Shown one piece after another: positions 1 to 64,000 of a DNA stretch of 64,000 nt. The notes beneath the pieces were generated by a model. It was not told the DNA's origin, did no database searches, and was given only the letters and a program-made list of their open reading frames with translations. This DNA comes from Macrostomum lignano (taxonomy: Eukaryota). The DNA lies in the NCBI GenBank assembly GCA_002269645.1, contig NIVC01002999.1, positions 62,001 through 126,000 of the forward strand, read 5' to 3'. A program made the translations under genes and the position numbers. Numbering within the stretch: the stretch's first letter is position 1; every line of letters starts with the position of its first letter.

Positions 1-12
1 GCGAGTACTTTA

Positions 13-3000
13 GTGCAGTTCGGAGATTTAGAATTAGAAATAGAATTCCTACTCTGCAGCCACGATTGTGACAACATACTAGGCATGGAATTCTTTAAAA
101 ATCGCTGTGAAAGCATTCAATTAGCAAAAGGCATGTTAATTTTAAAAGAGGGGACTTGTATTCCCATGCAGTATACTCATTTGCCAGTAAAAGTTTGCCG
201 AGTATATACTCAGGAGAGGGCAGTAGTTCCGCCTAATAGCGCACTGCGAATCCCAGTGAGATTAGCCAAAAATTCAGAAGCCAATTATGGCACGCCAATG
301 ACTATTGAGACTATTGGAAGTAGTATTAGGACTAAGACAGAGACAGTAGAAATGAATCCGACTTTAGTTACTATGCGCGATGGCGTAGCCATAGTAGAAG
401 TAGTGAATCAAAGCACGGTAGAAGTGAAATTGCCGAAATCAACCTTAGTAGGTTTAGCTAAGCCAATCAGGGCTAGAGAGCTCACTTACATGAATAATGA
501 AGTAGATCAAACCGTGCCGTCAGATCAGCCAATCACCGGACGTGTCAATCAAACGCAATCTACAAGTGAAACTTGGATTAGCGAAATAGATATTAGTGAA
601 GATTTGACAGCAGAACAGAGAGATAGGGTGATTCAGCTCGTAAAAGAGCATAGAGAGGCCTTTTCTCAACATGGTCTAGATATGGGCTTAACATCACTAG
701 TCACGCATGAGATCTCGCTAAGGGATGAGACACCTGTTAGGATTCCGACTAGAAGGATTCCCCCTCATCTGCAGAAACAGGTAGATGCTCAGCTAGATGA
801 CATGTTAGCTAAGAACTTAATTAGGCCATGCTATTCGACCTATTCAACACCTTTAGTGATCGTGCCGAAGAAAGATGGTACTATTCGAATAGTCAGTGAT
901 TTTAGAGTGCTGAATTCACGAGTGAACTACTTTCCGTATCCGCTGCCAAATATTCAGGAGACATTTTCAAACTTAACAGGCAGTCAGTATTTTAGTAGCC
1001 TTGACCTGAATTCTGGTTATTGGCAAGTTCCGATAAAAGAGGAACACAAGTTTATGACTGCATTTTCAACATTAACAAGAGGTCAGTTTGAGTATCAAGT
1101 TATGGCTCAGGGCTTATCTAATGCCCCAGGTACTTTTCAAAGGCTTATGAATCTAGTGTTAGCAGGCATTCAGCATAAATATGCCATGTCATACATAGAT
1201 GATATAGTGACCTATTCTAAGCAGTTCGAAGATCATTTAGAACACCTTAAGGAGGTATTTAAAAGACTAATTAGTGCAGGACTGAAACTAAGAGCTAAAA
1301 AGTGCAACCTATTTCATAGCGAACTAAAATATTTAGGCCATGTAATTGGAAGAGAAGGAATTAGGACTGATGAAGCTAAGATAGAAGCCATTAGGAGCTG
1401 GCCAAAGCCAAAGGATGTAAAAGAGCTAAGAAGTTTCTTAGGATTATGCAATTATTATAGTCGCTTTGTTAAGAATTATGCTGAGGCTGCACATCCGTTA
1501 TTTCAACTAACTAGGAAAGGAGTGCAGAACTTTCAGGCAAAGTGGACTAGAGCTCATGATGAAGCATTTGAAGAGCTTAAGAAAAGAATGATGTCAACAG
1601 AAGTGTTAGCCTATCCAGAGTTTGTAGACGATGAGAATGTTAGAATGGTCTTAGACACTGATGCTAGTGATGGACGCATAGGGGCCTGCCTAGGCCAAAT
1701 CCAGTCAGATGGCATCGAGAGGCCTATAGCATATTTCAGTCGGGCTATGAAAGAAACAGAGAAGCGCTATCCAATAACTAGAAAAGAGTTGCTAGCGTTA
1801 GTAGACGCAATGAAGCATTTTAGATTTTATCTGATAGGAAAGCGATTTTTAGCGCGCACAGATCATAAGGCGATTTTATGGTTGTTAAGGCAAACAGAGG
1901 CCCAAGGGATTCTAGGACGTTGGGTGGAACGCTTAAATGAATTTCAATTCGATATTGAGCATAGAAGCGGTGCCAAACATTCCAACGCGGACAGTTTGTC
2001 CAGAAGACCGGCAGAAGTAGCTGAGGCAACCGAAATTGAGCAAGGCGTGAAAGCCTATGAAAGCGAATTTGAGCAAGGCGTGAAAGCCTATGACAGTGAG
2101 ATTAAGCAAGGCGTGAAAGCCTATGAAAGTGAAATTAAGCAAGGCGTGAAAGCCTGTGAAAGTGAAAAGGGCGTGAAGCCGATAGACAGCGTGAATGCTG
2201 CAGTAGGCGAGACAGTAGAAGAAGGAGAAAGAGAGATGCAGACTTCGCATCCCGAGGACTCAGAGTCTAGGATCAAGTCATTAGTCATTTCAGGAGTAGA
2301 AGGTGCGAAGGTAGAAGATGTGTCAGCACCGAGTTCAAGCTTAACGCAACAGAACAGAGACACTGAACCTGATCACAGAGAGAGTGAGATACCTAAAGTT
2401 ACAAAATTACTAACTGACTACTTGCAAGTACCATTGAAGAAGGAGCAAATTGTTAAAGCTCAGAGGGAAGACACAGCAATCTGCACACTAATAGAGTGGA
2501 AGCAAGAAAATCTGTCAGTCCCGCCAATTCAGAAAAATGAGTCAGTCGAACTGAAGCAGTTAAGACGAAAATATGAGAAAATGAAGTTAGAGAGAAATCT
2601 GTTGACTATAGAAGAAGAAGGAATCTGGAAAATAGTTTTGCCTAAATCTTTAGATAAGCTAGTGTTTAGCGATCTGCATGATAGCCCGCTAGCAGGACAT
2701 TTAGGTAGAGACAAAACAGTTCAGCGAGTTAGAGAGAGATTTTGGAGACCAGGCTTAGTAGCCGCAGTAGAAAAGCATGTGGCAGAATGCATCCCTTGCT
2801 TAGAGAGCAAAAGAGGCCATAAAGTGCAAGCTCCGATTCAGTCATTTCCAATTAGTGAGCCATTTCACCGGTTACACATAGATGTGATAGGGCCAATTTC
2901 AAAAATTAGCAAAAGAGGCCATCAGTATGTGTTGACAATAGTAGACAGCAATACTCGCTATCCGTTTGCATTTCCAATGCGCAATCAAAAAGCTGACACA

Positions 3001-3528
3001 ATTATTAAGCTATTGCAAGAAAGAGTATTTAGTGAATATGGCCAATGCCAATGGATTCACACAGATAATGGCAAGGCATTCACTAGCAAACAATTTAGTG
3101 CATTCTGTGAGTTGTACAATGTGAAGCATACTTTCACAACTCCATATCACGCACAGAGCAATGGTTTAGTTGAGAGATTTAACAAGCAGGTCAAATCAAT
3201 AGTCACATGCCTGATTGAGAAAGATCATAGCAATTGGGATCTATTAATTCCAGCAGCTTTAGTCGCAGTTAGAACTAGCGTTAATCAGACTACAGGCTAT
3301 TCGCCGCATTTCTTATTGTTTGGCAGAGAGGCAGTTTTGCCCATAGACAGCGAACTTAGAGAGCCAAACCAATACGCTAACTATCCGACCTATGTAGCCG
3401 AACATGCCGAGAGATTAGAGAGTGCTAGAAAAATAGTTAAGGAAAAGTTTGAGAAAGTGCATGACAAAAGGCAGACAGACGCCGAGAATCAGAAAAAGCC
3501 AAAGGCTATCGAAGTAGGAAGTTTAGTA
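13..3528 (+). CDS. pol: Gypsy pol polyprotein part 1: aspartic protease (C-terminal half), reverse transcriptase, RNase H, integrase zinc finger and core
   Basis: Motifs ILGMEFF (protease), LDLNSGYWQV and YIDD (RT), LDTDAS, ELLAL, RTDHKA and NADSLSR (RNase H), H-x6-H...C-x2-C, HIDVIGP, HTDNG and SNGLVERFN (IN, DDE). The ORF-track tail after 3528 (LTSNLRPPLG...) is insertion sequence. Confidence 0.97.
2038..2180 (+). repeat. 33-bp in-frame tandem repeat (EQGVKAYESEI-like, about 4.5 copies) in the RNaseH-integrase spacer
   Basis: GAGCAAGGCGTGAAAGCCTATGAAAGCGAATTT unit recurs at 33-bp spacing (2038, 2071, ...). Confidence 0.9.
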
Positions 3529-3769
3529 CTAACTAGCAATCTACGCCCCCCGTTGGGGAGCCAAAGAAATGCAATACACGTTTTTTTAATATGCTACATG
3601 TATCCTTGAAATCTTAAAAAATCTCCTGTCAAACCTTGTAAGCCTTGACATGTCAGTAATTCCCCCCACAAGCTTTAACATATCAACTCCCCCCCCCCCC
3701 TGACATCTCAGCAATGCCCCCAATAAGCCTTGAAAATCTAAAAATATCTGTCAACCTTCTAACCCTAAT

Positions 3770-3850
3770 CAAAACCTAACCCTAACTCTAACCCTAGCCT
3801 AACCCTAGCCCTAACCCTAACCCTAACCCTAACCCTAACCCTAACCCTAA
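3770..3850 (-). repeat. Interstitial (TTAGGG)n telomere-like repeat inside H1
   Basis: 7 perfect CCCTAA units at 3809-3850 preceded by degenerate units. Confidence 0.9.
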
Positions 3851-3964
3851 AGCATTGAAATTTCAGTAATTCTCTCTAAGAGTCATTATAGCACTACTAC
3901 AGCATTATAGCGATTCCCTGCAAGCCTCGACATCGTAGGGATTCCCAAATGAATCTCTTAACTT

Positions 3965-6110
3965 CGACATGAAGCTTCTTTTATTTTTTACATTACGCTT
4001 TAATGATGTTTTAGATGACGCTTCTATGATTTTTTACATGACGCTTCTATGATTTTTTACATGACGCTTCTATGATTGTTTACACGACGCTTCTATGATT
4101 TTTTACATGACGCTTTTATGATTTTTACATGACGCTTCTATGATTGTTTACATGACGCTTCTATGATTGTTTATATGACGCTTCTATGATTTTTTACATG
4201 ACGCTTCTATGATTTTTTACATGACGCTTCTATGATTGTTTACACGATGCTTCTATGATTTTTTACATGACGCTTCTATGATTTTTTACATGACGCTTCT
4301 ATGATTTTTTACATGACGCTTCTATGATTATTTCATGACGCTTCTACGATTTCTGCAGGACGCTTCAATAATTTTTACATGACACCTCTATGATTTTTAC
4401 ATGACGCTTCTATGATTGTTTATATGACGCTTCTATGCTTTTTACATGACGCTTCTATGATTTTTTACATGACTCTTCTATGATTGTTTACATGACGCTT
4501 CCATGATTGTTTACATGACGCTTCTATGATTTTTTACATGACGCTTCTATGATTGTTTACATGACGCTTCTATGATTGTTTACATGACGCTTCTATGATT
4601 TTTTAAATGACGTTTTTTTTGATTTTTATATGACGCCTCTATGATTTTTTACATGACGCTTCTATGATTTTTATATTACGCTCTTACGATTTTTTACATG
4701 ACGCTTCTATGATTGTTTACACGATGCTTCTATGATTTTTTACATGACTCTTCTATGATTTTTACATGACGCTTTAATGATTTTTTCATGACGCTTCTAC
4801 GATTTTTTACATGAAGCTTCTATGATTGTTTACATGACGCTTCTATGATTGTTTACATGACGCTTCTATGATTGTTTACATGACGCTTCTATGATTTTTT
4901 ACATGACACTTCTATGCTTTTTACATGATGCTTCCACGATTTTTTACATGACACTTCTACGATTTTTTACATGACGCTTCTATGATTTCTTACATGACGC
5001 TTCCATGATTGTTTACATGACGCTTCTATGATTGTTTACATGACGCTTCTATGATTGTTTACATGACGCTTCTATGATTTTTTACATGACGCTTCTATGA
5101 TTTTTATATGACGCTTCTACGATTTTTTACATGACTCTTTTATGATTTTTTACATGACGCTTCTCTGATTGTTTACATGACGCTTCTATGATTGTTTACA
5201 CGACGCTTCTATTATTTTTTACATGACACTTCTATGCTTTTTACATGATGCTTCCACGATTTTTTACATGACACTTCTACGATTTTTTACATGACGCTTC
5301 TATGATTTCTTACATGACGCTTCCATGATTGTTTACATGACGCTTCTATGATTGTTTACATGACGCTTCTATGATTTTTTAAATGACGCTTCTATGATTT
5401 TTATATGACGCTTCTACGATTTTTTACATGACTCTTTTATGATTTTTTACATGACGCTTCTCTGATTGTTTACATGACGCTTCTATGATTGTTTACACGA
5501 CGCTTCTATTATTTTTTACATGACGCTTCTATGATTTTTTACATGACTCTTCTATGATTGTTTACATGACGCTTCTATGATTGTTTACATGACGCTTCTA
5601 TGATTTTTTAAATGACGTTTTTTTGATTTTTATATGACGCCTCTATGATTTTTTAAATGACGCTTCTATGATTTTTTAAATGACGTTTTTTTGATTTTTA
5701 TATGACGCCTCTATGATTTTTTAAATGACGCTTCTATGATTTTTATATTACGCTCTTACGATTTTTTACATGACGCTTCTATGATTGTTTGCATGACGCT
5801 TCTATGATTGTTTACATGACGCTTCTATGATTTTTTACATGACGCTTCTATGATTGTTTACATGACGCTTCTATGATTTTTTACATGACGCTTCTATGAT
5901 TGTTTACATGACGCTTCTATGATTGTTTGCATGACGCTTCTATGATTGTTTACATGACGCTTCTATGATTTTTTACATGACGCTTCTATGATTGTTTACA
6001 TGACGCTTCTATGATTTTTTACATGACGCTTCTATGCTTTTTACATGATGCTTCCACGATTTTTTACATGACGCTTCTATGATTTTTTACATGACGCTTT
6101 TATGATTTTT
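3965..6110. repeat. 23-bp minisatellite (ATGACGCTTCTATGATTTTTTAC)n, about 90 copies, cargo of H1
   Basis: Direct tandem units read along 2.1 kb. Confidence 0.97.
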
Positions 6111-6747
6111 TTAGTTTTCTTGGCGTTAAAAAGCTTTAATTAAAAAAACTCTACTCTCTAAAAATTCGAACCATCGTTTCTGCATTTAGCAGTTCAGTCT
6201 GTTTACCTCTAGGCTAGCTCTCATCGTTTTGATAACATGAATTTTAGCACTTATAATTATAAGTTTCAAAACTCCAAGCATAGAGTAAATCACACGAGGC
6301 AGTTATTACATAATCAATTTCTCAGTCAGTCAGTATCAGTTAACAATATGGTTGCGCAATCTAAATCAAGTCTGCAGTGCTACGCTTCCACACTGCATTT
6401 TCAATACTGTGACGCAATTCAAGTCGGAGTTACAATTCAGTTATGATGTAATCTATTTCAGAATCAGAATTCAACCAGTCAGTTTTTTCTCTAGCATTCT
6501 TACAATGCATTTCAAGTCGAAAAGTTTGCTTGACCTTTGCAAAAAAGCATGTTTTTCGAATATTTAATCGCTTTAACATGGAGCAATTTCTTAGCCAAGA
6601 TGCATGTACCGTCCCAGGAAAATTTCTGATCGAACAGTGCAAGTTCGAAGAAAATCGGTCCAGCCATTTTTTCTCTAATCGATTGCGTACAAACAAACAA
6701 CTCATTTTTAGTATATAGGAAGATTTAGTATATTTAGATTTTTAGTA

Positions 6748-7506
6748 TATTGGATTAATAATCCACAACTTAACATTGACGAATCTAATAAGTTTCATAG
6801 GAAAAAGCGAGCCGCCTTTCGAGTGCTTAAGCAAATCTCAGAAGTAGTTTTTAAGATTCAAAAAGAAGAAGAAGGCGAGTTAGTAGGCAACAAGTTATTA
6901 GTACATAGGGATAACATAGCCCCAGTGCCAAACTCTGTGAAAGAGCCAATAGATAAGGGAAGCCAGGAGAGCGCTGAGACAGTAGAAATTATTAATAAGG
7001 AGAGCCAGACGAAAGCTAAGCATTCAAATAAAAGAAATCAGCAGGAGGTAGGACAATCAAGCAAGGGAAGCCACGCCAGAAAGAATAGACTAGAAGAACC
7101 AGTTATCGAATTAGAAGAAGAAAGCTCTGATGAGGAACAGCCGAAGTGGTTTTGCAAGATTCGTGAAAATGAACAATCGGTACATGAGAATGAATCAGAG
7201 TTGGAAGCGGAGTCAGAAGCTGAGATAGAAAATAATATGCAACATGAGAGCCTAGTGGAAGAGGAGATGGAGAGGTCAGAGCGAGAGGGAGGAGAAGTAA
7301 CGATCGATAACAGACGCGAAACAGAACAGGGGGAAGGAAAAGGCGCGCATGCGGGCCACACTGAGAATGGGGGTACGCCAGACAAAGAGGGTAATAAAAC
7401 TAAACCATATAACACACGCAGCCGTACTAGGCCACCAGTCAAATGCCAGTGTTATCTAAAAAAGCTTGCTACTGTATGGAGACTATTAGAAAAATTAAAC
7501 TTTTAG
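6748..7506 (+). CDS. pol: Gypsy pol part 2: integrase C-terminus (GPY/F-like region) plus long acidic tail
   Basis: The frame is open from 6748 (YWINNPQLNIDESNKFHRKKRAAFRVLKQISEVVFKIQ...LLVHRDNIAPV) and joins EVGSLV at 3528 in phase. It resembles the K-x-x-x-x-x-x-GPFRV...VH-x-x-x-LK integrase tail. Confidence 0.88.
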   Translation, partial: YWINNPQLNIDESNKFHRKKRAAFRVLKQISEVVFKIQKEEEGELVGNKLLVHRDNIAPVPNSVKEPIDKGSQESAETVEIINKESQTKAKHSNKRNQQEVGQSSKGSHARKNRLEEPVIELEEESSDEEQPKWFCKIRENEQSVHENESELEAESEAEIENNMQHESLVEEEMERSEREGGEVTIDNRRETEQGEGKGAHAGHTENGGTPDKEGNKTKPYNTRSRTRPPVKCQCYLKKLATVWRLLEKLNF

Positions 7507-7640
7507 CCAGCCAATAGGAATTCAGTTGCGGTTTAAATCAAGTGTTTATTGCGCAAGAGCCAATAAGATAATTTACAAAGATTAAAACAAGTAGTTTGTT
7601 TAAATTAACTCAGCGGGGGGGAAGTTAATTTATATAAAAG
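7505..7640 (+). promoter_or_regulatory. Putative internal Pol II promoter of the retrotransposon
   Basis: CCAAT at 7511 and 7560, a G-run at 7614-7621 and TATATAAAAG at 7631-7640, about 70 bp upstream of the ATG at 7709. Confidence 0.5.
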
Positions 7641-7708
7641 GAGACACTTAATCAGGAAGGAGTCAGGATGGACTCTAAATCTAACAGTCAAAATTAAACT
7701 AGCTAGCT

Positions 7709-8467
7709 ATGGACGAAATAGATCTGTTCGCAGACTTTGAAGATTTACTAGGAGATTTTACTATCCCAGTAGGGCAAGAGGCGGTAGTCGCCCAGCAGCC
7801 GCAGCAGCAAGAGGCGGTAGTCGCCCAGCAGCCGCAGCAGCAAGAGGCGGTGGTCGCCCAGCAGCCGCAGCAGCAAGAGGCGGTGGTCGCCCAGCAGCCG
7901 AAGCAGCAAGAGGCGGTAGTCGCCCAGCAGCCGCAGCAGCAAGAGGCGGTAGTCGCCCAGCAGCCGCAGCAGCAGCAGGCAGTAGTCACCCAGCAGTCAG
8001 AAACGATAGTTATTGAGGATCAAGAAGCAGAGGCAGCCATCGACCAAGGAAGAAGCACCCGACTAAAGTCTGTGGTAATACGGCCGGCAGCACAGAAGGT
8101 GCCTGTGCCGCATAATCCGCAGGCTCGAGCGTCATTACTACGTGATCAAGCCAACAGACCAGTTGAAATAAGCGATAACATTCGCAAGCGACAGCCGCCA
8201 GGAGCGAACGCGACTCAGTTTATTACCATCAAACAGCCTAGACTCATTCTGCCGCGACAGCAGTCGAGACCGCAGCCAACAGTCATGTCATCGCAAAGTA
8301 CGTCATCGGCGCAGCCTCAGGCCCCGGCCATTGGAAGGCAGGCAGCCTCAGCAGTGACACTAAGAAGCCACCGATCGCAGAACCCGATGGCCTTGGGGCT
8401 AATTTCGCGGCCGTGCTGCAGGAAGTTCCGACTCATCTTCAAGAACCATACAAACAGGCCATCATGA
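7709..8467 (+). CDS. Retrotransposon accessory ORF A: acidic/hydrophobic N-terminus, Q-rich 33-bp repeats (QEAVVAQQPQQ x6), low-complexity C-terminus; function unknown
   Basis: 252-codon ATG-initiated ORF between pol and the PPT, with no signal peptide or TM segment. Confidence 0.6.
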   Translation: MDEIDLFADFEDLLGDFTIPVGQEAVVAQQPQQQEAVVAQQPQQQEAVVAQQPQQQEAVVAQQPKQQEAVVAQQPQQQEAVVAQQPQQQQAVVTQQSETIVIEDQEAEAAIDQGRSTRLKSVVIRPAAQKVPVPHNPQARASLLRDQANRPVEISDNIRKRQPPGANATQFITIKQPRLILPRQQSRPQPTVMSSQSTSSAQPQAPAIGRQAASAVTLRSHRSQNPMALGLISRPCCRKFRLIFKNHTNRPS

Positions 8468-8772
8468 AGATCAAGTCTTACCTGCTCAGCGTGGCTTTGC
8501 TCAGAATAGATGGGAGAGGCTTCTTGCCTCAAACCAAAGAGCCAGAAACGGCAATCGAGGAACTTCAGGCCAACTTTTCGCATGAGCAGTGTATAGCGGC
8601 CTGGCGAAAGGCTGTTACGTACGCTCTACATGATCTCACCCAATCGGCTTGGTTTTACCAGCAGGCACAGCTGCGGTTCGAGGTCTGCTGGATGGCCGAC
8701 AAGTTGGGATGGCCAGTCAAGAACAGCTTGCCATCAGAATTCGGTATGAATATAGGTAATAGGCGTAATTAA
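8242..8772 (+). CDS. Retrotransposon accessory ORF B (frame open from 8242, overlaps ORF A in the -1 frame); predicted helical domain, function unknown
   Basis: Stop-free 8242-8769, with globular-looking sequence (PYKQAIMKIKSYLLSVALLRIDGRGF...CIAAWRKAVTYALHDL...FEVCWMADKLGW). Confidence 0.5.
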   Translation, partial: THSAATAVETAANSHVIAKYVIGAASGPGHWKAGSLSSDTKKPPIAEPDGLGANFAAVLQEVPTHLQEPYKQAIMKIKSYLLSVALLRIDGRGFLPQTKEPETAIEELQANFSHEQCIAAWRKAVTYALHDLTQSAWFYQQAQLRFEVCWMADKLGWPVKNSLPSEFGMNIGNRRN

Positions 8773-8794
8773 CATTTTGCTGACACTCACGAAT

Positions 8795-9115
8795 TGCTTA
8801 ACCTGTACTTATTCATTTACTTAACCTGTGCTTATTCATTTGCTTAACCTGTGCTTATTCATTTGCTTAACCTGTGCTTATTCATTTGCTTAACCTGTGC
8901 TTATTCATTTGCTTAACCTGTGCTTATTCATTTGCTTAACCTGTACTTATCCATATTGCTTAAATCTGTGCCACGATGCTATTTTACTTATTCATTTACT
9001 TAACCTGTGCTTATTCATTTGCTTAACCTGTGCTTATTCATTTACTTAACCTGTGCTTATTCATTTACTTAACCTGTGCTTATTCATTTGCTTAACCTGT
9101 ACTTATCCATATTGT
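8795..9115. repeat. 23-bp minisatellite (CTTATTCATTTGCTTAACCTGTG)n in the retrotransposon 3' UTR
   Basis: About 11-12 tandem units in two blocks. Confidence 0.93.
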
Positions 9116-9356
9116 TTAATCGGTGCTATGATGCGATTTTCTTTTACTATTTAGCTCACTAATACTATTCACTTGCATAATTTGTGAGTATCTGTATTGT
9201 TTTCGTATGCTACTTATAGTATTGTTCATGTAATTTGTATTTTTTCACACATATAATTAATTCAAAAATCCAATTAAGGGAAGCCAGTTGTAATAGGGTC
9301 GATCTTTTATTCTTACTAATAGTAGTTTTAAGCGGGTTTAATGAGCTATTTTTACT

Positions 9357-9532
9357 CAGCCAATCAGTAAATTTCCTTGTTTAAATCCCTTAATTATTTT
9401 GTTTTAACTAACTTCAGCCAATGGAGTTTAATAATTTGTTATAATTTCGTAAGCTATTTTGTTATAATTAATTTCATCCAATCAAATTAAGTTTTATCCT
9501 CTATATAAACGGAACGATTGACCAAGAATAAA
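9357..9532 (+). promoter_or_regulatory. LTR U3 promoter and poly(A) signal
   Basis: CCAAT at 9360, 9418 and 9478 (58-60 bp spacing), CTATATAAA at 9501-9509, AATAAA at 9527-9532. Confidence 0.7.
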
Positions 9533-9645
9533 ATTAACTGGCTCTTCCGCGAATTTTCGCGAGCTCGCTCTCAACCGGAGAAGAAGCGTTTTTGCCATCC
9601 AAACCAAAACGTGAGTTGAAACTTGCGAGTCTTAGTTCTTTGTAG

Positions 9646-9960
9646 GAATAGGGAGAAATCAGAGGTCGTGGAGACCCAGAACTAGGGATCTGAATAGGGA
9701 GAAATCAGAGGTCGTGGAGACCCAGAACTAAGGATCTGAATAGGGAGAAATCAGAGGTCGTGGAGACCCAGAACTAAGGATCTGAATAGGGAGAAATCAG
9801 AGGTCGTGGAGACCCAGAACTAGGGATCTAAATAGGGAGAAATCAGAGGTCGTGGAGACCCAGAACTAGGATCTAAATAGGGAGAAATCAGAGGTCGTGG
9901 AGACCCAGAACTAGGATCTAAATAGGGGGAAATCAGAGGTCGTGGAGACCCAAGACAGAG
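9646..9960. repeat. 46-bp tandem repeat in the LTR (about 7 copies)
   Basis: GAATAGGGAGAAATCAGAGGTCGTGGAGACCCAGAACTAGGGATCT starts at 9646, 9692, ... Confidence 0.93.
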
Positions 9961-10378
9961 GTCTAAAATTAAGGAGAAATTTAAGGTCGTGCAGACTCTA
10001 AGGAAGCCGTACTGGCTAATAATAGGTATTAGGCGCTAGGAAATTAGGCATTAGAGGAGTGAATTAGCTACTGCTGGACACCCTTGATCCTCGGAAAACG
10101 CTAGACTTTCGGACTAAAATTAGGAAATTAGACAGTGTCTTACCGCTCGGGCACTACACGCTATCACAAGGTTTCCAAGAAATCGTGTGAAATTAGAGAA
10201 GGGTCATAGTTCAGAGGCAGCCAATACTACTAGAAGTAGACAGCTTAGGGACAGGAACCAGAAAGTCTGTGAAAGGCTCAGTAGCTTTAAGGTGGAATTG
10301 CAGTTAGAACGAGTACGTCTGCGACAACTTGGTGACATCTAGTGGGATCTAGAAGAAGGAGGAAACAAATCTGTAACA

Positions 10379-11117
10379 TAAAGACTTGCTAAGATGGGAG
10401 TTGCTAAGATATCAAAGCTCATGGATGGAATCGCTGAGTTGACAAGGCTCATGAAGAAATTGCTGAGATATCAAGGCTCATAAGGGGATTGCTGAATTCT
10501 TGGGGGAGGGGAGTTGGGTTGTTGGGATGTCAAGGCTTACTGGGGGAATTGGTGAGATTTCAAGGCTTACTGGGGGAATTGGTGAGATTTCAAGGCTTAC
10601 TGGGGAGGAATTGCTAAGATGCCAAGGCTCATGGACTCATGGTTGTTGGGCGATTGTCAGGTAGTCAGGTAGTACGGCTGAAGTAGCTCATGTAATTCAG
10701 ATAATGAAATTGTACACACAAGTGATGCTGATTTCTGCTAATAGGAAATACCAGCGCATTTATTAAAGGTTTCATTCTTTGATTTAGGCTAATAAGAGAG
10801 TCTAAGGACGTCAATGATTTGCATATTTGCTGCGGATCAGAATATGCCCGGCCAGCGACGATATGCACTAAGAGTTTGTGCTTGAAAGGATAAGCACTAT
10901 TTGCTGATTGAGAAAGGGTTTTGGGCTGATGAAGGAAACTTTTTTGGCTGATGAAAGTTCTGATTCATGGCAATTTATTTTTGCCAAAATGAGAAAAGGT
11001 AATTTTTGATTAATGGAAATCAACATTTTGGATAATTAAAGTAAGGTTACTCTTGTGTCAAAATAAAAACCAATTGGTGTCATTTTCGGGCTCCCCAGCG
11101 GGGGGCTAAATGGCTAG
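10379..11117 (+). mobile_element. Helitron-like element H2, 3' part
   Basis: CAAGGCTTACTGGGGGAATTG repeats shared with the H1 3' module; ends CTCCCCAGCGGGGGG hairpin then ATGGCTAG (CTAG 11114-11117). Confidence 0.6.
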
Positions 11118-11118
11118 T

Positions 11119-11448
11119 CTTCTAAATATACTAAATCTCTAATATTTGTATGCTTGAATGAATTCTAATATACTAAAAGTCCTACCTTTGTTTGTTTGTC
11201 TGTCTGTTTGTGAATGATCCAATATACTAAATTGCTATCTGGGGGATGCTTGCAGTCTGGGGGATGCTTGCTATTTGGGGATCGATGCTTGAATGCTGTC
11301 TGAGGATGCTTGCTGTCTTGGGATGTTTTGTTTTTAGAGGGAATGTCTGTTGTTTTTTATGAAGGCTTTATTTTGCTGTCTATTTGTTATTTGTAAAGAA
11401 CAAGGATTCTATCCAGATGTCCCCCACGGGGGGGGCGAAGATTGCTAG
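11119..11448 (+). mobile_element. Short Helitron-like element H3
   Basis: Starts with AAATATACTAAA repeats and a GTTT/GTCT microsatellite, carries GGATGCTTGCTATCTGGG units and ends CCCCCACGGGGGG hairpin plus GATTGCTAG. Confidence 0.65.
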
Positions 11449-12089
11449 TCCAATATACTAAAAATCAAAACTATGTCCAATATACTAAAAATGAGTTGTC
11501 TGTATGTTTGTATGTGGGTAGGTATGCGATAGATTTCAGAAAAATTGGCTCAACCGATTTTCTTCAAACTTGCACCATTCGATCAGAAATTTTCCTGGGA
11601 CGGTACATGCATCTTGGCTAAGAAATTGCTCAATGTTAAAGGGATTAAATATTCGAAAAACATGCTTTTTTGCAAAGATCAAGCAGCTCTTTCGACCTGA
11701 AATGCATTGTAAGAATGCTAGAGAAAAAACTGACTGACTGAATTCCGATTGTGATAAAGATTGCATCACAACAAGTTGAAAACAGTGCCGAAGAAATGCA
11801 CACACGACATGATTTAAATTGCGTAACCATATTGCTAACTTAAATTGAGACTGATACTGGCTGACTGAGAAATTGATTATGTCATAACTTTTTACTCCAA
11901 TTGACTTGCTGTAAGAATTGAATTATAAGGGCCACAATTCATGTTCTCCAATTGAAAAGAGATAGCCCTGATGCGAACAGACTGGAATGCTAATGTAGCG
12001 ACCTGGGTTCGAATCTTAGAAGCGCAAAATAATTTTTTTATTAAAACACCTTAAAAACAAAAAAACTGCTAAACATAAAAAAGCGCAAT

Positions 12090-13005
12090 AGAAGAGCCAC
12101 CATGTCAAACATAAAAGAGTTACCATGTCAAACATTAAAGAGCCACCATGTCGAACATTAAAGAGCCACATTGTCAAGCATTAAAGAGCCACCATTTCAA
12201 ACCTAAAAGAGCCACCATGTCAAACATTAAAGAGCCACCATTTCAAACCTAAAGGAGCCACCATGTCAAACATTAAAGAGCCACCATGTCGAACATAAAA
12301 GAGCCACCATATCAAACATAAAAGAGTTACCATGTCAAACATTAAAGAGCCACCATGTCGAACATTAAAGAGCCACCATGTCGAACATTCAATAGCCACC
12401 ATGTCAAACATTAAAGAGCCACCATGTCAAACATTAAAGAGCCACCATGTCGAACATAAAAGAGCCACCATATCAAACATAAAAGAGTTACCATGTCGAA
12501 CATTAAAGAGCCACCATGTCAAACATTAAAGAGCCACATTGTCAAGCATTAAAGACCCACCATTTCAAACCTAAAAGAGCCACCATGTCGAACATTAAAG
12601 AGCCACCGTGTCAAATATTAAAGAGCCACCATTTAAAACCTAAAAAAGCCACCATGTCGAACATACAAGAGCCACCATGTCGAACATAGAAAAGCCACCA
12701 TGTCAAACATTAAAGAGCCACCGTTTCAAACCTGAAAGAGCCACCATGTCGAACAATAAAAAGCCACCATGTCAAACATAAAAGAGCCACCATGTCAAAC
12801 ATAGAAAAGCCACCATGTCAAACATTAAAGAGTCACCATGTCAAACATTAAAGAGCCACCGTTTCAAACCTAAAAGAGCCACCATGTCGAACATTAAAAA
12901 GCCACCATGTCAAACATTAAAGAGCCACAATGTCAAACATTAAAGAGCCACCATTTCAAACCTAAAGGAGCCACCATGTCGAACATTAAAGAGCCACCAT
13001 ATCAA
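12090..13005. repeat. 23-bp minisatellite (AAAGAGCCACCATGTCAAACATT)n in H4
   Basis: About 40 tandem units. Confidence 0.95.
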
Positions 13006-13007
13006 AG

Positions 13008-13275
13008 TGGATGCTTGCTATTTGGAGGATGCTTGCTTTCTGGGGGATGCTTGCTATCTGGGCGATGCTTGCAATTTGGGGGATGCTTGCTATCTGAGGG
13101 ATGCTTGCTATCTGGTGGATGCTTGCTATCTGGAGGATGCTTGCTATCTTGGGGGATGCTTGCTATCTTGGGGGATGCTTGCTATCTGGGGGATGCTCGC
13201 TATCTGGGGGATGCTTGCTATTTGAGGGATGCTTGCTATCTGGAGGATGCTTGCTATCTGGGGGATGCTTGTGGT
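13008..13275. repeat. 18-bp minisatellite (GGATGCTTGCTATCTGGG)n in H4; also at 11235-11320 in H3
   Basis: About 15 tandem units. Confidence 0.93.
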
Positions 13276-13814
13276 CTTGGGAAGATTTCTTATTGCAATT
13301 CACTTCATTTGAGCAGTTTGTCTGTTGTCTTTGTGAAGGATTTTTTGGCTGTCTTTTTGTTAATTGTAGAGAACAGAGATTCTATCCAGATGTCCCCCAT
13401 CGGGGGGCGAAGATTGCTAGTAAACGGTCTATTTCTCTGTGCAACAGATCTTTCGATGCAAATAAATGAACTCAATGAATGGTCAATATAACATTAACAT
13501 AGAATTTTGCTAGTTGTAATTCCAGATTGTCATTAACTTAATCAATGCAAGAAATTTGCGGGTAACAATGTGGAAATTTGCGGGGACTATGTTAGAGATG
13601 GGCAGAAAGTTGAGAAAGTCTATGGTCGAAGGCTATTTTTTCGGTGGATGGGCAAATCTTTGTGCCATAGACTAAATAAACACTCGGATTAATCGAGAGG
13701 ACGGGGCTATGGAGCCGCGTTTTGAAGCAACGATTCTAGAAAGTTCTGTCTGTCTAATCAACTACTGACTAAGAACGCTGAACTATGCGAATCTGCCCGA
13801 CCAACTTGACACAC

Positions 13815-14141
13815 GTGACAGTACTAAAGGAGAGCGGCTTCTCAAACGCTGCCATCGCGGTTAACACCGGCCACAAGAATTCAGCGAGCGTAGAGCGCTA
13901 TACGCGAGTGAGGCGCGATGCCGACTTCCGTGCGATGTCATCAGCGCTGAGCGTCGAGACAAGCGCCTCCCAGGTCTCTATCCGTCGTGTTGGTCAGGAT
14001 GGTGAAGTGGCGATCAGTGAGACAAGGGCTATTGAAAACAAGTATGGAGAACGGCAATCAGAGCCGGCTGCAATCGTCGTGAACTTCAACGGGACCTTCC
14101 AGAATTGCACGTTTAATCTAACTGGAGTTGGTAAGCAGTAG
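13815..14141 (+). pseudogene. C-terminal fragment of a Crypton-type tyrosine recombinase (DUF3504-like)
   Basis: VTVLKESGFSNAAIAVNTGHKNSASVERY matches the ...T-x-L-x-x-x-G...I-x-x-x-TGH-x-x-x-x-x-x-x-x-Y catalytic end, and the tail is VNFNGTFQNCTFN. The HSLR motif and everything upstream are missing. Confidence 0.6.
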
Positions 14142-14837
14142 CTTGGAAAAATTAAAACGTCGTCTGATTGAATGAACTAAACTAACAAGCCGAAAATTGT
14201 TGCGTTACTGTTACAAAATTATAAAAGTACGAAAGCGTAAAAGAAAACAAAGTCATAATAATCCTATAAAAGTAAAAATTCTTTTAAAATATAAAAGCAT
14301 ACTTGGTTGGAACTTGTTTTACCATCATAGACTACGAAAATTCGAGACGAAATTTCATTCATTGTTTAGCAATTTGATGATCATTATTCACATTTTTAAT
14401 GTCCTACAGACATTAAACCTGAATTCGCAGCCCTCGGATTCGCTCATTCCTGCCCTCAAATCCATAGTCAGAACAATCAGTTCTGATCTATGATTCAGTA
14501 TCAGTTCATGATTCTGATTAGTTCTGATTCGAGGGCTGCGAAGCCCTCGGATTCGCTCATTCCTGCCCTCAAATCCATAGTCAGAACTATGTTGTTTCAC
14601 GATTGGCCATAGACTAAAACAGCAGGCACGGAATCTGCCGTCTTGCCCGCGAAATCGTGAGACAACAATCCATTACTACAAACTAATGCATTGTCTGTAG
14701 GATCGTCAAACAGAAAAACAATGCAAAGAATCAGCGGTCGCAGCACGTGACAACGATTTGACATATTTGTTGCTTCCTCTCTGTGCATTCCTCCAACCTA
14801 GCATAAAGTGGTGTTTTAACAACCGGAACTGGAGTGT

Positions 14838-16000
14838 ATGGTGCACAGTGCAAAAGCTGACATCAGTGCAAAACAGTGCAAAACCAACCTCCCCCGGTAC
14901 TCTGTCGCGACCGCAGCGCAAGGCGACGGTCATCGCCCGGTGACCAGGTCTGTTTTCACTACCTTAGCCTGCCTCATTTGCCTCCTCTGCTCCTGGCTGT
15001 TTGTCTGCGCTCTTCTCGCGGAAAATATTGAAGTGAACCCGGGGCCAATGGACTGCGGCCGCTGTGCTCGCGCCATCAAAAGTGGCTTCACTTTCTTCTC
15101 CTGCCAATCCGGCCAGTGTTCTAACGGCTGCCATAAGCACTTCGACTGCAGCGGCATCCGCAGTTACCAACAGCGATCGCACTGGCTCTGTCACCGACAT
15201 CGCGGCCTTGAGCAGGCCCCCAGAGAACCCGCTGTGAGCATGACTGCTGAACCACGCAGCGATTGCAGCGCCTGCTCGGCCCCCATTCGCATGCGCACCA
15301 ACCCTCTGCGCTGCAAGGTCGCAAACGCCTCCTGCCATAGTTCCATCAAGTGCAGCGGCATTCCAAGGTTCAAGTGCAGTCCCCGCTGGCTTTAACAGAT
15401 CCATGCGCCTAAGGCTGAGCACTCTGTGGCCGGCCGCCCAATCGCGGCCCGCCAAGTTGATGGGGTGAACGCGGACCGCCCGACGGCCGCTAACCAGGAC
15501 AGCTGTGCCACTAACCAGGGTGCAAAAAACTATTCCGTGCCAATTCCTCACTCTTATCATCTGTAGCCGTTGCACGTGTTGATGTTCCACAATAGCTGCT
15601 CAGGGCTCTCACGGACCGTGGCAAACCTTCCAGCCCTATCCGAGACCGCTAGACCTGCCCGCAGTGTACTCGCACCACACCGGATTCGAGCACCACAATA
15701 GTGACTCAGCCAACTATCGGTCCCGCCGATCTGCGGTGGCGAGGAGCAAGCCGAATTGAGGACGCCATCACCTCAGCGGCACACCGCCATGTTGGGGAAA
15801 AAACTTTCAAACGGCCGCGCGCCCCTGGCTCTCCCAAGAAGCCTACCAGTCCATCCGCAAACGCAATTACCTTGTAGGGACGTCGACAGCCACCGCGCCG
15901 AATGGCTGCAAAACTGCACGGATGCTATCACAATCATTCGCGAGAGCAAGGAACAAAGCTGGCGCGAATTCCTGAACGCCGCTTGTGGGTCCTCATGAAT
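14838..16000 (+). mobile_element. Decayed, internally deleted non-LTR retrotransposon (Ingi/Vingi- or CR1/L2-like) with a 2A-like motif and two PHD-like fingers
   Basis: Hydrophobic stretch then LLAENIEVNPGP (15012-15047), then two C-x2-C...C...H...C...W-x-C fingers (second broken by a stop at 15393), plus IIRESKEQSWREFL (15930-15980) resembling the EN-RT linker of I-group LINEs. Confidence 0.7.
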
Positions 16001-16719
16001 CATTCTTCGAACAGCAGCGATGCGCTTTCGTCCATGAAGGCAGAAGTTAGATGTCAATACACGCAGCTCTTATAGTATACATGTACGAGTACGTATAAAG
16101 ATCGTATCGAACAAAAGCTAGCTGATTGCCTGACTTGCCACGCAGGCTATGAGTAAACTTTTGAGGCAGCACACTCGCGTGAGATCTTTTTGCTGGTTGA
16201 CTTCTCATGTCTTAAAAGTCTTGTTTTGTTAATTCCATTAAATTGAGTTACAGTTTTGGCATCTTTTTGAAGAGCTTGACTGTGTTAATTGATTGACTCT
16301 AACAAAACACTGAACCTATAGCATTTTTAAGTTAGATTATGTACATGCTTCAAACACGAACTAGTCCAAGGACCGCTAAGAGTAGGACTATTTGACTGCC
16401 TTTTGGAGCTAGCCGATTTCATAGAAGTCAGCTGTTCTTAATGCATTTTTGACATTTTAACGCCAATTCTTTTTCAATATTGTTACAAAGTTATGTTTTA
16501 ATTCTGTGATTAAGAAAATTGTATTTAAGTTATAGTAAAAGAGTTTTTAAATTGTTACAAAAAACGTTTCTTATTAATTTTAGTGTATAATTTGTTAAGA
16601 CTTCTAATTGCCTAAACAACAGAAATTTAACTTTAACTTAGAAAATAATTATCTAACTTAGAAACAATCGTCCATCAAGGCGTTTTACAAGCATATCGTC
16701 CGTCCGTCAAAGCATTTTA

Positions 16720-16825
16720 GGCCTGTTAAGTCTCATGAATATCGGTTGAGCCGTTTTTTCCTGCAATCTATCACACACATGATAATATGATAATATATAT
16801 GGACAGACCATTTTTAATATATAAC
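16720..16825 (-). mobile_element. 5' fragment of the same Helitron-like family
   Basis: Reverse complement reads AAAAATGG...GATAGATTGCAGGAAAAAACGGCTCAACCGATATTC, homologous to 11490-11570. Confidence 0.5.
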
Positions 16826-17068
16826 CTAGGCCTATGCTATGCAGCTATGCATGCTATGCTATGCAATGCTAATGGATTGTTATGCTCGCAGCTCGACCGA
16901 TTCGTTTGATGTCTGCTCATGTTTTTGTGAAGCTTTTTATCAAGCCATGTATCAAGCAGATGTTTTTCAGATCTTTACAGATTTTTTTGAAAGTTCAAGT
17001 TTCAAATTTTAGCTTCATTTTTATCTAGCTTCAAGTTCAACCCTTGAACTTCATATAGCTTCAAAGTC

Positions 17069-18231
17069 CAGTGGTGGGAGTGAGGCGCGAATTCGCGCCT
17101 GGCGCGAATTTCGGGATTAATGGCGCGAATGCGCGATTTCTGAGGCGAGGCGCGATTTTTTTTATGCTCAATGCGCGAAAAATGTTAGGCCTAGCTGATT
17201 TTGCTTTACTTTGCCAGTGACTGCCACACCCCCAGTGTCTCCTACAGCTGTACTTTCACTTGTAAACTTGAATGACCTGACACGCTGCTGGCTGTTGCGC
17301 TTTGTCTCGCCAGTCAAACTACCCGCCAAAGTCTGGAAGCTGGATTTAAAGGACAGTTTGATTTGGCTGCCCCATCTGCAAATCGGCATGGGGGAGCAGG
17401 CCAGGCGTCTCTTCATTGAGATGTCTGCTAGTGACCAACAGGCCTGTCTAGCTTCGGTGAAAGCGTTCTTTGTAAAGGGAACAGAGAAACTCTTTGAATA
17501 TTTGCCGCTGAGCAGCTCCACTCTTCGTGCCTGCCAACTGCTGGATCCGATAAAGCAGACAAACGATTGGTTTGTTCAGTGGGTTGATACCATTGCCAGG
17601 CAGCTACCGACGATCATGACAGCAAGCGAGCTCGACATGTTGCGAGTTGAGGCTCGTGCTCATCAACAAGATGTGCTGATTGCTGAGTTAGACATTGAAT
17701 CCGAATCGGCTAGTAACTTCTGGGGAAAGGTCGCCGCAGTTGGCAATCGCCCACTTCTTATGCGCATAGTACGTGTGCTATTTGTCTTGCCGCACGGCAA
17801 TGCAGAAGTCGAGAGAATTTTCAGCAATCTTAATGATGTCTTTACAAAGAAGCGCTCCAGTCTTGGAGCGTACACCATTAAGGCACTAGTCGTCGCGCGC
17901 TCTTGCCTTGCTGCTAAATGTTGGACAGCTGCTACGCTACCAGTCTCGCTTAGGTTGCAGAACCTGTGCAACAGCGCCTATGCTGCATACCGCCAATGGC
18001 TGGAAGAAGAGAAGCAAGAAGAGGAGCGCAAGAAGAGGGAAGAGCTCGAGAAGAGTGTCCTCTCCGAAATTCGAAACAAGAAAAGCGCAAGCAAGACATT
18101 CACAGACTTAGAAAATTCTGTTCTGGATTATATAGTCAATGTATGGCAAAAAAGATTGACACAAAAAAACTTTCGGTGGGAAAAAAAATCGTAGGCACGA
18201 AAAAAATGGGCACTCCTCACTCCCACCACTG
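17069..18231 (+). mobile_element. Internally deleted hAT DNA transposon
   Basis: Perfect 17-bp TIRs CAGTGGTGGGAGTGAGG (17069-17085) and CCTCACTCCCACCACTG (18215-18231), subterminal GCGCGA repeats, imperfect TSD (CTTCAAAG plus 2 nt versus CTTCAAAC). Confidence 0.85.
17211..18194 (+). pseudogene. hAT transposase C-terminal fragment with dimerization domain
   Basis: FWGKV...LLMRIVRVLFVLPHGNAEVERIFSNLNDVFTKKRSSL; N-terminal half absent and no ATG start. Confidence 0.85.
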
Positions 18232-18871
18232 CTTCAAACTAACCGACCACTAACACTAGGCCTAGGGCATAGGAAGTATGTGACTTTAAGACAAGGAGAT
18301 TCTTTAATTTGATTGATTTTATATGATTTTTTTGGAAATCTTTTACTTTACTGCTTTAAATTATTTTCATGTGAAAATAGTAAAATACAAAGTCATTAAT
18401 CATTAGAATATCAATAATATTAATAGTGCCTAACCCTATACAGGAAGTTCCCAAACACTTTTGGTGGCAGGAAGAAGTGGCGCCACAGGTACTCATTGAG
18501 ATGGTGTCAAACAGGACATTGCTAGTAAGAAAAGCTGCCTTTTGTAATTGCTTTCTGCATCTTATATGTTAATGTTGGGCATGACTAAGCACAGGCATAG
18601 CCATATACCTATACAAACTGGGATCTATCTTGCCGCTATAGTTGATAGCCAGAGCATCTAGGCATTGTGTGCAACCCTGGGAGTTGGATAGCAGCCCAAA
18701 AGTGCTGCTCTAGGCATCCTAGCCATTTTGCAGTCACTAGATAGGTTGAAAAGTTTATGAAAAAAGGAAAATAATTTATTGCAGTAAAGTAAAATATTGC
18801 CAAATATTTTTCAATAGAGAAAGATATAGCTTGATTGAATTTTAGGTCAATAATTCCTAATCTTTGTAGAA

Positions 18872-20170
18872 CTAGTCATCTTATATCCTAAAAATGAGTT
18901 GTTTGTATGTATATAATATGTGTGGCAAAATCCAAAAATTGGGGGCAAGTTTTATGAAAATTAATTTTTTGGTAATTTGAAAGCAATAAAGCAATAAAAT
19001 AAATTTATTTAAGTTTAAAAAGGTAAAAAAGTCTATAAAAGCACAAATTATTTATGTAGAGCTTTATTTTTAATAAAATTATTTGTTAAAATGGTAAGTT
19101 TAACTATGACCAAAAATGACTCTAATAAAAATGGTAGAAAAGCTATAATAATGTATTTTGTTAACTTTAAGTATCTTATAATTTTATACTCTATAATTCT
19201 ACAACATTAAACATTATTTTTAAGGGTTTATTTGTTTATCACTTTCGTTACTCTTGACAATGTGTATTTTTAGAGTTCATTTGCAATAAATTATATTCAA
19301 CGTAAGTTTATTTTTTAAGCATAAAATTCCCATAAGGATCAGAAAATTGCATTTTACTCAGCTTCTACTAAAGTGATTTGGAAAATTCTTTTTTTCCTGC
19401 ATACATACCCCGGTGATACATGTTTTAGTGTAATTTCATTGGTCTTCGTCGCTTAATAAGCATACAAGAAGCATTTGATTTGGATGCCAGGTTCACAATT
19501 TGTGGTACCATTTTTTACCCAATTTTTTTAAGTCTAATTATAGGCATATTACAAACACTAATACTATGCAAGTTGATATTTAAATGAAAAAAACAACTTA
19601 AAGATTATTTTGCAACAAGGAATTAGTGGTATTTACTTTTAGAGAAATATGTTTGCTGGCAAACTTTGCACTTTAAATTAGTATGAATTTTCGTGAGTTT
19701 ATGTGGTTTTAGAAAAACTTTGAAATCCTTAGAAATGCTTCATATTTTTGAATAAAATAAAAAGTAAAACACAAATTACTTTTTGTTTTGTAAGTAGTGA
19801 AAAAATTAGCCTTCTCTAAGGCCTACAAGTCTTAAAATTAATTGTTTATTAATGAAAAAAGTGAAACAAAAAATTGCAAATCGGTCAACTTGGACTTTTA
19901 AAATGCTTTTTTTGTGGTTTTTTCTTATTTATTCAACAATGTAAAGCATGAAAACAATAGTTTTTATCTAGAACTATTTTTAAAGACCTATTTGTCTTTC
20001 AAGAAGCTTTTTTAGATACATTACCTTCCATTAAATGTCCACAGATTTGTTTTACCATTATATCCCACATTTTTTTATTTCGCCATGTAGCTATGCGATA
20101 GATTTCAGAAAAAAATGGCTCAATCGATTTTCTTTGAACTTGCACCATTTGATCAGTAACCTAGTATTAG
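18872..20170 (+). mobile_element. Helitron-like 5' fragment split by a ~1.17 kb AT-rich insert with degenerate TIRs (18920-20087)
   Basis: CTAGTC...CCTAAAAATGAGTTGTTTGTATG at 18872-18910 resumes as TATGCGATAGATTTCAGAAAAAAATGGCTCAATCGATTTTC at 20092. Insert ends are GTGGCAAAATCCAAAAATT and (reverse complement) CATGGCGAAATAAAAAAAT. Confidence 0.4.
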
Positions 20171-20443
20171 GCTACATGATTGTCATTAAAACACATAGTA
20201 AAAAACTGATCCCATACAAATACCAAAGATAATTTTTTGTTAATATTTTAGAGGTAAAATTTGTTAAAATTTATCAAAAATATAAATTATGTATATACAA
20301 CACAGTTCTGATAAATATGTAATCTAAAATAATATTATATATAAAAAAGCTGATTTCTTATTTAATAATTTGTGTAATACAAAGTAAATACTAAAATTTG
20401 AATTTAAAGCAAAATGTTTAAAAGAAGTGTTTAATTTTCTATA

Positions 20444-23400
20444 ATGAGGAAAAAGTTTTTACATCACACCTCCTTGCATGGCATGGCCCTTCCCCGTCAC
20501 TATGTGGTGCACAGATTTGTTAAGATCACATTAAAGGACCTGAGCAAAGAGTCCAGTCAGTGCGACCCAGCCTTTGGCTATGTGCTCAATAATAACAGTA
20601 AAAAATTGCACGATCAATTAGCTGGACTGCTCAATAAGCAGCAGTATTTGTATGTGAGAGACAAAGCAGGCTGGACCCTGTTGCACTATGCTGTGCTGTG
20701 CGGCCATCGGAAAATTACCGCTCTGCTGTGCCAGTGCGGTTTCGATGTTAACATTAAATGCGACGTTAGCGCCTTTGGTGTCACAGGCTGGCGCGCCATT
20801 CACATCGCTGCTGAGAAAGGCGACTCTGACACCTTGAAGTTGTTAATCTCATATGGCGCCAGCTGCGAGCTGATGGCTGAAGTTGCTGAAGCAGCTGACA
20901 GCGGCAATGAGCAGCAGCAGGAGCAGCAGCAGCAGCAGCAGCCAGACGCCACAGCAGTAGCAACATCTGGCTTGGCTGAACGTTGGAACGCTGTGCACAT
21001 GGCCGTCTTTAGCGAGTCAGTGGAATCAGTGAGAGCCTGTTTGCAGCGGGGCGGAGCTTATGTTGACACGAGAACGTTGAGACGACAGACTCCACTGATG
21101 TTGGCTTGTAAATCTGGTTGCTTAGCAATTGTACAGCTTTTGCTCACTGCCGGTGCCAGTTTGAGAGCTAGGGATAGTCAGGTATGCTTTATTGTTTTGT
21201 CCGCATAGTTGATTACACCTGCCCTAATGTGCACATGTGCAACCGACAGCTCAGCCGCAGCTATTGCGCGGCGCATCTGAAGGCTGCGTACGAACTGCGT
21301 AACATAACTGATGCTAATTGTTGATTGAGAGACAACTCAGCCGTAATCTAGCGCTGAATTTAGACTGTGGTCTATAGACGTCTGATTGGAATCTATAGAC
21401 GTCTGATTGGAATCTATAGACTTCTGATTGGAATCTATAGACTTCTGATTGGAATCTATAGACTTCTGATTGGAATCTATAGACTTCTGATTGGAATCTA
21501 TGGGCTTCTGATTGGAATCTATGGGCTTCTGATTGGAATCTATGGACTTCTGATTGGAATCTATAGACTTCTGATTGGAATCTATGGGCTTCTGATTGGA
21601 ATCTATGGACTTCTGATTGGAATCTATGGGCTTCTGATTGGAATCTATGGGCTTCTGATTGGAATCCATAGACTTTTGGTTGAGATCTATAGGCTTCTGA
21701 TTGGAATCTATGGGCTTCTGATTGGAATCTATGGACTTCTGATTGGAATCTATAGACTGCTGATTGGAATCTATAGACTTCTGATTGAAATCTATAGACT
21801 TCTGATTGGAATCTATGGACTTCTGATTGGAATCTATGGGCTTCTGATTGGAATCTATGGACTTCTGATTGGAATCTATGGGCTTCTGATTGGAATCTAT
21901 GGGCTTCTGATTGGAATCTATGGACTTCTGATTGGAATCTATGGGCTTCTGATTGGAATCTATGGGCTTCTGATTGGAATCCATAGACTTTTGGTTGAGA
22001 TCTATAGGCTTCTGATTGGAATCTATGGGCTTCTGATTGGAATCTATGGGCTTCTGATTGGAATCTATAGACTGCTGATTGGAATCTATAGACTTCTGAT
22101 TAGAATATATAGACTTCTGATAGGAATCTATAGACTTCTGATTGGAATCTATAGACTTCTGATTGAAATCTATAGACTTCTGATTGGAATCTATGGGCTT
22201 CTGATTGGAATCTATGGACTTCTGATTGGAATCTATGGGCTTCTGATTGGAATCTATGGACTTCTGATTGGAATCTATGGGCTTCTGATTGGAATCTATG
22301 GACTTCTGATTGGAATCTATAGGCTTCTGATTGGAATCTATGGGCTTCTGATTGGAATCCATAGACTTTTGGTTGAGATATATAGACTTCTGATAGGAAT
22401 CTATAGACTTCTGATTGGAATCTATAGACTTCTGATTGGGATCTATAGACTTCTGATTGAAATCTAAAGACTTCTGATTTTGGAATCTATAGACTTCTGA
22501 TTGGAATCTATAGACTTCTGATTGGGATCTATAGACTTCTGATTGAAATCTAAAGACTTCTGATTTTGGAATCTATAGACTTCTGATTGGAATCTATAGA
22601 CTTCTGATTGGAATCTATAGGCTTCTGATTGGAATCTATGGGCTTCTGATTGGAATCTATGGGCTTCTGATTGGAATCTATAGACTGCTGATTGGAATCT
22701 ATAGGCTTCTGATTGGAATCTATAGACTTTTGATTGAGATCTATAGACTTTTGATTAGAATATATAGACTTCTGATCGGAATCTATAGACTTCTGATTTT
22801 GGAATCTATAGAATTCTGACTTAAATTTGCAAACCCCTGATTTCGGAATCTAAAATGCAAGCAAAAATGCTATTTTCACCGTTGCCAGGGCAACACTCCC
22901 CTGCACTACGCCGCGCAGTCGCCCTGCCCCGAGACGCTGCGCCAGATTCTTCAAGATGGCGCCCGGGCAGACGCGGTGAACTCGGCTGGCCAGCTGCCTC
23001 TGCACAATGCCGCCCAGAGTCGCAGCTCAGGCGTGCAAAATGTCCAACTGCTGCTGGACACTTGGCCGTCGGGCCTGGAAGCCGTCGCTTCGTTGCCGGA
23101 TTTGAACATCGGCGCCGGCGCCACGCCGCTGATAGCCGCGGTGGCCACTCCCGGAGCTTCGGCTGTGACGGAGAAACTGGAGTTGCTGCTGAGTCGAGGT
23201 GCCGATATCAATCGGGTATTCGAGTACAACTCGCTGACTGGAGTGAACGCGCTTCGCCTGTTAATTGAAACTCGCAGCATCAACACAGATCTGGTGCACT
23301 ATCTCCTTAGCAACGGAGTCAATGTCGACTCTTTAGCTAGCGACGGAGTTTCGCCGTTGCTGTGCGCTGCTCAGAAAGGCAGCGTTGTCATGGTAACTAA

Positions 23401-26400
23401 ATTGTGCAAATATTCTCCCAATCCGAACGTTGCTGATCGAGACGGCTATACGGCTTTGATGTACGCCGTGAAGTGCAGGAACTCCAGCTTGGTGAGGACT
23501 CTGCTGGAGTTGAAACCCGACCTGGAGATTGCTATCAACTTCTACGACGCGAGACGTGAGTGTTGCGTGCTGAGAATTCGGTTAAATATTATTAAGAATA
23601 AAATGAGTTCTAGCTAAAATACATGATATGCAGATAGGAGTCCATGGAGTACAGATAAGAGTCCATGGAATACTGATAAAGAATCCATAGAATACTGATA
23701 AGAATCCATGAGTACAGATAAGAGTCTATAGAATACTGATAAGAATCCATTGAGTACTGATAATAATCCATGGAATACTGATAAGAATCCATGGAATACT
23801 GATAAAGAATCCATGGAATACTGATAATAATCCAGTACTTATCCAGTAACTTGATAAGAATCCATAGAATACTGATAAGAATCCATGGAATACTGATAAG
23901 AATCCATGGAATACTGATAAGAATCCATGGAATACTGATAAGAATTCATGGAACACTGATAAGAATCCATGGAATACTGATAAGAATCCATGGAATACTG
24001 ATAAGAATCCATAGAATACTGATAAGAATCCATGGAATACTCATAAGAATCCATGGAATACTGATAATAATCCATAGAATACTGATAAGAATCCATAGAA
24101 TACTGATAAGAATCCATGGAATACTGATAATAATCCATAGAATACTGATAAGAATCCATGGAATACAGATAAGAATCCATAGAATACTGATAAGAATCCA
24201 TAGAATACTGATAAGAATCCATGGAATACTCATAAGAATCCATGGAATACTGATAATAATCCATAGAATACTGATAAGAATCCATAGAATACTGATAAGA
24301 ATCCATGGAATACTGATAATAATCCATAGAATACTGATAAGAATCCATGGAATACAGATAAGAATCCATAGAATACTGATAAGAATCCATGGAATACTGA
24401 TAAGAATCAATGGAATACTGATAAGAATCCACAGAATACTGATAAGAATCCATGGAATGCTGATAAGAATCCATGGAATACTGATAAGAATCCATGAGTA
24501 CAGATAAGAATCCATGGAATACTGATAATAATCCATAGAATACTGATAAGAATCCATAGAATACTGATAAGAATCCATGGAATACTGATAAGAATCCATA
24601 GAATACTGATAAGAATCCATGAGTACAGATAAGAATCCATAGAATACTGATAATAATCCATAGAATACTGATAAGAATCCATAGAATACTGATAAGAATC
24701 CATGGAATACTGATAAGAATCCATAGAATACTGATAATAATCCATGAGTACAGATAAGAATCCATGGAATACTGATAATAATCCATAGAATACTGATAAG
24801 AATCCATAGAATACTGATAAGAATCCATAGAATACTGATAAGAATCCATAGAATACTGATAATAATCCATAGAATACTGATAATAATCCATAGAATACTG
24901 ATAAGAATCCATAGAATACTGATAAGAATCCATGGAATACTGATAATAATCCATAGAATACTGATAAGAATCCATGGAATACTGATAAGAATCCATAGAA
25001 TACTGATAAGAATCCATAGAATACTGATAAGAATCCATAGAATACTGATAAGAATCCATGGAATACTGATAAGAATCCATAGAATACTGATAAGAATCCA
25101 TGGAATACTGATAAGAATCCATAGAATACTGATAAGAATCCATAGAATACTGATAAGAATCCATAGAATACTGATAAGAATCCATGGAATACTGATAAGA
25201 ATCCATAGAATACTGATAAGAATCCATGGAATACTGATAAGAATCAATGGAATACTGATAAGAATCCATGGAATACTGATAATAATCCATAGAATACTGA
25301 TAAGAATCCATGGAATACTGATAAGAATCCATGGAATACTGATAAGAATCAATGGAATACTGATAAGAATCCATAGAATACTGATAAGAATCCATAGAAT
25401 ACTGATAAGAATCCATGGAATACTGATAAGAATCCATAGAATACTGATAAGAATCCATAGAATACTGATAAGAATCCATAGAATACTGATAATAATCCAT
25501 AGAATACTGATAAGAATCCATGGAATACTGATAAGAATCCATGGAATACTGATAAGAATCCATGGAATACTGATAAGAATCCATAGAATACTGATAAGAA
25601 TCCATGGAATACTGATAAGATTCAATGGAATACTGATAAGAATCCATGGAATACTGAAAAGCGTCCATGGAATACTGATAAGAATCCATAGAATACTGAT
25701 AAGAATTCATGGAATACTGATAATAATCCATAGAATACTGATAAGAATCCATGGAATACTGATAAGAATCCATGGAATACTGATAAGAATCCATGGAATA
25801 CTGATAAGAATCCATGGAATACTGATAAGAATCCATGGAATACTGATAAGAATCCATGGAATACTGATAAGAATCCATAGAATACTGATAAGAATCCAGT
25901 ACTTATCCAGTAACTTGATAAGAATCCATAGAATACTGATAAGAATTCATGGAATACTGATAAGAATCCATAGAATACTGATAAGAATTCATGGAATACT
26001 GATAAGAATCCATAGAATACTGATAAGAATTCATGGAATACTGATAAGAATCCATAGAATACTGATAAGAATTCATGGAATACTGATAAGAATCCGTGGA
26101 ATACTGATAAGAATCCATGGAATACTGATAAGAATCCATGGAATACTGATAAGAATTCATGGAACACTGATAAGAATCCATGGAATACTGATAAGAATCC
26201 ATGGAATACTGATAAGAATCCATAGAATACTGATAAGAATCCATAGAATACTGATAAGAATCCATGGAATACTGATAAGAATCCATAGAATACTGATAAG
26301 AATTCATGGAACACTGATAAGAATCCATGGAATACTGATAAGAATCCATGGAATACTGATAAGAATCCATAGAATACTGATAAGAATCCATAGAATACTG

Positions 26401-29400
26401 ATAAGAATCCATGGAATACTGATAAGAATCCGTGGAATACTGATAAGAATCCATGGAATACTGATAAGAATCCATAGAATACTGATAAGAATTCATGGAA
26501 CACTGATAAGAATCCATGGAATACTGATAAGAATCCATGGAATACTGATAAGAATCCATAGAATACTGATAAGAATCCATAGAATACTGATAAGAATCCA
26601 TGGAATACTGATAAGAATCCAGTACTTATCCAGTACTTGATAAGAATCCATAGAATACTGATAAGAATCCATGGAATACTGATAAGAATCCATGGAATAC
26701 TGATAAAGAATCCATAGAATACTGATAAGAATCCAGTACTTATCCAGTACTTGATAAGAATCCATGGAATACTGATAAGAATCCATAGAATACTGATAAG
26801 AATCCATAGAATACTGATAAGAATCCATGGAATACTGATAAGAATCCATAGAATTCTGATAAGAATCCATAGAATACTGATAAGAATCCATGGAATACTG
26901 ATAAGAATCCATAGAATACTGATAAGAATCCATAGAATACTGATAAGAATCCATAGAATACTGATAAGAATTCATGGAATACTGATAAGAATCCATAGAA
27001 TACTGATAAGAATCCATAGAATACTGATAAGAATCCATAGAATACTGATAAGAATTCATGGAATACTGATAAGAATTCATGGAATACTGATAAGAATCCA
27101 TGGAATACATGGAATACTGATAAGAATTCATGGAATACAGATAAGAATTCATGGAATACAGATAATGGGAAAATTCTGCAACAAGCAGCCGCTCTGTTCT
27201 CACCGATCGTGCGCCATTCCATATGCAGGCAACAAGTACGCCAACTGCACTCCGCTGCAAATGGCCATCGGCAAGGGCCAGATGGAGATTGTCAAAATGC
27301 TATTGGATGCCGGTGCTAATTTGTTCGCTAATATGGACAGCATGGGTGAGTTTCGGTAAATTATTAATCCATAAGAAGATTCCTACTTCTTATTTGGTGT
27401 CTTGTCACTCCCAATTTCTGAATAGTGAACTGTTGCGTGTCTTGCCACTACCTGACTATATTGTCACTCTTTATCTGACTGTCTTGTCACTCTTTATCTG
27501 ACTGTCTTGTCACTCTTTATCTGACTATATTGTCACTCTTTATCTGACTATATTGTCACACTTTATCTGACTGTCTTGTCACTCTTTATCTGACTGTCTT
27601 GTCACTCTTTATCTGACTGTCTTGTCACTCTTTATCTGACTATATTGTCACTCTTTATCTGACTGTCTTGTCACTCTTTATCTGACTGTCTTGTCACTCT
27701 TTATCTGACTATATTGTCACTCTTTATCTGACTGTCTTGTCACTCTTTATCTGACTATATTGTCACTTTATCTGACTGTCTTGTCACTCTTTATCTGACT
27801 GTCTTGTCACTCTTTATCTGACTGTCTTGTCACTCTTTATCTGACTATATTGTCACTCTTTATCTGACTGTCTTGTCACTCTTTATCTGACTGTCTTGTC
27901 ACTCTTTATCTGACTATATTGTCACTCTTTATCTGACTGTCTTGTCACTCTTTATCTGACTATATTGTCACTTTATCTGACTGTCTTGTCACTCTTTATC
28001 TGACTGTCTTGTCACTCTTTATCAGACTGTCTTGTCACTCTTTATAGGCCCCGACCAGACCGAGTTCAGCGTCTCCTGCCTGCACACGGCCGTGGTGATG
28101 GACCACGCGGGCATCGGGCAGCTGCTGCTTGACCGCGGCGTCGATGTCAACGTGTGCACGTCGTCGGGCTTGACTCCGTTGCACTACGCAGCCAGCTGGG
28201 GTCACGACGCTTTCGCCAAGCTGCTGCTGAGCCGGGGCGCCACCGTGGACGCTGTCGGCGAACAGTTTATGGCTACGCCTTTGATCTATGCCGCCAGGCG
28301 GGACAAGCACACCACTATGCGGCTGCTGCTGGAGCACGGAGCAAATCCTAATCATCAGGATAAGCAGGTGAGATAATTGCACCTTGTGTGAGCGCTTGTG
28401 TATCAGTGCGTGCATATATAAGGTGGATATGGGGTAGTTTCACAGGTAGATATCAGGTAGTTTCACAGGTAGATATCAGATAGTTTCACGGGTAGATATC
28501 AGGTAGTTTCACGGGTAGATATCGGGTAGTTTCACAGGTAGATATCAGGTAGTTTCACGGGTAGATATCTGGTAGTTTCACAGGTAGATATCAGGTAGTT
28601 TCACGGGTAGATATCGGGTAGTTTCACAGGTAGATATCAGGTAGTTTCACAGGTAGATATCAGGTAGTTTAACGGGTAGATATCAGGTAGTTAGGCAGGT
28701 AGATATCGGGTAGTTAGGCAGGCAGATGTAGGGTAGTTTTGCAGGTAGTTTCACGGATTCAGTAGTCAGCTAGTTTTACAGATAGATGCACCATAAAAAA
28801 ACTATCAATGCAGGGTTACACAGCGCTTCACTGGTGTCTGACATTCAACCACGTGGACTCGTTAGACGTTTTGTTAAACTGCGGTCGCAAATTGGACGTC
28901 AATTTGATTAGTCAGAAAGTGGATCACAGACGCGGTGTCACTGCTCTGGTTCTGGGTCTGGAGTACTGCTCAGCTAAAGTGGTCGAACGCCTGTTGGAGA
29001 TGGGCTCAGACCCCAATGTGATCTTCGACGCCAATGAGATGACTTTGACGCCGATTTTCCTCTGCGCCGAGTTTGGATGCGTCGACAAATTGCAGCTGTT
29101 GATCAAGTATGGCGCCGACTTGAATAGGTGAGTTTGACCTTGCATACGTGGCTTGGAGTGACGGAATGATAAGCTAGTTCTCCCGGAGATAAAATAAATG
29201 GTGAGAATGACAAGATGAGTGATTCTGGAGTGAAAGGATAAGTGATGCTGGAGTGACAATATGAGTGATTCTGGAGTGAAAGGATAAGTGATGCTGGAGT
29301 GACAATATGAGTGATGCCGGAGTGAAAGGATAAGTGATGCTGGAGTGACAATATGAGTGATTCTGGAGTGAAAGGATAAGTGATGCTGGAGTGACAATAT

Positions 29401-32400
29401 GAGTGATGCCGGAGTGACAGGATGAGTGATGCCGGAGTGACAATATGAGTGATGCTGGAGTGAAAGGATGAGTGATGCCGGAGTGACAGGATGAGTGATG
29501 CCGGAGTGACAATATGAGTGATGCTGGAGTGAAAGGATGAGTGATGCCGGAGTGACAATATGAGTGATGCCGGAGTGGCAGAATGAGTGATGCCGGAGTG
29601 ACAATGAGTGATGCTGGAGTGACAGGATGAGTGATGCCGGAGTGACAATATGAGTGATTCTGGAGTGAAAGGATAAGTGATGCTGGAGTGACAATATGAG
29701 TGATTCTGGAGTGAAAGGATAAGTGATGCTGGAGTGACAATATGAGTGATGCCGGAGTGACAGGATGAGTGATGCCAGAGTGACAATGTGAGTGATGCTG
29801 GAGTGAAAGGATGAGTGATGCCGGAGTGACAATATGAGTGATGCCGGAGTGGCAGGATGAGTGATGCTGGAGTGACAGGATGAGTGATGCTGGAGTGACA
29901 GGATGAGTGATGCTGGAGTGACAGGATGAGTGATGCTGGAGTGACAGGATGAGTGATGCCGGAGTGACAATATGAGTGATGCCGGAGTGACAGGATGAGT
30001 GATGCCGGAGTGACAATATGAGTGATGCTGGAGTGACAGGATGAGTGATTCTGGAGTGAAAGGATGAGTGATGCCGGAGTGACAATATGAGTGATGCCGG
30101 AGTGACAATATGAGTGATGCCGGAGTGACAATATGAGTGATGCCGGAGTGACAATATGAGTGATGCCGGAGTGACAATATGAGTGATGCTGGAGTGACAG
30201 GATGAGTGATTCTGGAGTGAAAGGATGAGTGATGCCAGAGTAACAGAATGAGTGATGCCGGAGTGACAATATGAGTGATGCCAGATTGACAGGATGAGTG
30301 ATGCCGGAGTGACAATATGAGTGATGCCGGAGTGACAGGATGAGTGATGCCGGAGTGACAATATGAGTGATGCCGGAGTGACAGGATGAGTGATGCCGGA
30401 GTGACAATATGAGTGATGCCGGAGTGACAGGATGAGTGATGCCGGAGTGACAATATGAGTGATGCTGGAGTGACAGGATGAGTGATTCTGGAGTGAAAGG
30501 ATGAGTGATGCCGGAGTGACAGGATCACAGGAGTGACAGGATGAGTGATGCCGGAGTGACAGGATGAGTGATGCCGGAGTGACAATATGAGTGATGCCGG
30601 AGTGACAATATGAGTGATGCCGGAGTGACCGGATGAGTGATGCCGGAGTGACAATATGAGTGATGCCGGAGTGACAATATGAGTGATGCCGGAGTGACTA
30701 AATGAGTGATGCTCGAGTGACAAGATGAGTGATGCCGGAATGACTAAATGAGTGATGCTGGAGTGACAAGATGAGTGATGCCAAATTCACGGGATGAATA
30801 AAAGAGTGACAAGGTGAGGCAGTGAGTGAAAGGGAGACAGGATGAGTGACGAGAATGATCAGACGAGTGACAATGTCAGAGTGACAAACAACCACCCCCT
30901 CCTCGCAGAACGTCATCCCGCAAAGAGACGCCGTTACATTTCGCTTTGCGCTTCAAAAAAGTAGCGGCCGCCGAGCGTCTGATTCGAGCAGGTGCCGACC
31001 TGGAGACCCGGGCCAGCATCGGCAACGGCGAGCACCAGCAGGGTGTACACGTGGCCGCGCAGCTGGGCTTGAACAGCTGCATCCGCCTGCTGGCAGAGTA
31101 CGGCGCCAATGTCAATTCGACTATGACTTTGAAATGCGTCGAACGAGTGACGCCGTTGCATCTGGCGGCTTTGAACGACCTGTCGGAGACTGTCAAGATT
31201 CTTGTCATGCATGGTGCCGACGTTAATTGCCAGCGTAGTGACACCTTCACGCCTTTGTTAACTGCCGTGACCAAGTCTAACGTGTGCGCCGTCAAGTGTC
31301 TCGTTCGGGCTGGGGCCGACATTCACACTCGCTGCATTGTGTCCAGAAGCAAGGATGCCACCTGCCTGCACATCGCTGCCCAGGTAAGCTCACTGGCAGG
31401 TGGGGGGAGACAGGTTGACAGGTGAGAGTAGATATCAAGTAGATTGGCAGGTAGATATCGAGTATTTTGGCAGGTAGATATCGGGTAGTTTTGCAGGTAG
31501 ATATCGGTTAGTTTAGCAGGTAGATATCAGGTAGATATCAAGTAGTTTTGCAGGTAGATATCGGTTAGTTTTGCAGGTAGATATCGGGTAGTTTTGCAGG
31601 TAGATATCGGGTAGTTTTGCAGGTAGATATCAAGTAGTTTTGCAGGTAGATATCAAGTAGTTTTGCAGGTAGATATCGGGTAGTTTTGCAGGTAGATATC
31701 GGTTAGTTTTGCAGGTAGATATCGGGTAGTTTTGCAGGTAGATATCAAGTAGTTTTGCAGGTAGATATCAAGTAGTTTTGCAGGTAGATATCGGGTAGTT
31801 TCGTTTGCGTGCCTCAAGATTGGCAAAAAAACAATTGGCTTTCATTGCAGGTCGGGAGCCTGGAAATCGTTGACCTGCTGCTAGAGCGGGGCGCCAACCC
31901 ACTGGCCCGGATGGTCACCGGGGACCGAGCCGGCATCCTTCCAGTCCACCTGGCCTCGGAGACCGGCCATCTGGACGTTATTAAGCGCTTCCTCGACATC
32001 GGCGTAGACGTGAACGCGCAGGAGGACTGCGGCCTGACCTGCCTGCACTACGCGGCCAACGGTGGCAAGGCGGACATCATTAAACTGCTGCTTGAGAGGG
32101 GCGCCAGGGTGGATCTGAAGGCCGCCTATGATGACGGTGAGGCTTTTTTTGTTTGGTTTTGGTAAAACTGGTTTGTAGTATAATTATTACGGTATGGAGA
32201 GGATTAGGGTATGGAAGGGACTGAAGAGAGCGGTAGTATGATGGGGGAGAGCTGAAGTGTGATAGGGGAGAGCTGAAGTGTGATAGGGGAGAGCTGAAGT
32301 GTGATAGGGGAGAGCTGAAGTGTGATAGGCGAGAGTGGAAGTATGATGGGAGAGAGCGGAAGTATGATAGGGGAAAGCGAAAGTATGATGGGGGAGAGTG

Positions 32401-34625
32401 GAAGCGTGATTGATGAAGTCGTAAGCATGATATGGGAAAATCGGATTCATGATAGGGGAAAGCGAAAGTATGATGGGGGAGAGCGGAAGCGTGATTGATG
32501 AAGTCGTAAGCATGATATGGGAAAATCGGAATCATGATAGGGGAAAGCGAAAGTATGATGGGGGAGAGCGGAAGCGTGATTGATGAAGTCGTAAGCATGA
32601 TATGGAAAAATCGGAATCATGATAGGGGAAAGCGAAAGCATGATGGGGAAGGGCGGAAGCATGATTGGGGAGAGCGGAAGCATGATTGGGGAGAGCGGAA
32701 GCATGATGGGGGAGAGCGGAAGCATAGTAATCTGAATCTGATATGGAACAGAAAATGGCAGAGAGAAACAAAGACCTGCAACAAAGACACAAGGAGTGAA
32801 TTATCTCACCCGCTGTCTCACTCGCAGGCAATCGAGTCGACGTTCTGCCGCTGCACATGGCCTGCGAGAAGGGCAACGCCGAGTGCGCCCGCCTGCTGGT
32901 GGAGGCCGGCAGCCCTCTGGACGCCACCCTGTTCCGCAACAGACGCGGCAACATCACCCCACTGTACCTGGCCGTGGCGGAGAACAATCCCGAAGTTGTA
33001 TCCGTTCTGCTAGCTGCCGGCTCCGATGTCAACATTCAAGACGGCATCGGCGCCGCGCCGCTGCACATCTCCTGCCAGCGCGGCTATCACGACATCTTCT
33101 GCCAGCTGTTGTGCCATCCTAGCGTCAACGTGAACATCGCCACATTCAACGGCGTCACCCCTATCCATATCGTGTCGGAGAAGGGCCACTTCGACATGGC
33201 CATGTGGCTGATCGCTCGCGGAGTGAATGTTAATCCGTTGTGCCGGATTAAGGACGTGCACTCGGGCCAGATGTCTGAGGACATCATACCGTTGAATCAG
33301 GCGTGCGGTTTCGGCCATCTGCAGATTGTTAAACTGCTGTTGCAGGTTTGTGTTCAAGTCTTTGTTCTTTGTTGTTGACCCTTATCATTAGTCTCTGTAT
33401 TGTTTTGTTAGTTTAGTCTCTGTCAGGCTTTGTTCTGCAAGATTATTCTTTGTTGGTCTTCTTTTTTTCTAAAAGATTAGTCTCTATCAGTCTTTGTTCT
33501 ATATGATTGGTCTCTGTCAGTCTTTGTTCTGTAGTATTAGTCTCTATTAGTCTTTGTTCTGCGATATTAGTCCCTGTTAGTTTTTTTCTGTAATATTAGT
33601 CTTTGTCCCGAATCACCATCACCACCCCTCCCCAAACTCGAACGCGCAGAACGGCGCCGATGTGCACCACGGTGAGAATTTCGAAGGCCGCCGTGGCATC
33701 GCCAGCATTCATTGCGCCGCAATTCGCGGCCGGCATCACGTTATACCATTGCTGCGCAAGTTTGGCGCCAATTTGAATGCCACAGACGAGCAGGGCTGGA
33801 GCCCGCTGCACTGGGCTGTTCACGAGCGATTTTACGATACTGTGCTGCTGCTGCTGCAGAATGGCGCCGACCCCAGGCTGCTCAACCAGGTGAGTCTCAA
33901 GCCACACGACCGCCTTGGTTCGATTCCCACATGTGTGAGCCGCTGTGCACCCTGTGTGAGCCGCTGTGCACCCTGTGTGAGCCGCTGTGCACCCTGTGTG
34001 AGCCGCTGTACACCATGTGTGAGCCGCTGTGCACCCTGTGTGAGCCGCTGTACACCCTGTGTGAGCCGCTGTACACCCTGTGTGAGCCGCTGTGCACCCT
34101 GTGTGAGCCGCTTTGCACCCTGTGTGAGCCGCTGTACACCCTGTGTGAGCCGCTGTACACCCTGTGTGAGCCGCTGTGCACCCTGTGTGAGCCACTTTAC
34201 ACCCTGTGTGAGCCGCTGTACACCCTGTGTGAGCCGCTGTGCACCCTGTGTGAGCCGCTGTGCACCCTGTGTGAGCCGCTGTGCACCCTGTGTGAGCCGC
34301 TGTGCACCCTGTGTGAGCCGCTGTGCACCCTGTGTGAGCCGCTGTACACCCTGTGTGAGCCGCTGTGCACCCTGTGTGAGCCGCTGTGCACCCTGTGTGA
34401 GCCGCTGTGCACCCTGTGTGAGCCGCTGTGCACCCTGTGTGAGCCGCTGTGCACCCTGTGTGAGCCGCTGTGCACCCTGTAGTTGCCTCTAGCAATGATT
34501 TCTGTGTCATCACACAGGCTGGCCAACGGCCCATCCAGATGGCCACAACCAACGACATCACCTCCGTTCTGGAGCGGTTCGAAGCGCAACTGCTGAGCGA
34601 TGGTGAACCAATGTCAACAGAATGA
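20444..34625 (+). CDS. Large ankyrin-repeat protein (about 1260 aa, roughly 30 ANK repeats, no other domain seen), 10 coding exons
   Basis: join(20444-21181, 22889-23555, 27229-27345, 28048-28367, 28814-29127, 30909-31383, 31851-32136, 32828-33345, 33650-33889, 34518-34625). All introns are GT-AG, phases 0,1,1,0,2,0,1,0,0 are compatible, and the total is 3783 nt = 1260 aa plus TGA. Repeated GxTPLHxAA...LL..GAD motifs. The start could be ATG 20483 or an upstream exon. Confidence 0.9.
21360..22820. repeat. ANK intron 1: 21-bp minisatellite (GGAATCTATAGACTTCTGATT)n
   Basis: About 68 tandem units. Confidence 0.97.
23620..27165. repeat. ANK intron 2: 21-bp minisatellite (AGAATCCATRGAATACTGATA)n
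   Basis: About 165 tandem units. Confidence 0.97.
27445..28047. repeat. ANK intron 3: 23-bp minisatellite (CTGACTGTCTTGTCACTCTTTAT)n
   Basis: About 26 units; the last unit forms the acceptor CTTGTCACTCTTTATAG. Confidence 0.96.
28420..28760. repeat. ANK intron 4: 23-bp minisatellite (AGGTAGATATCAGGTAGTTTCAC)n
   Basis: About 14 units; same family as intron 6. Confidence 0.94.
29200..30880. repeat. ANK intron 5: 23-bp minisatellite (GAGTGATGCCGGAGTGACAATAT)n
   Basis: About 70 units. Confidence 0.96.
31420..31800. repeat. ANK intron 6: 23-bp minisatellite (GCAGGTAGATATCGGGTAGTTTT)n
   Basis: About 16 units. Confidence 0.95.
32190..32725. repeat. ANK intron 7: 21-bp based minisatellite (GGGGAGAGCTGAAGTGTGATA)n with higher-order variants
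   Basis: Tandem purine-rich units. Confidence 0.9.
33385..33605. repeat. ANK intron 8: degenerate ~30-bp repeat (TAGTCTCTGTCAGTCTTTGTTCTGTAATAT)n
   Basis: About 7 diverged units. Confidence 0.75.
33930..34480. repeat. ANK intron 9: 21-bp minisatellite (CTGTGTGAGCCGCTGTGCACC)n
   Basis: About 26 near-identical units. Confidence 0.97.
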
Positions 34626-35079
34626 GCCTCTCTGTTGTGTTTGTTTTTATCTAACCAACTCACTACTGAATCTAACTGAAATCAGTAGTATACATACATA
34701 TATTTCTAGATGTATATTTATCATCATTTTAAAGCACTACCTATTAGTGATTAAAATAACCGTGATAATCAGACTGGCTAATTAAATATGCATTCAGTAA
34801 TTGCACTAACGGCTTATTAATATTGTTATCTTTATTTAATACCGTACTAATAATGTCTGTGTACAATTATCATATCATGCAAATTTATTTACCTGTGTTA
34901 TCTAACTGACTTTTTACTTCTTGATGCGTACTTTTTCAGAAGAAATAATGGATTCTTAAGCTTATTGAGCTTTGATTTATAGTTTGATTAATTATTAATA
35001 ATTGTTGTGCCATTGTATTTCAATTTTAATGCCTGCTTATCTGCTTTGGTAAAAACCTCACCTCGATTTAAGTCACATC

Positions 35080-35600
35080 AGATGATAATGAGGGTGAGAG
35101 TCAAATGTGAGATTAGATGATAATTGGGGTGAGAGTCAAATGTGAGATTAGATGACAATTGGGGTGAGAGTCAAATGTGAGATTAGATGATAATTGGGGT
35201 GAGGGTCAAATGTGAGATTAGATGATAATTGGGGTGAGAGTCAAATGTGAGATTAGATGATAATTGGGGTGAGAGTCAAATGTGAGATTAGATGATAATT
35301 GGGGTGAGGGTCAAATGTGAGATTAGATGATAATTGGGGTGAGAGTCAAATGTGAGATTAGATGATAATTGGGGTGAGGGTCATAGGTGAGATTAAATGA
35401 CAATGAAGGTGAGGAAGGTGAGGGTCATAGGGGAGATTAGATTATGAGGGTGAGAGTCAGATGGAATTATGACAAATGGGGTAAGTCATAGTTAAGATTA
35501 TGTCAGTGGGGTGAGAGTCATAGTTAAGATTATGTCAGTGGGGTGAGTCATAGTTAAGATTATGTCAGTGGGGTGAGAGTCATAGATTATGCTAATGAGG
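35080..35600. repeat. 35-bp minisatellite (GGGGTGAGAGTCAAATGTGAGATTAGATGATAATT)n
   Basis: About 8 near-perfect units plus a degenerate tail. Confidence 0.92.
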
Positions 35601-37269
35601 TGCGATTCCGATGCCGATGAGTTCAAGGTTCTCGCAGGCAAATAAATTATTGTTAATTATTTGGAAAAAAATTGCAACTCAGTGCCTTCCTTAAACCCAA
35701 CCTGATGGACCGTTTAATCTCTGCTTCAACGGTGATGGATTAATTGATTGATTGATTTGATTTTGCGATGATCTCAGCTAGTACTGGAAAGTAAGTAGTT
35801 ATATGTTCAGCTCACAAATTTATTGTGTCTGTTTTGAGTTCATTTTAATTAGTTTCGCCTTTCATAAACTTTAACTGATTTGTCCTTGTTGTGTCCCGAC
35901 TTTTTACTCTTGGCTTTTTCCTCCGTTTTTCTCCTCGATTACGCTCGTGTATTGTACTGTACTACTCATCTGTGATAGCTTAGCAGTAGTATGCTTAGCA
36001 CATAATGCGATTTTCATCGCCCTGTCAGGGTTTTATTATATTATTAATCCGCTCTCATCTATTTGTGGCTTCTGTGTCTCCATTTTTTCTTAGAATAGAT
36101 TTTCTTACGTGTACACGCAGGCTACTAAGATTGTGTTAATATATGCTATAATTTCATGTACATGCAGCTCCCGCTCATTTTCCTGCTCTAGACCACACAT
36201 ACTAAAATAACTAGATGGGCCATTCAGTATAAAACAAGGCAGCTGAAATCACTTTGATAAGTTCAGAAACCCAAGCTTGCAGCCGTAAACAACTTGCTAG
36301 TTGGTTCAGCAATAATGTACATTGGCCAGTCCACTGAAATGTACATGGCAGCTTTAGGCTGGAATTCCGAGAATGGCAATAAAAATTGGGGCGGTGCGGG
36401 GGGTAGTGTGGAAAGGCGCGGTTGCAGGGTTTAAGTGGGGTAAGAGCCAATAAAGGAACCTTGGCTTAAAAAATACATTAAAATGCTTCCGTTTAACTTG
36501 CTACTGAAAGTAGCTTACACGCAAATGTGCTGAGTGGCTCATCTAGTTATTATAGTATATGTGCTCTTTACAAATTTACTCGTAAATGAAAAAACTCGAC
36601 CTCAGACTTTACATCGCCGCCCTTTTTTTCAAAACCTTGAAAAATTCTGTGATTCGAAAATTTTGCAGGCTTACACACACACACACGCTCTGATACACAC
36701 TTGCATTAATTTTCTCTTTGCTTCGTTCTTGTTTGATTGCTTTTTTCAGGCCATTCAAATAGTAACTACTACTCGCTGTCTGAGGTGATTAGTAGTGTGC
36801 TGCTAAGATTTATTGCCGGACACCGCGTGTTTTGGCAAAGCTTTGAACAAATTTACTCACTCTCTACTAGTAATTGAGTAGTATCATTTGCGCATAGGAT
36901 TTGGCCAGTTTTACTTCTGTGTGAGTTTTCTTGCTGGGTTAAAATTTGTCTCATATATCTTCCTCTGTGTGCGATTAAATCAAACTGCTTATTATTATTA
37001 TTATTTGCTAATATTAACTACAGTGGCATGTCTGCAAGTGGTAAATTATACCATATATTTATATATAAATATACTATACATACGCGAAACTTAACCGCAC
37101 AACACGTTGTGCTATAGCAGCCTTTCAAGTAGATAGCTAACAGGAGGGCTCAATGCGGTAACTGCAATCGGCTTTGTATTTTGGCACTGCGTATTTTTAA
37201 TCATATTTGCATGACGTCAGGCTCAATCAGAGAGCAGGCAAGCAGGTTCATCTCAATCATGTGAATGGC

Positions 37270-39115
37270 TTCTAAATCACACTTGAGAATCATTTCTGAA
37301 TCACACTTGATAATCGTTTCTGAATCACACTTGGGAATCATTTCTGAATCACACTTGAGAATCATTTCTGAATCACACTTGATAATCCGTTTCTGAATCA
37401 CACTTGAGAATCATTTCTGAATCACACTTGGGAATCGTTTCTGAATCACACCTGGGAATCGTTACTAAATCACACTTGAGAATCATTTCTAAATCACACT
37501 TGAGAATCATTTCTGTATCACACTTGAGAATCATTTCTGAATCACACTTGAGAATCATTTATGTATCACACCTGAGAATCATTTCTGAATCACACCTGAG
37601 AATCATTTCTAAATCACACTTGAGAATCATTTCTGAATCACACTTGGGAATCATTTCTGAATCACACCTGAGAATCATTTCTGAATCACACTTGAGAATC
37701 ATTTCTAAATCACACTTGAGAATCATTTCTAAATCACACTTGGGAATCATTTCTGAATCACACTTGAGAATCATTTCTGTATCACACTTGAAAATCATTT
37801 CTGTATCACACTTGAGAATCATTTCTGTATCACACTTGAGAATCATTTATGTATCACACCTGAGAATCATTTTTGAATCACACTTGGGAATCATTTCTGA
37901 ATGACACTTAAGAATCATTTCTGAATCACACTTAAGAATCATTTCTGTATCACACTTGGGAATCATTTCTGAATCACACTTGAGAATCATTTCTGTATCA
38001 CGCTTGAGAATCATTTCTGTATCACACTTGAGAATCATTTCTAAATCACACCTGAGAATCATTTCTGAATCACACTTGAGAATCATTTCTAAATCACACT
38101 TGGGAATCATTTCTGAGTCACACTTGAGAATCATTTCTGTATCACACTTGAGAATCATTTCTGTATCACACTTGAGAATCATTTCTGTATCACACTTGAG
38201 AATCATTTCTGTATCACACTTGAGAATCATTTCTGTATCACACTTGAGAATCATTTCTGTATCACACTTGAGAATCATTTCTGTATCACACTTGACAATC
38301 ATTTATGTATCACACCTGAGAATCATTTCTGAATCACACTTGGGAATCATATCTGAATGACACTTAAGAATCATTTCTGTATCACACTTGAGAATCATTT
38401 CTGTATCACACTTGAGAATCATTTCTGTATCACACTTGGGAATCATTTCTGAATCACACTTGGGAATCATTTCTGAATCACACTTGAGAATCATTTCTGA
38501 ATCACACTTGGGAATCATTTCTGAATCACACTTGAGAATCATTTCTGAATTACACTTGAGAATCATTTCTGAATCATACTTGGGAATCATTTCTGAATCA
38601 CACTTGAGAATCATTTCTGAATTACACTTAAGAATCATTTCTGAATTACACTTAAGAATCATTTCTGAATCACACTTAAGAATCATTTATGTATCACACT
38701 TGAGAATCGTTTCTGAATCACACTTAAGAATCATTTCTGAATCACACTTAAGAATCATTTATGTATCACACTTGAGAATCGTTTCTGAATCACACTTAAG
38801 AATCATTTCTGAATCACACTTAAGAATCATTTCTGAATCACACTTAAGAATCATTTCTGAATCACACTTGAGAATCATTTCTGAATCACACTTGGGAATC
38901 GTTTCTGAATCACACTTAAGAATCATTTATGTATCACGCTTGATAATCGTTTCTGAATCACACTTAAGAATCATTTCTGAATCACACTTGAGAATCATTT
39001 CTGAATCATACTTGAGAATCATTTCTGAATCACACTTGAGAATCATTTCTGAATGACACTTGAGAATCATTTCTGAATGACACTTGGGAATCATTTCTGA
39101 ATCACACTTGATAAT
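37270..39115. repeat. 24-bp minisatellite (TCACACTTGAGAATCATTTCTGAA)n
   Basis: About 76 units. Confidence 0.97.
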
Positions 39116-39689
39116 CGGTTGTAAACTGAGAATTGGCTAAATTTGTATCCGCGAAGGCACAGTTGAGTCAAGAATCTGCTGACGCCAAAAATATTGATCC
39201 GCAGGTGTTTCCGCGTTACTAAAATTAGATGCCAAGCAGCAGAGGCCCCTACAACGCAGGGCTTATGGGTCCTGCAACTGACTTCTGACGCTTTTAGACC
39301 GTCGAGCGCTTGCTAGCTGACTGCATCCCATCCCGCTGAAACACACCCCCCCATTTCAGCCTTGTTGGCTATTGAATATAATGTGAAACCCTCATCATTC
39401 CGGGGAGCTGCAGATGACAGATAAAGGAGGCTTCAATTAATCAGCCGCTATAGTATAGATTTGGAGCAAGAGTTATTTTATATATACGTATATTTGTCAG
39501 CGCTCAGTTAGATGACAAACAGCCAGCAAGCTACGGTAGACCAGAGTTAAATGGCAGTTTTTTCTACAGTCGCAGCCTAGCGCAGGTAGCAATGCTGCTG
39601 CTATGCAGGCATTGCTAGATGAGTTTTGTTCCTCTTTTAACTTCTGCGTGGCTCAGGCCGTAGGGCAGGGCTACGGGCCATTGTTTCAA

Positions 39690-39975
39690 CCGCTGACGTG
39701 AGCTGCATGGCTTGGCGACTCCATCACAAGGGGTGCTGGACAGAAAATCTGGACTGGGGGACTACGTTCTATCGATTGGAAAACATAGGATCACATGCCC
39801 ATTCCGCTCACACGGGGTGTACAAGCAGCGGCCCCCTGACTTCTCATCATCAGAGAAGACACGCACAGACAAACTCTGCCTTGGTGGTTTGGCCCTCATA
39901 GACGTGAATCGGGAGTCGAGCCCGGGCCTCCGGTGGAGCGAGAGTCGGACGCGATAACCCGCTGAGCCCAGTGCT
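39690..39975 (-). mobile_element. tRNA-derived SINE
   Basis: The minus strand begins GCACTGGGCTCAGCGGG (A-box-like) ... GGGCTCGACTCCC (B-box-like, 39911-39922), followed by a ~210-bp body. The 3' limit is approximate. Confidence 0.55.
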
Positions 39976-40533
39976 AGACTTGGTTGCTTTCCAATCCAGA
40001 TTAGACAATTATTAGAAGTCCATGACTCCACAGTGACTGATGACGTCTGCTAATAGTCTTAATAAAGCACAGGGCCTGTCGGGAGCGCCAGCATTAACCC
40101 GCTGCCAACCCCAACCCCGCACCCTCGCCGTTGCCAGGCGGTAGCGAAGTCAACAAGCCCGCAGGGTAGTGGACTCCCTCCTCTCACCCTCCACCTTCCC
40201 TTCTCTCATCCCTGTCCCTGCTGCCTGGTTGGCTACTAAAAATTAGAGAAAGAAAAATCCTTAGTCGCAAGAGCAGCGCTTTCGCACTAGACTAAAAACG
40301 GGCATTGTCCGGGACGCAAAGCAGAAATCCTCAAAAATAATCGGGATCCCAAAGAGTCCTTCGATTTTGAGACATCATCAATCTCAACTTGATTAAGGTT
40401 CAGAGTGAACGTCAGGGGTAAGTACGGCTAGGATTTCTCTGATTGATGACTTAGACCTGCCTATCAGCTTAAAACTATTTAGTTCGGAATTGTCTTCGTT
40501 GAAATTCCACAGACAAGCATTCGAATTGCAACA

Positions 40534-41609
40534 ATGGTGGCTACTGAGAAGCTCATCTTCGTCTGCCTTCTGGTCATGGCGTCTCTCGCTGCTGCTGAGG
40601 TGAGCTGACACTTGGCAAGCGTTTAGGTGAGGGGGGGGCGGTTCGACTTTGACGGTGCTGTAGTGTCTTGAGCCCTGACATTGGCCACTGAACCAGCCCT
40701 GACAATGGCCACTGAACCAGCCCTGACATTGGCCACTGAACCAGCCCTGACATTGGCCACTGAACCAGCCCTGACTATGGCCACTGAACCAGCCCTGACT
40801 ATGGCCACTGAACCAGCCCTGACAATGGCCACTGAACCAGCCATTACAATGGCCATAAAATTGCTGTCGCTTTTCCAGAAACTGGAATCGCCCGAGATAG
40901 AAGAGGAGGTTAAGGCTGTAGACAGGCAGCGTCACAGGCACCATGGTCACCACCGCGAAGGCGCTCTGCCATCGAGCCGCCACCGCAGCCCCCACGGGCA
41001 TCATGCTAAGCACGGACGGCACCACCACGCCAAGCACGGGTCCAACGTTGACAGACGAGCCGCCCTAGCCGACTTCAAACGCGCCGCCCTTTCGGACTTC
41101 AAACGTGCCGCCTTAGCCGACTTCAAACGTGCCGCCCTTTCGGACTTCAAACGCGCCGCCTTAGCCGACTTCAAACGTGCCGCCCTTTCGGACTTCAAAC
41201 GTGCCGCCCTCTCGGACTTCAAACGCGCCGCCCTAGCCGACTTCAAACGTGCCGCCCTTTCGGACTTCAAACGCGCCTCCCTCTCGGACTTCAAACGCGC
41301 CGCCCTAGCCGACTTCAAGCGCACGCCCGGGCACCGCAAGCAGCACCACAGTCAGGCCAGCGAGAGCAGGATGTCGCACAACAAAACCAAGTCCCAGGTA
41401 AGTAGCACCAAAAAAGGTTGAAAAAATCAATTTTACGCATATAACTGTCTGTGTATAGAACGGTCCTCTATTTAATTCAATTGATCATCATCCTGCAGTC
41501 TCACCACCCGAGAGACAGCAGCGGCAAGCGGTCCTACTACTGGGACGTCTGCAGCCACTGGATCAACGGTCGGGAGCGCCTCTACGTGTGCAAAAAGCAG
41601 ATCCGTTAA
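40534..41609 (+). CDS. Secreted multi-copy neuropeptide/prohormone-type precursor (231 aa)
   Basis: join(40534-40599, 40879-41397, 41499-41609), all phase 0 GT-AG; probable 5'UTR exon ending 40417 (intron 40418-40512). Signal peptide MVATEKLIFVCLLVMASLAAA, His-rich segment, RR then 11 x hexapeptide-KR, then GKR-SYYWDVCSHWINGRERLYVCKKQIR. Confidence 0.88.
40672..40855. repeat. 24-bp intronic minisatellite (GGCCACTGAACCAGCCCTGACATT)n in the prohormone gene
   Basis: About 7.5 units inside intron 40600-40878. Confidence 0.92.
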
Positions 41610-42719
41610 AGTTTGAAGACTGACTGACTCAAGCGACTGTTTAGAGATAGATTACTGTGAGAGTTGACGGAGACAGGTGAGAGTTGGTTGAGAAGGCTAA
41701 ATATAGTGTAAAAACAAGTTTATTATCGAAATTATAATTCCCGTCATGTGCTTAAACTATAATCTTCAAAATCATAGAGCCGGTTTGGCAACTAACAATT
41801 TTTTTTATTATTATCTTCTCACATAATATTGTGACTCAGTTTTCTTTTAGCTCGTAATTGTGACTTTCTGTTGTTTTATTTTAATCGGAATCATCGCTTG
41901 GCGAGCGTCACTTGTTCACTTGTGTCCAATATTAACCTCGAAAAATGTTTTGTCTTGTTTGAATTTTTAAGGAATATTAATCTGCTTTTTATAAGCACAA
42001 AGAAAGCTGTTTGTTAATTATAAATTTTTTCTGCAAATATGCCGGTTGAAGGTAATAATATTATTTATTCAAACACCTTTTTTTCGCCATCAATATAATC
42101 AAATCCGAAAGTTTGCTTTTGGTAAATCTTTTCTGTTTAACTAACTCGTCACTAAAACTTCTCTTCTTAATACACTTAATAAAAATGACCGACGTGAGTC
42201 TGCACCAGGACTCAATTAACCGAATCGCATTGGTCCCAAAAATGCAAAATTTCATCAAGGTGTTGCTTTTATTGATTATTGATCGGATGGTGATGTCTTC
42301 AATTAATCTCAAGTCAAATCTCCACTTCCGATTTTAGAGATCTTTAAAACAGATTTCCAAGAGATCATCTTCAGCAGTTTAATTTAACCAATTTATTTAA
42401 TTTAATCTTTAATTAATTGTAAGTTTGCTTTAACAAAGTCCATTTGCATTGTCTTTCTACTTTGCCAATTGTTGCTAGCGCACTAGAATTGGGATTATTA
42501 AAAAGACAAAAATGACTCCCCGACGTCTGTCTTTACTTTCTCTATTCATCCACTCTGTCTCGCTGCTTTTTGGCTTCTAAAACAAAATAGAAGGTGAGGA
42601 CCGCATGACTGACTACTTGGGGATGAAGGGGATTCGATCCGCATGAATGATGTAGATTGTACCAGCGTATACCACCAGTTCTGATGACTGCAGCAGTCTC
42701 GGGTTTTTCAACCCCCACG

Positions 42720-43370
42720 GCATCAATCGATTTGATCAATCAATAGTCGCATCAATCGATTTGATCAATCAATAGTCGCATCAATCGATTTGATCAATCA
42801 ATAGTCGCATCAATCGATTTGATCAATCAATAGTCGCATCAATCGATTTGATCAATCAATAGTCGCATCAATCGATTTGATCAATCAATAGTCGCATCAA
42901 TCGATTTGATCAATCAATAGTCGCATCAATCGATTTGATCAATCAATAGTCGCATCAATCGATTTATCAATCAATAATCGCATCAATCGATTTGATCAAT
43001 CAATAATCGCATCAATCGATTTGATCAATCAATAATCGCATCAATCGATTAATCAATCAATAATCGCATCAATCGATTTGATCAATCAATAATCGCATCA
43101 ATCGATTTGATCAATCAATAATCGCATCAATCGATTAATCAATCAATAATCGCATCAATCGATTTGATCAATCAATAATCGCATCAATCGATTTGATCAA
43201 TCAATAATCGCATCAATCGATTTGATCAATCAATAATCGCATCAATCGATTTGATCAATCAATAATCGCATTAATCGATCTGATCAATCAATAATCGCAT
43301 CAATCGATTTGATCAATCAATAATCGCATCAATCGATTTAATCAATCAATAGTCGCACCAATCGATTAAT
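42720..43370. repeat. 29-bp minisatellite (ATCAATCGATTTGATCAATCAATAGTCGC)n
   Basis: About 22 units, each containing the palindromes ATCGAT and TTGATCAA. Confidence 0.96.
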
Positions 43371-44254
43371 AATCGTATCATCTCATAAAACAATAAAACA
43401 TTCAATCATAGAACTTTAGGTACAGGTAAAATCAAGCAGCTCATAAACTCGATAAGCTGTGCTAAAAAAACTGCATGCTATACAAAGTTTACTATCCTTA
43501 TTTCAATTTTCCCCTCCCCCAAATTCATATACATCCACACGGGCAAGAATAATGGATACAGAAGCTACAACGCTTACGTCAAACCGATCGCATGACACAG
43601 CAGATGACGCTATCCCATCATCGGGAGCCGCCCCCACCGTCACCGGGCCTTCCTTACATTATATATTGAGCCCTAAAACCCAGCTAGCTATAGAGGGAAA
43701 AGCCGGGCGAAACAAAGCATCAAAGAATGCGAGCCAAATATGGAAGTCACCAGTTCAGACTGGGATTAGATAGATAGGAGACACGATGAAAGGCATGGCT
43801 GCAAAGAGAAAGGCATTTCAAATAAATTTAGCAAAAGCCATTGAATGCTTGGGCCAGCAGCCAGAGCAGAAGAGAGACCTGCTGACTGTATGGCTCTGGC
43901 CAGCTCAATGCAGTGAATGAATTGGCAATTGTTGCTGTTGCCATTCTCCTCCACAAGCATGGCCAACACACAACCGCTGCCCCCAGTCCCACAGCTGGGA
44001 AACAACTCTGCTATTTCGGACCATGGTTGAATAATTCAGAAAAGCAGAACGGCATTCTGCTCTGGCGGAGATGGGAGCTGGGAAGCTGCAGGTAGGAGAG
44101 GGAGGAGGCCAATGCAGCTCAACTAAAAGCTGAGAGGGATTTTTCAAGTTTGTTTTTTACAAACATTTTTCCAACACTTCGTAGCGTTGCGTCTGAGCTA
44201 CTGATATACTTGTGTTAGTAGTATTTGAGGCTTTTGCTGAAATTACAAAAGGCT

Positions 44255-44820
44255 GAGGAGGATCTGAGACGCTGGCCAAGCAGCTGAGGATCCGGGAGGC
44301 TGGCCCACCAGCTGAGAATCTCTGGGAGGCTGACTCAGCAACTGAGGATCTGAGAGGCTGAAAGCCCAGCAACTGAGGATCTGGGAGGCTGAAAGCCCAG
44401 CAACTGAGGATCTGGGAGGCTGGTCCAGCAACTGAGGATCTGGGAGGCTGACTCAGCAACTGAGGATCTGAGAGGCTGAAAGCTCAGCAACTGAGGATCT
44501 GGGAGGCTGGTGCAGCAACTGAGGATCTGGGAGCCTGGAAGCCCAGCAACTGAGGATCTGGGAGGCTGGTGCAGCAACTGAGGATCTGGGAGGCTGGTGC
44601 AGCAACTGAGGATCTGGGAGGCTGGAAGCCCAGCAACTGAGGATCTGGGAGGCTGGCCCAGCAACTGAGGATCTGGGAGGCTGGCCCAGCAACTGAGGAT
44701 CTGGGAGGCTGGCCCAGCAGCTGAGGATTTGGGAGGCTGGCCCAGCAACTGAGGATCTGGGAGGCTGGCCCAGCAGCTGAGGATTTGGGAGGCTGGCCGA
44801 GCAACTGAGGATCTGGGAGG
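44255..44820. repeat. 28/31-bp minisatellite (GCAACTGAGGATCTGGGAGGCTGGCCCA)n
   Basis: About 19 units of two length variants. Confidence 0.95.
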
Positions 44821-45670
44821 GTAGCAGATTAACTAAGGCAAGAATGGTATAAAATTAATTAAGTAATGAAGAGGAAATTTGTTTAATACACATCTCAGGC
44901 ACATTACATGCTTTTAAAATTGATGTATTGTGCAAAACATTTCCATTAAAAATATGCAAAAATTATATTTCACTCAATAAACCAAGTTCGGCATATTATG
45001 AAGATACTGATAGTATACAAACAAGCCGGTACTGACAATATTATAACAAAAACTGAATACATACAAACGAACCAGGCCACTTTCTTAAATAAAAATAAAA
45101 AGTTCGCATTGACCTGCACAGAACCAGTGTTTGTTGCATGCAGGAATCGGTAACTTTCACAGGCAATGTTGCAATACACTATTTTATAAATAGAAAAACA
45201 AAATTCCTTCGGGTTACATTAAAGTTATGAACAGAAAATTCGTATAGCCGTATATTCGTATAAAAACATATAGCCTAGAAAAAATAAAAAACTTCACCAC
45301 AAAAGCTCAATGTGTAAAATTAGGGAAAATTCTCAGATAATAAACACACAAAACTCGGCTGGCTACTTACTTGCAAGAGAAGTCGCAGTAGTCAGTAAGG
45401 AAAAATATATGTAATTGTTTTATTATTGAATTTCTACATATATCTGCATATGTTATGTTACATAAAAATGAGAAAACTAATTAGAAAAAGTTAGGCACAA
45501 AATAAGGTGTGTAAGATTTTATTGTGCAATTTTTACCTTTATGCACCTTGTTTTCCGCTTTGAGTGCAGCTGGTATACAGGAGCTGCAGCTGTATACCGA
45601 GCAAGAAAGAAAAGGGTGGCCAGCCAGGCCGATAAACAGTCCGGTTTTACTTTTGCCCGCTTGTGCCAGA

Positions 45671-45985
45671 CTTTGATTTCTCTCCTTACTGCTCTCTCAT
45701 TGGCTGAGCTAGCTTGGGCCTGCCCCTAGGCTGAGTTTCGTCTGTCTGACTTTGATCTCTCTCCTTACTGCTTTCTCATTGGCTGAGCCAGATTGGGCCT
45801 GCCCCTAGGCTGAGTTTCGTCCGCCTGACTTTGATCTCTCTCCTTACTGCTTTCTCATTGGCTGAGCTAGATTGGGCCTGCCCCTAGGCTGAGTTTCGTC
45901 CGCCTGACTTTGATCTCTCTCCTTACTGCTCTCTCATTGGCTGAACCAGATTTGGCGTGTCCATAGGCTGAGTTTCGTCTGTCTT
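45671..45985. repeat. 79-bp tandem repeat, 4 copies
   Basis: Units start at 45671, 45750, 45829 and 45908; most contain ATTGG (CCAAT reversed) twice. Confidence 0.9.
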
Positions 45986-46071
45986 GCGCAGACAAACTAC
46001 TGAGAAAAAATACTCTACCTATTAATTTGCGAGTGACATATTTGTGGCATTGCTATACTAATCACAGGCTA

Positions 46072-46212
46072 ATTGTAACACGATATAAATGTGTAAAGCG
46101 TGCACTAAACACTAAAAGCATTTAATGCACGCTAAAAGCGTGCTTAAATGGCTCGTGATCGCGTCTTGGCCGGAGTCATTTAATGCACGAGAAATATATA
46201 TCGTGTTACAAT
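46072..46212. mobile_element. Small inverted-repeat (MITE-like) element
   Basis: ATTGTAACACGATATA (46072-46087) and TATATCGTGTTACAAT (46197-46212). Confidence 0.6.
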
Positions 46213-46237
46213 ACTACTCAATACTTGGTTAACACGT

Positions 46238-46339
46238 TTTAAATATAGGATTCAATACTTGGTTTTGAGTGCTTAAATGTCTAGGTCACGAGTGCGCGAA
46301 GCCGAGACTCAAAACCAAGTATTGAATATTATATTTAAA
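46238..46339. mobile_element. Small inverted-repeat (MITE-like) element
   Basis: 33-bp arms TTTAAATATAGGATTCAATACTTGGTTTTGAGT and ACTCAAAACCAAGTATTGAATATTATATTTAAA around a 36-bp loop. Confidence 0.6.
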
Positions 46340-46662
46340 ACTACAATGCTTAAACGTTTGCTTTATTTAAGAATAAAGAAGTTTTATAGTTAAAGCTTTA
46401 AACAATTTATCTACTACTAACCCCTGCTAATTTCATAAACTGCCGATATCGGAGCTATAATAAAAAGCCACTAAAAGCTAAAATACAACAGGTGCATAAC
46501 TATAAACCAGTTCGAAGAAAAACGGAGAACACAATATACTTTAAAAAACGTCTCACCATGAGTTTATTTAGCTACAAAATTACCAAGGCCATTAACAGTA
46601 CAATACCAACTCTTACTGTGTGCGCGTGTCTTTGTGACCCAAACAATCTGAATATAATTTAA

Positions 46663-48398
46663 CTAAGATTGGTCGCCGCGCACTTTGTCTCTGGCCGTAG
46701 TTGAAGTCGATCCGCCGCCGGCAACGGCTCTGTCCGCATCGGCACCAATCGAAGCGTTCATCGCTTCCAATTCGTCATAGAGAAAGCTTCTCAACCGGAG
46801 CAGGTACTGCGGAAACAGTTCAATATCGTTGTGGCCGGCGCCTTCAACCCACAGCGGGTCAACTGAGCGGGGCAGGCGCTCATAGATGGCCAGCCCGTGC
46901 GCGATGTTGATCACTTCGTCTTCTGTGCCGTGGATCACCAGGCAGGGAGAGTGGATTCTTGGCGCCTTCTCGATGCTGACGGCAACAAAATAGGGCGGGT
47001 TCGTTGAGGGTGGGATGGTCGATCTGTGCTTGAGGGCTTTTAAGCAGAAACAAGTTTATTTTCTGGAATTTAGCCATAGTGCTGAAGACAGACCCTGAAG
47101 CCACAGCCTCTGAAGCCACAGCCCCTGAAGCCATTTCCTCTGAAGCCACAGCCCCTGAAGCCACAGCCCCCTCAAGCAATTTCCCCTGAAGCCACAGTCC
47201 CCTGAAGCCACAGTCCCCTGAAGCCACAGTCCCCTGAAGCCACAGTCCCCTGAAGCCACAGTCCCCTGAAGCCACAGTCCCCTAAAGCCACAGTCAGGGC
47301 CACAGTCCCCTGAAGCCACAGCCACCTGAAGCCACGGTCCTCTGAAGCCACAGTCCCCTGAAGCCACAGCCCCCTGAAGCCATTTCCCCTGAAGCCACAG
47401 TCCCCTAAAGCCACAGTCAGGGCCACAGTCCCCTGAAGCCACAGTCCCCTGAAGCCACAGTCCCCTGAAGCCACAGTCAGGGCCACAGTCCCCTGAAGCC
47501 ACAGTCCCCTGAACCACATTTCCTGAAGCCACATCCCCTAAAGCCACGCCCCTTGAGGCCACATTTCCTGAAGCCACATCTCCTGAAGCCACAGCCCCTG
47601 AAAAACGGCCAAAGCAGCTCACTTGGGAAAGGCATCGAAGAACCATGTCCGGCTGGTGTCCGGAAAAGCCACCCTCAGTCCGGACAGCAGCGGGCTGTGC
47701 AGCACAACTCCTGCAGGGTTGACCCGGGTGGCCAAATCCACAGTTGGCACTGTGCCAATGGACTGGCCATAGAGTACAATCTCTCCTGGGGACAGATTGT
47801 ACCTGCCAATCAACTGTTGCCAGGCGCAGTCAATATCGGCGTACAGATTCTTCTCGAGCGGCTGGCCAGTGCTGGCCCCGTAGCCTGAGTAGTCGTAGCT
47901 GAACACATTCATATTGAGTTTACGGCCGAGATCAATGAGAAAGCCGCTCATTTGGCCCAGATCCACCGCGTTACCATGGGAAAAGAGCAGAGTGTACTTT
48001 GATCCTTTTCTAGAACGTACGGTACGAATCAGTACGCAAGCGATTGTGCTGCCTCTAGCCGTGTTGGCGGTGAAAGCTTCCAGACAGTCGGCCTCGTCCT
48101 CTGTGAGCTGCATCGCTGGCGGGGCGGCGGCCGGATCTTCCATGTCTGGCGGATTAATCTGGAATCTGGGACTGTGCATGTCGCCAACTAGCGAGTAGGT
48201 CGGCCTGGGCGGCAGGAAGGCCAACTTGGCGGCGATGCGCGACGGTAACGGCGGCCAGCAGAACAGGCGGCAGAGGTCGCGGCAGGTCATGGAGGCGCCG
48301 CCGCCGCCGCGCGCCCCGGCGCCTTCATCCTCGTGAGGCGCGTACTGACCGGCGGCCGCTGACGGCGCCGCTCCGTGGTGACGTTGGCGACTGGACAT
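46663..48398 (-). CDS. ABHD17: ABHD17-family alpha/beta-hydrolase (protein depalmitoylase), paralog A, 362 aa
   Basis: join(48398-47623, 46975-46663), phase 2 GT-AG. N-terminal Cys cluster [39 protein letters not shown], catalytic GQSIG, HGTEDE and GAGHNDIE. Confidence 0.95.
47090..47600. repeat. 16-bp minisatellite (GAAGCCACAGTCCCCT)n in the ABHD17-A intron
   Basis: About 30 units. Confidence 0.93.
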
Positions 48399-48419
48399 GG
48401 AAGGCTAGCGGAGTCGAGA

Positions 48420-48880
48420 TAGGTTAAGGTTGGGTCAAGGTAGGTCAAGGTGGGTCAAGGTAGGTCAAGGTGGGTCAAGGTAGGTCAAAGTAGGTCAAGG
48501 TAGGTCAAGGTGGGTCAAGGTAGATCAAGGTGTGTCAAGGTGGGTCAAGGTGGGTCAAGATAGATCAAGATGGATCAAGGTGGGTCAAGTGGGTCAAGGT
48601 AGATCAATGTGGGTTAAGATAGGTCAAGATGGGTCAAGGTAGATCAATGTGGGTCAAGATAGGTCAAGGTGGATCAAGGTGGGTCAAGTGGGTCAAGGTA
48701 GATCAATGTGGGTCAAGATAGGTCAAGATGGGTCAAGGTAGATCAATGTGGGTCAAGATAGGTCAAGGTGGGTCAAGGTAGGTGAAAATGGGTCAGAATA
48801 GGTCAATATGACTAAAATAGGTCAAGATACGTAAATATGGGTCAAGTTGTGTCAGTGTGAGTCAGAATGGGTCAAAGGCA
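48420..48880. repeat. 10-bp minisatellite (GGTCAAGGTR)n, probably in a 5'UTR intron of ABHD17-A
   Basis: About 40 units; on the minus strand followed by acceptor-like CTCCGCTAG just 6 nt before the ATG. Confidence 0.88.
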
Positions 48881-49936
48881 CAGCCGGTGGATTAGTTTAA
48901 AATCGAATAGAAGACCTCCACGTCCTCAGTTGATGGTGCAGTTGCGCCCGACCTCAACCTAGCCGCTGGGTGTGCGCATGCAAAAACCGAGATGAAATCG
49001 ATTTAATTGCAAAATCTACCTACCATAAATTTTGTACTTTGAAAAGTTAAAATTGACACAGAATTAAAGAAATGATTTACAACTTGTCCAATAAGTAAAT
49101 TTAACTGTATCCAAATGATTATTTAAAAGAATATCTATTGAAATATTCAGAAAAAATAGTTTTAAAGTCTAACAGACTGGCGCTCGCTTGACTAATAGTT
49201 ACGAGAGTATTGTGTGTGTAACAAGTTAATTGACAACAGATTTTTAAATACAAAACAACAACACTGCTTATTCCCTGCTACGAGTCTATAAATGTCATAT
49301 AATGGGTAAAACCAAAAGAAAAATATGAAATGTAGTTCGCATTCCAAGGAATCAATAAGATTGAATGCAGAAACCAGAGAGACATGATGTGTGTGTACAG
49401 AGCATATTTACAAGGGAATGCCTATTCAATATTAATTCGAGATTTTTTCCAAAATTTGTTTAAAAGAAAGCTCTAAAACAGTAAAAAAACAACTTTTAAC
49501 GAATACTCTCAGTACTTTTAGAATAAACATATTTTAATAAAAAACTCTGGACTTTATAACCATCTACAAATTATAATTTTAATATTTAATAATCATAGAA
49601 ATTTTTCTTCACAGTAAAATAGTACCAATATAGAAGACGTGTGCGAACTTAAAATTAAAAGTACATAACAACTTTTAACTTAAGTACGCGTATACTTATC
49701 AAGTACATGTGTACTACTTTAAAACAAAAAGTACACGTCACAGTTCGTTACAAAAGTACACAAGCACAGAAATAATATTGGACACAGATTCAAGTGCAAA
49801 TAGTACAATTATATACAGGAACCAATTCGCCTTGAAAATCTGTACATAATTAGTTAATTAAAATAAATATTACAATACTTGAACAAGACAAATGCTTCAA
49901 ACAAGTGAATTGGTAACAGGCAATTCAGTACTTAAA

Positions 49937-52344
49937 TTAAATTAAGCCTCTATGCTCGCAATCCACAGCTACATCACCGTTTCCAATGTCTCCTCGACTG
50001 CCGTTGTCTCCAGTCTGCTTCTGGGCATCCCGCTGCTGTTGCTCCTGCTGCTTCTGCAAATGGTCCAATTCTCTATGTAGAAATAAGCGCAGCCGCTCCA
50101 GGTACTGCGGGAACAGTTCGATATCGTTGTGCCCGGCGCCTTCGATCCACAGCGGCTCAACAGCCGGCTGCGGCAGCCGCTCGTGAAGGGCGAGGCCGTG
50201 AGCAAAATCAATCACCTCGTCCTCGGTGCCGTGAATGATGAGGCAGGGCGAACGGATTCTGGGCGCCTTCTCGATACTGCGGGCCGATTGTGAAAGTTTT
50301 AGTTAGTACACGTGCACTTTAAGTTCAAGTACTTTTAGTTCATATGTACTTCTAAATAAAAGTACACGCGCAATTTTTAAGCCAGAATTTGCACATTGAT
50401 CTACACGGTGCAAAGTTTTATTGATTATAGCATGTCACTGCCAAGGACAGCGAATTACTGTCTAAATCTAGGACACTATAACTACAAACTTCGCCCGTAA
50501 CTATGATGAACAAAGAAAGACCATACGCTCGTATATAAGATAGCGAAAGCGGCTTCAGTGAGGCGTCTTTGATCTTGCCTTCTAAGCCCAGTTATTAAGC
50601 GGAAAGAGCTGTCTAGCTAGATTATAGGCATAGAGAAGACGGCTAACAAGTATGATGAATTTAAAATGACATGCAGACTTGCAAAGTGCACTACATACGA
50701 CTGTTTAAAAAAACTTATATCGGATAGCAGTCTGATCCGTGATAATCCACTATACTAAAAATGCTTTGTCACATTACACAAGCAAGATAAGCCTGAACAA
50801 GGGGTGAGAGAGAACATTAAAAATGCGTTTTAACACTGCAATTTAAGGACACGTACAGACCCTGAAGCCACATCATCTAAAGCCACAGCCCCCGAAACCA
50901 CATCCCCTGAAGCCACAGCAACTGAAACCACCCACGGCCCTGAGCCACAGCTCCTGAAGCTACAGCAACTGAAAGCCGCAGCACCTGAATCCACATCCCC
51001 TGAAGCCACATCCCTGAAGCCACATCCCCTGAAGCCACACACGGCCCTGAGGCACATCCCCTGAAGCCACAGCCCCTGCAGCCACAGCCGCTGAAGCCAC
51101 AGCCCCCGAAACCACATCCCTTCAAGCCACAGCCCCTGAACCACATCACTTGAAGCCACATCCCCTGAAGCCGCAGCCCTTGAAAGTCGCAGCACCTGAA
51201 GCCACACCCCTGAAGCCACACCCCTGAAGCCACAGCAGCTGAAGCCACAGCAGCTGAAGCCACAGCCCCCGAAACCACATCCCTTCAAGCCACATCCCCT
51301 ATCCCCTGAAGCCACAGCCTTTGAAAGCCGCAGCACCTGAAGCCACACCCCTGAAGCCACAGCCCCCGCAACCACATTCCTTCAAGCCACATCCCCTGAA
51401 GCCACAGCCCCCGAAACCACATCCCTTCAAGCCACATCCCCTAAAGCCACATTCCCTGAACCACATCCCTTGAAGCCACATCCCCTGAAGCCACAGCCCT
51501 TGAAAGCCGCAGCACCTGAAGCCACACCCCTGAAGCCACAGCAGCTGAAGTCACATCCCCTGAAGCCATAGTCCCCTGAAGCCACAGTCCCCTGAAGCCA
51601 CAGCAGCTGAAGCCATATCCCTTCAAGCCACAGCCCCTGAACAACGGCCAGAGCAGCTCACTTGGGAAAGGCATCGAAGAACCATGTCCGGCTGGTGTCC
51701 GGAAAAGCCACCCTCAGTCCGGACAGCAGCGGGCTGTGCAGCACAATTCCTGCAGGGTTGACCCGGGTGGCCAAATCCATAGTTGGCACTGTGCCAATGG
51801 ACTGGCCATAGAGTACAATCTCTCTTGGGGACAGATTGTACCTGCCAATCAACTGTTGCCAGGCGCAGTCAATATCGGCATACAGATTCTTCTCGAGCGG
51901 CCGGCCAGTGCTGGCCCCGTAGCCTGAGTAGTCGTAGCTGAACACGTTCATATTGATCCGTCTAGCCAGGCCAATTAAAAAGCTACTAATCTGACCCAAA
52001 TCCACGGCGTTACCGTGAGAGAAGAGCAGGGTGTACTTTGACCTGGCGTGCGCCCCGGCGCTAACCATCATACAAGCTATTGTGCTGCCATTCGCTGTGG
52101 TGGCCAGAAATGCGTCTAGAAATCGGGATTTATCCTCGTTGGAGAATTGGAACTCGGCTCGGTCGCTCAGGTGCAATTGAAAGGCAGGCGAGGCGACCCC
52201 GTGACGATCTGCTGCCGAGGCAGTTGCGCCAGCGCTGGCCACAAGAGAATAAGTTGGCTCGGGCGGCAGGAAGGCCAATTTAGCGGCAATGCGGGATGGC
52301 AAAGGCGGCCAGCAGAACAGGCAGCAGAGATCCGCGCAAGACAT
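49937..52344 (-). CDS. ABHD17: ABHD17-family depalmitoylase, paralog B, 340 aa
   Basis: join(52344-51662, 50276-49937), same intron position and phase as paralog [26 protein letters not shown] and GAGHNDIE are intact. Confidence 0.95.
50860..51640. repeat. 16-bp-based minisatellite (GAAGCCACA[T/G]CCCCT)n in the ABHD17-B intron, same family as in paralog A
   Basis: Tandem units with higher-order variants. Confidence 0.92.
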
Positions 52345-52479
52345 GCTTTGTAGTTAATTCCTCGGCTCTATATCGTATATATAATATTATCTTTTATCCA
52401 CCTCTTGCTGCACAACTGAACTGGAATAAAACAGTAAAAATCAGGCCAATTTAAGGTCATGTTTTCTATATGTAGATGG

Positions 52480-52656
52480 ACTGGTGGCGTCGCCACACAC
52501 ACAGCCTCAATTACCCCAGCTAATGCTGGCACCCATTTTACAGCTGGGTGAACTGAGCAAGTGTCTTGCTCAAGGACACAAACTGTACCAGTGGGATTGG
52601 GAATTGAAACTCCAACCTTTAACTGTTGACTCTAATGCCCTAGCCACTAGGCTAGG
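52480..52656 (-). mobile_element. tRNA-head SINE with CORE/V-like central domain
   Basis: Minus strand: TAGCCTAGTGG (A box), GTTTCAATTCC (degenerate B box), then TGTGTCCTTGAGCAAGACACTTGCTCAGTTCACCCAGCTGTAAAATGGG. Confidence 0.65.
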
Positions 52657-53003
52657 CAACAATCCTCTCATTGATACTTACTATCAATATTACAAGCTGA
52701 TAATAGTAATCAAATATTATTTGTCTGTCTAAAATTAATTTGAAACTTTTAACTAATAAATTAGAAATAATTAGGATTTACGAGTACTAAAGCTATTTAT
52801 GCAAAGAATTTAGCATACAGTAAGTAATAATTACTATAAAAATCACATTAAAGGCTTAAGCTTTCTTATTAAACACAGAATTTACCAAAAAACTTTAGGT
52901 TTTCAATTTTTCTAGGTAGTGGATAATTAGATATAATTAGATAAAACTAAGTCCCATATTTGAGTTGCATCATTGGTCACAACTAGGGTTTAAGTGTGTT
53001 ACT

Positions 53004-53175
53004 CATGCTTGGGCGCAACCTTGGGATTCACTCGGCTGTTTCTATTGGCAACACACACATGTAAGTCGCTATTGGACGGAATAGTAGTCACATGACTGCT
53101 CTCAGCCAATAGTGACTAACATGTGTGTGTTGCCAATAGAAATGGCCAGGTGATTCCCAAAGTTGCGTATGTATG
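53004..53175. mobile_element. 172-bp foldback MITE, copy 1, 8-bp TSD GTGTTACT
   Basis: Ends CATGC...GTATG, ~70-bp inverted arms, TSD at 52996-53003 and 53176-53183. Confidence 0.85.
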
Positions 53176-53783
53176 GTGTTACTCACTAATTTGAATGGCA
53201 GCCAATTGACATGCAAACCAGACTCTGGAAGGTTACATATATGCCAGAAAACTCCTGTATACAAATGACCCCTTTCAAAGTTAGCATACAAATTTCAGGA
53301 TACAAATCCCTATTGGAATAAATTCTGAAAATTTGTGGATAGATATCAAGGGTCCAAAGGGTGCCAAGGAGTCAGTCTCCAATGTAATGGGCCATGTCAA
53401 TGGGTCACTTTAAAAGTCACTCATACAAGTGGTCACAAATAGCATAGTGCCAACTTTTAACTCCTGCCTGGCAGAAAATGTGCCACACTGCAAGGTCATT
53501 TTGAAAATATGCCAGACAGTTGTCTGCTTTTTAGCAACTTTTTCCAATAGAAATACAAATTCATGCCATGCATTAAGATTTTAATTTAAATTAACATTTT
53601 ATAGAAAAAAGAAAAATATGTAAACACTATACCTATAAAGTCAATGATGAAATTTTTGCTTTTTTTACAATGAACATTAAAAAAATAGACCCTAGTGAAA
53701 ATTACTGCTAAAAACTTTAATTATACATTATTATTTTTAGAGGTATAATTTAATATTTGTTGAAAATAAGAACATTTCTTGTA

Positions 53784-54920
53784 GGTGAGCACAGTTGGCA
53801 TGTATCACTCCTAAGAAAATAGTGTGCATACATATCTGGTATGCACCTTATAGAATCACATCATGCTTGGGCGCAACCTTGGGATTCACCCGGCCGTTTC
53901 TATTGGCAACACACGCATGTAAGTCGCTATTGGCTGAGAGCAGTCACGTGACTACTGTTCTGTCCAATAGCAACTTACATGCGTGTGTTGCCAATAGAAA
54001 CGGCCGAGTGAATCCCAAAGTTGCGCATGTATGAATCACATGGAAGAGTTAGTGTTAAGTGAAAAAAAGATAGAAAGAGTTTTAAACATAAATTTCAAGC
54101 TTTCTAGTTTTTTTAAGCTTGTAATAAGGCATTTAAATAAATATTTGCATGTATCAACTTTTTGCCATAAATAGTATCAGCAAAAAAGCTAAAATTCAAC
54201 CAAATTATCAGCTAAAAGGGTCCCTTACACAATGCTATAAAGTTTCTTTATTGTTTGAAAATAAAAATGGTCCTTTATTATTGCAACATTGGCATAGATT
54301 TGAGAGTGAGTATGCATTTAAAATGTTTTTGTGAGCATTTGTAAGTATTTAATTTTTGTTTGGACATGCACTTAGCATAATCTAGAATATAGCATTCATT
54401 TAGCTAAGATAGGATTATTGTTTTAGCATATAGTAGACCCTGGCATGCAAACTCTTATATCAGATATTTGTTACATTACTAATATAATTACTTACTTTGT
54501 ATAATATGATATACAATAATTTAAATAAAGATTGATATAAAGAATAAAATAGATCACAAGAAATAAATAATACTTTTGACTATAACTAACTTTTAAATGT
54601 ATACCCAAATAAAATTTTAAGAGTTTACAAATACACAGCAAAAAAATTCAGTATATGCCCACACTTTTAAAATCTTCTTGTTTACTATTATCCTTCTTGT
54701 CTACTATTATATTTACAGTAGAAAATCAATATGCATAAACTTTTGTTGTAATACATTATTAATGAGCTTAAAAGCCAAAAAATTTGAAATTTATGCTAAA
54801 ATATAAACATTTTCAATCTTTTTCCCCTTAACACTAACTCTTCCACATAATTCTATGAAGTGCACACCAGGTGTACACATATACTATTTTTAAGAGTCAT
54901 GTATACCAATTGTACACACC
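53784..54920. mobile_element. Non-autonomous DNA transposon with long degenerate TIRs and TA flanks (Tc1/mariner-like)
   Basis: 53784-54070 (minus the nested MITE) pairs with 54815-54920, including a perfect TGGAAGAGTTAGTGTTAAG; TA lies on both sides. Confidence 0.6.
53862..54033. mobile_element. 172-bp foldback MITE, copy 2, 8-bp TSD AATCACAT, nested in the left TIR of the previous element
   Basis: Same ends as copy 1; TSD at 53854-53861 and 54034-54041. Confidence 0.85.
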
Positions 54921-55874
54921 TAAATTTAAGTGCACAAGGCCACTGCACATCCAAATTTTTGGGCATTTACTACATGATCCAGAGTATGGATTTGTACTAA
55001 CAGTAATGCACTATAATATATATATATATATATCATTTGCATACAAAAAATGCTTTCTTTAACTCAAGAACTCTTTAGGATTACAAAAAGATTGTATCTC
55101 AAAGAACAAAAGTTTTTTTTGCAAGGTAGCAAGTATTGGATTCTAATAGGCCTTGGCTTACCTTTTAGTCTATATTCTCCTTGGCTTTGTTGTCATATTC
55201 ACTTTTATCATACATGCCCAACCTCAAAATTTCACCTGTCTGGTGTGACTTAGTTTTGTCCAGATTTGTGACTTAGTTCCTCCTGATTGCAACTTAGCTC
55301 TTCCTAATTGCAACTTAGTTTCTCCCAATTGCAACTTGGCTCCTCCCAATTGTGAATTAGTTCCCCTGATTATGACTTAATTTTCACTTTGTATGATTTT
55401 TCTTGCCTTTTTTTCTTTTTCTTTTTCTTTCCTTTTTTCTTGTCTTTCTTTTCTTTTTTCTTCCTTTCCTTTCTTTCTTCTTTCAATTTTTTGATTTTTT
55501 GCATTTTCAATTTTGTGACTTACCTTGTCTGGTGGCCATTTCACCCGTCTAGTTTGGATAGGTTGGACAAGTGTTGGGCATGTATGTTTTATCATATAGG
55601 GGCCCTAAGAACAAGATAACAAAGTGACAAGGAGCAAAGTAGTCTTGCAAACCAGACTTTGGAAGGCTACATGCATGCTGGAAAATTCTAGGCCTAGCAT
55701 TCAAAACACCCCTTTCAAAGTTGGCTTAGGCCCTACAAATTTTGGCATACAATTTCATGCAAATATTTTTGGCATACAAATTATGGCATACAAATTAATG
55801 GCATTTTTGCATACCAATTTTGGTGAATAAATTCATGCTAAGCATAAATATTATAGTGTAAAAAATGTTTTTAT

Positions 55875-56340
55875 AAGGCAGTTGTTATTTGTCCCGTGAC
55901 CAGATAAATAGCCATTTTACTATTTGTCTAGTCAAATTGCTAACTATTAATATTGCTATTTGTTTTGTGATGAATATTCTAGATTTTTAAGACCTTTTCA
56001 TGTATACTGATTAATATTTTGTTGTATACTAGTGTATATATAAGAAAGCAATGTACTCAATTCGACATAATTTGGTGTATAAGACATACACTAGTATAAA
56101 AACAATAATCAAGATACAAGTAAGAAGTCTTTGAAGTCTAGGAATATTCACCCTTGTAGTTTCTATAAAATAGATATTTTAGCATTATCAATTTAACTAG
56201 ACAAAAATTAAAAAGCCTATTTGTCTGGTATTAACCAGATGAAAGGGAAAGCATGGCCATTATCCAGTAACTGCTACTGGACAAATAACCACATTGCTAT
56301 TTGTATTGTCTGTCACTAGACAAATAAAAACTGCCTTTAT
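55875..56340. mobile_element. MITE with TIR AAGGCAGTT[G/T]TTATTTGTC
   Basis: Inverted termini and internal GACAAATA repeats. Confidence 0.55.
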
Positions 56341-56477
56341 ATAAAAAAAGAAAAATTTGTATAGTCTAAAAAGTAAGAAACTTTTTGCTTTTTAAAAATT
56401 AACATTAAATAATATTAGTGTCAATTGTTGCTTAGAATGTAAATTTTTCATCATTTTTTCTATAGCCATAGGTGTAA

Positions 56478-57078
56478 TCACGAGTATAAATTTGGCCGTC
56501 AACTTTTACATCAACTTTTCCATTAACTTTTCCATTAACTATTCCGTCAAGTCATTGTTCATTCCAATAATTTTTTTTGTTAACTCTTCCGTCAACATTT
56601 CCGTTTACTATTCTGTTAACTTTTTCGCCAAATATCTCATGCTTTAAATTTGTTGAGAGTATACACATGTATGTACATGTATAAATTCTAAAAAAAAAAC
56701 ACACGCAAAAATTTCCAGTGCGACATGTTCCAGAATTTAATTGGTATTGCTGCACTACCTGCACTACAACATCTGCACTTGTTCATCGATTTATCTTTGT
56801 GAAATGAAGCGCTGGTACTAGAGAAAATGGAAAAAATAATTATGCATGTTGTTACTAATGCAGGCTTGTTTTTTCATTGACATATTTAAGCATGCAAACA
56901 CAATAAATGATCAAAGAGCTACTCGCATGATGATCCTATTTGAGAAAGTCACATATGTTTTTTTTAGAACAATAAATTGTTGACAGAAAATTTGACAGAA
57001 TACTTGACAGAAAAGTTAACGGAAAATTTGGCGGAAAAGTTAACAGAAAAGTTGACGGCCAAAGTTATACTTGTGTAT
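56478..57078. mobile_element. MITE with TIR CACRAGTATAAMTTTGGCCGTCAACTTTT and subterminal AACTTTTCC repeats
   Basis: 56478-56550 is the inverted counterpart of 57003-57078. Confidence 0.6.
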
Positions 57079-59384
57079 AATCTAAGTTTGTTTAATATGA
57101 AAATACTAGTAATATTTTATTTTTAAAGACTTTTTATACAAAAGCCTTTTTAGGAAACTCTACTTGTGAAAAACAAATGACCTTTTTAGGAAGAATTTTT
57201 GGCATAGCCATACATTTTAGGGAATTTTTTTTGGCGTATACTAGTATATATTTAACTAAGATAGGATTCTTGTTTTAGTCTACACTAACACTACTACACA
57301 ATCTAGACCCTGGCTTGCAAATACTTTACTAATGACTGGATAGCCTAACTATAATACTTTGTTTGGTAACATAGCATATAGATATAGTATAGAAATTTGA
57401 TAAAAATTCACACAAACAAAAACAGAAACCTAGAGTCTAGACACTTTCTACTTTTTTGGTTCCAGCTTCTAGTGAGAGAAGTAATTAATAGATAGGCCTA
57501 GAAGAAGCCATCATGTGAGTATTAACTGAATGAAAGTTTATCTTCTGCATCTGCACACGTGCACCAAAGGCCTGGGTTCTCATTGGTTCACAATAAATGC
57601 ATTATGTCAATTGTCAGTGCAAAACAAATGTTGCAAGGAATTCTAATGAGCATACTATATTTTTTGATATACCATATAGAGTATAGACTGACAGTATACA
57701 TATTGAACTTCGTGAAAAAGAATATAATGGTAATAAAATTTAATCGAAAACTGCAAAATTATATGAAGGAACTAACTAGGCCTGGACCTGATAAATGCCG
57801 TAATTACAACTAGGCCTACAAGACTCAAAAGGCTATTATAAATGAAAAACTGAACGCCTTACTTAGATATTATTATCAGGTACTTCTCTGTTTTATAAGC
57901 AGTAATACAAGTTAGGAAAGGTTTTTTCAGGACAGTCGCCAACTAAAAAATCAGTCAAGCAGCTCTGAATCTGATATTTGCAGAACCAACCTGGCCTCGA
58001 CGGCGTTGGTCACTTTTTCTTTCCGTTTCCTATAATTTCTTAGAACATGTTATTTTTAATCTTTTGCTTTAACATTTTAACACAAAAGTCATTTAAAAAA
58101 CACACTATATTACGAAATTTAACCACAACATCAATCGATGAATATAAAATTTTAAGAGGAGTGGATAGGCTAATATCGAAAAATAGGACGCTGTAAAACG
58201 GGGTACCATCAGTGTCTGGGCGCTTGAACGAAGTAACTTCTAATTACTGCTGAATAATCTAGCTAAGAAAGCTTGTCCTTGGCTACATGTAAGTTTCTAA
58301 CTGATTTGTACACACGTTTTACAGGACAGGTGCCATAAAATGCACAACCCATATTCAATAGCTTTAGTTAACTTACTAAGTTACTATGGAAAATCTTGAT
58401 AGCCATTCAATTGTTAGACTGTTGCTTTATAGATACATGTACTTAGTTACACAGTAAACTTAAATGACTTAGAATCCGTACTTGGTAGGATTTTGAAAAA
58501 AAGGTTTGAGCCTAGTTGAAATAATACAAACTGAAACAAAGCAACATTATTTAACGTATTATAATATAATTTTTTAGCACCAACTGGTTAAATTTTATTC
58601 GTAAAACGAGCATTCATGTACAAATACAGCAGTGATATAAGCAAAGGGTGACTACCACCAGTAATATTGTTACCTATTATTATTATTATTAAAAACTAAT
58701 TTTAAAACTTTTGTTATTAAAAACTAGATACTAAGAAGACGGAAGAATAATTAGCCAACAACAGCGCCCTATACCTGATCTGAAGAAGTCAGAATGGATG
58801 GCTTAACACAGATAAGGGTATAGTATTCTTATAATGAGCTGGATATGGTGTCTTATAATTACAGTAATAACAGCCGCAAACATACTACTTTATGTTTTAG
58901 TACTCTGAAAATTGTTTTACACTGAGTGCATATAGAGCAACATAACAGATACGCTCGTAATTAATGAATAGAATATTTTATTAACAAATACACACATAAA
59001 CGCGAGAACAATGAACTTACAGTAATTATAATATTAAAACCAAACTAATAAAAATAGAAAGATTTTATTAAAATAAACACATACATTGCGACAACCTTCT
59101 TCCAAAAGTGGACTTTATAAAGGCCACTCGGCATACTGTGTGTGTGAACTACCTTTAGTAGTAGTTTAATCGTATTAGTCTTCTATTAGTCTAAGCATAT
59201 TTTAAAACGTATTTCACAAAAATAGTTCAGCACACACTGAGCATACTACTCAATTAATATAGTAGTTGACTCTACGAGTTACTATAAGCTGTATAGCAAC
59301 TTCTGCGTATTATAAACCAGTCACTTTGACTTAAGCAGCGCTAGCCTGTGTTAAAAAGAGTAGAATCAACAGTTCCAACCAGAA

Positions 59385-62300
59385 TCAGAGACGCCAATAC
59401 GCAACATTTTCAGCGTGCTCATTAGAGCCCAGATGATCCTCCAATTCTTTCAGGTCGTGCAGAAACAGGCCGGCATTGCCGCACGAGTCGTAGCACACCG
59501 GACAGACAAAAGCCCAGCCATCGTCGCGTCGCGATTGTACAGCCCGATTCAGGCACTGCAGTTGATCGTTTAGAAACTGTCGCCATCGCAGTACCCAGGC
59601 ATCCCAACCGGATTTGTTATAATTGGCGTTGGCGCCGTTATCAGGCAATAACTGGCCACCGGCACTGGTAGCTAACAGTCTACCCTTATTCGCGCCAATA
59701 TCCTGAATGGCATTGTGCAGCGAATACATGGAGCAATTGGCAATCTGGTTTGTAGGCGTGCCCATAGTTACGCCAAGCCGGCGAGGCCAGCCCCAGTAGT
59801 CGGCATTCGGACCGGCTGTCTCGAGTGTTTTTGGCACCAGAGGATAAGCGGTCTTGAAGAATAGCTGACGCAATAGACTGCGCAGCATGTTCTGGCGATT
59901 GCGCAGATTAACAAGATCGCATTCCACCAGTTGCAGACTGCTGCTGCCGCCGCTGGTAAAGTGTTTGTGGGGGGGGGGGGTGTAGCTCAAGTAAATGTGA
60001 GATTCACAGACGACCCCTTTTGGCCCTTAGTGACGAATTCTCGAGGGAAACTTCTACCCTAGCAGCTTGAGGTAATTATGGTCATTCCGCTGACTGCAAA
60101 CACGCACTCATACACACGCTCACACAGGGTGTACAACAACCATCAAGGCCAATGTTTAGTCAACACAATCCACACAAGACATCTTATGCTGCCTTGCCGC
60201 GTATGGAATAGGTATTTAGCAACAAATAAATAAATATATTTTTTAAATAAAACACTACTGCATGTAGCTTTTGACCCTTTAGTCACTACATTGTTCATTA
60301 TTTAAGAAAAATGATGTTCAAAGCAAAAAAGAATCCACCTTCAGAGCCCAAGATTTCACATCCATCCTCTATGAGCTTTGGCATCAAAGCATCTAAGCGT
60401 CCTTTATGAGCCACAGCATTTCAGCGATTCCCCCCATGAGCCTTGACATCTTAGCAATTCCACCTATGAGCCTTGACATCTTAGCAATTCCACCTATGAG
60501 CCTTGACATCTTAGCAATTCCCCCCATGAGCCTTGACATCTTAGCAATTCCACCTATGAGCCTTGACATCTTAGCAATTCCACCTATGAGCCTTGACATC
60601 TTAGCAATTCCACCTATGAGCCTTGACATCTTAGCAATTCCCCCCACGAGACACGAGTCTTGTGCTTAAATTGCTCCTCACATACCTATAATATTTAATT
60701 ATGTTTCTGACATCAGTTGTACAAAGTATCTGCAGAGCAACTGACTTACCGATCGCCAAGCATAAAATTAGCCTGCATTCGAATTTGATTAACTCGAACT
60801 AGATCAGAATTGTCCAACAGCACATCCGGCTGTACTAATAAATCGTGCGCCGGATCAACTGGCTGGCCATCGATAGCGCCCATGCCGCACAGGAAGCCGG
60901 TGTAGTGCGTGAGGCCATGCGGATTGCACCGCGGCTCCATCTGGGGTGCGAACAGCAGGCACAGAAGCGCAGGCAGGCCCGGTATATGGGGAAACAAAGT
61001 CGTATGACTCAGCACTAATCGATTCTGATTCTTCGAATCGAGCATCACGGAGCCGGCAATGAGCAGCCGGTCTGTTGGATTCTGCGGCTCGGGATCGATG
61101 GCAACAGAATTGACGGAATCCGCATCCAGACCGATCTGTTTCCGCCTGTAACTGTTGCATAGGCCGCGAAATTTCATCTCAAACGGATGGCTAGGGCCGC
61201 GCGGCGTGAAATAGCCCCGGCCGAATACTGGCGCCCCAGCGGTCAGCTCGAAATTTCGAACTAGCACGTCGAGTTCGGACCGATCGAATAGCCGACCGTA
61301 ACTGCCATTGCCGCCAGAGGTGGAGGCGGCGGAATTAGTCTTGCCATGGCTGGTTGTGAATGTCCGCCTACGATGGCTATTATCACGACGGGACTCGTAG
61401 CATTCCGTGGCGGATTCGGCCAGCGACAGGTCGAAGCCGTCCTGTATACGGGGCGCACCGATTCGGCGAAGTATTTCGGACAGAGTGGCCGACGCCCAGT
61501 CCGGCATGTTGCGACAGGCCGAGCCCTGTAGAGTTGACGGGTTATAAATATAGGTGATACCACGGGGCCTGTGATACCCTGATATCCTTCAGTGTGACTG
61601 TGATACCCTGATATCCTTCAGTGTGACTGTGATACCCTGATATCCTTCAGCGTGCCTGTGATACCCTGATATCTTTCAGTGTGTCTGTGATACCCTGATA
61701 TCCTTCAGTGTGACTGATACCCTGATATCCTTCAGTGTGACTGATACCCTGATATCCTTCAGTGTGACTGATACCCTGATATCCTTCAGTGTGTCTGTGA
61801 TACCCTGATATCCTTCAGTGTGTGCCTGTGATACCCTGATATCCTTCAGTGTGTGCCTGTGATACCCTGATATCCTTCAGTGTGTGTCTGTGATACCCTG
61901 ATATCTTTCAGTGTGTCTGGATACCCTGATATCTTTCAGTGTGTGCCTGTGATACCCTGATATCCTTCAGTGTGACTGTGATACCCTGATATCTTTCAGT
62001 GTGTCTGTGATACCCTGATATCCTTCAGTGTGACTGATACCCTGATATCCTTCAGTGTGACTGATACCCTGATATCCTTCAGTGTGTGCCTGTGATACCC
62101 TGATATCCTTCAGTGTGTGTCTGTGATACCCTGATATCTTTCAGTGTGTCTGGGATACCCTGATATCTTTCAGTGTGTGCCTGTGATACCCTGATATCCT
62201 TCAGTGTGACTGTGATACCCTGATATCTTTCAGTGTGTCTGTGATACCCTGATATCCTTCAGTGTGACTGATACCCTGATATCCTTCAGTGTGACTGATA

Positions 62301-63965
62301 CCCTGATATCCTTCAGTGTGTCTGTGATACCCTGATATCCTTCAGTGTGTCTGTGATACCCTGATATCCTTCAGTGTGTGCCTGTGATACCCTGATATCC
62401 TTCAGTGTGTCTGTGATACCATGATATCATTCAGTGTGTGCCTGTGATACCCTGATATCCTTCAGTGTATGCCTGTGATACCCTGATATCCTTTAGTGTG
62501 CCTGTGATACCCCGATATCTTTCAGAGCGTGATCCCTAATCGTTCAGGAGTGACATTGGGAGTGATACACCAGCGAAAATACACCTGGAGAAAATGCCTA
62601 CCTGCACTAAAATCATGTTAAGAGTTGGAACTTCGTCGTCAATAAGGGCTGTTTTGTCCTTAATCATGCTGACTCGAACGCGCACAACGTCGCAAACAAT
62701 CGAGAAAATACGGCAGTGAACTAGCAGCTTGTCTGTTCTGCTGTGAATGGTAGAAAATAGCCTGCTACTGAGAATCTTTTTAAACAGGCTAGACTCTTTG
62801 CAGGTCCATTCGCCGTCAAAGTGAGTGAATCCGCGAGGCTTAATTTCGGCTAGTTTGATTTCGACAGCCAACGGAGGGTACTCTCGCAGATTTTCGGGCA
62901 TGCTGCATAATTCATTGACAAGCACGCTGCCAGTGTTGCCGTAGTCGATAAATCTGACCAGAATTTTGCCAGCCTGCGGCGCGCCGAGCACGCAGCAGCG
63001 ATAATAGTCTCCTTGGTAGGGAGCCAAAGCCATGAGTCCGACAAATGGCTCACTACTCAATCGAGTTTTAGTGCAATTCTGCAGCTGATTTAGCATCTCG
63101 TGCTCCATGCCAAAGAAATCTTTCGGAATGCCGTAAAAGTGCCCAACATTTACAACATGTGTTGGTTCGACAAAAAAATTTTGTTCTGAACCAAGACAGG
63201 CAAGTGGCGATTTTGGCCCATCATTAGCCGCACCGGCAGCGAGTCGGTCGGTCTCTTGGAGTAGAACTCCTGCAAGACCGACATGAACTTGCTGCGCTGA
63301 TTGGCATCTCGATAGCGCAAACGAAAGACGGCCATTTTTCCGGCCTTCAGCGCCAGCAGTACCGACGGATGAATTCGGCCAACCAAGGAAGGCAGGCCGC
63401 AGGCCGTGTCAGGATTAGACTTGGCCTCGGTGTCCATGACGTGCTCAACGTCGAAGCTGACAAAACATTTTGAATTCTCACTGGATACGCTAGGCTCGCC
63501 GAGCACTTTGTGCATGCAATATTTTTTAACTAAATCGGCTAATTGGCGACGATATAAATCGCCTTCGTTAAGCGGAAATCGCGCTAAACATGACCGTATT
63601 GCTAGGATCATGGCCGGCAAACTCTTTACTGGCGCCAGTCTCTCCGTAGGCGGACGTGTCTCTAATAAAGAAATTTGGATAGAAGGCGCCAGCCAGTACG
63701 ATCGGCAATAAAATTTTGTCAACTTCGTCTTGCGGTTCCTTGGCGTTGGCGCCTTGACGCGAATTGGTTGGACGAATGTTAAATTTTTCTAATCGGCGAA
63801 GCAAATCAGTGTGCAAACTTTCTACTTCTTTTAACGCCCTCGGATCAATAAATTTGGTCCGGCACCAGCGAATCACTTCCATATCGGAATGGAAAACGCC
63901 CGATTGGCGATTCTGTAGAAAATTCTTAAATGCGCTGCACATTGCGACGCTGTCCGAGCAAGAGC
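59385..63965 (-). CDS. TDRD9: TDRD9/spindle-E DExH-box helicase-Tudor protein, 3' part (last three exons); two single-base frameshifts in the first exon shown
   Basis: Exons 63965-62602, 61525-60750 and 59952-59385 with compatible phases (0, 2). Motifs SDSVAMCSAF, LAGAFYPNFF, GHDPSNTV, THVVNVGHFYG, Tudor LAPYQGDYYRC...VRFIDYGN, GPSHPFEM, SVNSV, PHIPGLPALLCLLFAP, YTGFLCGMG, and a C-terminal C2H2-like finger CPVC...HLGSNEH. Confidence 0.9.
60400..60650. repeat. 30-bp minisatellite (ATGAGCCTTGACATCTTAGCAATTCCACCT)n in the last TDRD9 intron
   Basis: About 8 units, similar to repeats at 3625-3735 and (reverse complement) 10385-10630. Confidence 0.92.
61570..62520. repeat. 27-33-bp minisatellite (TGTGATACCCTGATATCCTTCAGTGTGAC)n in a TDRD9 intron
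   Basis: About 31 units. Confidence 0.95.
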
Positions 63966-64000
63966 CTTGTGAGTAGATTAGTTTTTCCTCAAATGAGTAG

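What the first reader, a model, noticed from the sequence alone, without database searches (positions are those of the whole stretch)
7505..8772. Gypsy element with non-env accessory ORFs behind an apparent internal promoter
Seen: between pol and the PPT lie ORF A (MDEIDLFADFEDLLGDF acidic-aromatic N-terminus, Gln-rich repeats) and overlapping ORF B (helical-looking). Upstream are CCAAT-CCAAT-TATATAAAAG, an architecture echoing the LTR promoter (CCAAT x3, TATA). No signal peptide, furin site or TM segment is present, so this is not env. Known: foamy viruses use an internal promoter to express the Tas transactivator and Bet; acidic-aromatic and Q-rich tracts are typical activation domains. Inference: a retrotransposon-encoded transactivator or anti-silencing module that may be undescribed.
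Basis: partly seen in the sequence, partly recalled or inferred. Interest (0 to 1): 0.72.

Follow-up and report, generated by a model that had tools for sequence, protein, structure and literature searches.

The report
Flatworm retrotransposons' swappable accessory gene
A whole group of jumping genes in a flatworm carries an extra, long-conserved gene of a family we could not match to any known protein; it is swapped between elements like a cassette, likely has its own promoter, and likely encodes a nuclear protein that boosts the element's own expression.

Summary
ORF A and ORF B are one gene (ORF3, about 350 aa). The window copy is split by a frameshift near 8395 that five sister copies and every listed contig crossing it in four public runs lack, so it is probably an assembly error. 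ORF3 belongs to a large family in this genome (148 matches, 23-100% identity), lying 3' of pol in Gypsy elements, most likely of Macrostomum lignano. It has an acidic N-terminal helix, low-complexity linkers and a helical C-terminal domain with no Pfam, PDB or fold match. It is under purifying selection and is swapped between near-identical gag-pol backbones. Pol-less elements keep it. The internal promoter is supported by footprinting: CCAAT and TATA boxes in 5 of 5 mostly unalignable lineages. A sister clade shares a 24-bp element with a host histone H1 promoter. No start site or function was shown. Best reading: a nuclear activator of element expression (0.45); rivals are Rev/CERV-like export and anti-silencing. 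The scan had not noted this family before.

The parts
1..3532 (+). pol, 5' part (RT, RNase H, integrase core); gag, PBS and 5' LTR lie upstream of the window in L031
   Evidence: Pfam RVT_1, RT_RNaseH, Integrase_H2C2, rve; 5' LTR differs from 3' LTR at 1 of 1090 nt; PBS complementary to tRNA-Leu 3' end
3533..6754 (-). Insertion breaking pol; ends TC...CTAG between A and T on the minus strand, Helitron-like (label recalled)
   Evidence: absent from sister copy C2011; ends read
6755..7506 (+). pol, 3' part (integrase C-terminal tail)
   Evidence: Integrase_p58_C weak hit; continuous with pol in C2011
7505..7640 (+). Predicted internal promoter: CCAAT 7511 and 7560, TTTGTTT 7595, TATA 7631
   Evidence: aligns with own U3, z=7.2 in sister copy; start site not mapped
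7668..7697 (+). Short upstream ORF (9 codons, another frame) just after the predicted start site
   Evidence: function untested
7709..8772 (+).
7709..7768 (+). Acidic amphipathic N-terminal helix (activation-domain-like and NES-like)
   Evidence: acidic in 24 of 24 lineage representatives; helix 4-15 in model, pLDDT about 60
7774..7996 (+). 33-bp tandem repeat encoding the Gln-rich linker; not conserved across the family
8065..8205 (+). Central conserved motifs (SVVxR, RxxLLxxQA helix)
   Evidence: helix motif in 19 of 24 versus 0.1 expected; pLDDT 70-85 in the sister-copy model
8395..8769 (+). Conserved five-helix C-terminal domain, no known family
8794..9127 (+). 23-bp tandem repeat in the 3' untranslated region
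9276..9288 (+). Polypurine tract
   Evidence: sequence before the LTR
9289..10378 (+). 3' LTR (TG...CA); U3 with three CCAAT, TTTGTT sites, TATA 9502; AATAAA 9527; 46-bp repeat 9646-9996; 4-bp target duplication follows

Best explanation
The two ORFs are one conserved, non-envelope accessory gene (ORF3) of a Gypsy retrotransposon clade, likely transcribed from its own internal promoter and likely encoding a nuclear regulator that raises transcription of the element. Shown: one ORF, position between pol and PPT, purifying selection, cassette swapping, retention in pol-less elements, conserved promoter motifs. Inferred: a subgenomic RNA starts about 25-30 nt after the TATA (near 7660); the acidic helix recruits host coactivators; the C-terminal domain, with the central helix, anchors the protein to DNA, chromatin or a host factor at the LTR and internal promoter; short motifs in the linker (RxxTxP, basic clusters) make it signal-regulated in most lineages.
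For: Single ORF. dN/dS below 1 in 16 of 16 chosen pairs: 0.04-0.48 in 8, dS saturated in 8; the part outside the domain is also constrained, pN/pS 0.21-0.40 in 6 of 6 pairs. Acidic N-terminus in 24 of 24 lineages; hydrophobic-xx-hydrophobic-hydrophobic pattern in 17 of 24 versus 6.3 expected. No TM segment. AGCCAAT 74-94 nt before a TATA in 5 of 5 clade-A lineages whose DNA mostly aligns no better than shuffles. A 22-bp element sits 117-138 nt before the ATG in 10 of 12 clade-C lineages; a 24-bp exact version lies 158 nt before a host linker-histone gene and before a stand-alone domain-only gene. 8 of 14 identity breakpoints fall 45-119 nt before the ATG and none in the first 350 coding nt scanned. 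14 pol-less elements, 12 with LTRs at least 99% identical, carry ORF3. Precedent: foamy Tas is an acidic nuclear activator made from an internal promoter (PMC517496, PMC7828637, passages).
Against: No DNA-binding fold or family was found, and the window's domain is near neutral (13 K/R, 12 D/E). ORF3 and U3 are not strictly paired: identical domains go with U3s only 61-63% alike, and near-identical U3s with domains 73-81% alike. Own-U3 resemblance is only modest family-wide (7 of 23 in the top 3). Clade B has no CCAAT or canonical TATA in the windows tested (0 of 7) and its helix fits an export signal (6 of 7), not the coactivator pattern (0 of 7). The window's family lacks the RxxTxP motif at the conserved position and a clear NLS. 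Breakpoints often lie upstream of where a start site would be, and the pairs are not independent.
Confidence: 0.45

Rival explanations
1. ORF3 is a Rev/CERV-like adaptor: the N-terminal helix is a CRM1-type export signal and the basic linker or the C-terminal domain binds the element's genomic RNA to export or stabilise it.
For: NES-type spacing in 16 of 24 N-termini versus 3.9 expected, and 6 of 7 in clade B versus 0.2 (class definitions recalled). Arg/Ser-rich basic linkers. RxxTxP at one position in 26 of 29 aligned proteins. CERV of Cer1 is a novel phospho-regulated export protein of an LTR retrotransposon (PMC10309623, abstract).
Against: Only 6 of 12 clade-C N-termini fit an NES while 12 of 12 fit the coactivator pattern. 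Any amphipathic helix can match NES patterns. An internal promoter removes the splicing conflict that usually calls for such a factor (inference).
Confidence: 0.2
2. ORF3 is a counter-defence protein that binds and blocks a host silencing factor (piRNA or chromatin pathway); its cassettes diversify in an arms race.
For: ORF3 domains 21-60% identical between major lineages while RT is about 90% or more identical to the window's in most full elements; trees of RT and ORF3 reject each other (AU p 2e-5 and 1e-6, 21 taxa); motif-rich disordered architecture.
Against: No pair shows dN above dS (pairwise method, no site-level test). No likeness to a known silencing factor or inhibitor was found.
Confidence: 0.17
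3. ORF3 is a particle or integration adaptor that binds Gag or integrase and is needed in trans for replication or targeting.
For: Always in the env slot of the element; the pol C-terminal tail differs between clades A/B and clade C, as does the domain.
Against: It is swapped freely between backbones and kept by elements that borrow Pol; no signal peptide or TM.
Confidence: 0.1
4. The ORFs are passenger DNA without function, or two separate proteins as first read.
For: The window copy is broken in pol and ORF3; no transcript was demonstrated here.
Against: Strong purifying selection; single ORF in sister copies and public contigs.
Confidence: 0.03

Closest known systems
Foamy virus internal promoter and Tas/Bel1 (PMC517496, PMC7828637, passages)
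   Same: Accessory gene between the enzyme genes and the 3' LTR; internal promoter; acidic helix of activator type.
   Different: No detectable homology; one ORF, no Bet; acidic part N-terminal, whereas Tas has it C-terminal; no env; DNA binding unshown.
Oikopleura Tor3b/4b elements (PMC4402516, passages)
   Same: Gypsy-like elements whose third ORF is transcribed from a promoter in or after pol.
   Different: Their ORF3 is a membrane Env; this one has no TM segment.
CERV of C. elegans Cer1 (PMC10309623, abstract)
   Same: Novel, non-env, phospho-regulated protein of an LTR retrotransposon.
   Different: CERV comes from a spliced mRNA; no homology detected; function here unshown.
Non-env extra ORFs: bdelloid GDSL/DEDDy ORF3s (PMC5408684, passages), plant Retand TRP28 (PMC11963269, abstract), Drosophila sORF2 (PMC13486581, passages)
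   Same: Family-specific extra ORF after pol, under selection, modular, also kept in some non-autonomous elements.
   Different: No enzyme domain, sense orientation, no TM; a new helical domain.

Membership tests
Ty3/Gypsy LTR retrotransposon | RT - RNase H - integrase order in pol | tested here: met
   closest solved RT is Ty3
Ty3/Gypsy LTR retrotransposon | LTRs TG...CA, PBS, PPT, target-site duplication | tested here: met
Ty3/Gypsy LTR retrotransposon | Named clade (Mag, CsRN1, Gmr1/Osvaldo, Mdg3) | not tested
   no reference RT set was on hand
Env-bearing elements / FAST-like sORF2 | Signal peptide or transmembrane segment in ORF3 | tested here: not met
   best 19-residue hydropathy at most 1.11 in 42 of 43 proteins, 1.54 in one broken copy; simple scale only
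Env-bearing elements / FAST-like sORF2 | Fusogen fold | tested here: inconclusive
   small helical bundle, no significant fold match
Foamy virus Tas/Bel1 | Detectable sequence homology | tested here: not met
   profile search of 1.84 billion representatives gave 6 hits, 5 named M. lignano, 1 unnamed; no Pfam hit
Foamy virus Tas/Bel1 | Expressed from an internal promoter | tested here: inconclusive
   motif footprints support it; no start-site data
Foamy virus Tas/Bel1 | Binds response elements in LTR and internal promoter and activates them | not testable with these tools
   indirect tests mixed
Rev/CERV-like export factor | Nuclear export signal | tested here: inconclusive
   pattern in 16 of 24
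Rev/CERV-like export factor | RNA binding and oligomerisation | not testable with these tools
Captured host-domain ORF3 (GDSL, DEDDy, J-domain) | Recognisable host domain | tested here: not met
   no Pfam family above cut-off in 28 members or in full-length ORF3

The most novel reading that the evidence does not exclude
A retrotransposon clade has evolved, independently of foamy viruses, its own internal-promoter-driven transactivator of a new fold. It circulates as a swappable cassette, is carried by a parasitic pol-less lineage with its own short Gag, and has given the host a stand-alone, activation-helix-less copy of the domain that acts as a dominant-negative brake.
Probability: 0.15. Interest if true: 0.87.

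Novelty: new variant of a known kind. Interest (0 to 1): 0.62.

Why it matters
LTR retrotransposons are usually taken to rely on host factors for their transcription; regulatory accessory genes are a hallmark of complex retroviruses. A clade-wide, selected, swappable regulator with its own promoter, in an animal with transgenesis and LTR reporters already in use (PMC12801592), makes it directly testable whether retrotransposons encode their own activators or counter-silencers. It also adds a protein family with no match, and a candidate case of host capture of that domain.

Tried and rejected
Two-protein (Tas+Bet) reading: rejected. Family and fold searches found nothing usable: Pfam, PDB sequences (best E 0.03), Foldseek PDB and viral (none at E<=0.001), VIA-align (best Z 8.0, rmsd 3.2, 119 aligned, Gle1 CTD; and Z 7.4; ordinary for helical bundles), ESM Atlas. 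Absence there excludes no family. Word-based protein searches gave only P0003, nothing, and P0002 itself. Expression: no RNA holder listed; contigs of runs guessed to be RNA cover parts of ORF3 but also pol and U3, so they say nothing on a subgenomic RNA. GenBank models P0001, P0004, P0006, P0008 come from a transcript-based annotation (PMC5730564, passages), which suggests transcription of relatives, but P0001 starts at an ATG upstream of the promoter element, so it does not show an internal start. A splice acceptor before ORF3 was considered: the AG is not conserved in clade C. Strict ORF3-U3 pairing: not found. The RT tree timed out and was redone.

Full report
Element. The finding lies in a very young Gypsy element. 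Pol has RT, RNase H and integrase in that order. The 5' LTR lies upstream of the window and differs from the 3' LTR (9289-10378) at 1 of 1090 positions; there is a PBS matching tRNA-Leu, a PPT and a 4-bp target duplication. This copy is broken by a 3.2-kb insertion in pol with Helitron-like ends (label recalled). The host is most likely Macrostomum lignano: 5 of 6 database homologs carry that name and one matches G000 at 100%.

One ORF, not two. All 5 sister copies aligned lack the window's frameshift near 8395; two give single ORFs of 356 and 341 codons, and the other three are broken elsewhere. In 4 of 4 public runs every listed contig crossing the site has the read-through form. Contigs drop rare variants, so a private mutation is not excluded, but an assembly error is likelier.

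A family. The C-terminal 126 residues match 148 places in G000 at 23-100% identity (a lower bound); a distant member gave 109 matches, partly overlapping. I examined 90 loci: 10, 60 chosen favouring open frames, 20, so intactness counts are biased upward. 89 hit the profile; 61 had pol upstream on the same strand, 15 only gag, 13 neither. 52 of 89 had the domain intact in an ORF of at least 270 codons. Three broad groups emerge, here A (window), B and C (quick tree, A is a loose assemblage). Outside this genome a profile search of 1.84 billion representatives found only 6 proteins.

Selection and swapping. Pairwise Nei-Gojobori dN/dS on the domain was below 1 in 16 of 16 chosen pairs (0.04-0.48 in 8, dS saturated in 8; one sequence used twice), and the rest of ORF3 is constrained too. 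Elements with RT synonymous differences of 0.02-0.06 carry domains only 39-72% identical. RT and ORF3 trees reject each other (AU p 2e-5 and 1e-6). A sister of the window element and L103 are 98.3% identical over 5.7 kb and part at the promoter. Of 14 pairs with a sharp drop in identity, 8 drop 45-119 nt before the ATG and none in the coding part scanned; pairs are not independent and several drops lie upstream of a predicted start site. U3 is a third module: identical domains occur with U3s 61-63% alike.

Protein anatomy. All 24 lineage representatives begin with an acidic stretch (7-10 D/E in 25 residues). A coactivator-type hydrophobic pattern occurs in 17 of 24 (A 5/5, B 0/7, C 12/12; 6.3 expected) and NES-type spacing in 16 of 24 (A 4/5, B 6/7, C 6/12; 3.9 expected) (both labels recalled). 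Linkers are Gln-, Pro- or Ala-rich and variable. Short motifs are conserved: RxxTxP at one position in 26 of 29 aligned proteins, a 14-3-3-type site by recall, but not in the window's family; SVVxR; and an RxxLLxxQA helix in 19 of 24. AlphaFold gives a five-helix domain (pLDDT 82); in the full-length sister protein the central helix is also confident and the domain's confidence rises, which hints that they pack together (inferred, contacts not seen). No family or fold match was found. No TM segment.

Internal promoter. In clade A, AGCCAAT and a TATA box occur in 5 of 5 lineages (shuffles 0.18 and 0.37), 74-94 nt apart, although 8 of 10 pairs align at or near shuffle level. In the window's family the region aligns with its own U3 over about 115 nt (z 7.2, rank 1 of 23); across 23 lineages the effect is modest. 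Clade C has TATA in 6 of 12 and a 22-bp element in 10 of 12. That element occurs 384 times in the genome (reversed control 0); a 24-bp exact form has 21 matches: 3 before a linker-histone gene, 3 before a stand-alone domain-only gene, 1 in an element, 14 at two other loci, of which C767 is a minisatellite array and C3108 (13 closely spaced matches) was not examined further. This points to a host factor site. Clade B shows neither CCAAT nor canonical TATA (0 of 7). No RNA evidence could be had.

Derived forms. 14 pol-less elements have paired LTRs (12 at least 99% identical), carry ORF3 (frame-broken in at least two), and most encode a short Gag variant of 191-197 aa under purifying selection (pN/pS 0.10-0.38 in 6 of 6 pairs). 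They share ORF3 and LTR types with autonomous partners, so their ORF3 may simply be recently acquired. A 118-aa domain-only gene at three loci keeps the promoter element and TATA but no LTR, gag or pol was detected; it lacks the acidic helix and the last conserved Trp-Pro motif. Selection on it is not established (2 versus 3 changes, p 0.11).

Mechanism. I favour a nuclear activator of element expression (0.45) because of the activator-like architecture, the separate promoter and its retention where Pol is dispensable. Export adaptor (0.2), counter-silencing (0.17) and particle adaptor (0.1) remain open. It works possibly like foamy Tas but is not a member.

Literature. Seven searches showed no description of this ORF. 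PMC12801592: parts 1-2 of 6, passages and supplement 1 read; 'orf' has 0 hits in its main text; supplements 2-5 and the group's earlier classification paper were not seen and could mention it; bioRxiv supplements are closed. Passages only: PMC5730564, PMC4402516, PMC5408684, PMC7828637, PMC13524379, PMC13486581, PMC517496. Abstract only: PMC10309623, PMC11963269. Earlier scan notes describe a different, J-domain ORF3 in this genome; none matched this family.

Noticed in passing
G000 C24:294206, C260:100904, C5001:2718 (L148, L153, L178); arrays in L142-L147, L149-L151, L155-L156: The clade-C promoter element is shared exactly with a host linker-histone promoter and forms the core of many minisatellites with unrelated spacers; likely a site for an unknown host protein.
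   Followed up: partly
G000 C846:44212, C2203:58541, C3012:52820 (L122, L123, L157): Stand-alone gene encoding only the ORF3 C-terminal domain, with the internal promoter but no LTR; possible host capture.
   Followed up: partly
L092-L094, L099, L124, L125, L127, L128, L130, L132, L133, L135, L139, L141: Pol-less, mostly 5-6 kb elements with a short Gag variant (hydrophobic helix, hydropathy 1.5-1.95; atypical Cys/His knuckle) under purifying selection.
   Followed up: partly
U3 regions of 21 clade A and C loci: TTTGTTWW in 21 of 21 (shuffle 3.4) and TTCNNNGAA in 10 of 21 (shuffle 0.8); resemble Fox/Sox and STAT sites by recall.
   Followed up: partly
3' ends of LTRs, e.g. L094, L129, L140; one remnant at window 10330: One to four PBS-like LTR-end junction copies inside the LTR, as if LTR ends grew by repeated primer-site capture.
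   Followed up: no
window 3533-6754: Helitron-like insertion carrying a telomere-like repeat (3759-3850) and a 23-bp array (3967-6111).
   Followed up: partly
pol C-terminus, window about 7400-7506: Integrase tail ends in a conserved CxC motif and amphipathic helix in clades A and B, replaced in clade C.
   Followed up: no

Follow-up and report, generated by a model that had tools for sequence, protein, structure and literature searches.

BOX15_Mlig019341g1 of Macrostomum lignano is probably best regarded as the first AxxxDF family member from a flatworm, a secreted 231-amino acid multi-copy proneuropeptide or prohormone precursor whose hexapeptides would be released as signals. This proneuropeptide type, named 'ASWLDF' at the preprint stage, was defined in nemerteans (ASWLDF) and brachiopods (AKFNDF) by Thiel, Yanez-Guerra, Franz-Wachtel, Hejnol & Jekely (Thiel et al. 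2021, Mol Biol Evol 38:4847, PMC8557429). What is new here is a precursor whose spacers are unusual in being rich in His and which ends in a Cys-loop peptide.

Gene structure and transcript

The gene lies on the plus strand at positions 40534-41609 of the window, the whole 64-kb stretch of DNA that was analysed, and consists of three coding exons separated by two GT..AG introns, both in phase 0. Exon 1 (40534-40599; 22 amino acids) contains the start codon and, as judged from sequence and hydropathy, the signal peptide MVATEKLIFVCLLVMASLAAAE, and is followed by the phase-0 donor GTGAGC of intron 1 (40600-40878; 279 nt), whose retention would bring a TGA into frame two codons further on. This intron holds an unrelated minisatellite (24 bp repeated 7.7 times, 40671-40855), because of which the raw open reading frame track ran into exon 2. 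Exon 2 (40879-41397; 173 amino acids) begins with an N-terminal propeptide (40879-41052) made of the acidic stretch KLESPEIEEEVKAVD and a His-rich basic spacer, RHRHHGHH...HGRHHHAKHG. It continues with an RR site (41053-41058) and 11 tandem 24-nt units of hexapeptide plus KR (41053-41322 including the RR), and ends with the basic His/Ser-rich linker TPGHRKQHHSQASESRMSHNKTKSQ (41323-41397), next to which stands the phase-0 donor GTAAGT of intron 2 (41398-41498; 101 nt). Exon 3 (41499-41609; 36 amino acids) encodes the linker end SHHPRDSS and a G-K-R that may serve as an amidation and cleavage site (41499-41531), followed by the 25-amino acid C-terminal peptide SYYWDVCSHWINGRERLYVCKKQIR and the TAA stop codon (41532-41609).

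Splicing yields a coding sequence of 696 nt, from the ATG at 40534 to the TAA at 41607-41609, whose product matches the GenBank protein BOX15_Mlig019341g1 (P0002) along 100% of its length at 100% identity; that protein is annotated solely from RNA-seq and transcript assemblies. A second genomic copy of the gene is 98.9% identical, with one change in the coding sequence, which is synonymous. These data establish that 40534-41609 is a real, transcribed three-exon gene; the initial annotation had proposed a spliced gene that the open reading frame track captured only in part, and both the canonical phase-0 splice sites and the RNA-derived product bear this out. Rfam and tRNA scans across the 64-kb window revealed no RNA genes, and a Pfam search with the 231-amino acid protein matched no family.

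Precursor layout and hexapeptide array

The N-terminus of the precursor is formed by MVATEK and the hydrophobic core LIFVCLLVMASLAAA (residues 6-20) followed by AAA|E, from which the signal peptide claimed at first reading was likewise predicted using hydropathy and the -3/-1 rule. The N-terminal spacer had been described as acidic, which holds for its first ~16 residues, whereas overall it is His-rich and basic (24% His, pI 9.5); the mature protein has a pI of 10.7 and 10% His. The C-terminal peptide has KK inside it and carries two Cys residues arranged as C-x12-C, which are presumably disulphide-bonded. Generic features of prohormones processed by PC1/3-PC2 are present, namely a signal peptide, short conserved peptides that are repeatedly bordered by dibasic sites, and a convertase in M. 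lignano. The precursor thus agrees with the prohormone-type product suggested earlier, being predicted from its sequence features and the M. lignano PC2 homologue to be secreted, multi-copy and rich in dibasic sites.

The array at 41059-41322 comprises exactly eleven 24-nt units, encoding AALADF five times (units 1, 3, 5, 8 and 11), AALSDF five times (units 2, 4, 6, 7 and 9) and ASLSDF once (unit 10). All 11 units are followed by KR, the first is preceded by RR, and in no unit does a Gly stand next to the KR on its N-terminal side, so that the original description of eleven KR-delimited hexapeptides lacking an amidation Gly was confirmed on the sequence. TRF scores for the array are 354-423. 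The repeat alone would be unremarkable, since the window abounds in tandem arrays of 15-35 bp, with 46 TRF rows, and two further 24-bp arrays are found within 4 kb (37270-39116 and 40671-40855). It is set apart from the other repeats of the window by its location in frame within an RNA-supported coding sequence, by the synonymous bias of its variation and by the conservation of its units in a paralogue.

Selection on the hexapeptides

Variation among the 11 units was mostly synonymous (pN/pS = 0.15). Second codon positions were unchanged, and residues A1, L3, D5, F6, K7 and R8 were invariant in all units, with four codons used for Leu, two for Arg and two for Lys. A diverged M. lignano paralogue absent from the GenBank annotation (P0010, in the region of UniProt A0A1I8IA06) differs from BOX15_Mlig019341g1 in its signal peptide and spacers, and contains 10 KR-delimited copies of AALADF, AALSDF or ASLADF. 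The His-rich character of the N-terminal spacer was kept in P0010, but not its sequence, and the tail motif KR-x-YWD[VI]C..NG.E is conserved between both proteins. Altogether, the low pN/pS ratio, the retention of every KR and the persistence of the hexapeptides in a paralogue whose other regions have changed show, at the level of sequence comparison, that the hexapeptides and their KR sites are under purifying selection.

Searches for relatives

An exhaustive phmmer search against 1.84 billion proteins returned 206 hits, nearly all of them unrelated low-complexity 8-residue repeats. Because such repeats outscore true relatives, E-values were uninformative and were set aside, and the hits were sorted by architecture; the matches to Lineus covered the repeat region only. 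When the protein, the family alignment and the paralogue were used in word-indexed searches, all entries retrieved were from M. lignano or nemerteans. A metagenome scan for loci encoding DFKRAALA, the flatworm form, gave 175 pattern hits, of which none was confirmed.

No flatworm AxxxDF member was found in the literature searched, although one may have been described before. The planarian/schistosome prohormone catalogue contained no AxxxDF-type precursor and no 'DFK' or 'DFR' string, a paper on schistosome cercarial peptides had no xDF peptides, and the Platynereis proneuropeptide set had no AxxxDF-type precursor; given these absences, the family would have to be patchily retained. The Platynereis 'WLD' proneuropeptide, considered as a relative, has peptides of the WLDNSQFKDED type and is unrelated. 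String searches of the literature gave zero matches for AALADF and a single one for AALSDF, embedded in the Aplysia achatin-like precursor peptide SYADSKDEESNAALSDFA and probably coincidental. The Mlig gene identifiers were absent from searchable literature text.

Relationship to the AxxxDF family

Reports of AxxxDF precursors have so far come only from nemertean and brachiopod transcriptomes. The curated nemertean peptides are ASWLDF, ASWLDM, ATWLDF and ASWIDT, with ATWHDF also in the reference set, and those of brachiopods are AKFNDF, AKFFDF and AKVNDF; all listed peptides are multi-copy, non-amidated and flanked on both sides by KR or KK (PMC8557429). In Lineus longissimus, the spacers GNTGDLKPWLEN and GNDNPMDPETIKVI were identified as peptides by mass spectrometry, which proves that the dibasic sites flanking ASWLDF are cleaved and trimmed; the hits listed include these flanking spacer peptides and not ASWLDF itself. 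The precursor is accordingly reported as processed at dibasic sites in Lineus larvae (PMC8557429).

All 11 units in the window conform to A-[AS]-L-[AS]-D-F and fit the AxxxDF type (Ala1, Asp5, Phe/Met/Thr6). The M. lignano gene has in common with AxxxDF precursors a signal peptide, many non-amidated hexapeptides with A1, D5 and F6, and dibasic flanks, and its back-to-back copies without spacers are also seen in brachiopod and unassigned AxxxDF forms. The initial proposal of an undescribed peptide signalling system therefore does not hold: the hexapeptides fit a prohormone type that already has a name (PMC8557429), at least in motif, architecture and gene structure, and such a match had been given at the outset as refuting the proposal. 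The orphan receptor postulated with it is in keeping with the AxxxDF family, for which, as for the window gene, no receptor or function is on record.

The gene plan was compared with that of the L. longissimus AxxxDF gene (XP_064647831), which has exons of 29, 212 and 27 amino acids and two phase-0 introns, with the signal peptide plus 6 amino acids in exon 1, all repeats in exon 2 and a short tail in exon 3. The window gene follows the same three-exon phase-0 plan, a match that carries moderate weight because a phase-0 intron directly after the signal peptide is common.

The resemblance has clear limits. Positions 2-4 are A/S-L-A/S in the window gene and S-W-L or K-F-N in nemerteans and brachiopods; its spacers are His-rich and basic, in contrast with the acidic ones of nemertean and brachiopod precursors and of most proneuropeptides; and its C-x12-C tail peptide differs from the Cys-free helical tail of nemertean AxxxDF. 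No similarity to nemertean or brachiopod precursors was detectable outside the hexapeptide, as MAFFT aligned the repeat units only and the tails were unrelated, and a common AxxxDF descent consequently rests on a short motif and on architecture. Nemertean and brachiopod members likewise share little with each other outside the motif.

These differences are the substance of the reading in which the gene is a genuine multi-copy precursor invented within Macrostomum or the flatworms, its A1/D5/F6 match being due to chance or convergence, so that the term 'new family' would be right phylogenetically. It is in line with the divergent inner residues, the His-rich spacers, a Cys-loop tail missing from the nemertean and brachiopod precursors, the absence of such a precursor from the planarian/schistosome and Platynereis catalogues, the metagenome scan without a confirmed locus and the ranking of AxxxDF among lineage-restricted innovations by Thiel et al. 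(PMC8557429). We nevertheless regard an independent invention as unlikely, since six independent features would have to coincide (a length of six, A1, D5, F6, lack of amidation and KR on both sides) together with the three-exon phase-0 plan common to Lineus and M. lignano, and all taxa concerned are spiralians. Moreover, environmental or unassigned precursors provide bridging forms, namely ASW[AS]DM (P0061 and P0109), which alternates between A and S at position 4 as the window gene does, and A[LRT][IL]NDF (P0074). Common descent with the AxxxDF family is, on these comparisons, probable but not proven, and the uninterrupted tandem copies, the His-rich spacers and the Cys-loop tail would then be lineage-specific traits of the flatworm gene.

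A flatworm member would extend the AxxxDF family to Platyhelminthes, a phylum for which no earlier report was found, and would imply that the family either originated earlier and was lost in planarians and neodermatans, or arose by convergence. AxxxDF would also be placed in an animal with established RNAi, transgenesis and in situ methods, in which its receptor and function can be worked out, whereas few genetic tools are available in nemerteans and brachiopods. As to annotation, names can now be given to two 'hypothetical proteins' and three broken UniProt models.

Proposed processing and mode of action

The signal peptide would direct the precursor into the secretory pathway, where a PC2-type convertase would cut after each RR or KR and a carboxypeptidase E-type enzyme would trim the basic residues. 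M. lignano has an essential PC2 homologue (RNA815_2403.2) with expression in the nervous system. The predicted products are free-acid peptides, five AALADF, five AALSDF and one ASLSDF (calculated average masses 606.7, 622.7 and 638.7 Da, respectively). By-products would be the His-rich propeptide from the N-terminus, a linker peptide with a possible Ser-amide end and a disulphide-looped C-terminal peptide. Most likely, the hexapeptides are secreted signals that act on a receptor, most plausibly a GPCR.

A non-neuronal secretory product, whether from prostate/seminal, adhesive, pharyngeal or epidermal glands, or an antimicrobial or metal-binding His-rich protein, would fit the strongly basic, His-rich composition of the mature protein, which is atypical for proneuropeptides. 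In such a product, the repeats would act in the intact protein, where an Ala-rich 8-residue repeat could be helical, or the peptides would act outside the body as pheromones or in seminal manipulation; the lack of the gene identifiers in searchable literature is also compatible with it. We consider this quite improbable, because two paralogues that have diverged, with drift in their spacers, both kept KR after every unit, which is the signature of released peptides and not of a structural repeat. In addition, the family matched by the peptides has a precursor that Lineus larvae process at such sites, and in other spiralians precursors of the whitnin and AxxxDF types are taken to be neuronal. 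A non-functional origin, either as a minisatellite lying by chance in an open frame or as an annotation artefact, is effectively refuted, for although the window is full of arrays of 15-35 bp, including the two other 24-bp ones nearby, the gene model is RNA-derived, the units vary with a synonymous bias, the second genomic copy carries its single coding change at a synonymous site and the diverged paralogue conserves the peptide units.

Comparison with whitnin and achatin precursors

Whitnin (also SPTR or PKYMDT), a mollusc and annelid precursor proposed as a proctolin homologue, resembles the window gene in having a signal peptide and a non-amidated hexapeptide with Asp followed by a small or aromatic end (PKYMDT in molluscs, ATWLDT in Platynereis); the Platynereis peptide is one residue off nemertean ATWLDF and ASWLDT. 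In layout, the two-Cys tail after KR is also alike in both precursors, with 5-6 residues to the first Cys, a putative disulphide loop of 12-13 residues, an aromatic residue at -2 from the second Cys and a basic residue two past it. In the window gene, KR is followed by six residues, C-x12-C and then K-K, and whitnin tails (the 'ERYM' peptide) are C-x12-C in chiton and Haliotis and C-x13-C in Platynereis. On the other hand, whitnin has one hexapeptide copy ending in Thr and the window gene eleven ending in Phe, and the conserved helical whitnin spacer 'RDLED-FK-L' is absent from the window gene, with xxxxDF-KR repeats in place of the ATWLDT-R-DL(G)DLEDQFKEL or PKYMDT-R-DLEDAFKSL of whitnins.

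Residue similarity between the Cys-loops of the window gene and whitnin was marginal (shuffle p = 0.056 and 0.064, combined 0.027), as compared with p = 0.00026 for a genuine whitnin pair in the same test, and hhalign gave P = 0.0043 with a probability of 8%. Alignment of the whitnin profile with nemertean AxxxDF tails by hhalign gave a 4-column TWLD/SWLD match only, which was not significant. We hold as a tentative reading, and a rather doubtful one, that the window gene represents whitnin/PKYMDT (proctolin-like) in the flatworm, as a divergent orthologue in which the hexapeptide was amplified eleven-fold, combining AxxxDF-type peptides with a whitnin-type Cys-loop. The peptides would then form a putative chain from mollusc PKYMDT through annelid ATWLDT and nemertean ATWLDF, ASWLDT and ASWLDF to flatworm AAL[AS]DF. 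If this were true, the 'lineage-specific' AxxxDF family would be connected with whitnin through this gene, and AxxxD[F/T] hexapeptides would be candidate ligands of the orphan spiralian orthologues of the proctolin receptor. The combination of AxxxDF peptides and a whitnin-like tail provides a testable hypothesis on two questions of Thiel et al., the origin of AxxxDF and the activator of the proctolin-type receptor.

Achatin-type precursors (GF[AGF]D), known from molluscs, annelids and nemerteans, resemble the window gene in that their peptides are short, acidic, non-amidated, multi-copy and KR-delimited. Achatin peptides are, however, tetrapeptides with Gly at position 1, an aromatic residue at position 2 and an Asp end, whereas the window gene encodes hexapeptides ending in Phe, and in nemerteans achatin and AxxxDF peptides are carried by separate precursors.

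Structure of the precursor gene

Reading of positions 40000-42200 of the window and assembly of the exons gave a gene on the forward strand with three exons (40534-40599, 40879-41397 and 41499-41609), separated by two phase 0 GT..AG introns, whose 696-nt CDS encodes 231 amino acids. The product begins with the predicted signal peptide MVATEKLIFVCLLVMASLAAAE (hydrophobic core at residues 6-20, ending AAA before E), followed by a 58-residue propeptide that is acidic at its start and then very histidine-rich. An RR then precedes eleven 8-residue units, each composed of a hexapeptide and KR, at 41059-41322 (+). The hexapeptides correspond to AALADF (five), AALSDF (five) and ASLSDF (one). After the array, a basic linker ending in ...PRDSS-G-K-R leads to the C-terminal peptide SYYWDVCSHWINGRERLYVCKKQIR. 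The coordinates, unit counts and description of the initial annotation were correct, including the claim that the peptides are not amidated (no unit has Gly before KR), with the exception of spacer charge: the start of the propeptide is indeed acidic, but the spacer taken whole is basic and His-rich (24% His, pI 9.5).

Directly 5′ of the ATG, positions 40418-40512 might contain a 5′-UTR intron or a trans-splice acceptor, with candidate signals ...CAGGG/GTAAGT at 40418 and ...TTCCACAG ending at 40512. Trans-splicing is frequent among M. lignano mRNAs (Wudarski et al. 2017).

Transcript support and gene copies

The spliced product is identical (100%, full length) to the GenBank entry "hypothetical protein BOX15_Mlig019341g1" from the free-living flatworm Macrostomum lignano. 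The GenBank annotation of this assembly rests on RNA-seq and transcript assemblies only, through StringTie/TACO, mapped de novo transcripts and TransDecoder (Wudarski et al. 2017). The exon boundaries agree exactly with this RNA-only annotation and are therefore evidence of spliced mRNA. The spliced gene originally proposed is confirmed.

Besides the copy in the window, which belongs to contig NIVC01002999.1, a second genomic copy was found on contig NIVC01002566.1 (L002), which is colinear with the window from ~31 to 52 kb and shares with it the order ankyrin gene, peptide gene, hydrolase. This copy (L002 10001-11075) shows 98.9% identity to window 39308-41965 across the gene segment, and its CDS carries a single, synonymous difference. 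Such a near-identical copy is as expected for the DV1 genome, which is partly duplicated (Wudarski et al. 2017). The protein annotated for it (P0001, BOX15_Mlig008925g1, 207 aa) has 8 units whereas its DNA encodes 11, the model omitting 72 nt of the array; this points to a transcript-derived model, which reflects either a collapsed repeat or transcript, or an allele. Three proteins of the older ML2 assembly in UniProt (P0004, P0005 and P0011) derive from this same gene through frame shifts or fusion, and should not be counted as protein diversity. The UniProt entries of this set are A0A1I8IZF9, A0A1I8FKU2 and a third; the repeat is misread as ...TSNVPP..., and one model is fused to the ankyrin gene upstream.

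The large ankyrin-repeat gene (~20444-34492, +) lies upstream of the peptide gene, and the alpha/beta-hydrolase gene (~47093-52200, -) downstream on the opposite strand. The window also contains an LTR-retrotransposon pol gene (13-3609, +), with an uninterrupted 1198-aa ORF that encodes reverse transcriptase, RNase H and integrase domains and extends past the left window end, and a C-terminal fragment of a hAT transposase (17211-18194, +).

Conservation of the peptide units

The window is crowded with tandem arrays of 15-35 bp (46 TRF rows with score >= 250), and therefore periodicity alone says little on whether the coding array differs from a chance minisatellite. Intron 1 itself contains one such array (24-bp x 7.7, 40671-40855), and another, 24-bp x 77 and 1.8 kb long (37270-39116), lies upstream at a distance of 1.4 kb from the gene; further minisatellites lie at 3967-6111, 21371-22819, 23633-27165, 29208-30782, 42720-43367 and 61569-62532. 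Several minisatellites of the window produce long spurious ORFs on both strands. The upstream and intron-1 arrays have no sequence similarity to the coding 24-nt repeat. Across the eleven coding units the amino acid is invariant at six of the eight codons, with four Leu, two Arg and two Lys codons in use; pN/pS among units is 0.15, second-position changes are absent, and replacements are confined to Ala/Ser exchanges at positions 2 and 4.

A diverged M. lignano paralogue, P0010 (residues ~73-262 of UniProt A0A1I8IA06), has a different predicted signal peptide (MNCALQVCLLLGLLVSVTSA) and different spacers, and keeps ten KR-delimited AALADF/AALSDF/ASLADF units, one isolated AALADF and nine in tandem. 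Its tail, QLYWDICTRMENGEEK, shares with the window gene the motif KR-x-YWD[VI]C..NG.E. This paralogue is buried in a fused model of 900 aa that bears the name "Inhibitor_I29 domain-containing protein", and is absent from the GenBank annotation. The retention of peptides and cleavage sites beside drifting spacers is the classical signature of a precursor yielding excised peptides. Architecture and selection on the peptide units support the multi-copy, prohormone-type precursor put forward in the initial annotation.

Proposed processing

The M. lignano PC2 homologue is essential and expressed in the nervous system (Arbore et al. 2015). The precursor would enter the ER and be sorted to regulated secretory granules, where its His-rich segments could, speculatively, help pH- or metal-dependent condensation. 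Cleavage after RR/KR by PC2-type enzymes, with subsequent trimming of the basic residues by carboxypeptidase, would release eleven acidic hexapeptides (computed average masses 606.7-638.7 Da, pI ~4). Other products would be the His-rich propeptide, a linker peptide that may be amidated, and a 25-mer with a disulphide loop, which a KK cut would shorten to a 20-mer.

Relationship to AxxxDF precursors

Pfam contained no family for the M. lignano precursor, and the matches of an exhaustive phmmer search were for the most part low-complexity repeats of no relevance. Screening of the matches for a signal peptide and KR-delimited short repeats led to three groups: Lineus longissimus XP_064647831, in which ten ASWLDF units have KR or KK on their flanks; P0061 and P0109, precursors with KR-delimited ASW[A/S]DM (ASWADM/ASWSDM); and P0074, a precursor with A[LRT][IL]NDF (ALINDF/ARLNDF/ATLNDF). 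"AxxxDF" is a section heading in the curated list of Thiel et al. 2021 (PMC8557429), which includes nemertean (ASWLDF, ASWLDM, ATWHDF, ATWLDF, ASWIDT) and brachiopod peptides (AKFNDF, AKFFDF, AKFVDF, AKVNDF). The suggestion of an undescribed peptide signalling system was consequently not upheld, as the kind already has a name. In Lineus larvae, the spacer peptides GNTGDLKPWLEN and GNDNPMDPETIKVI were recovered by mass spectrometry (Thiel et al. 2021, PMC8557429); therefore, the dibasic sites bracketing ASWLDF are cut and trimmed in vivo.

AAL[A/S]DF follows the AxxxDF template throughout (six residues, A1, D5, F6, free C-terminus, KR on both sides, multiple copies). In the reconstructed Lineus gene, exon 1 covers the signal peptide and 6 further residues, exon 2 all repeats and exon 3 a 27-residue tail, the same exon plan, with two phase-0 introns, as in M. 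lignano. As evidence against a shared origin, the precursors do not align beyond the hexapeptide, its inner residues differ from those of nemerteans and brachiopods, and the M. lignano spacers are His-rich whereas those of AxxxDF precursors are acidic. Altogether, we lean, with caution, towards membership of the M. lignano gene in the AxxxDF family by common descent.

Small secreted AxxxD[F/M]-type precursors, P0109, P0061 and P0074 among them, are encoded on unassigned environmental or run-assembly contigs: L005 1168-1479 (Logan SRR22388065), L006 153-518 (JGI 3300030743) and those of P0074/P0154 (ENA). L005 is genomic in appearance and holds the entire precursor within one exon. These sequences suggest that the family is wider than reported. 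On a metagenome contig (L004 1198-1869, JGI 3300040954), exon 2 of an ASWLDF gene of nemertean type runs from VNGDR... to ...VIRE, and its ends coincide exactly with both L. longissimus intron positions. AALSDF also occurs inside the D-amino-acid-containing Aplysia peptide SdYADSKDEESNAALSDFA, from a spiralian achatin-like neuropeptide precursor whose peptides show L/D isomerisation at residue 2; this occurrence is probably a coincidence.

No "DFK" or "DFR" string occurs in the prohormone catalogue that Collins et al. 2010 compiled for planarians and schistosomes; one schistosome peptidome paper contains no xDF peptides, and the Platynereis pNP set no multi-copy DFKR or DMKR precursor; Thiel et al. 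2021 (PMC8557429) do not mention flatworms for AxxxDF. Within the literature checked, the M. lignano gene is the first flatworm AxxxDF-type precursor. What is new here is a flatworm member of this type, unusual in its His-rich spacers and Cys-loop tail. It offers a useful way into a spiralian family of orphan peptides, in an animal amenable to genetics.

Comparison with whitnin

In annelid catalogues, the whitnin of Platynereis has the sequence ...KER-ATWLDT-R-DLGDLEDQFKEL...KR-GRFQGFCFRRTRSGRFLPYICWKG..., with ATWLDT at the position of mollusc PKYMDT (chiton sequence), proposed by Veenstra as a proctolin homologue. ATWLDT is one residue apart from nemertean ATWLDF and ASWLDT. This lead is of interest because whitnin is missing as a category from the nemertean, brachiopod and phoronid precursors of Thiel et al. 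2021 (PMC8557429), the spiralian proctolin-receptor orthologue has no known ligand, with PKYMDT unreported in other lophotrochozoans (same source), and planarians have no recognisable whitnin (Conzelmann et al.).

Whitnin ends in a disulphide-bonded peptide after KR, detected by MS in Haliotis as MYMGICMRQSHNHFIPYPCMRS-amide. Its loop is C-x13-C in Platynereis and C-x12-C in both molluscs, Haliotis and chiton. In shuffle tests with cysteines fixed, the M. lignano tail gave a weak match (p = 0.056 with chiton, 0.064 with Haliotis, 0.027 combined), compared with p = 0.00026 for two genuine whitnins. Alignment of a three-sequence whitnin profile to this tail with hhalign matched KR/C/GR/Y/C/K over 31 columns (P = 0.0043, probability only 8%); against nemertean AxxxDF tails, the profile matched at TWLD/SWLD only. 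The M. lignano gene lacks the "RDLED-FK-L" spacer of whitnin. From these statistically weak sequence matches, a derivation of AxxxDF genes, and of the M. lignano gene in particular, from whitnin appears rather unlikely; the link is unproven, although testable and attractive as an idea. In layout the M. lignano tail resembles that of whitnin, with six residues between KR and a C-x12-C loop and basic residues after the loop, and it has in common with the chiton peptide N+5, G+6, K/R+7, R+9, F/Y+11 and F/V+12.
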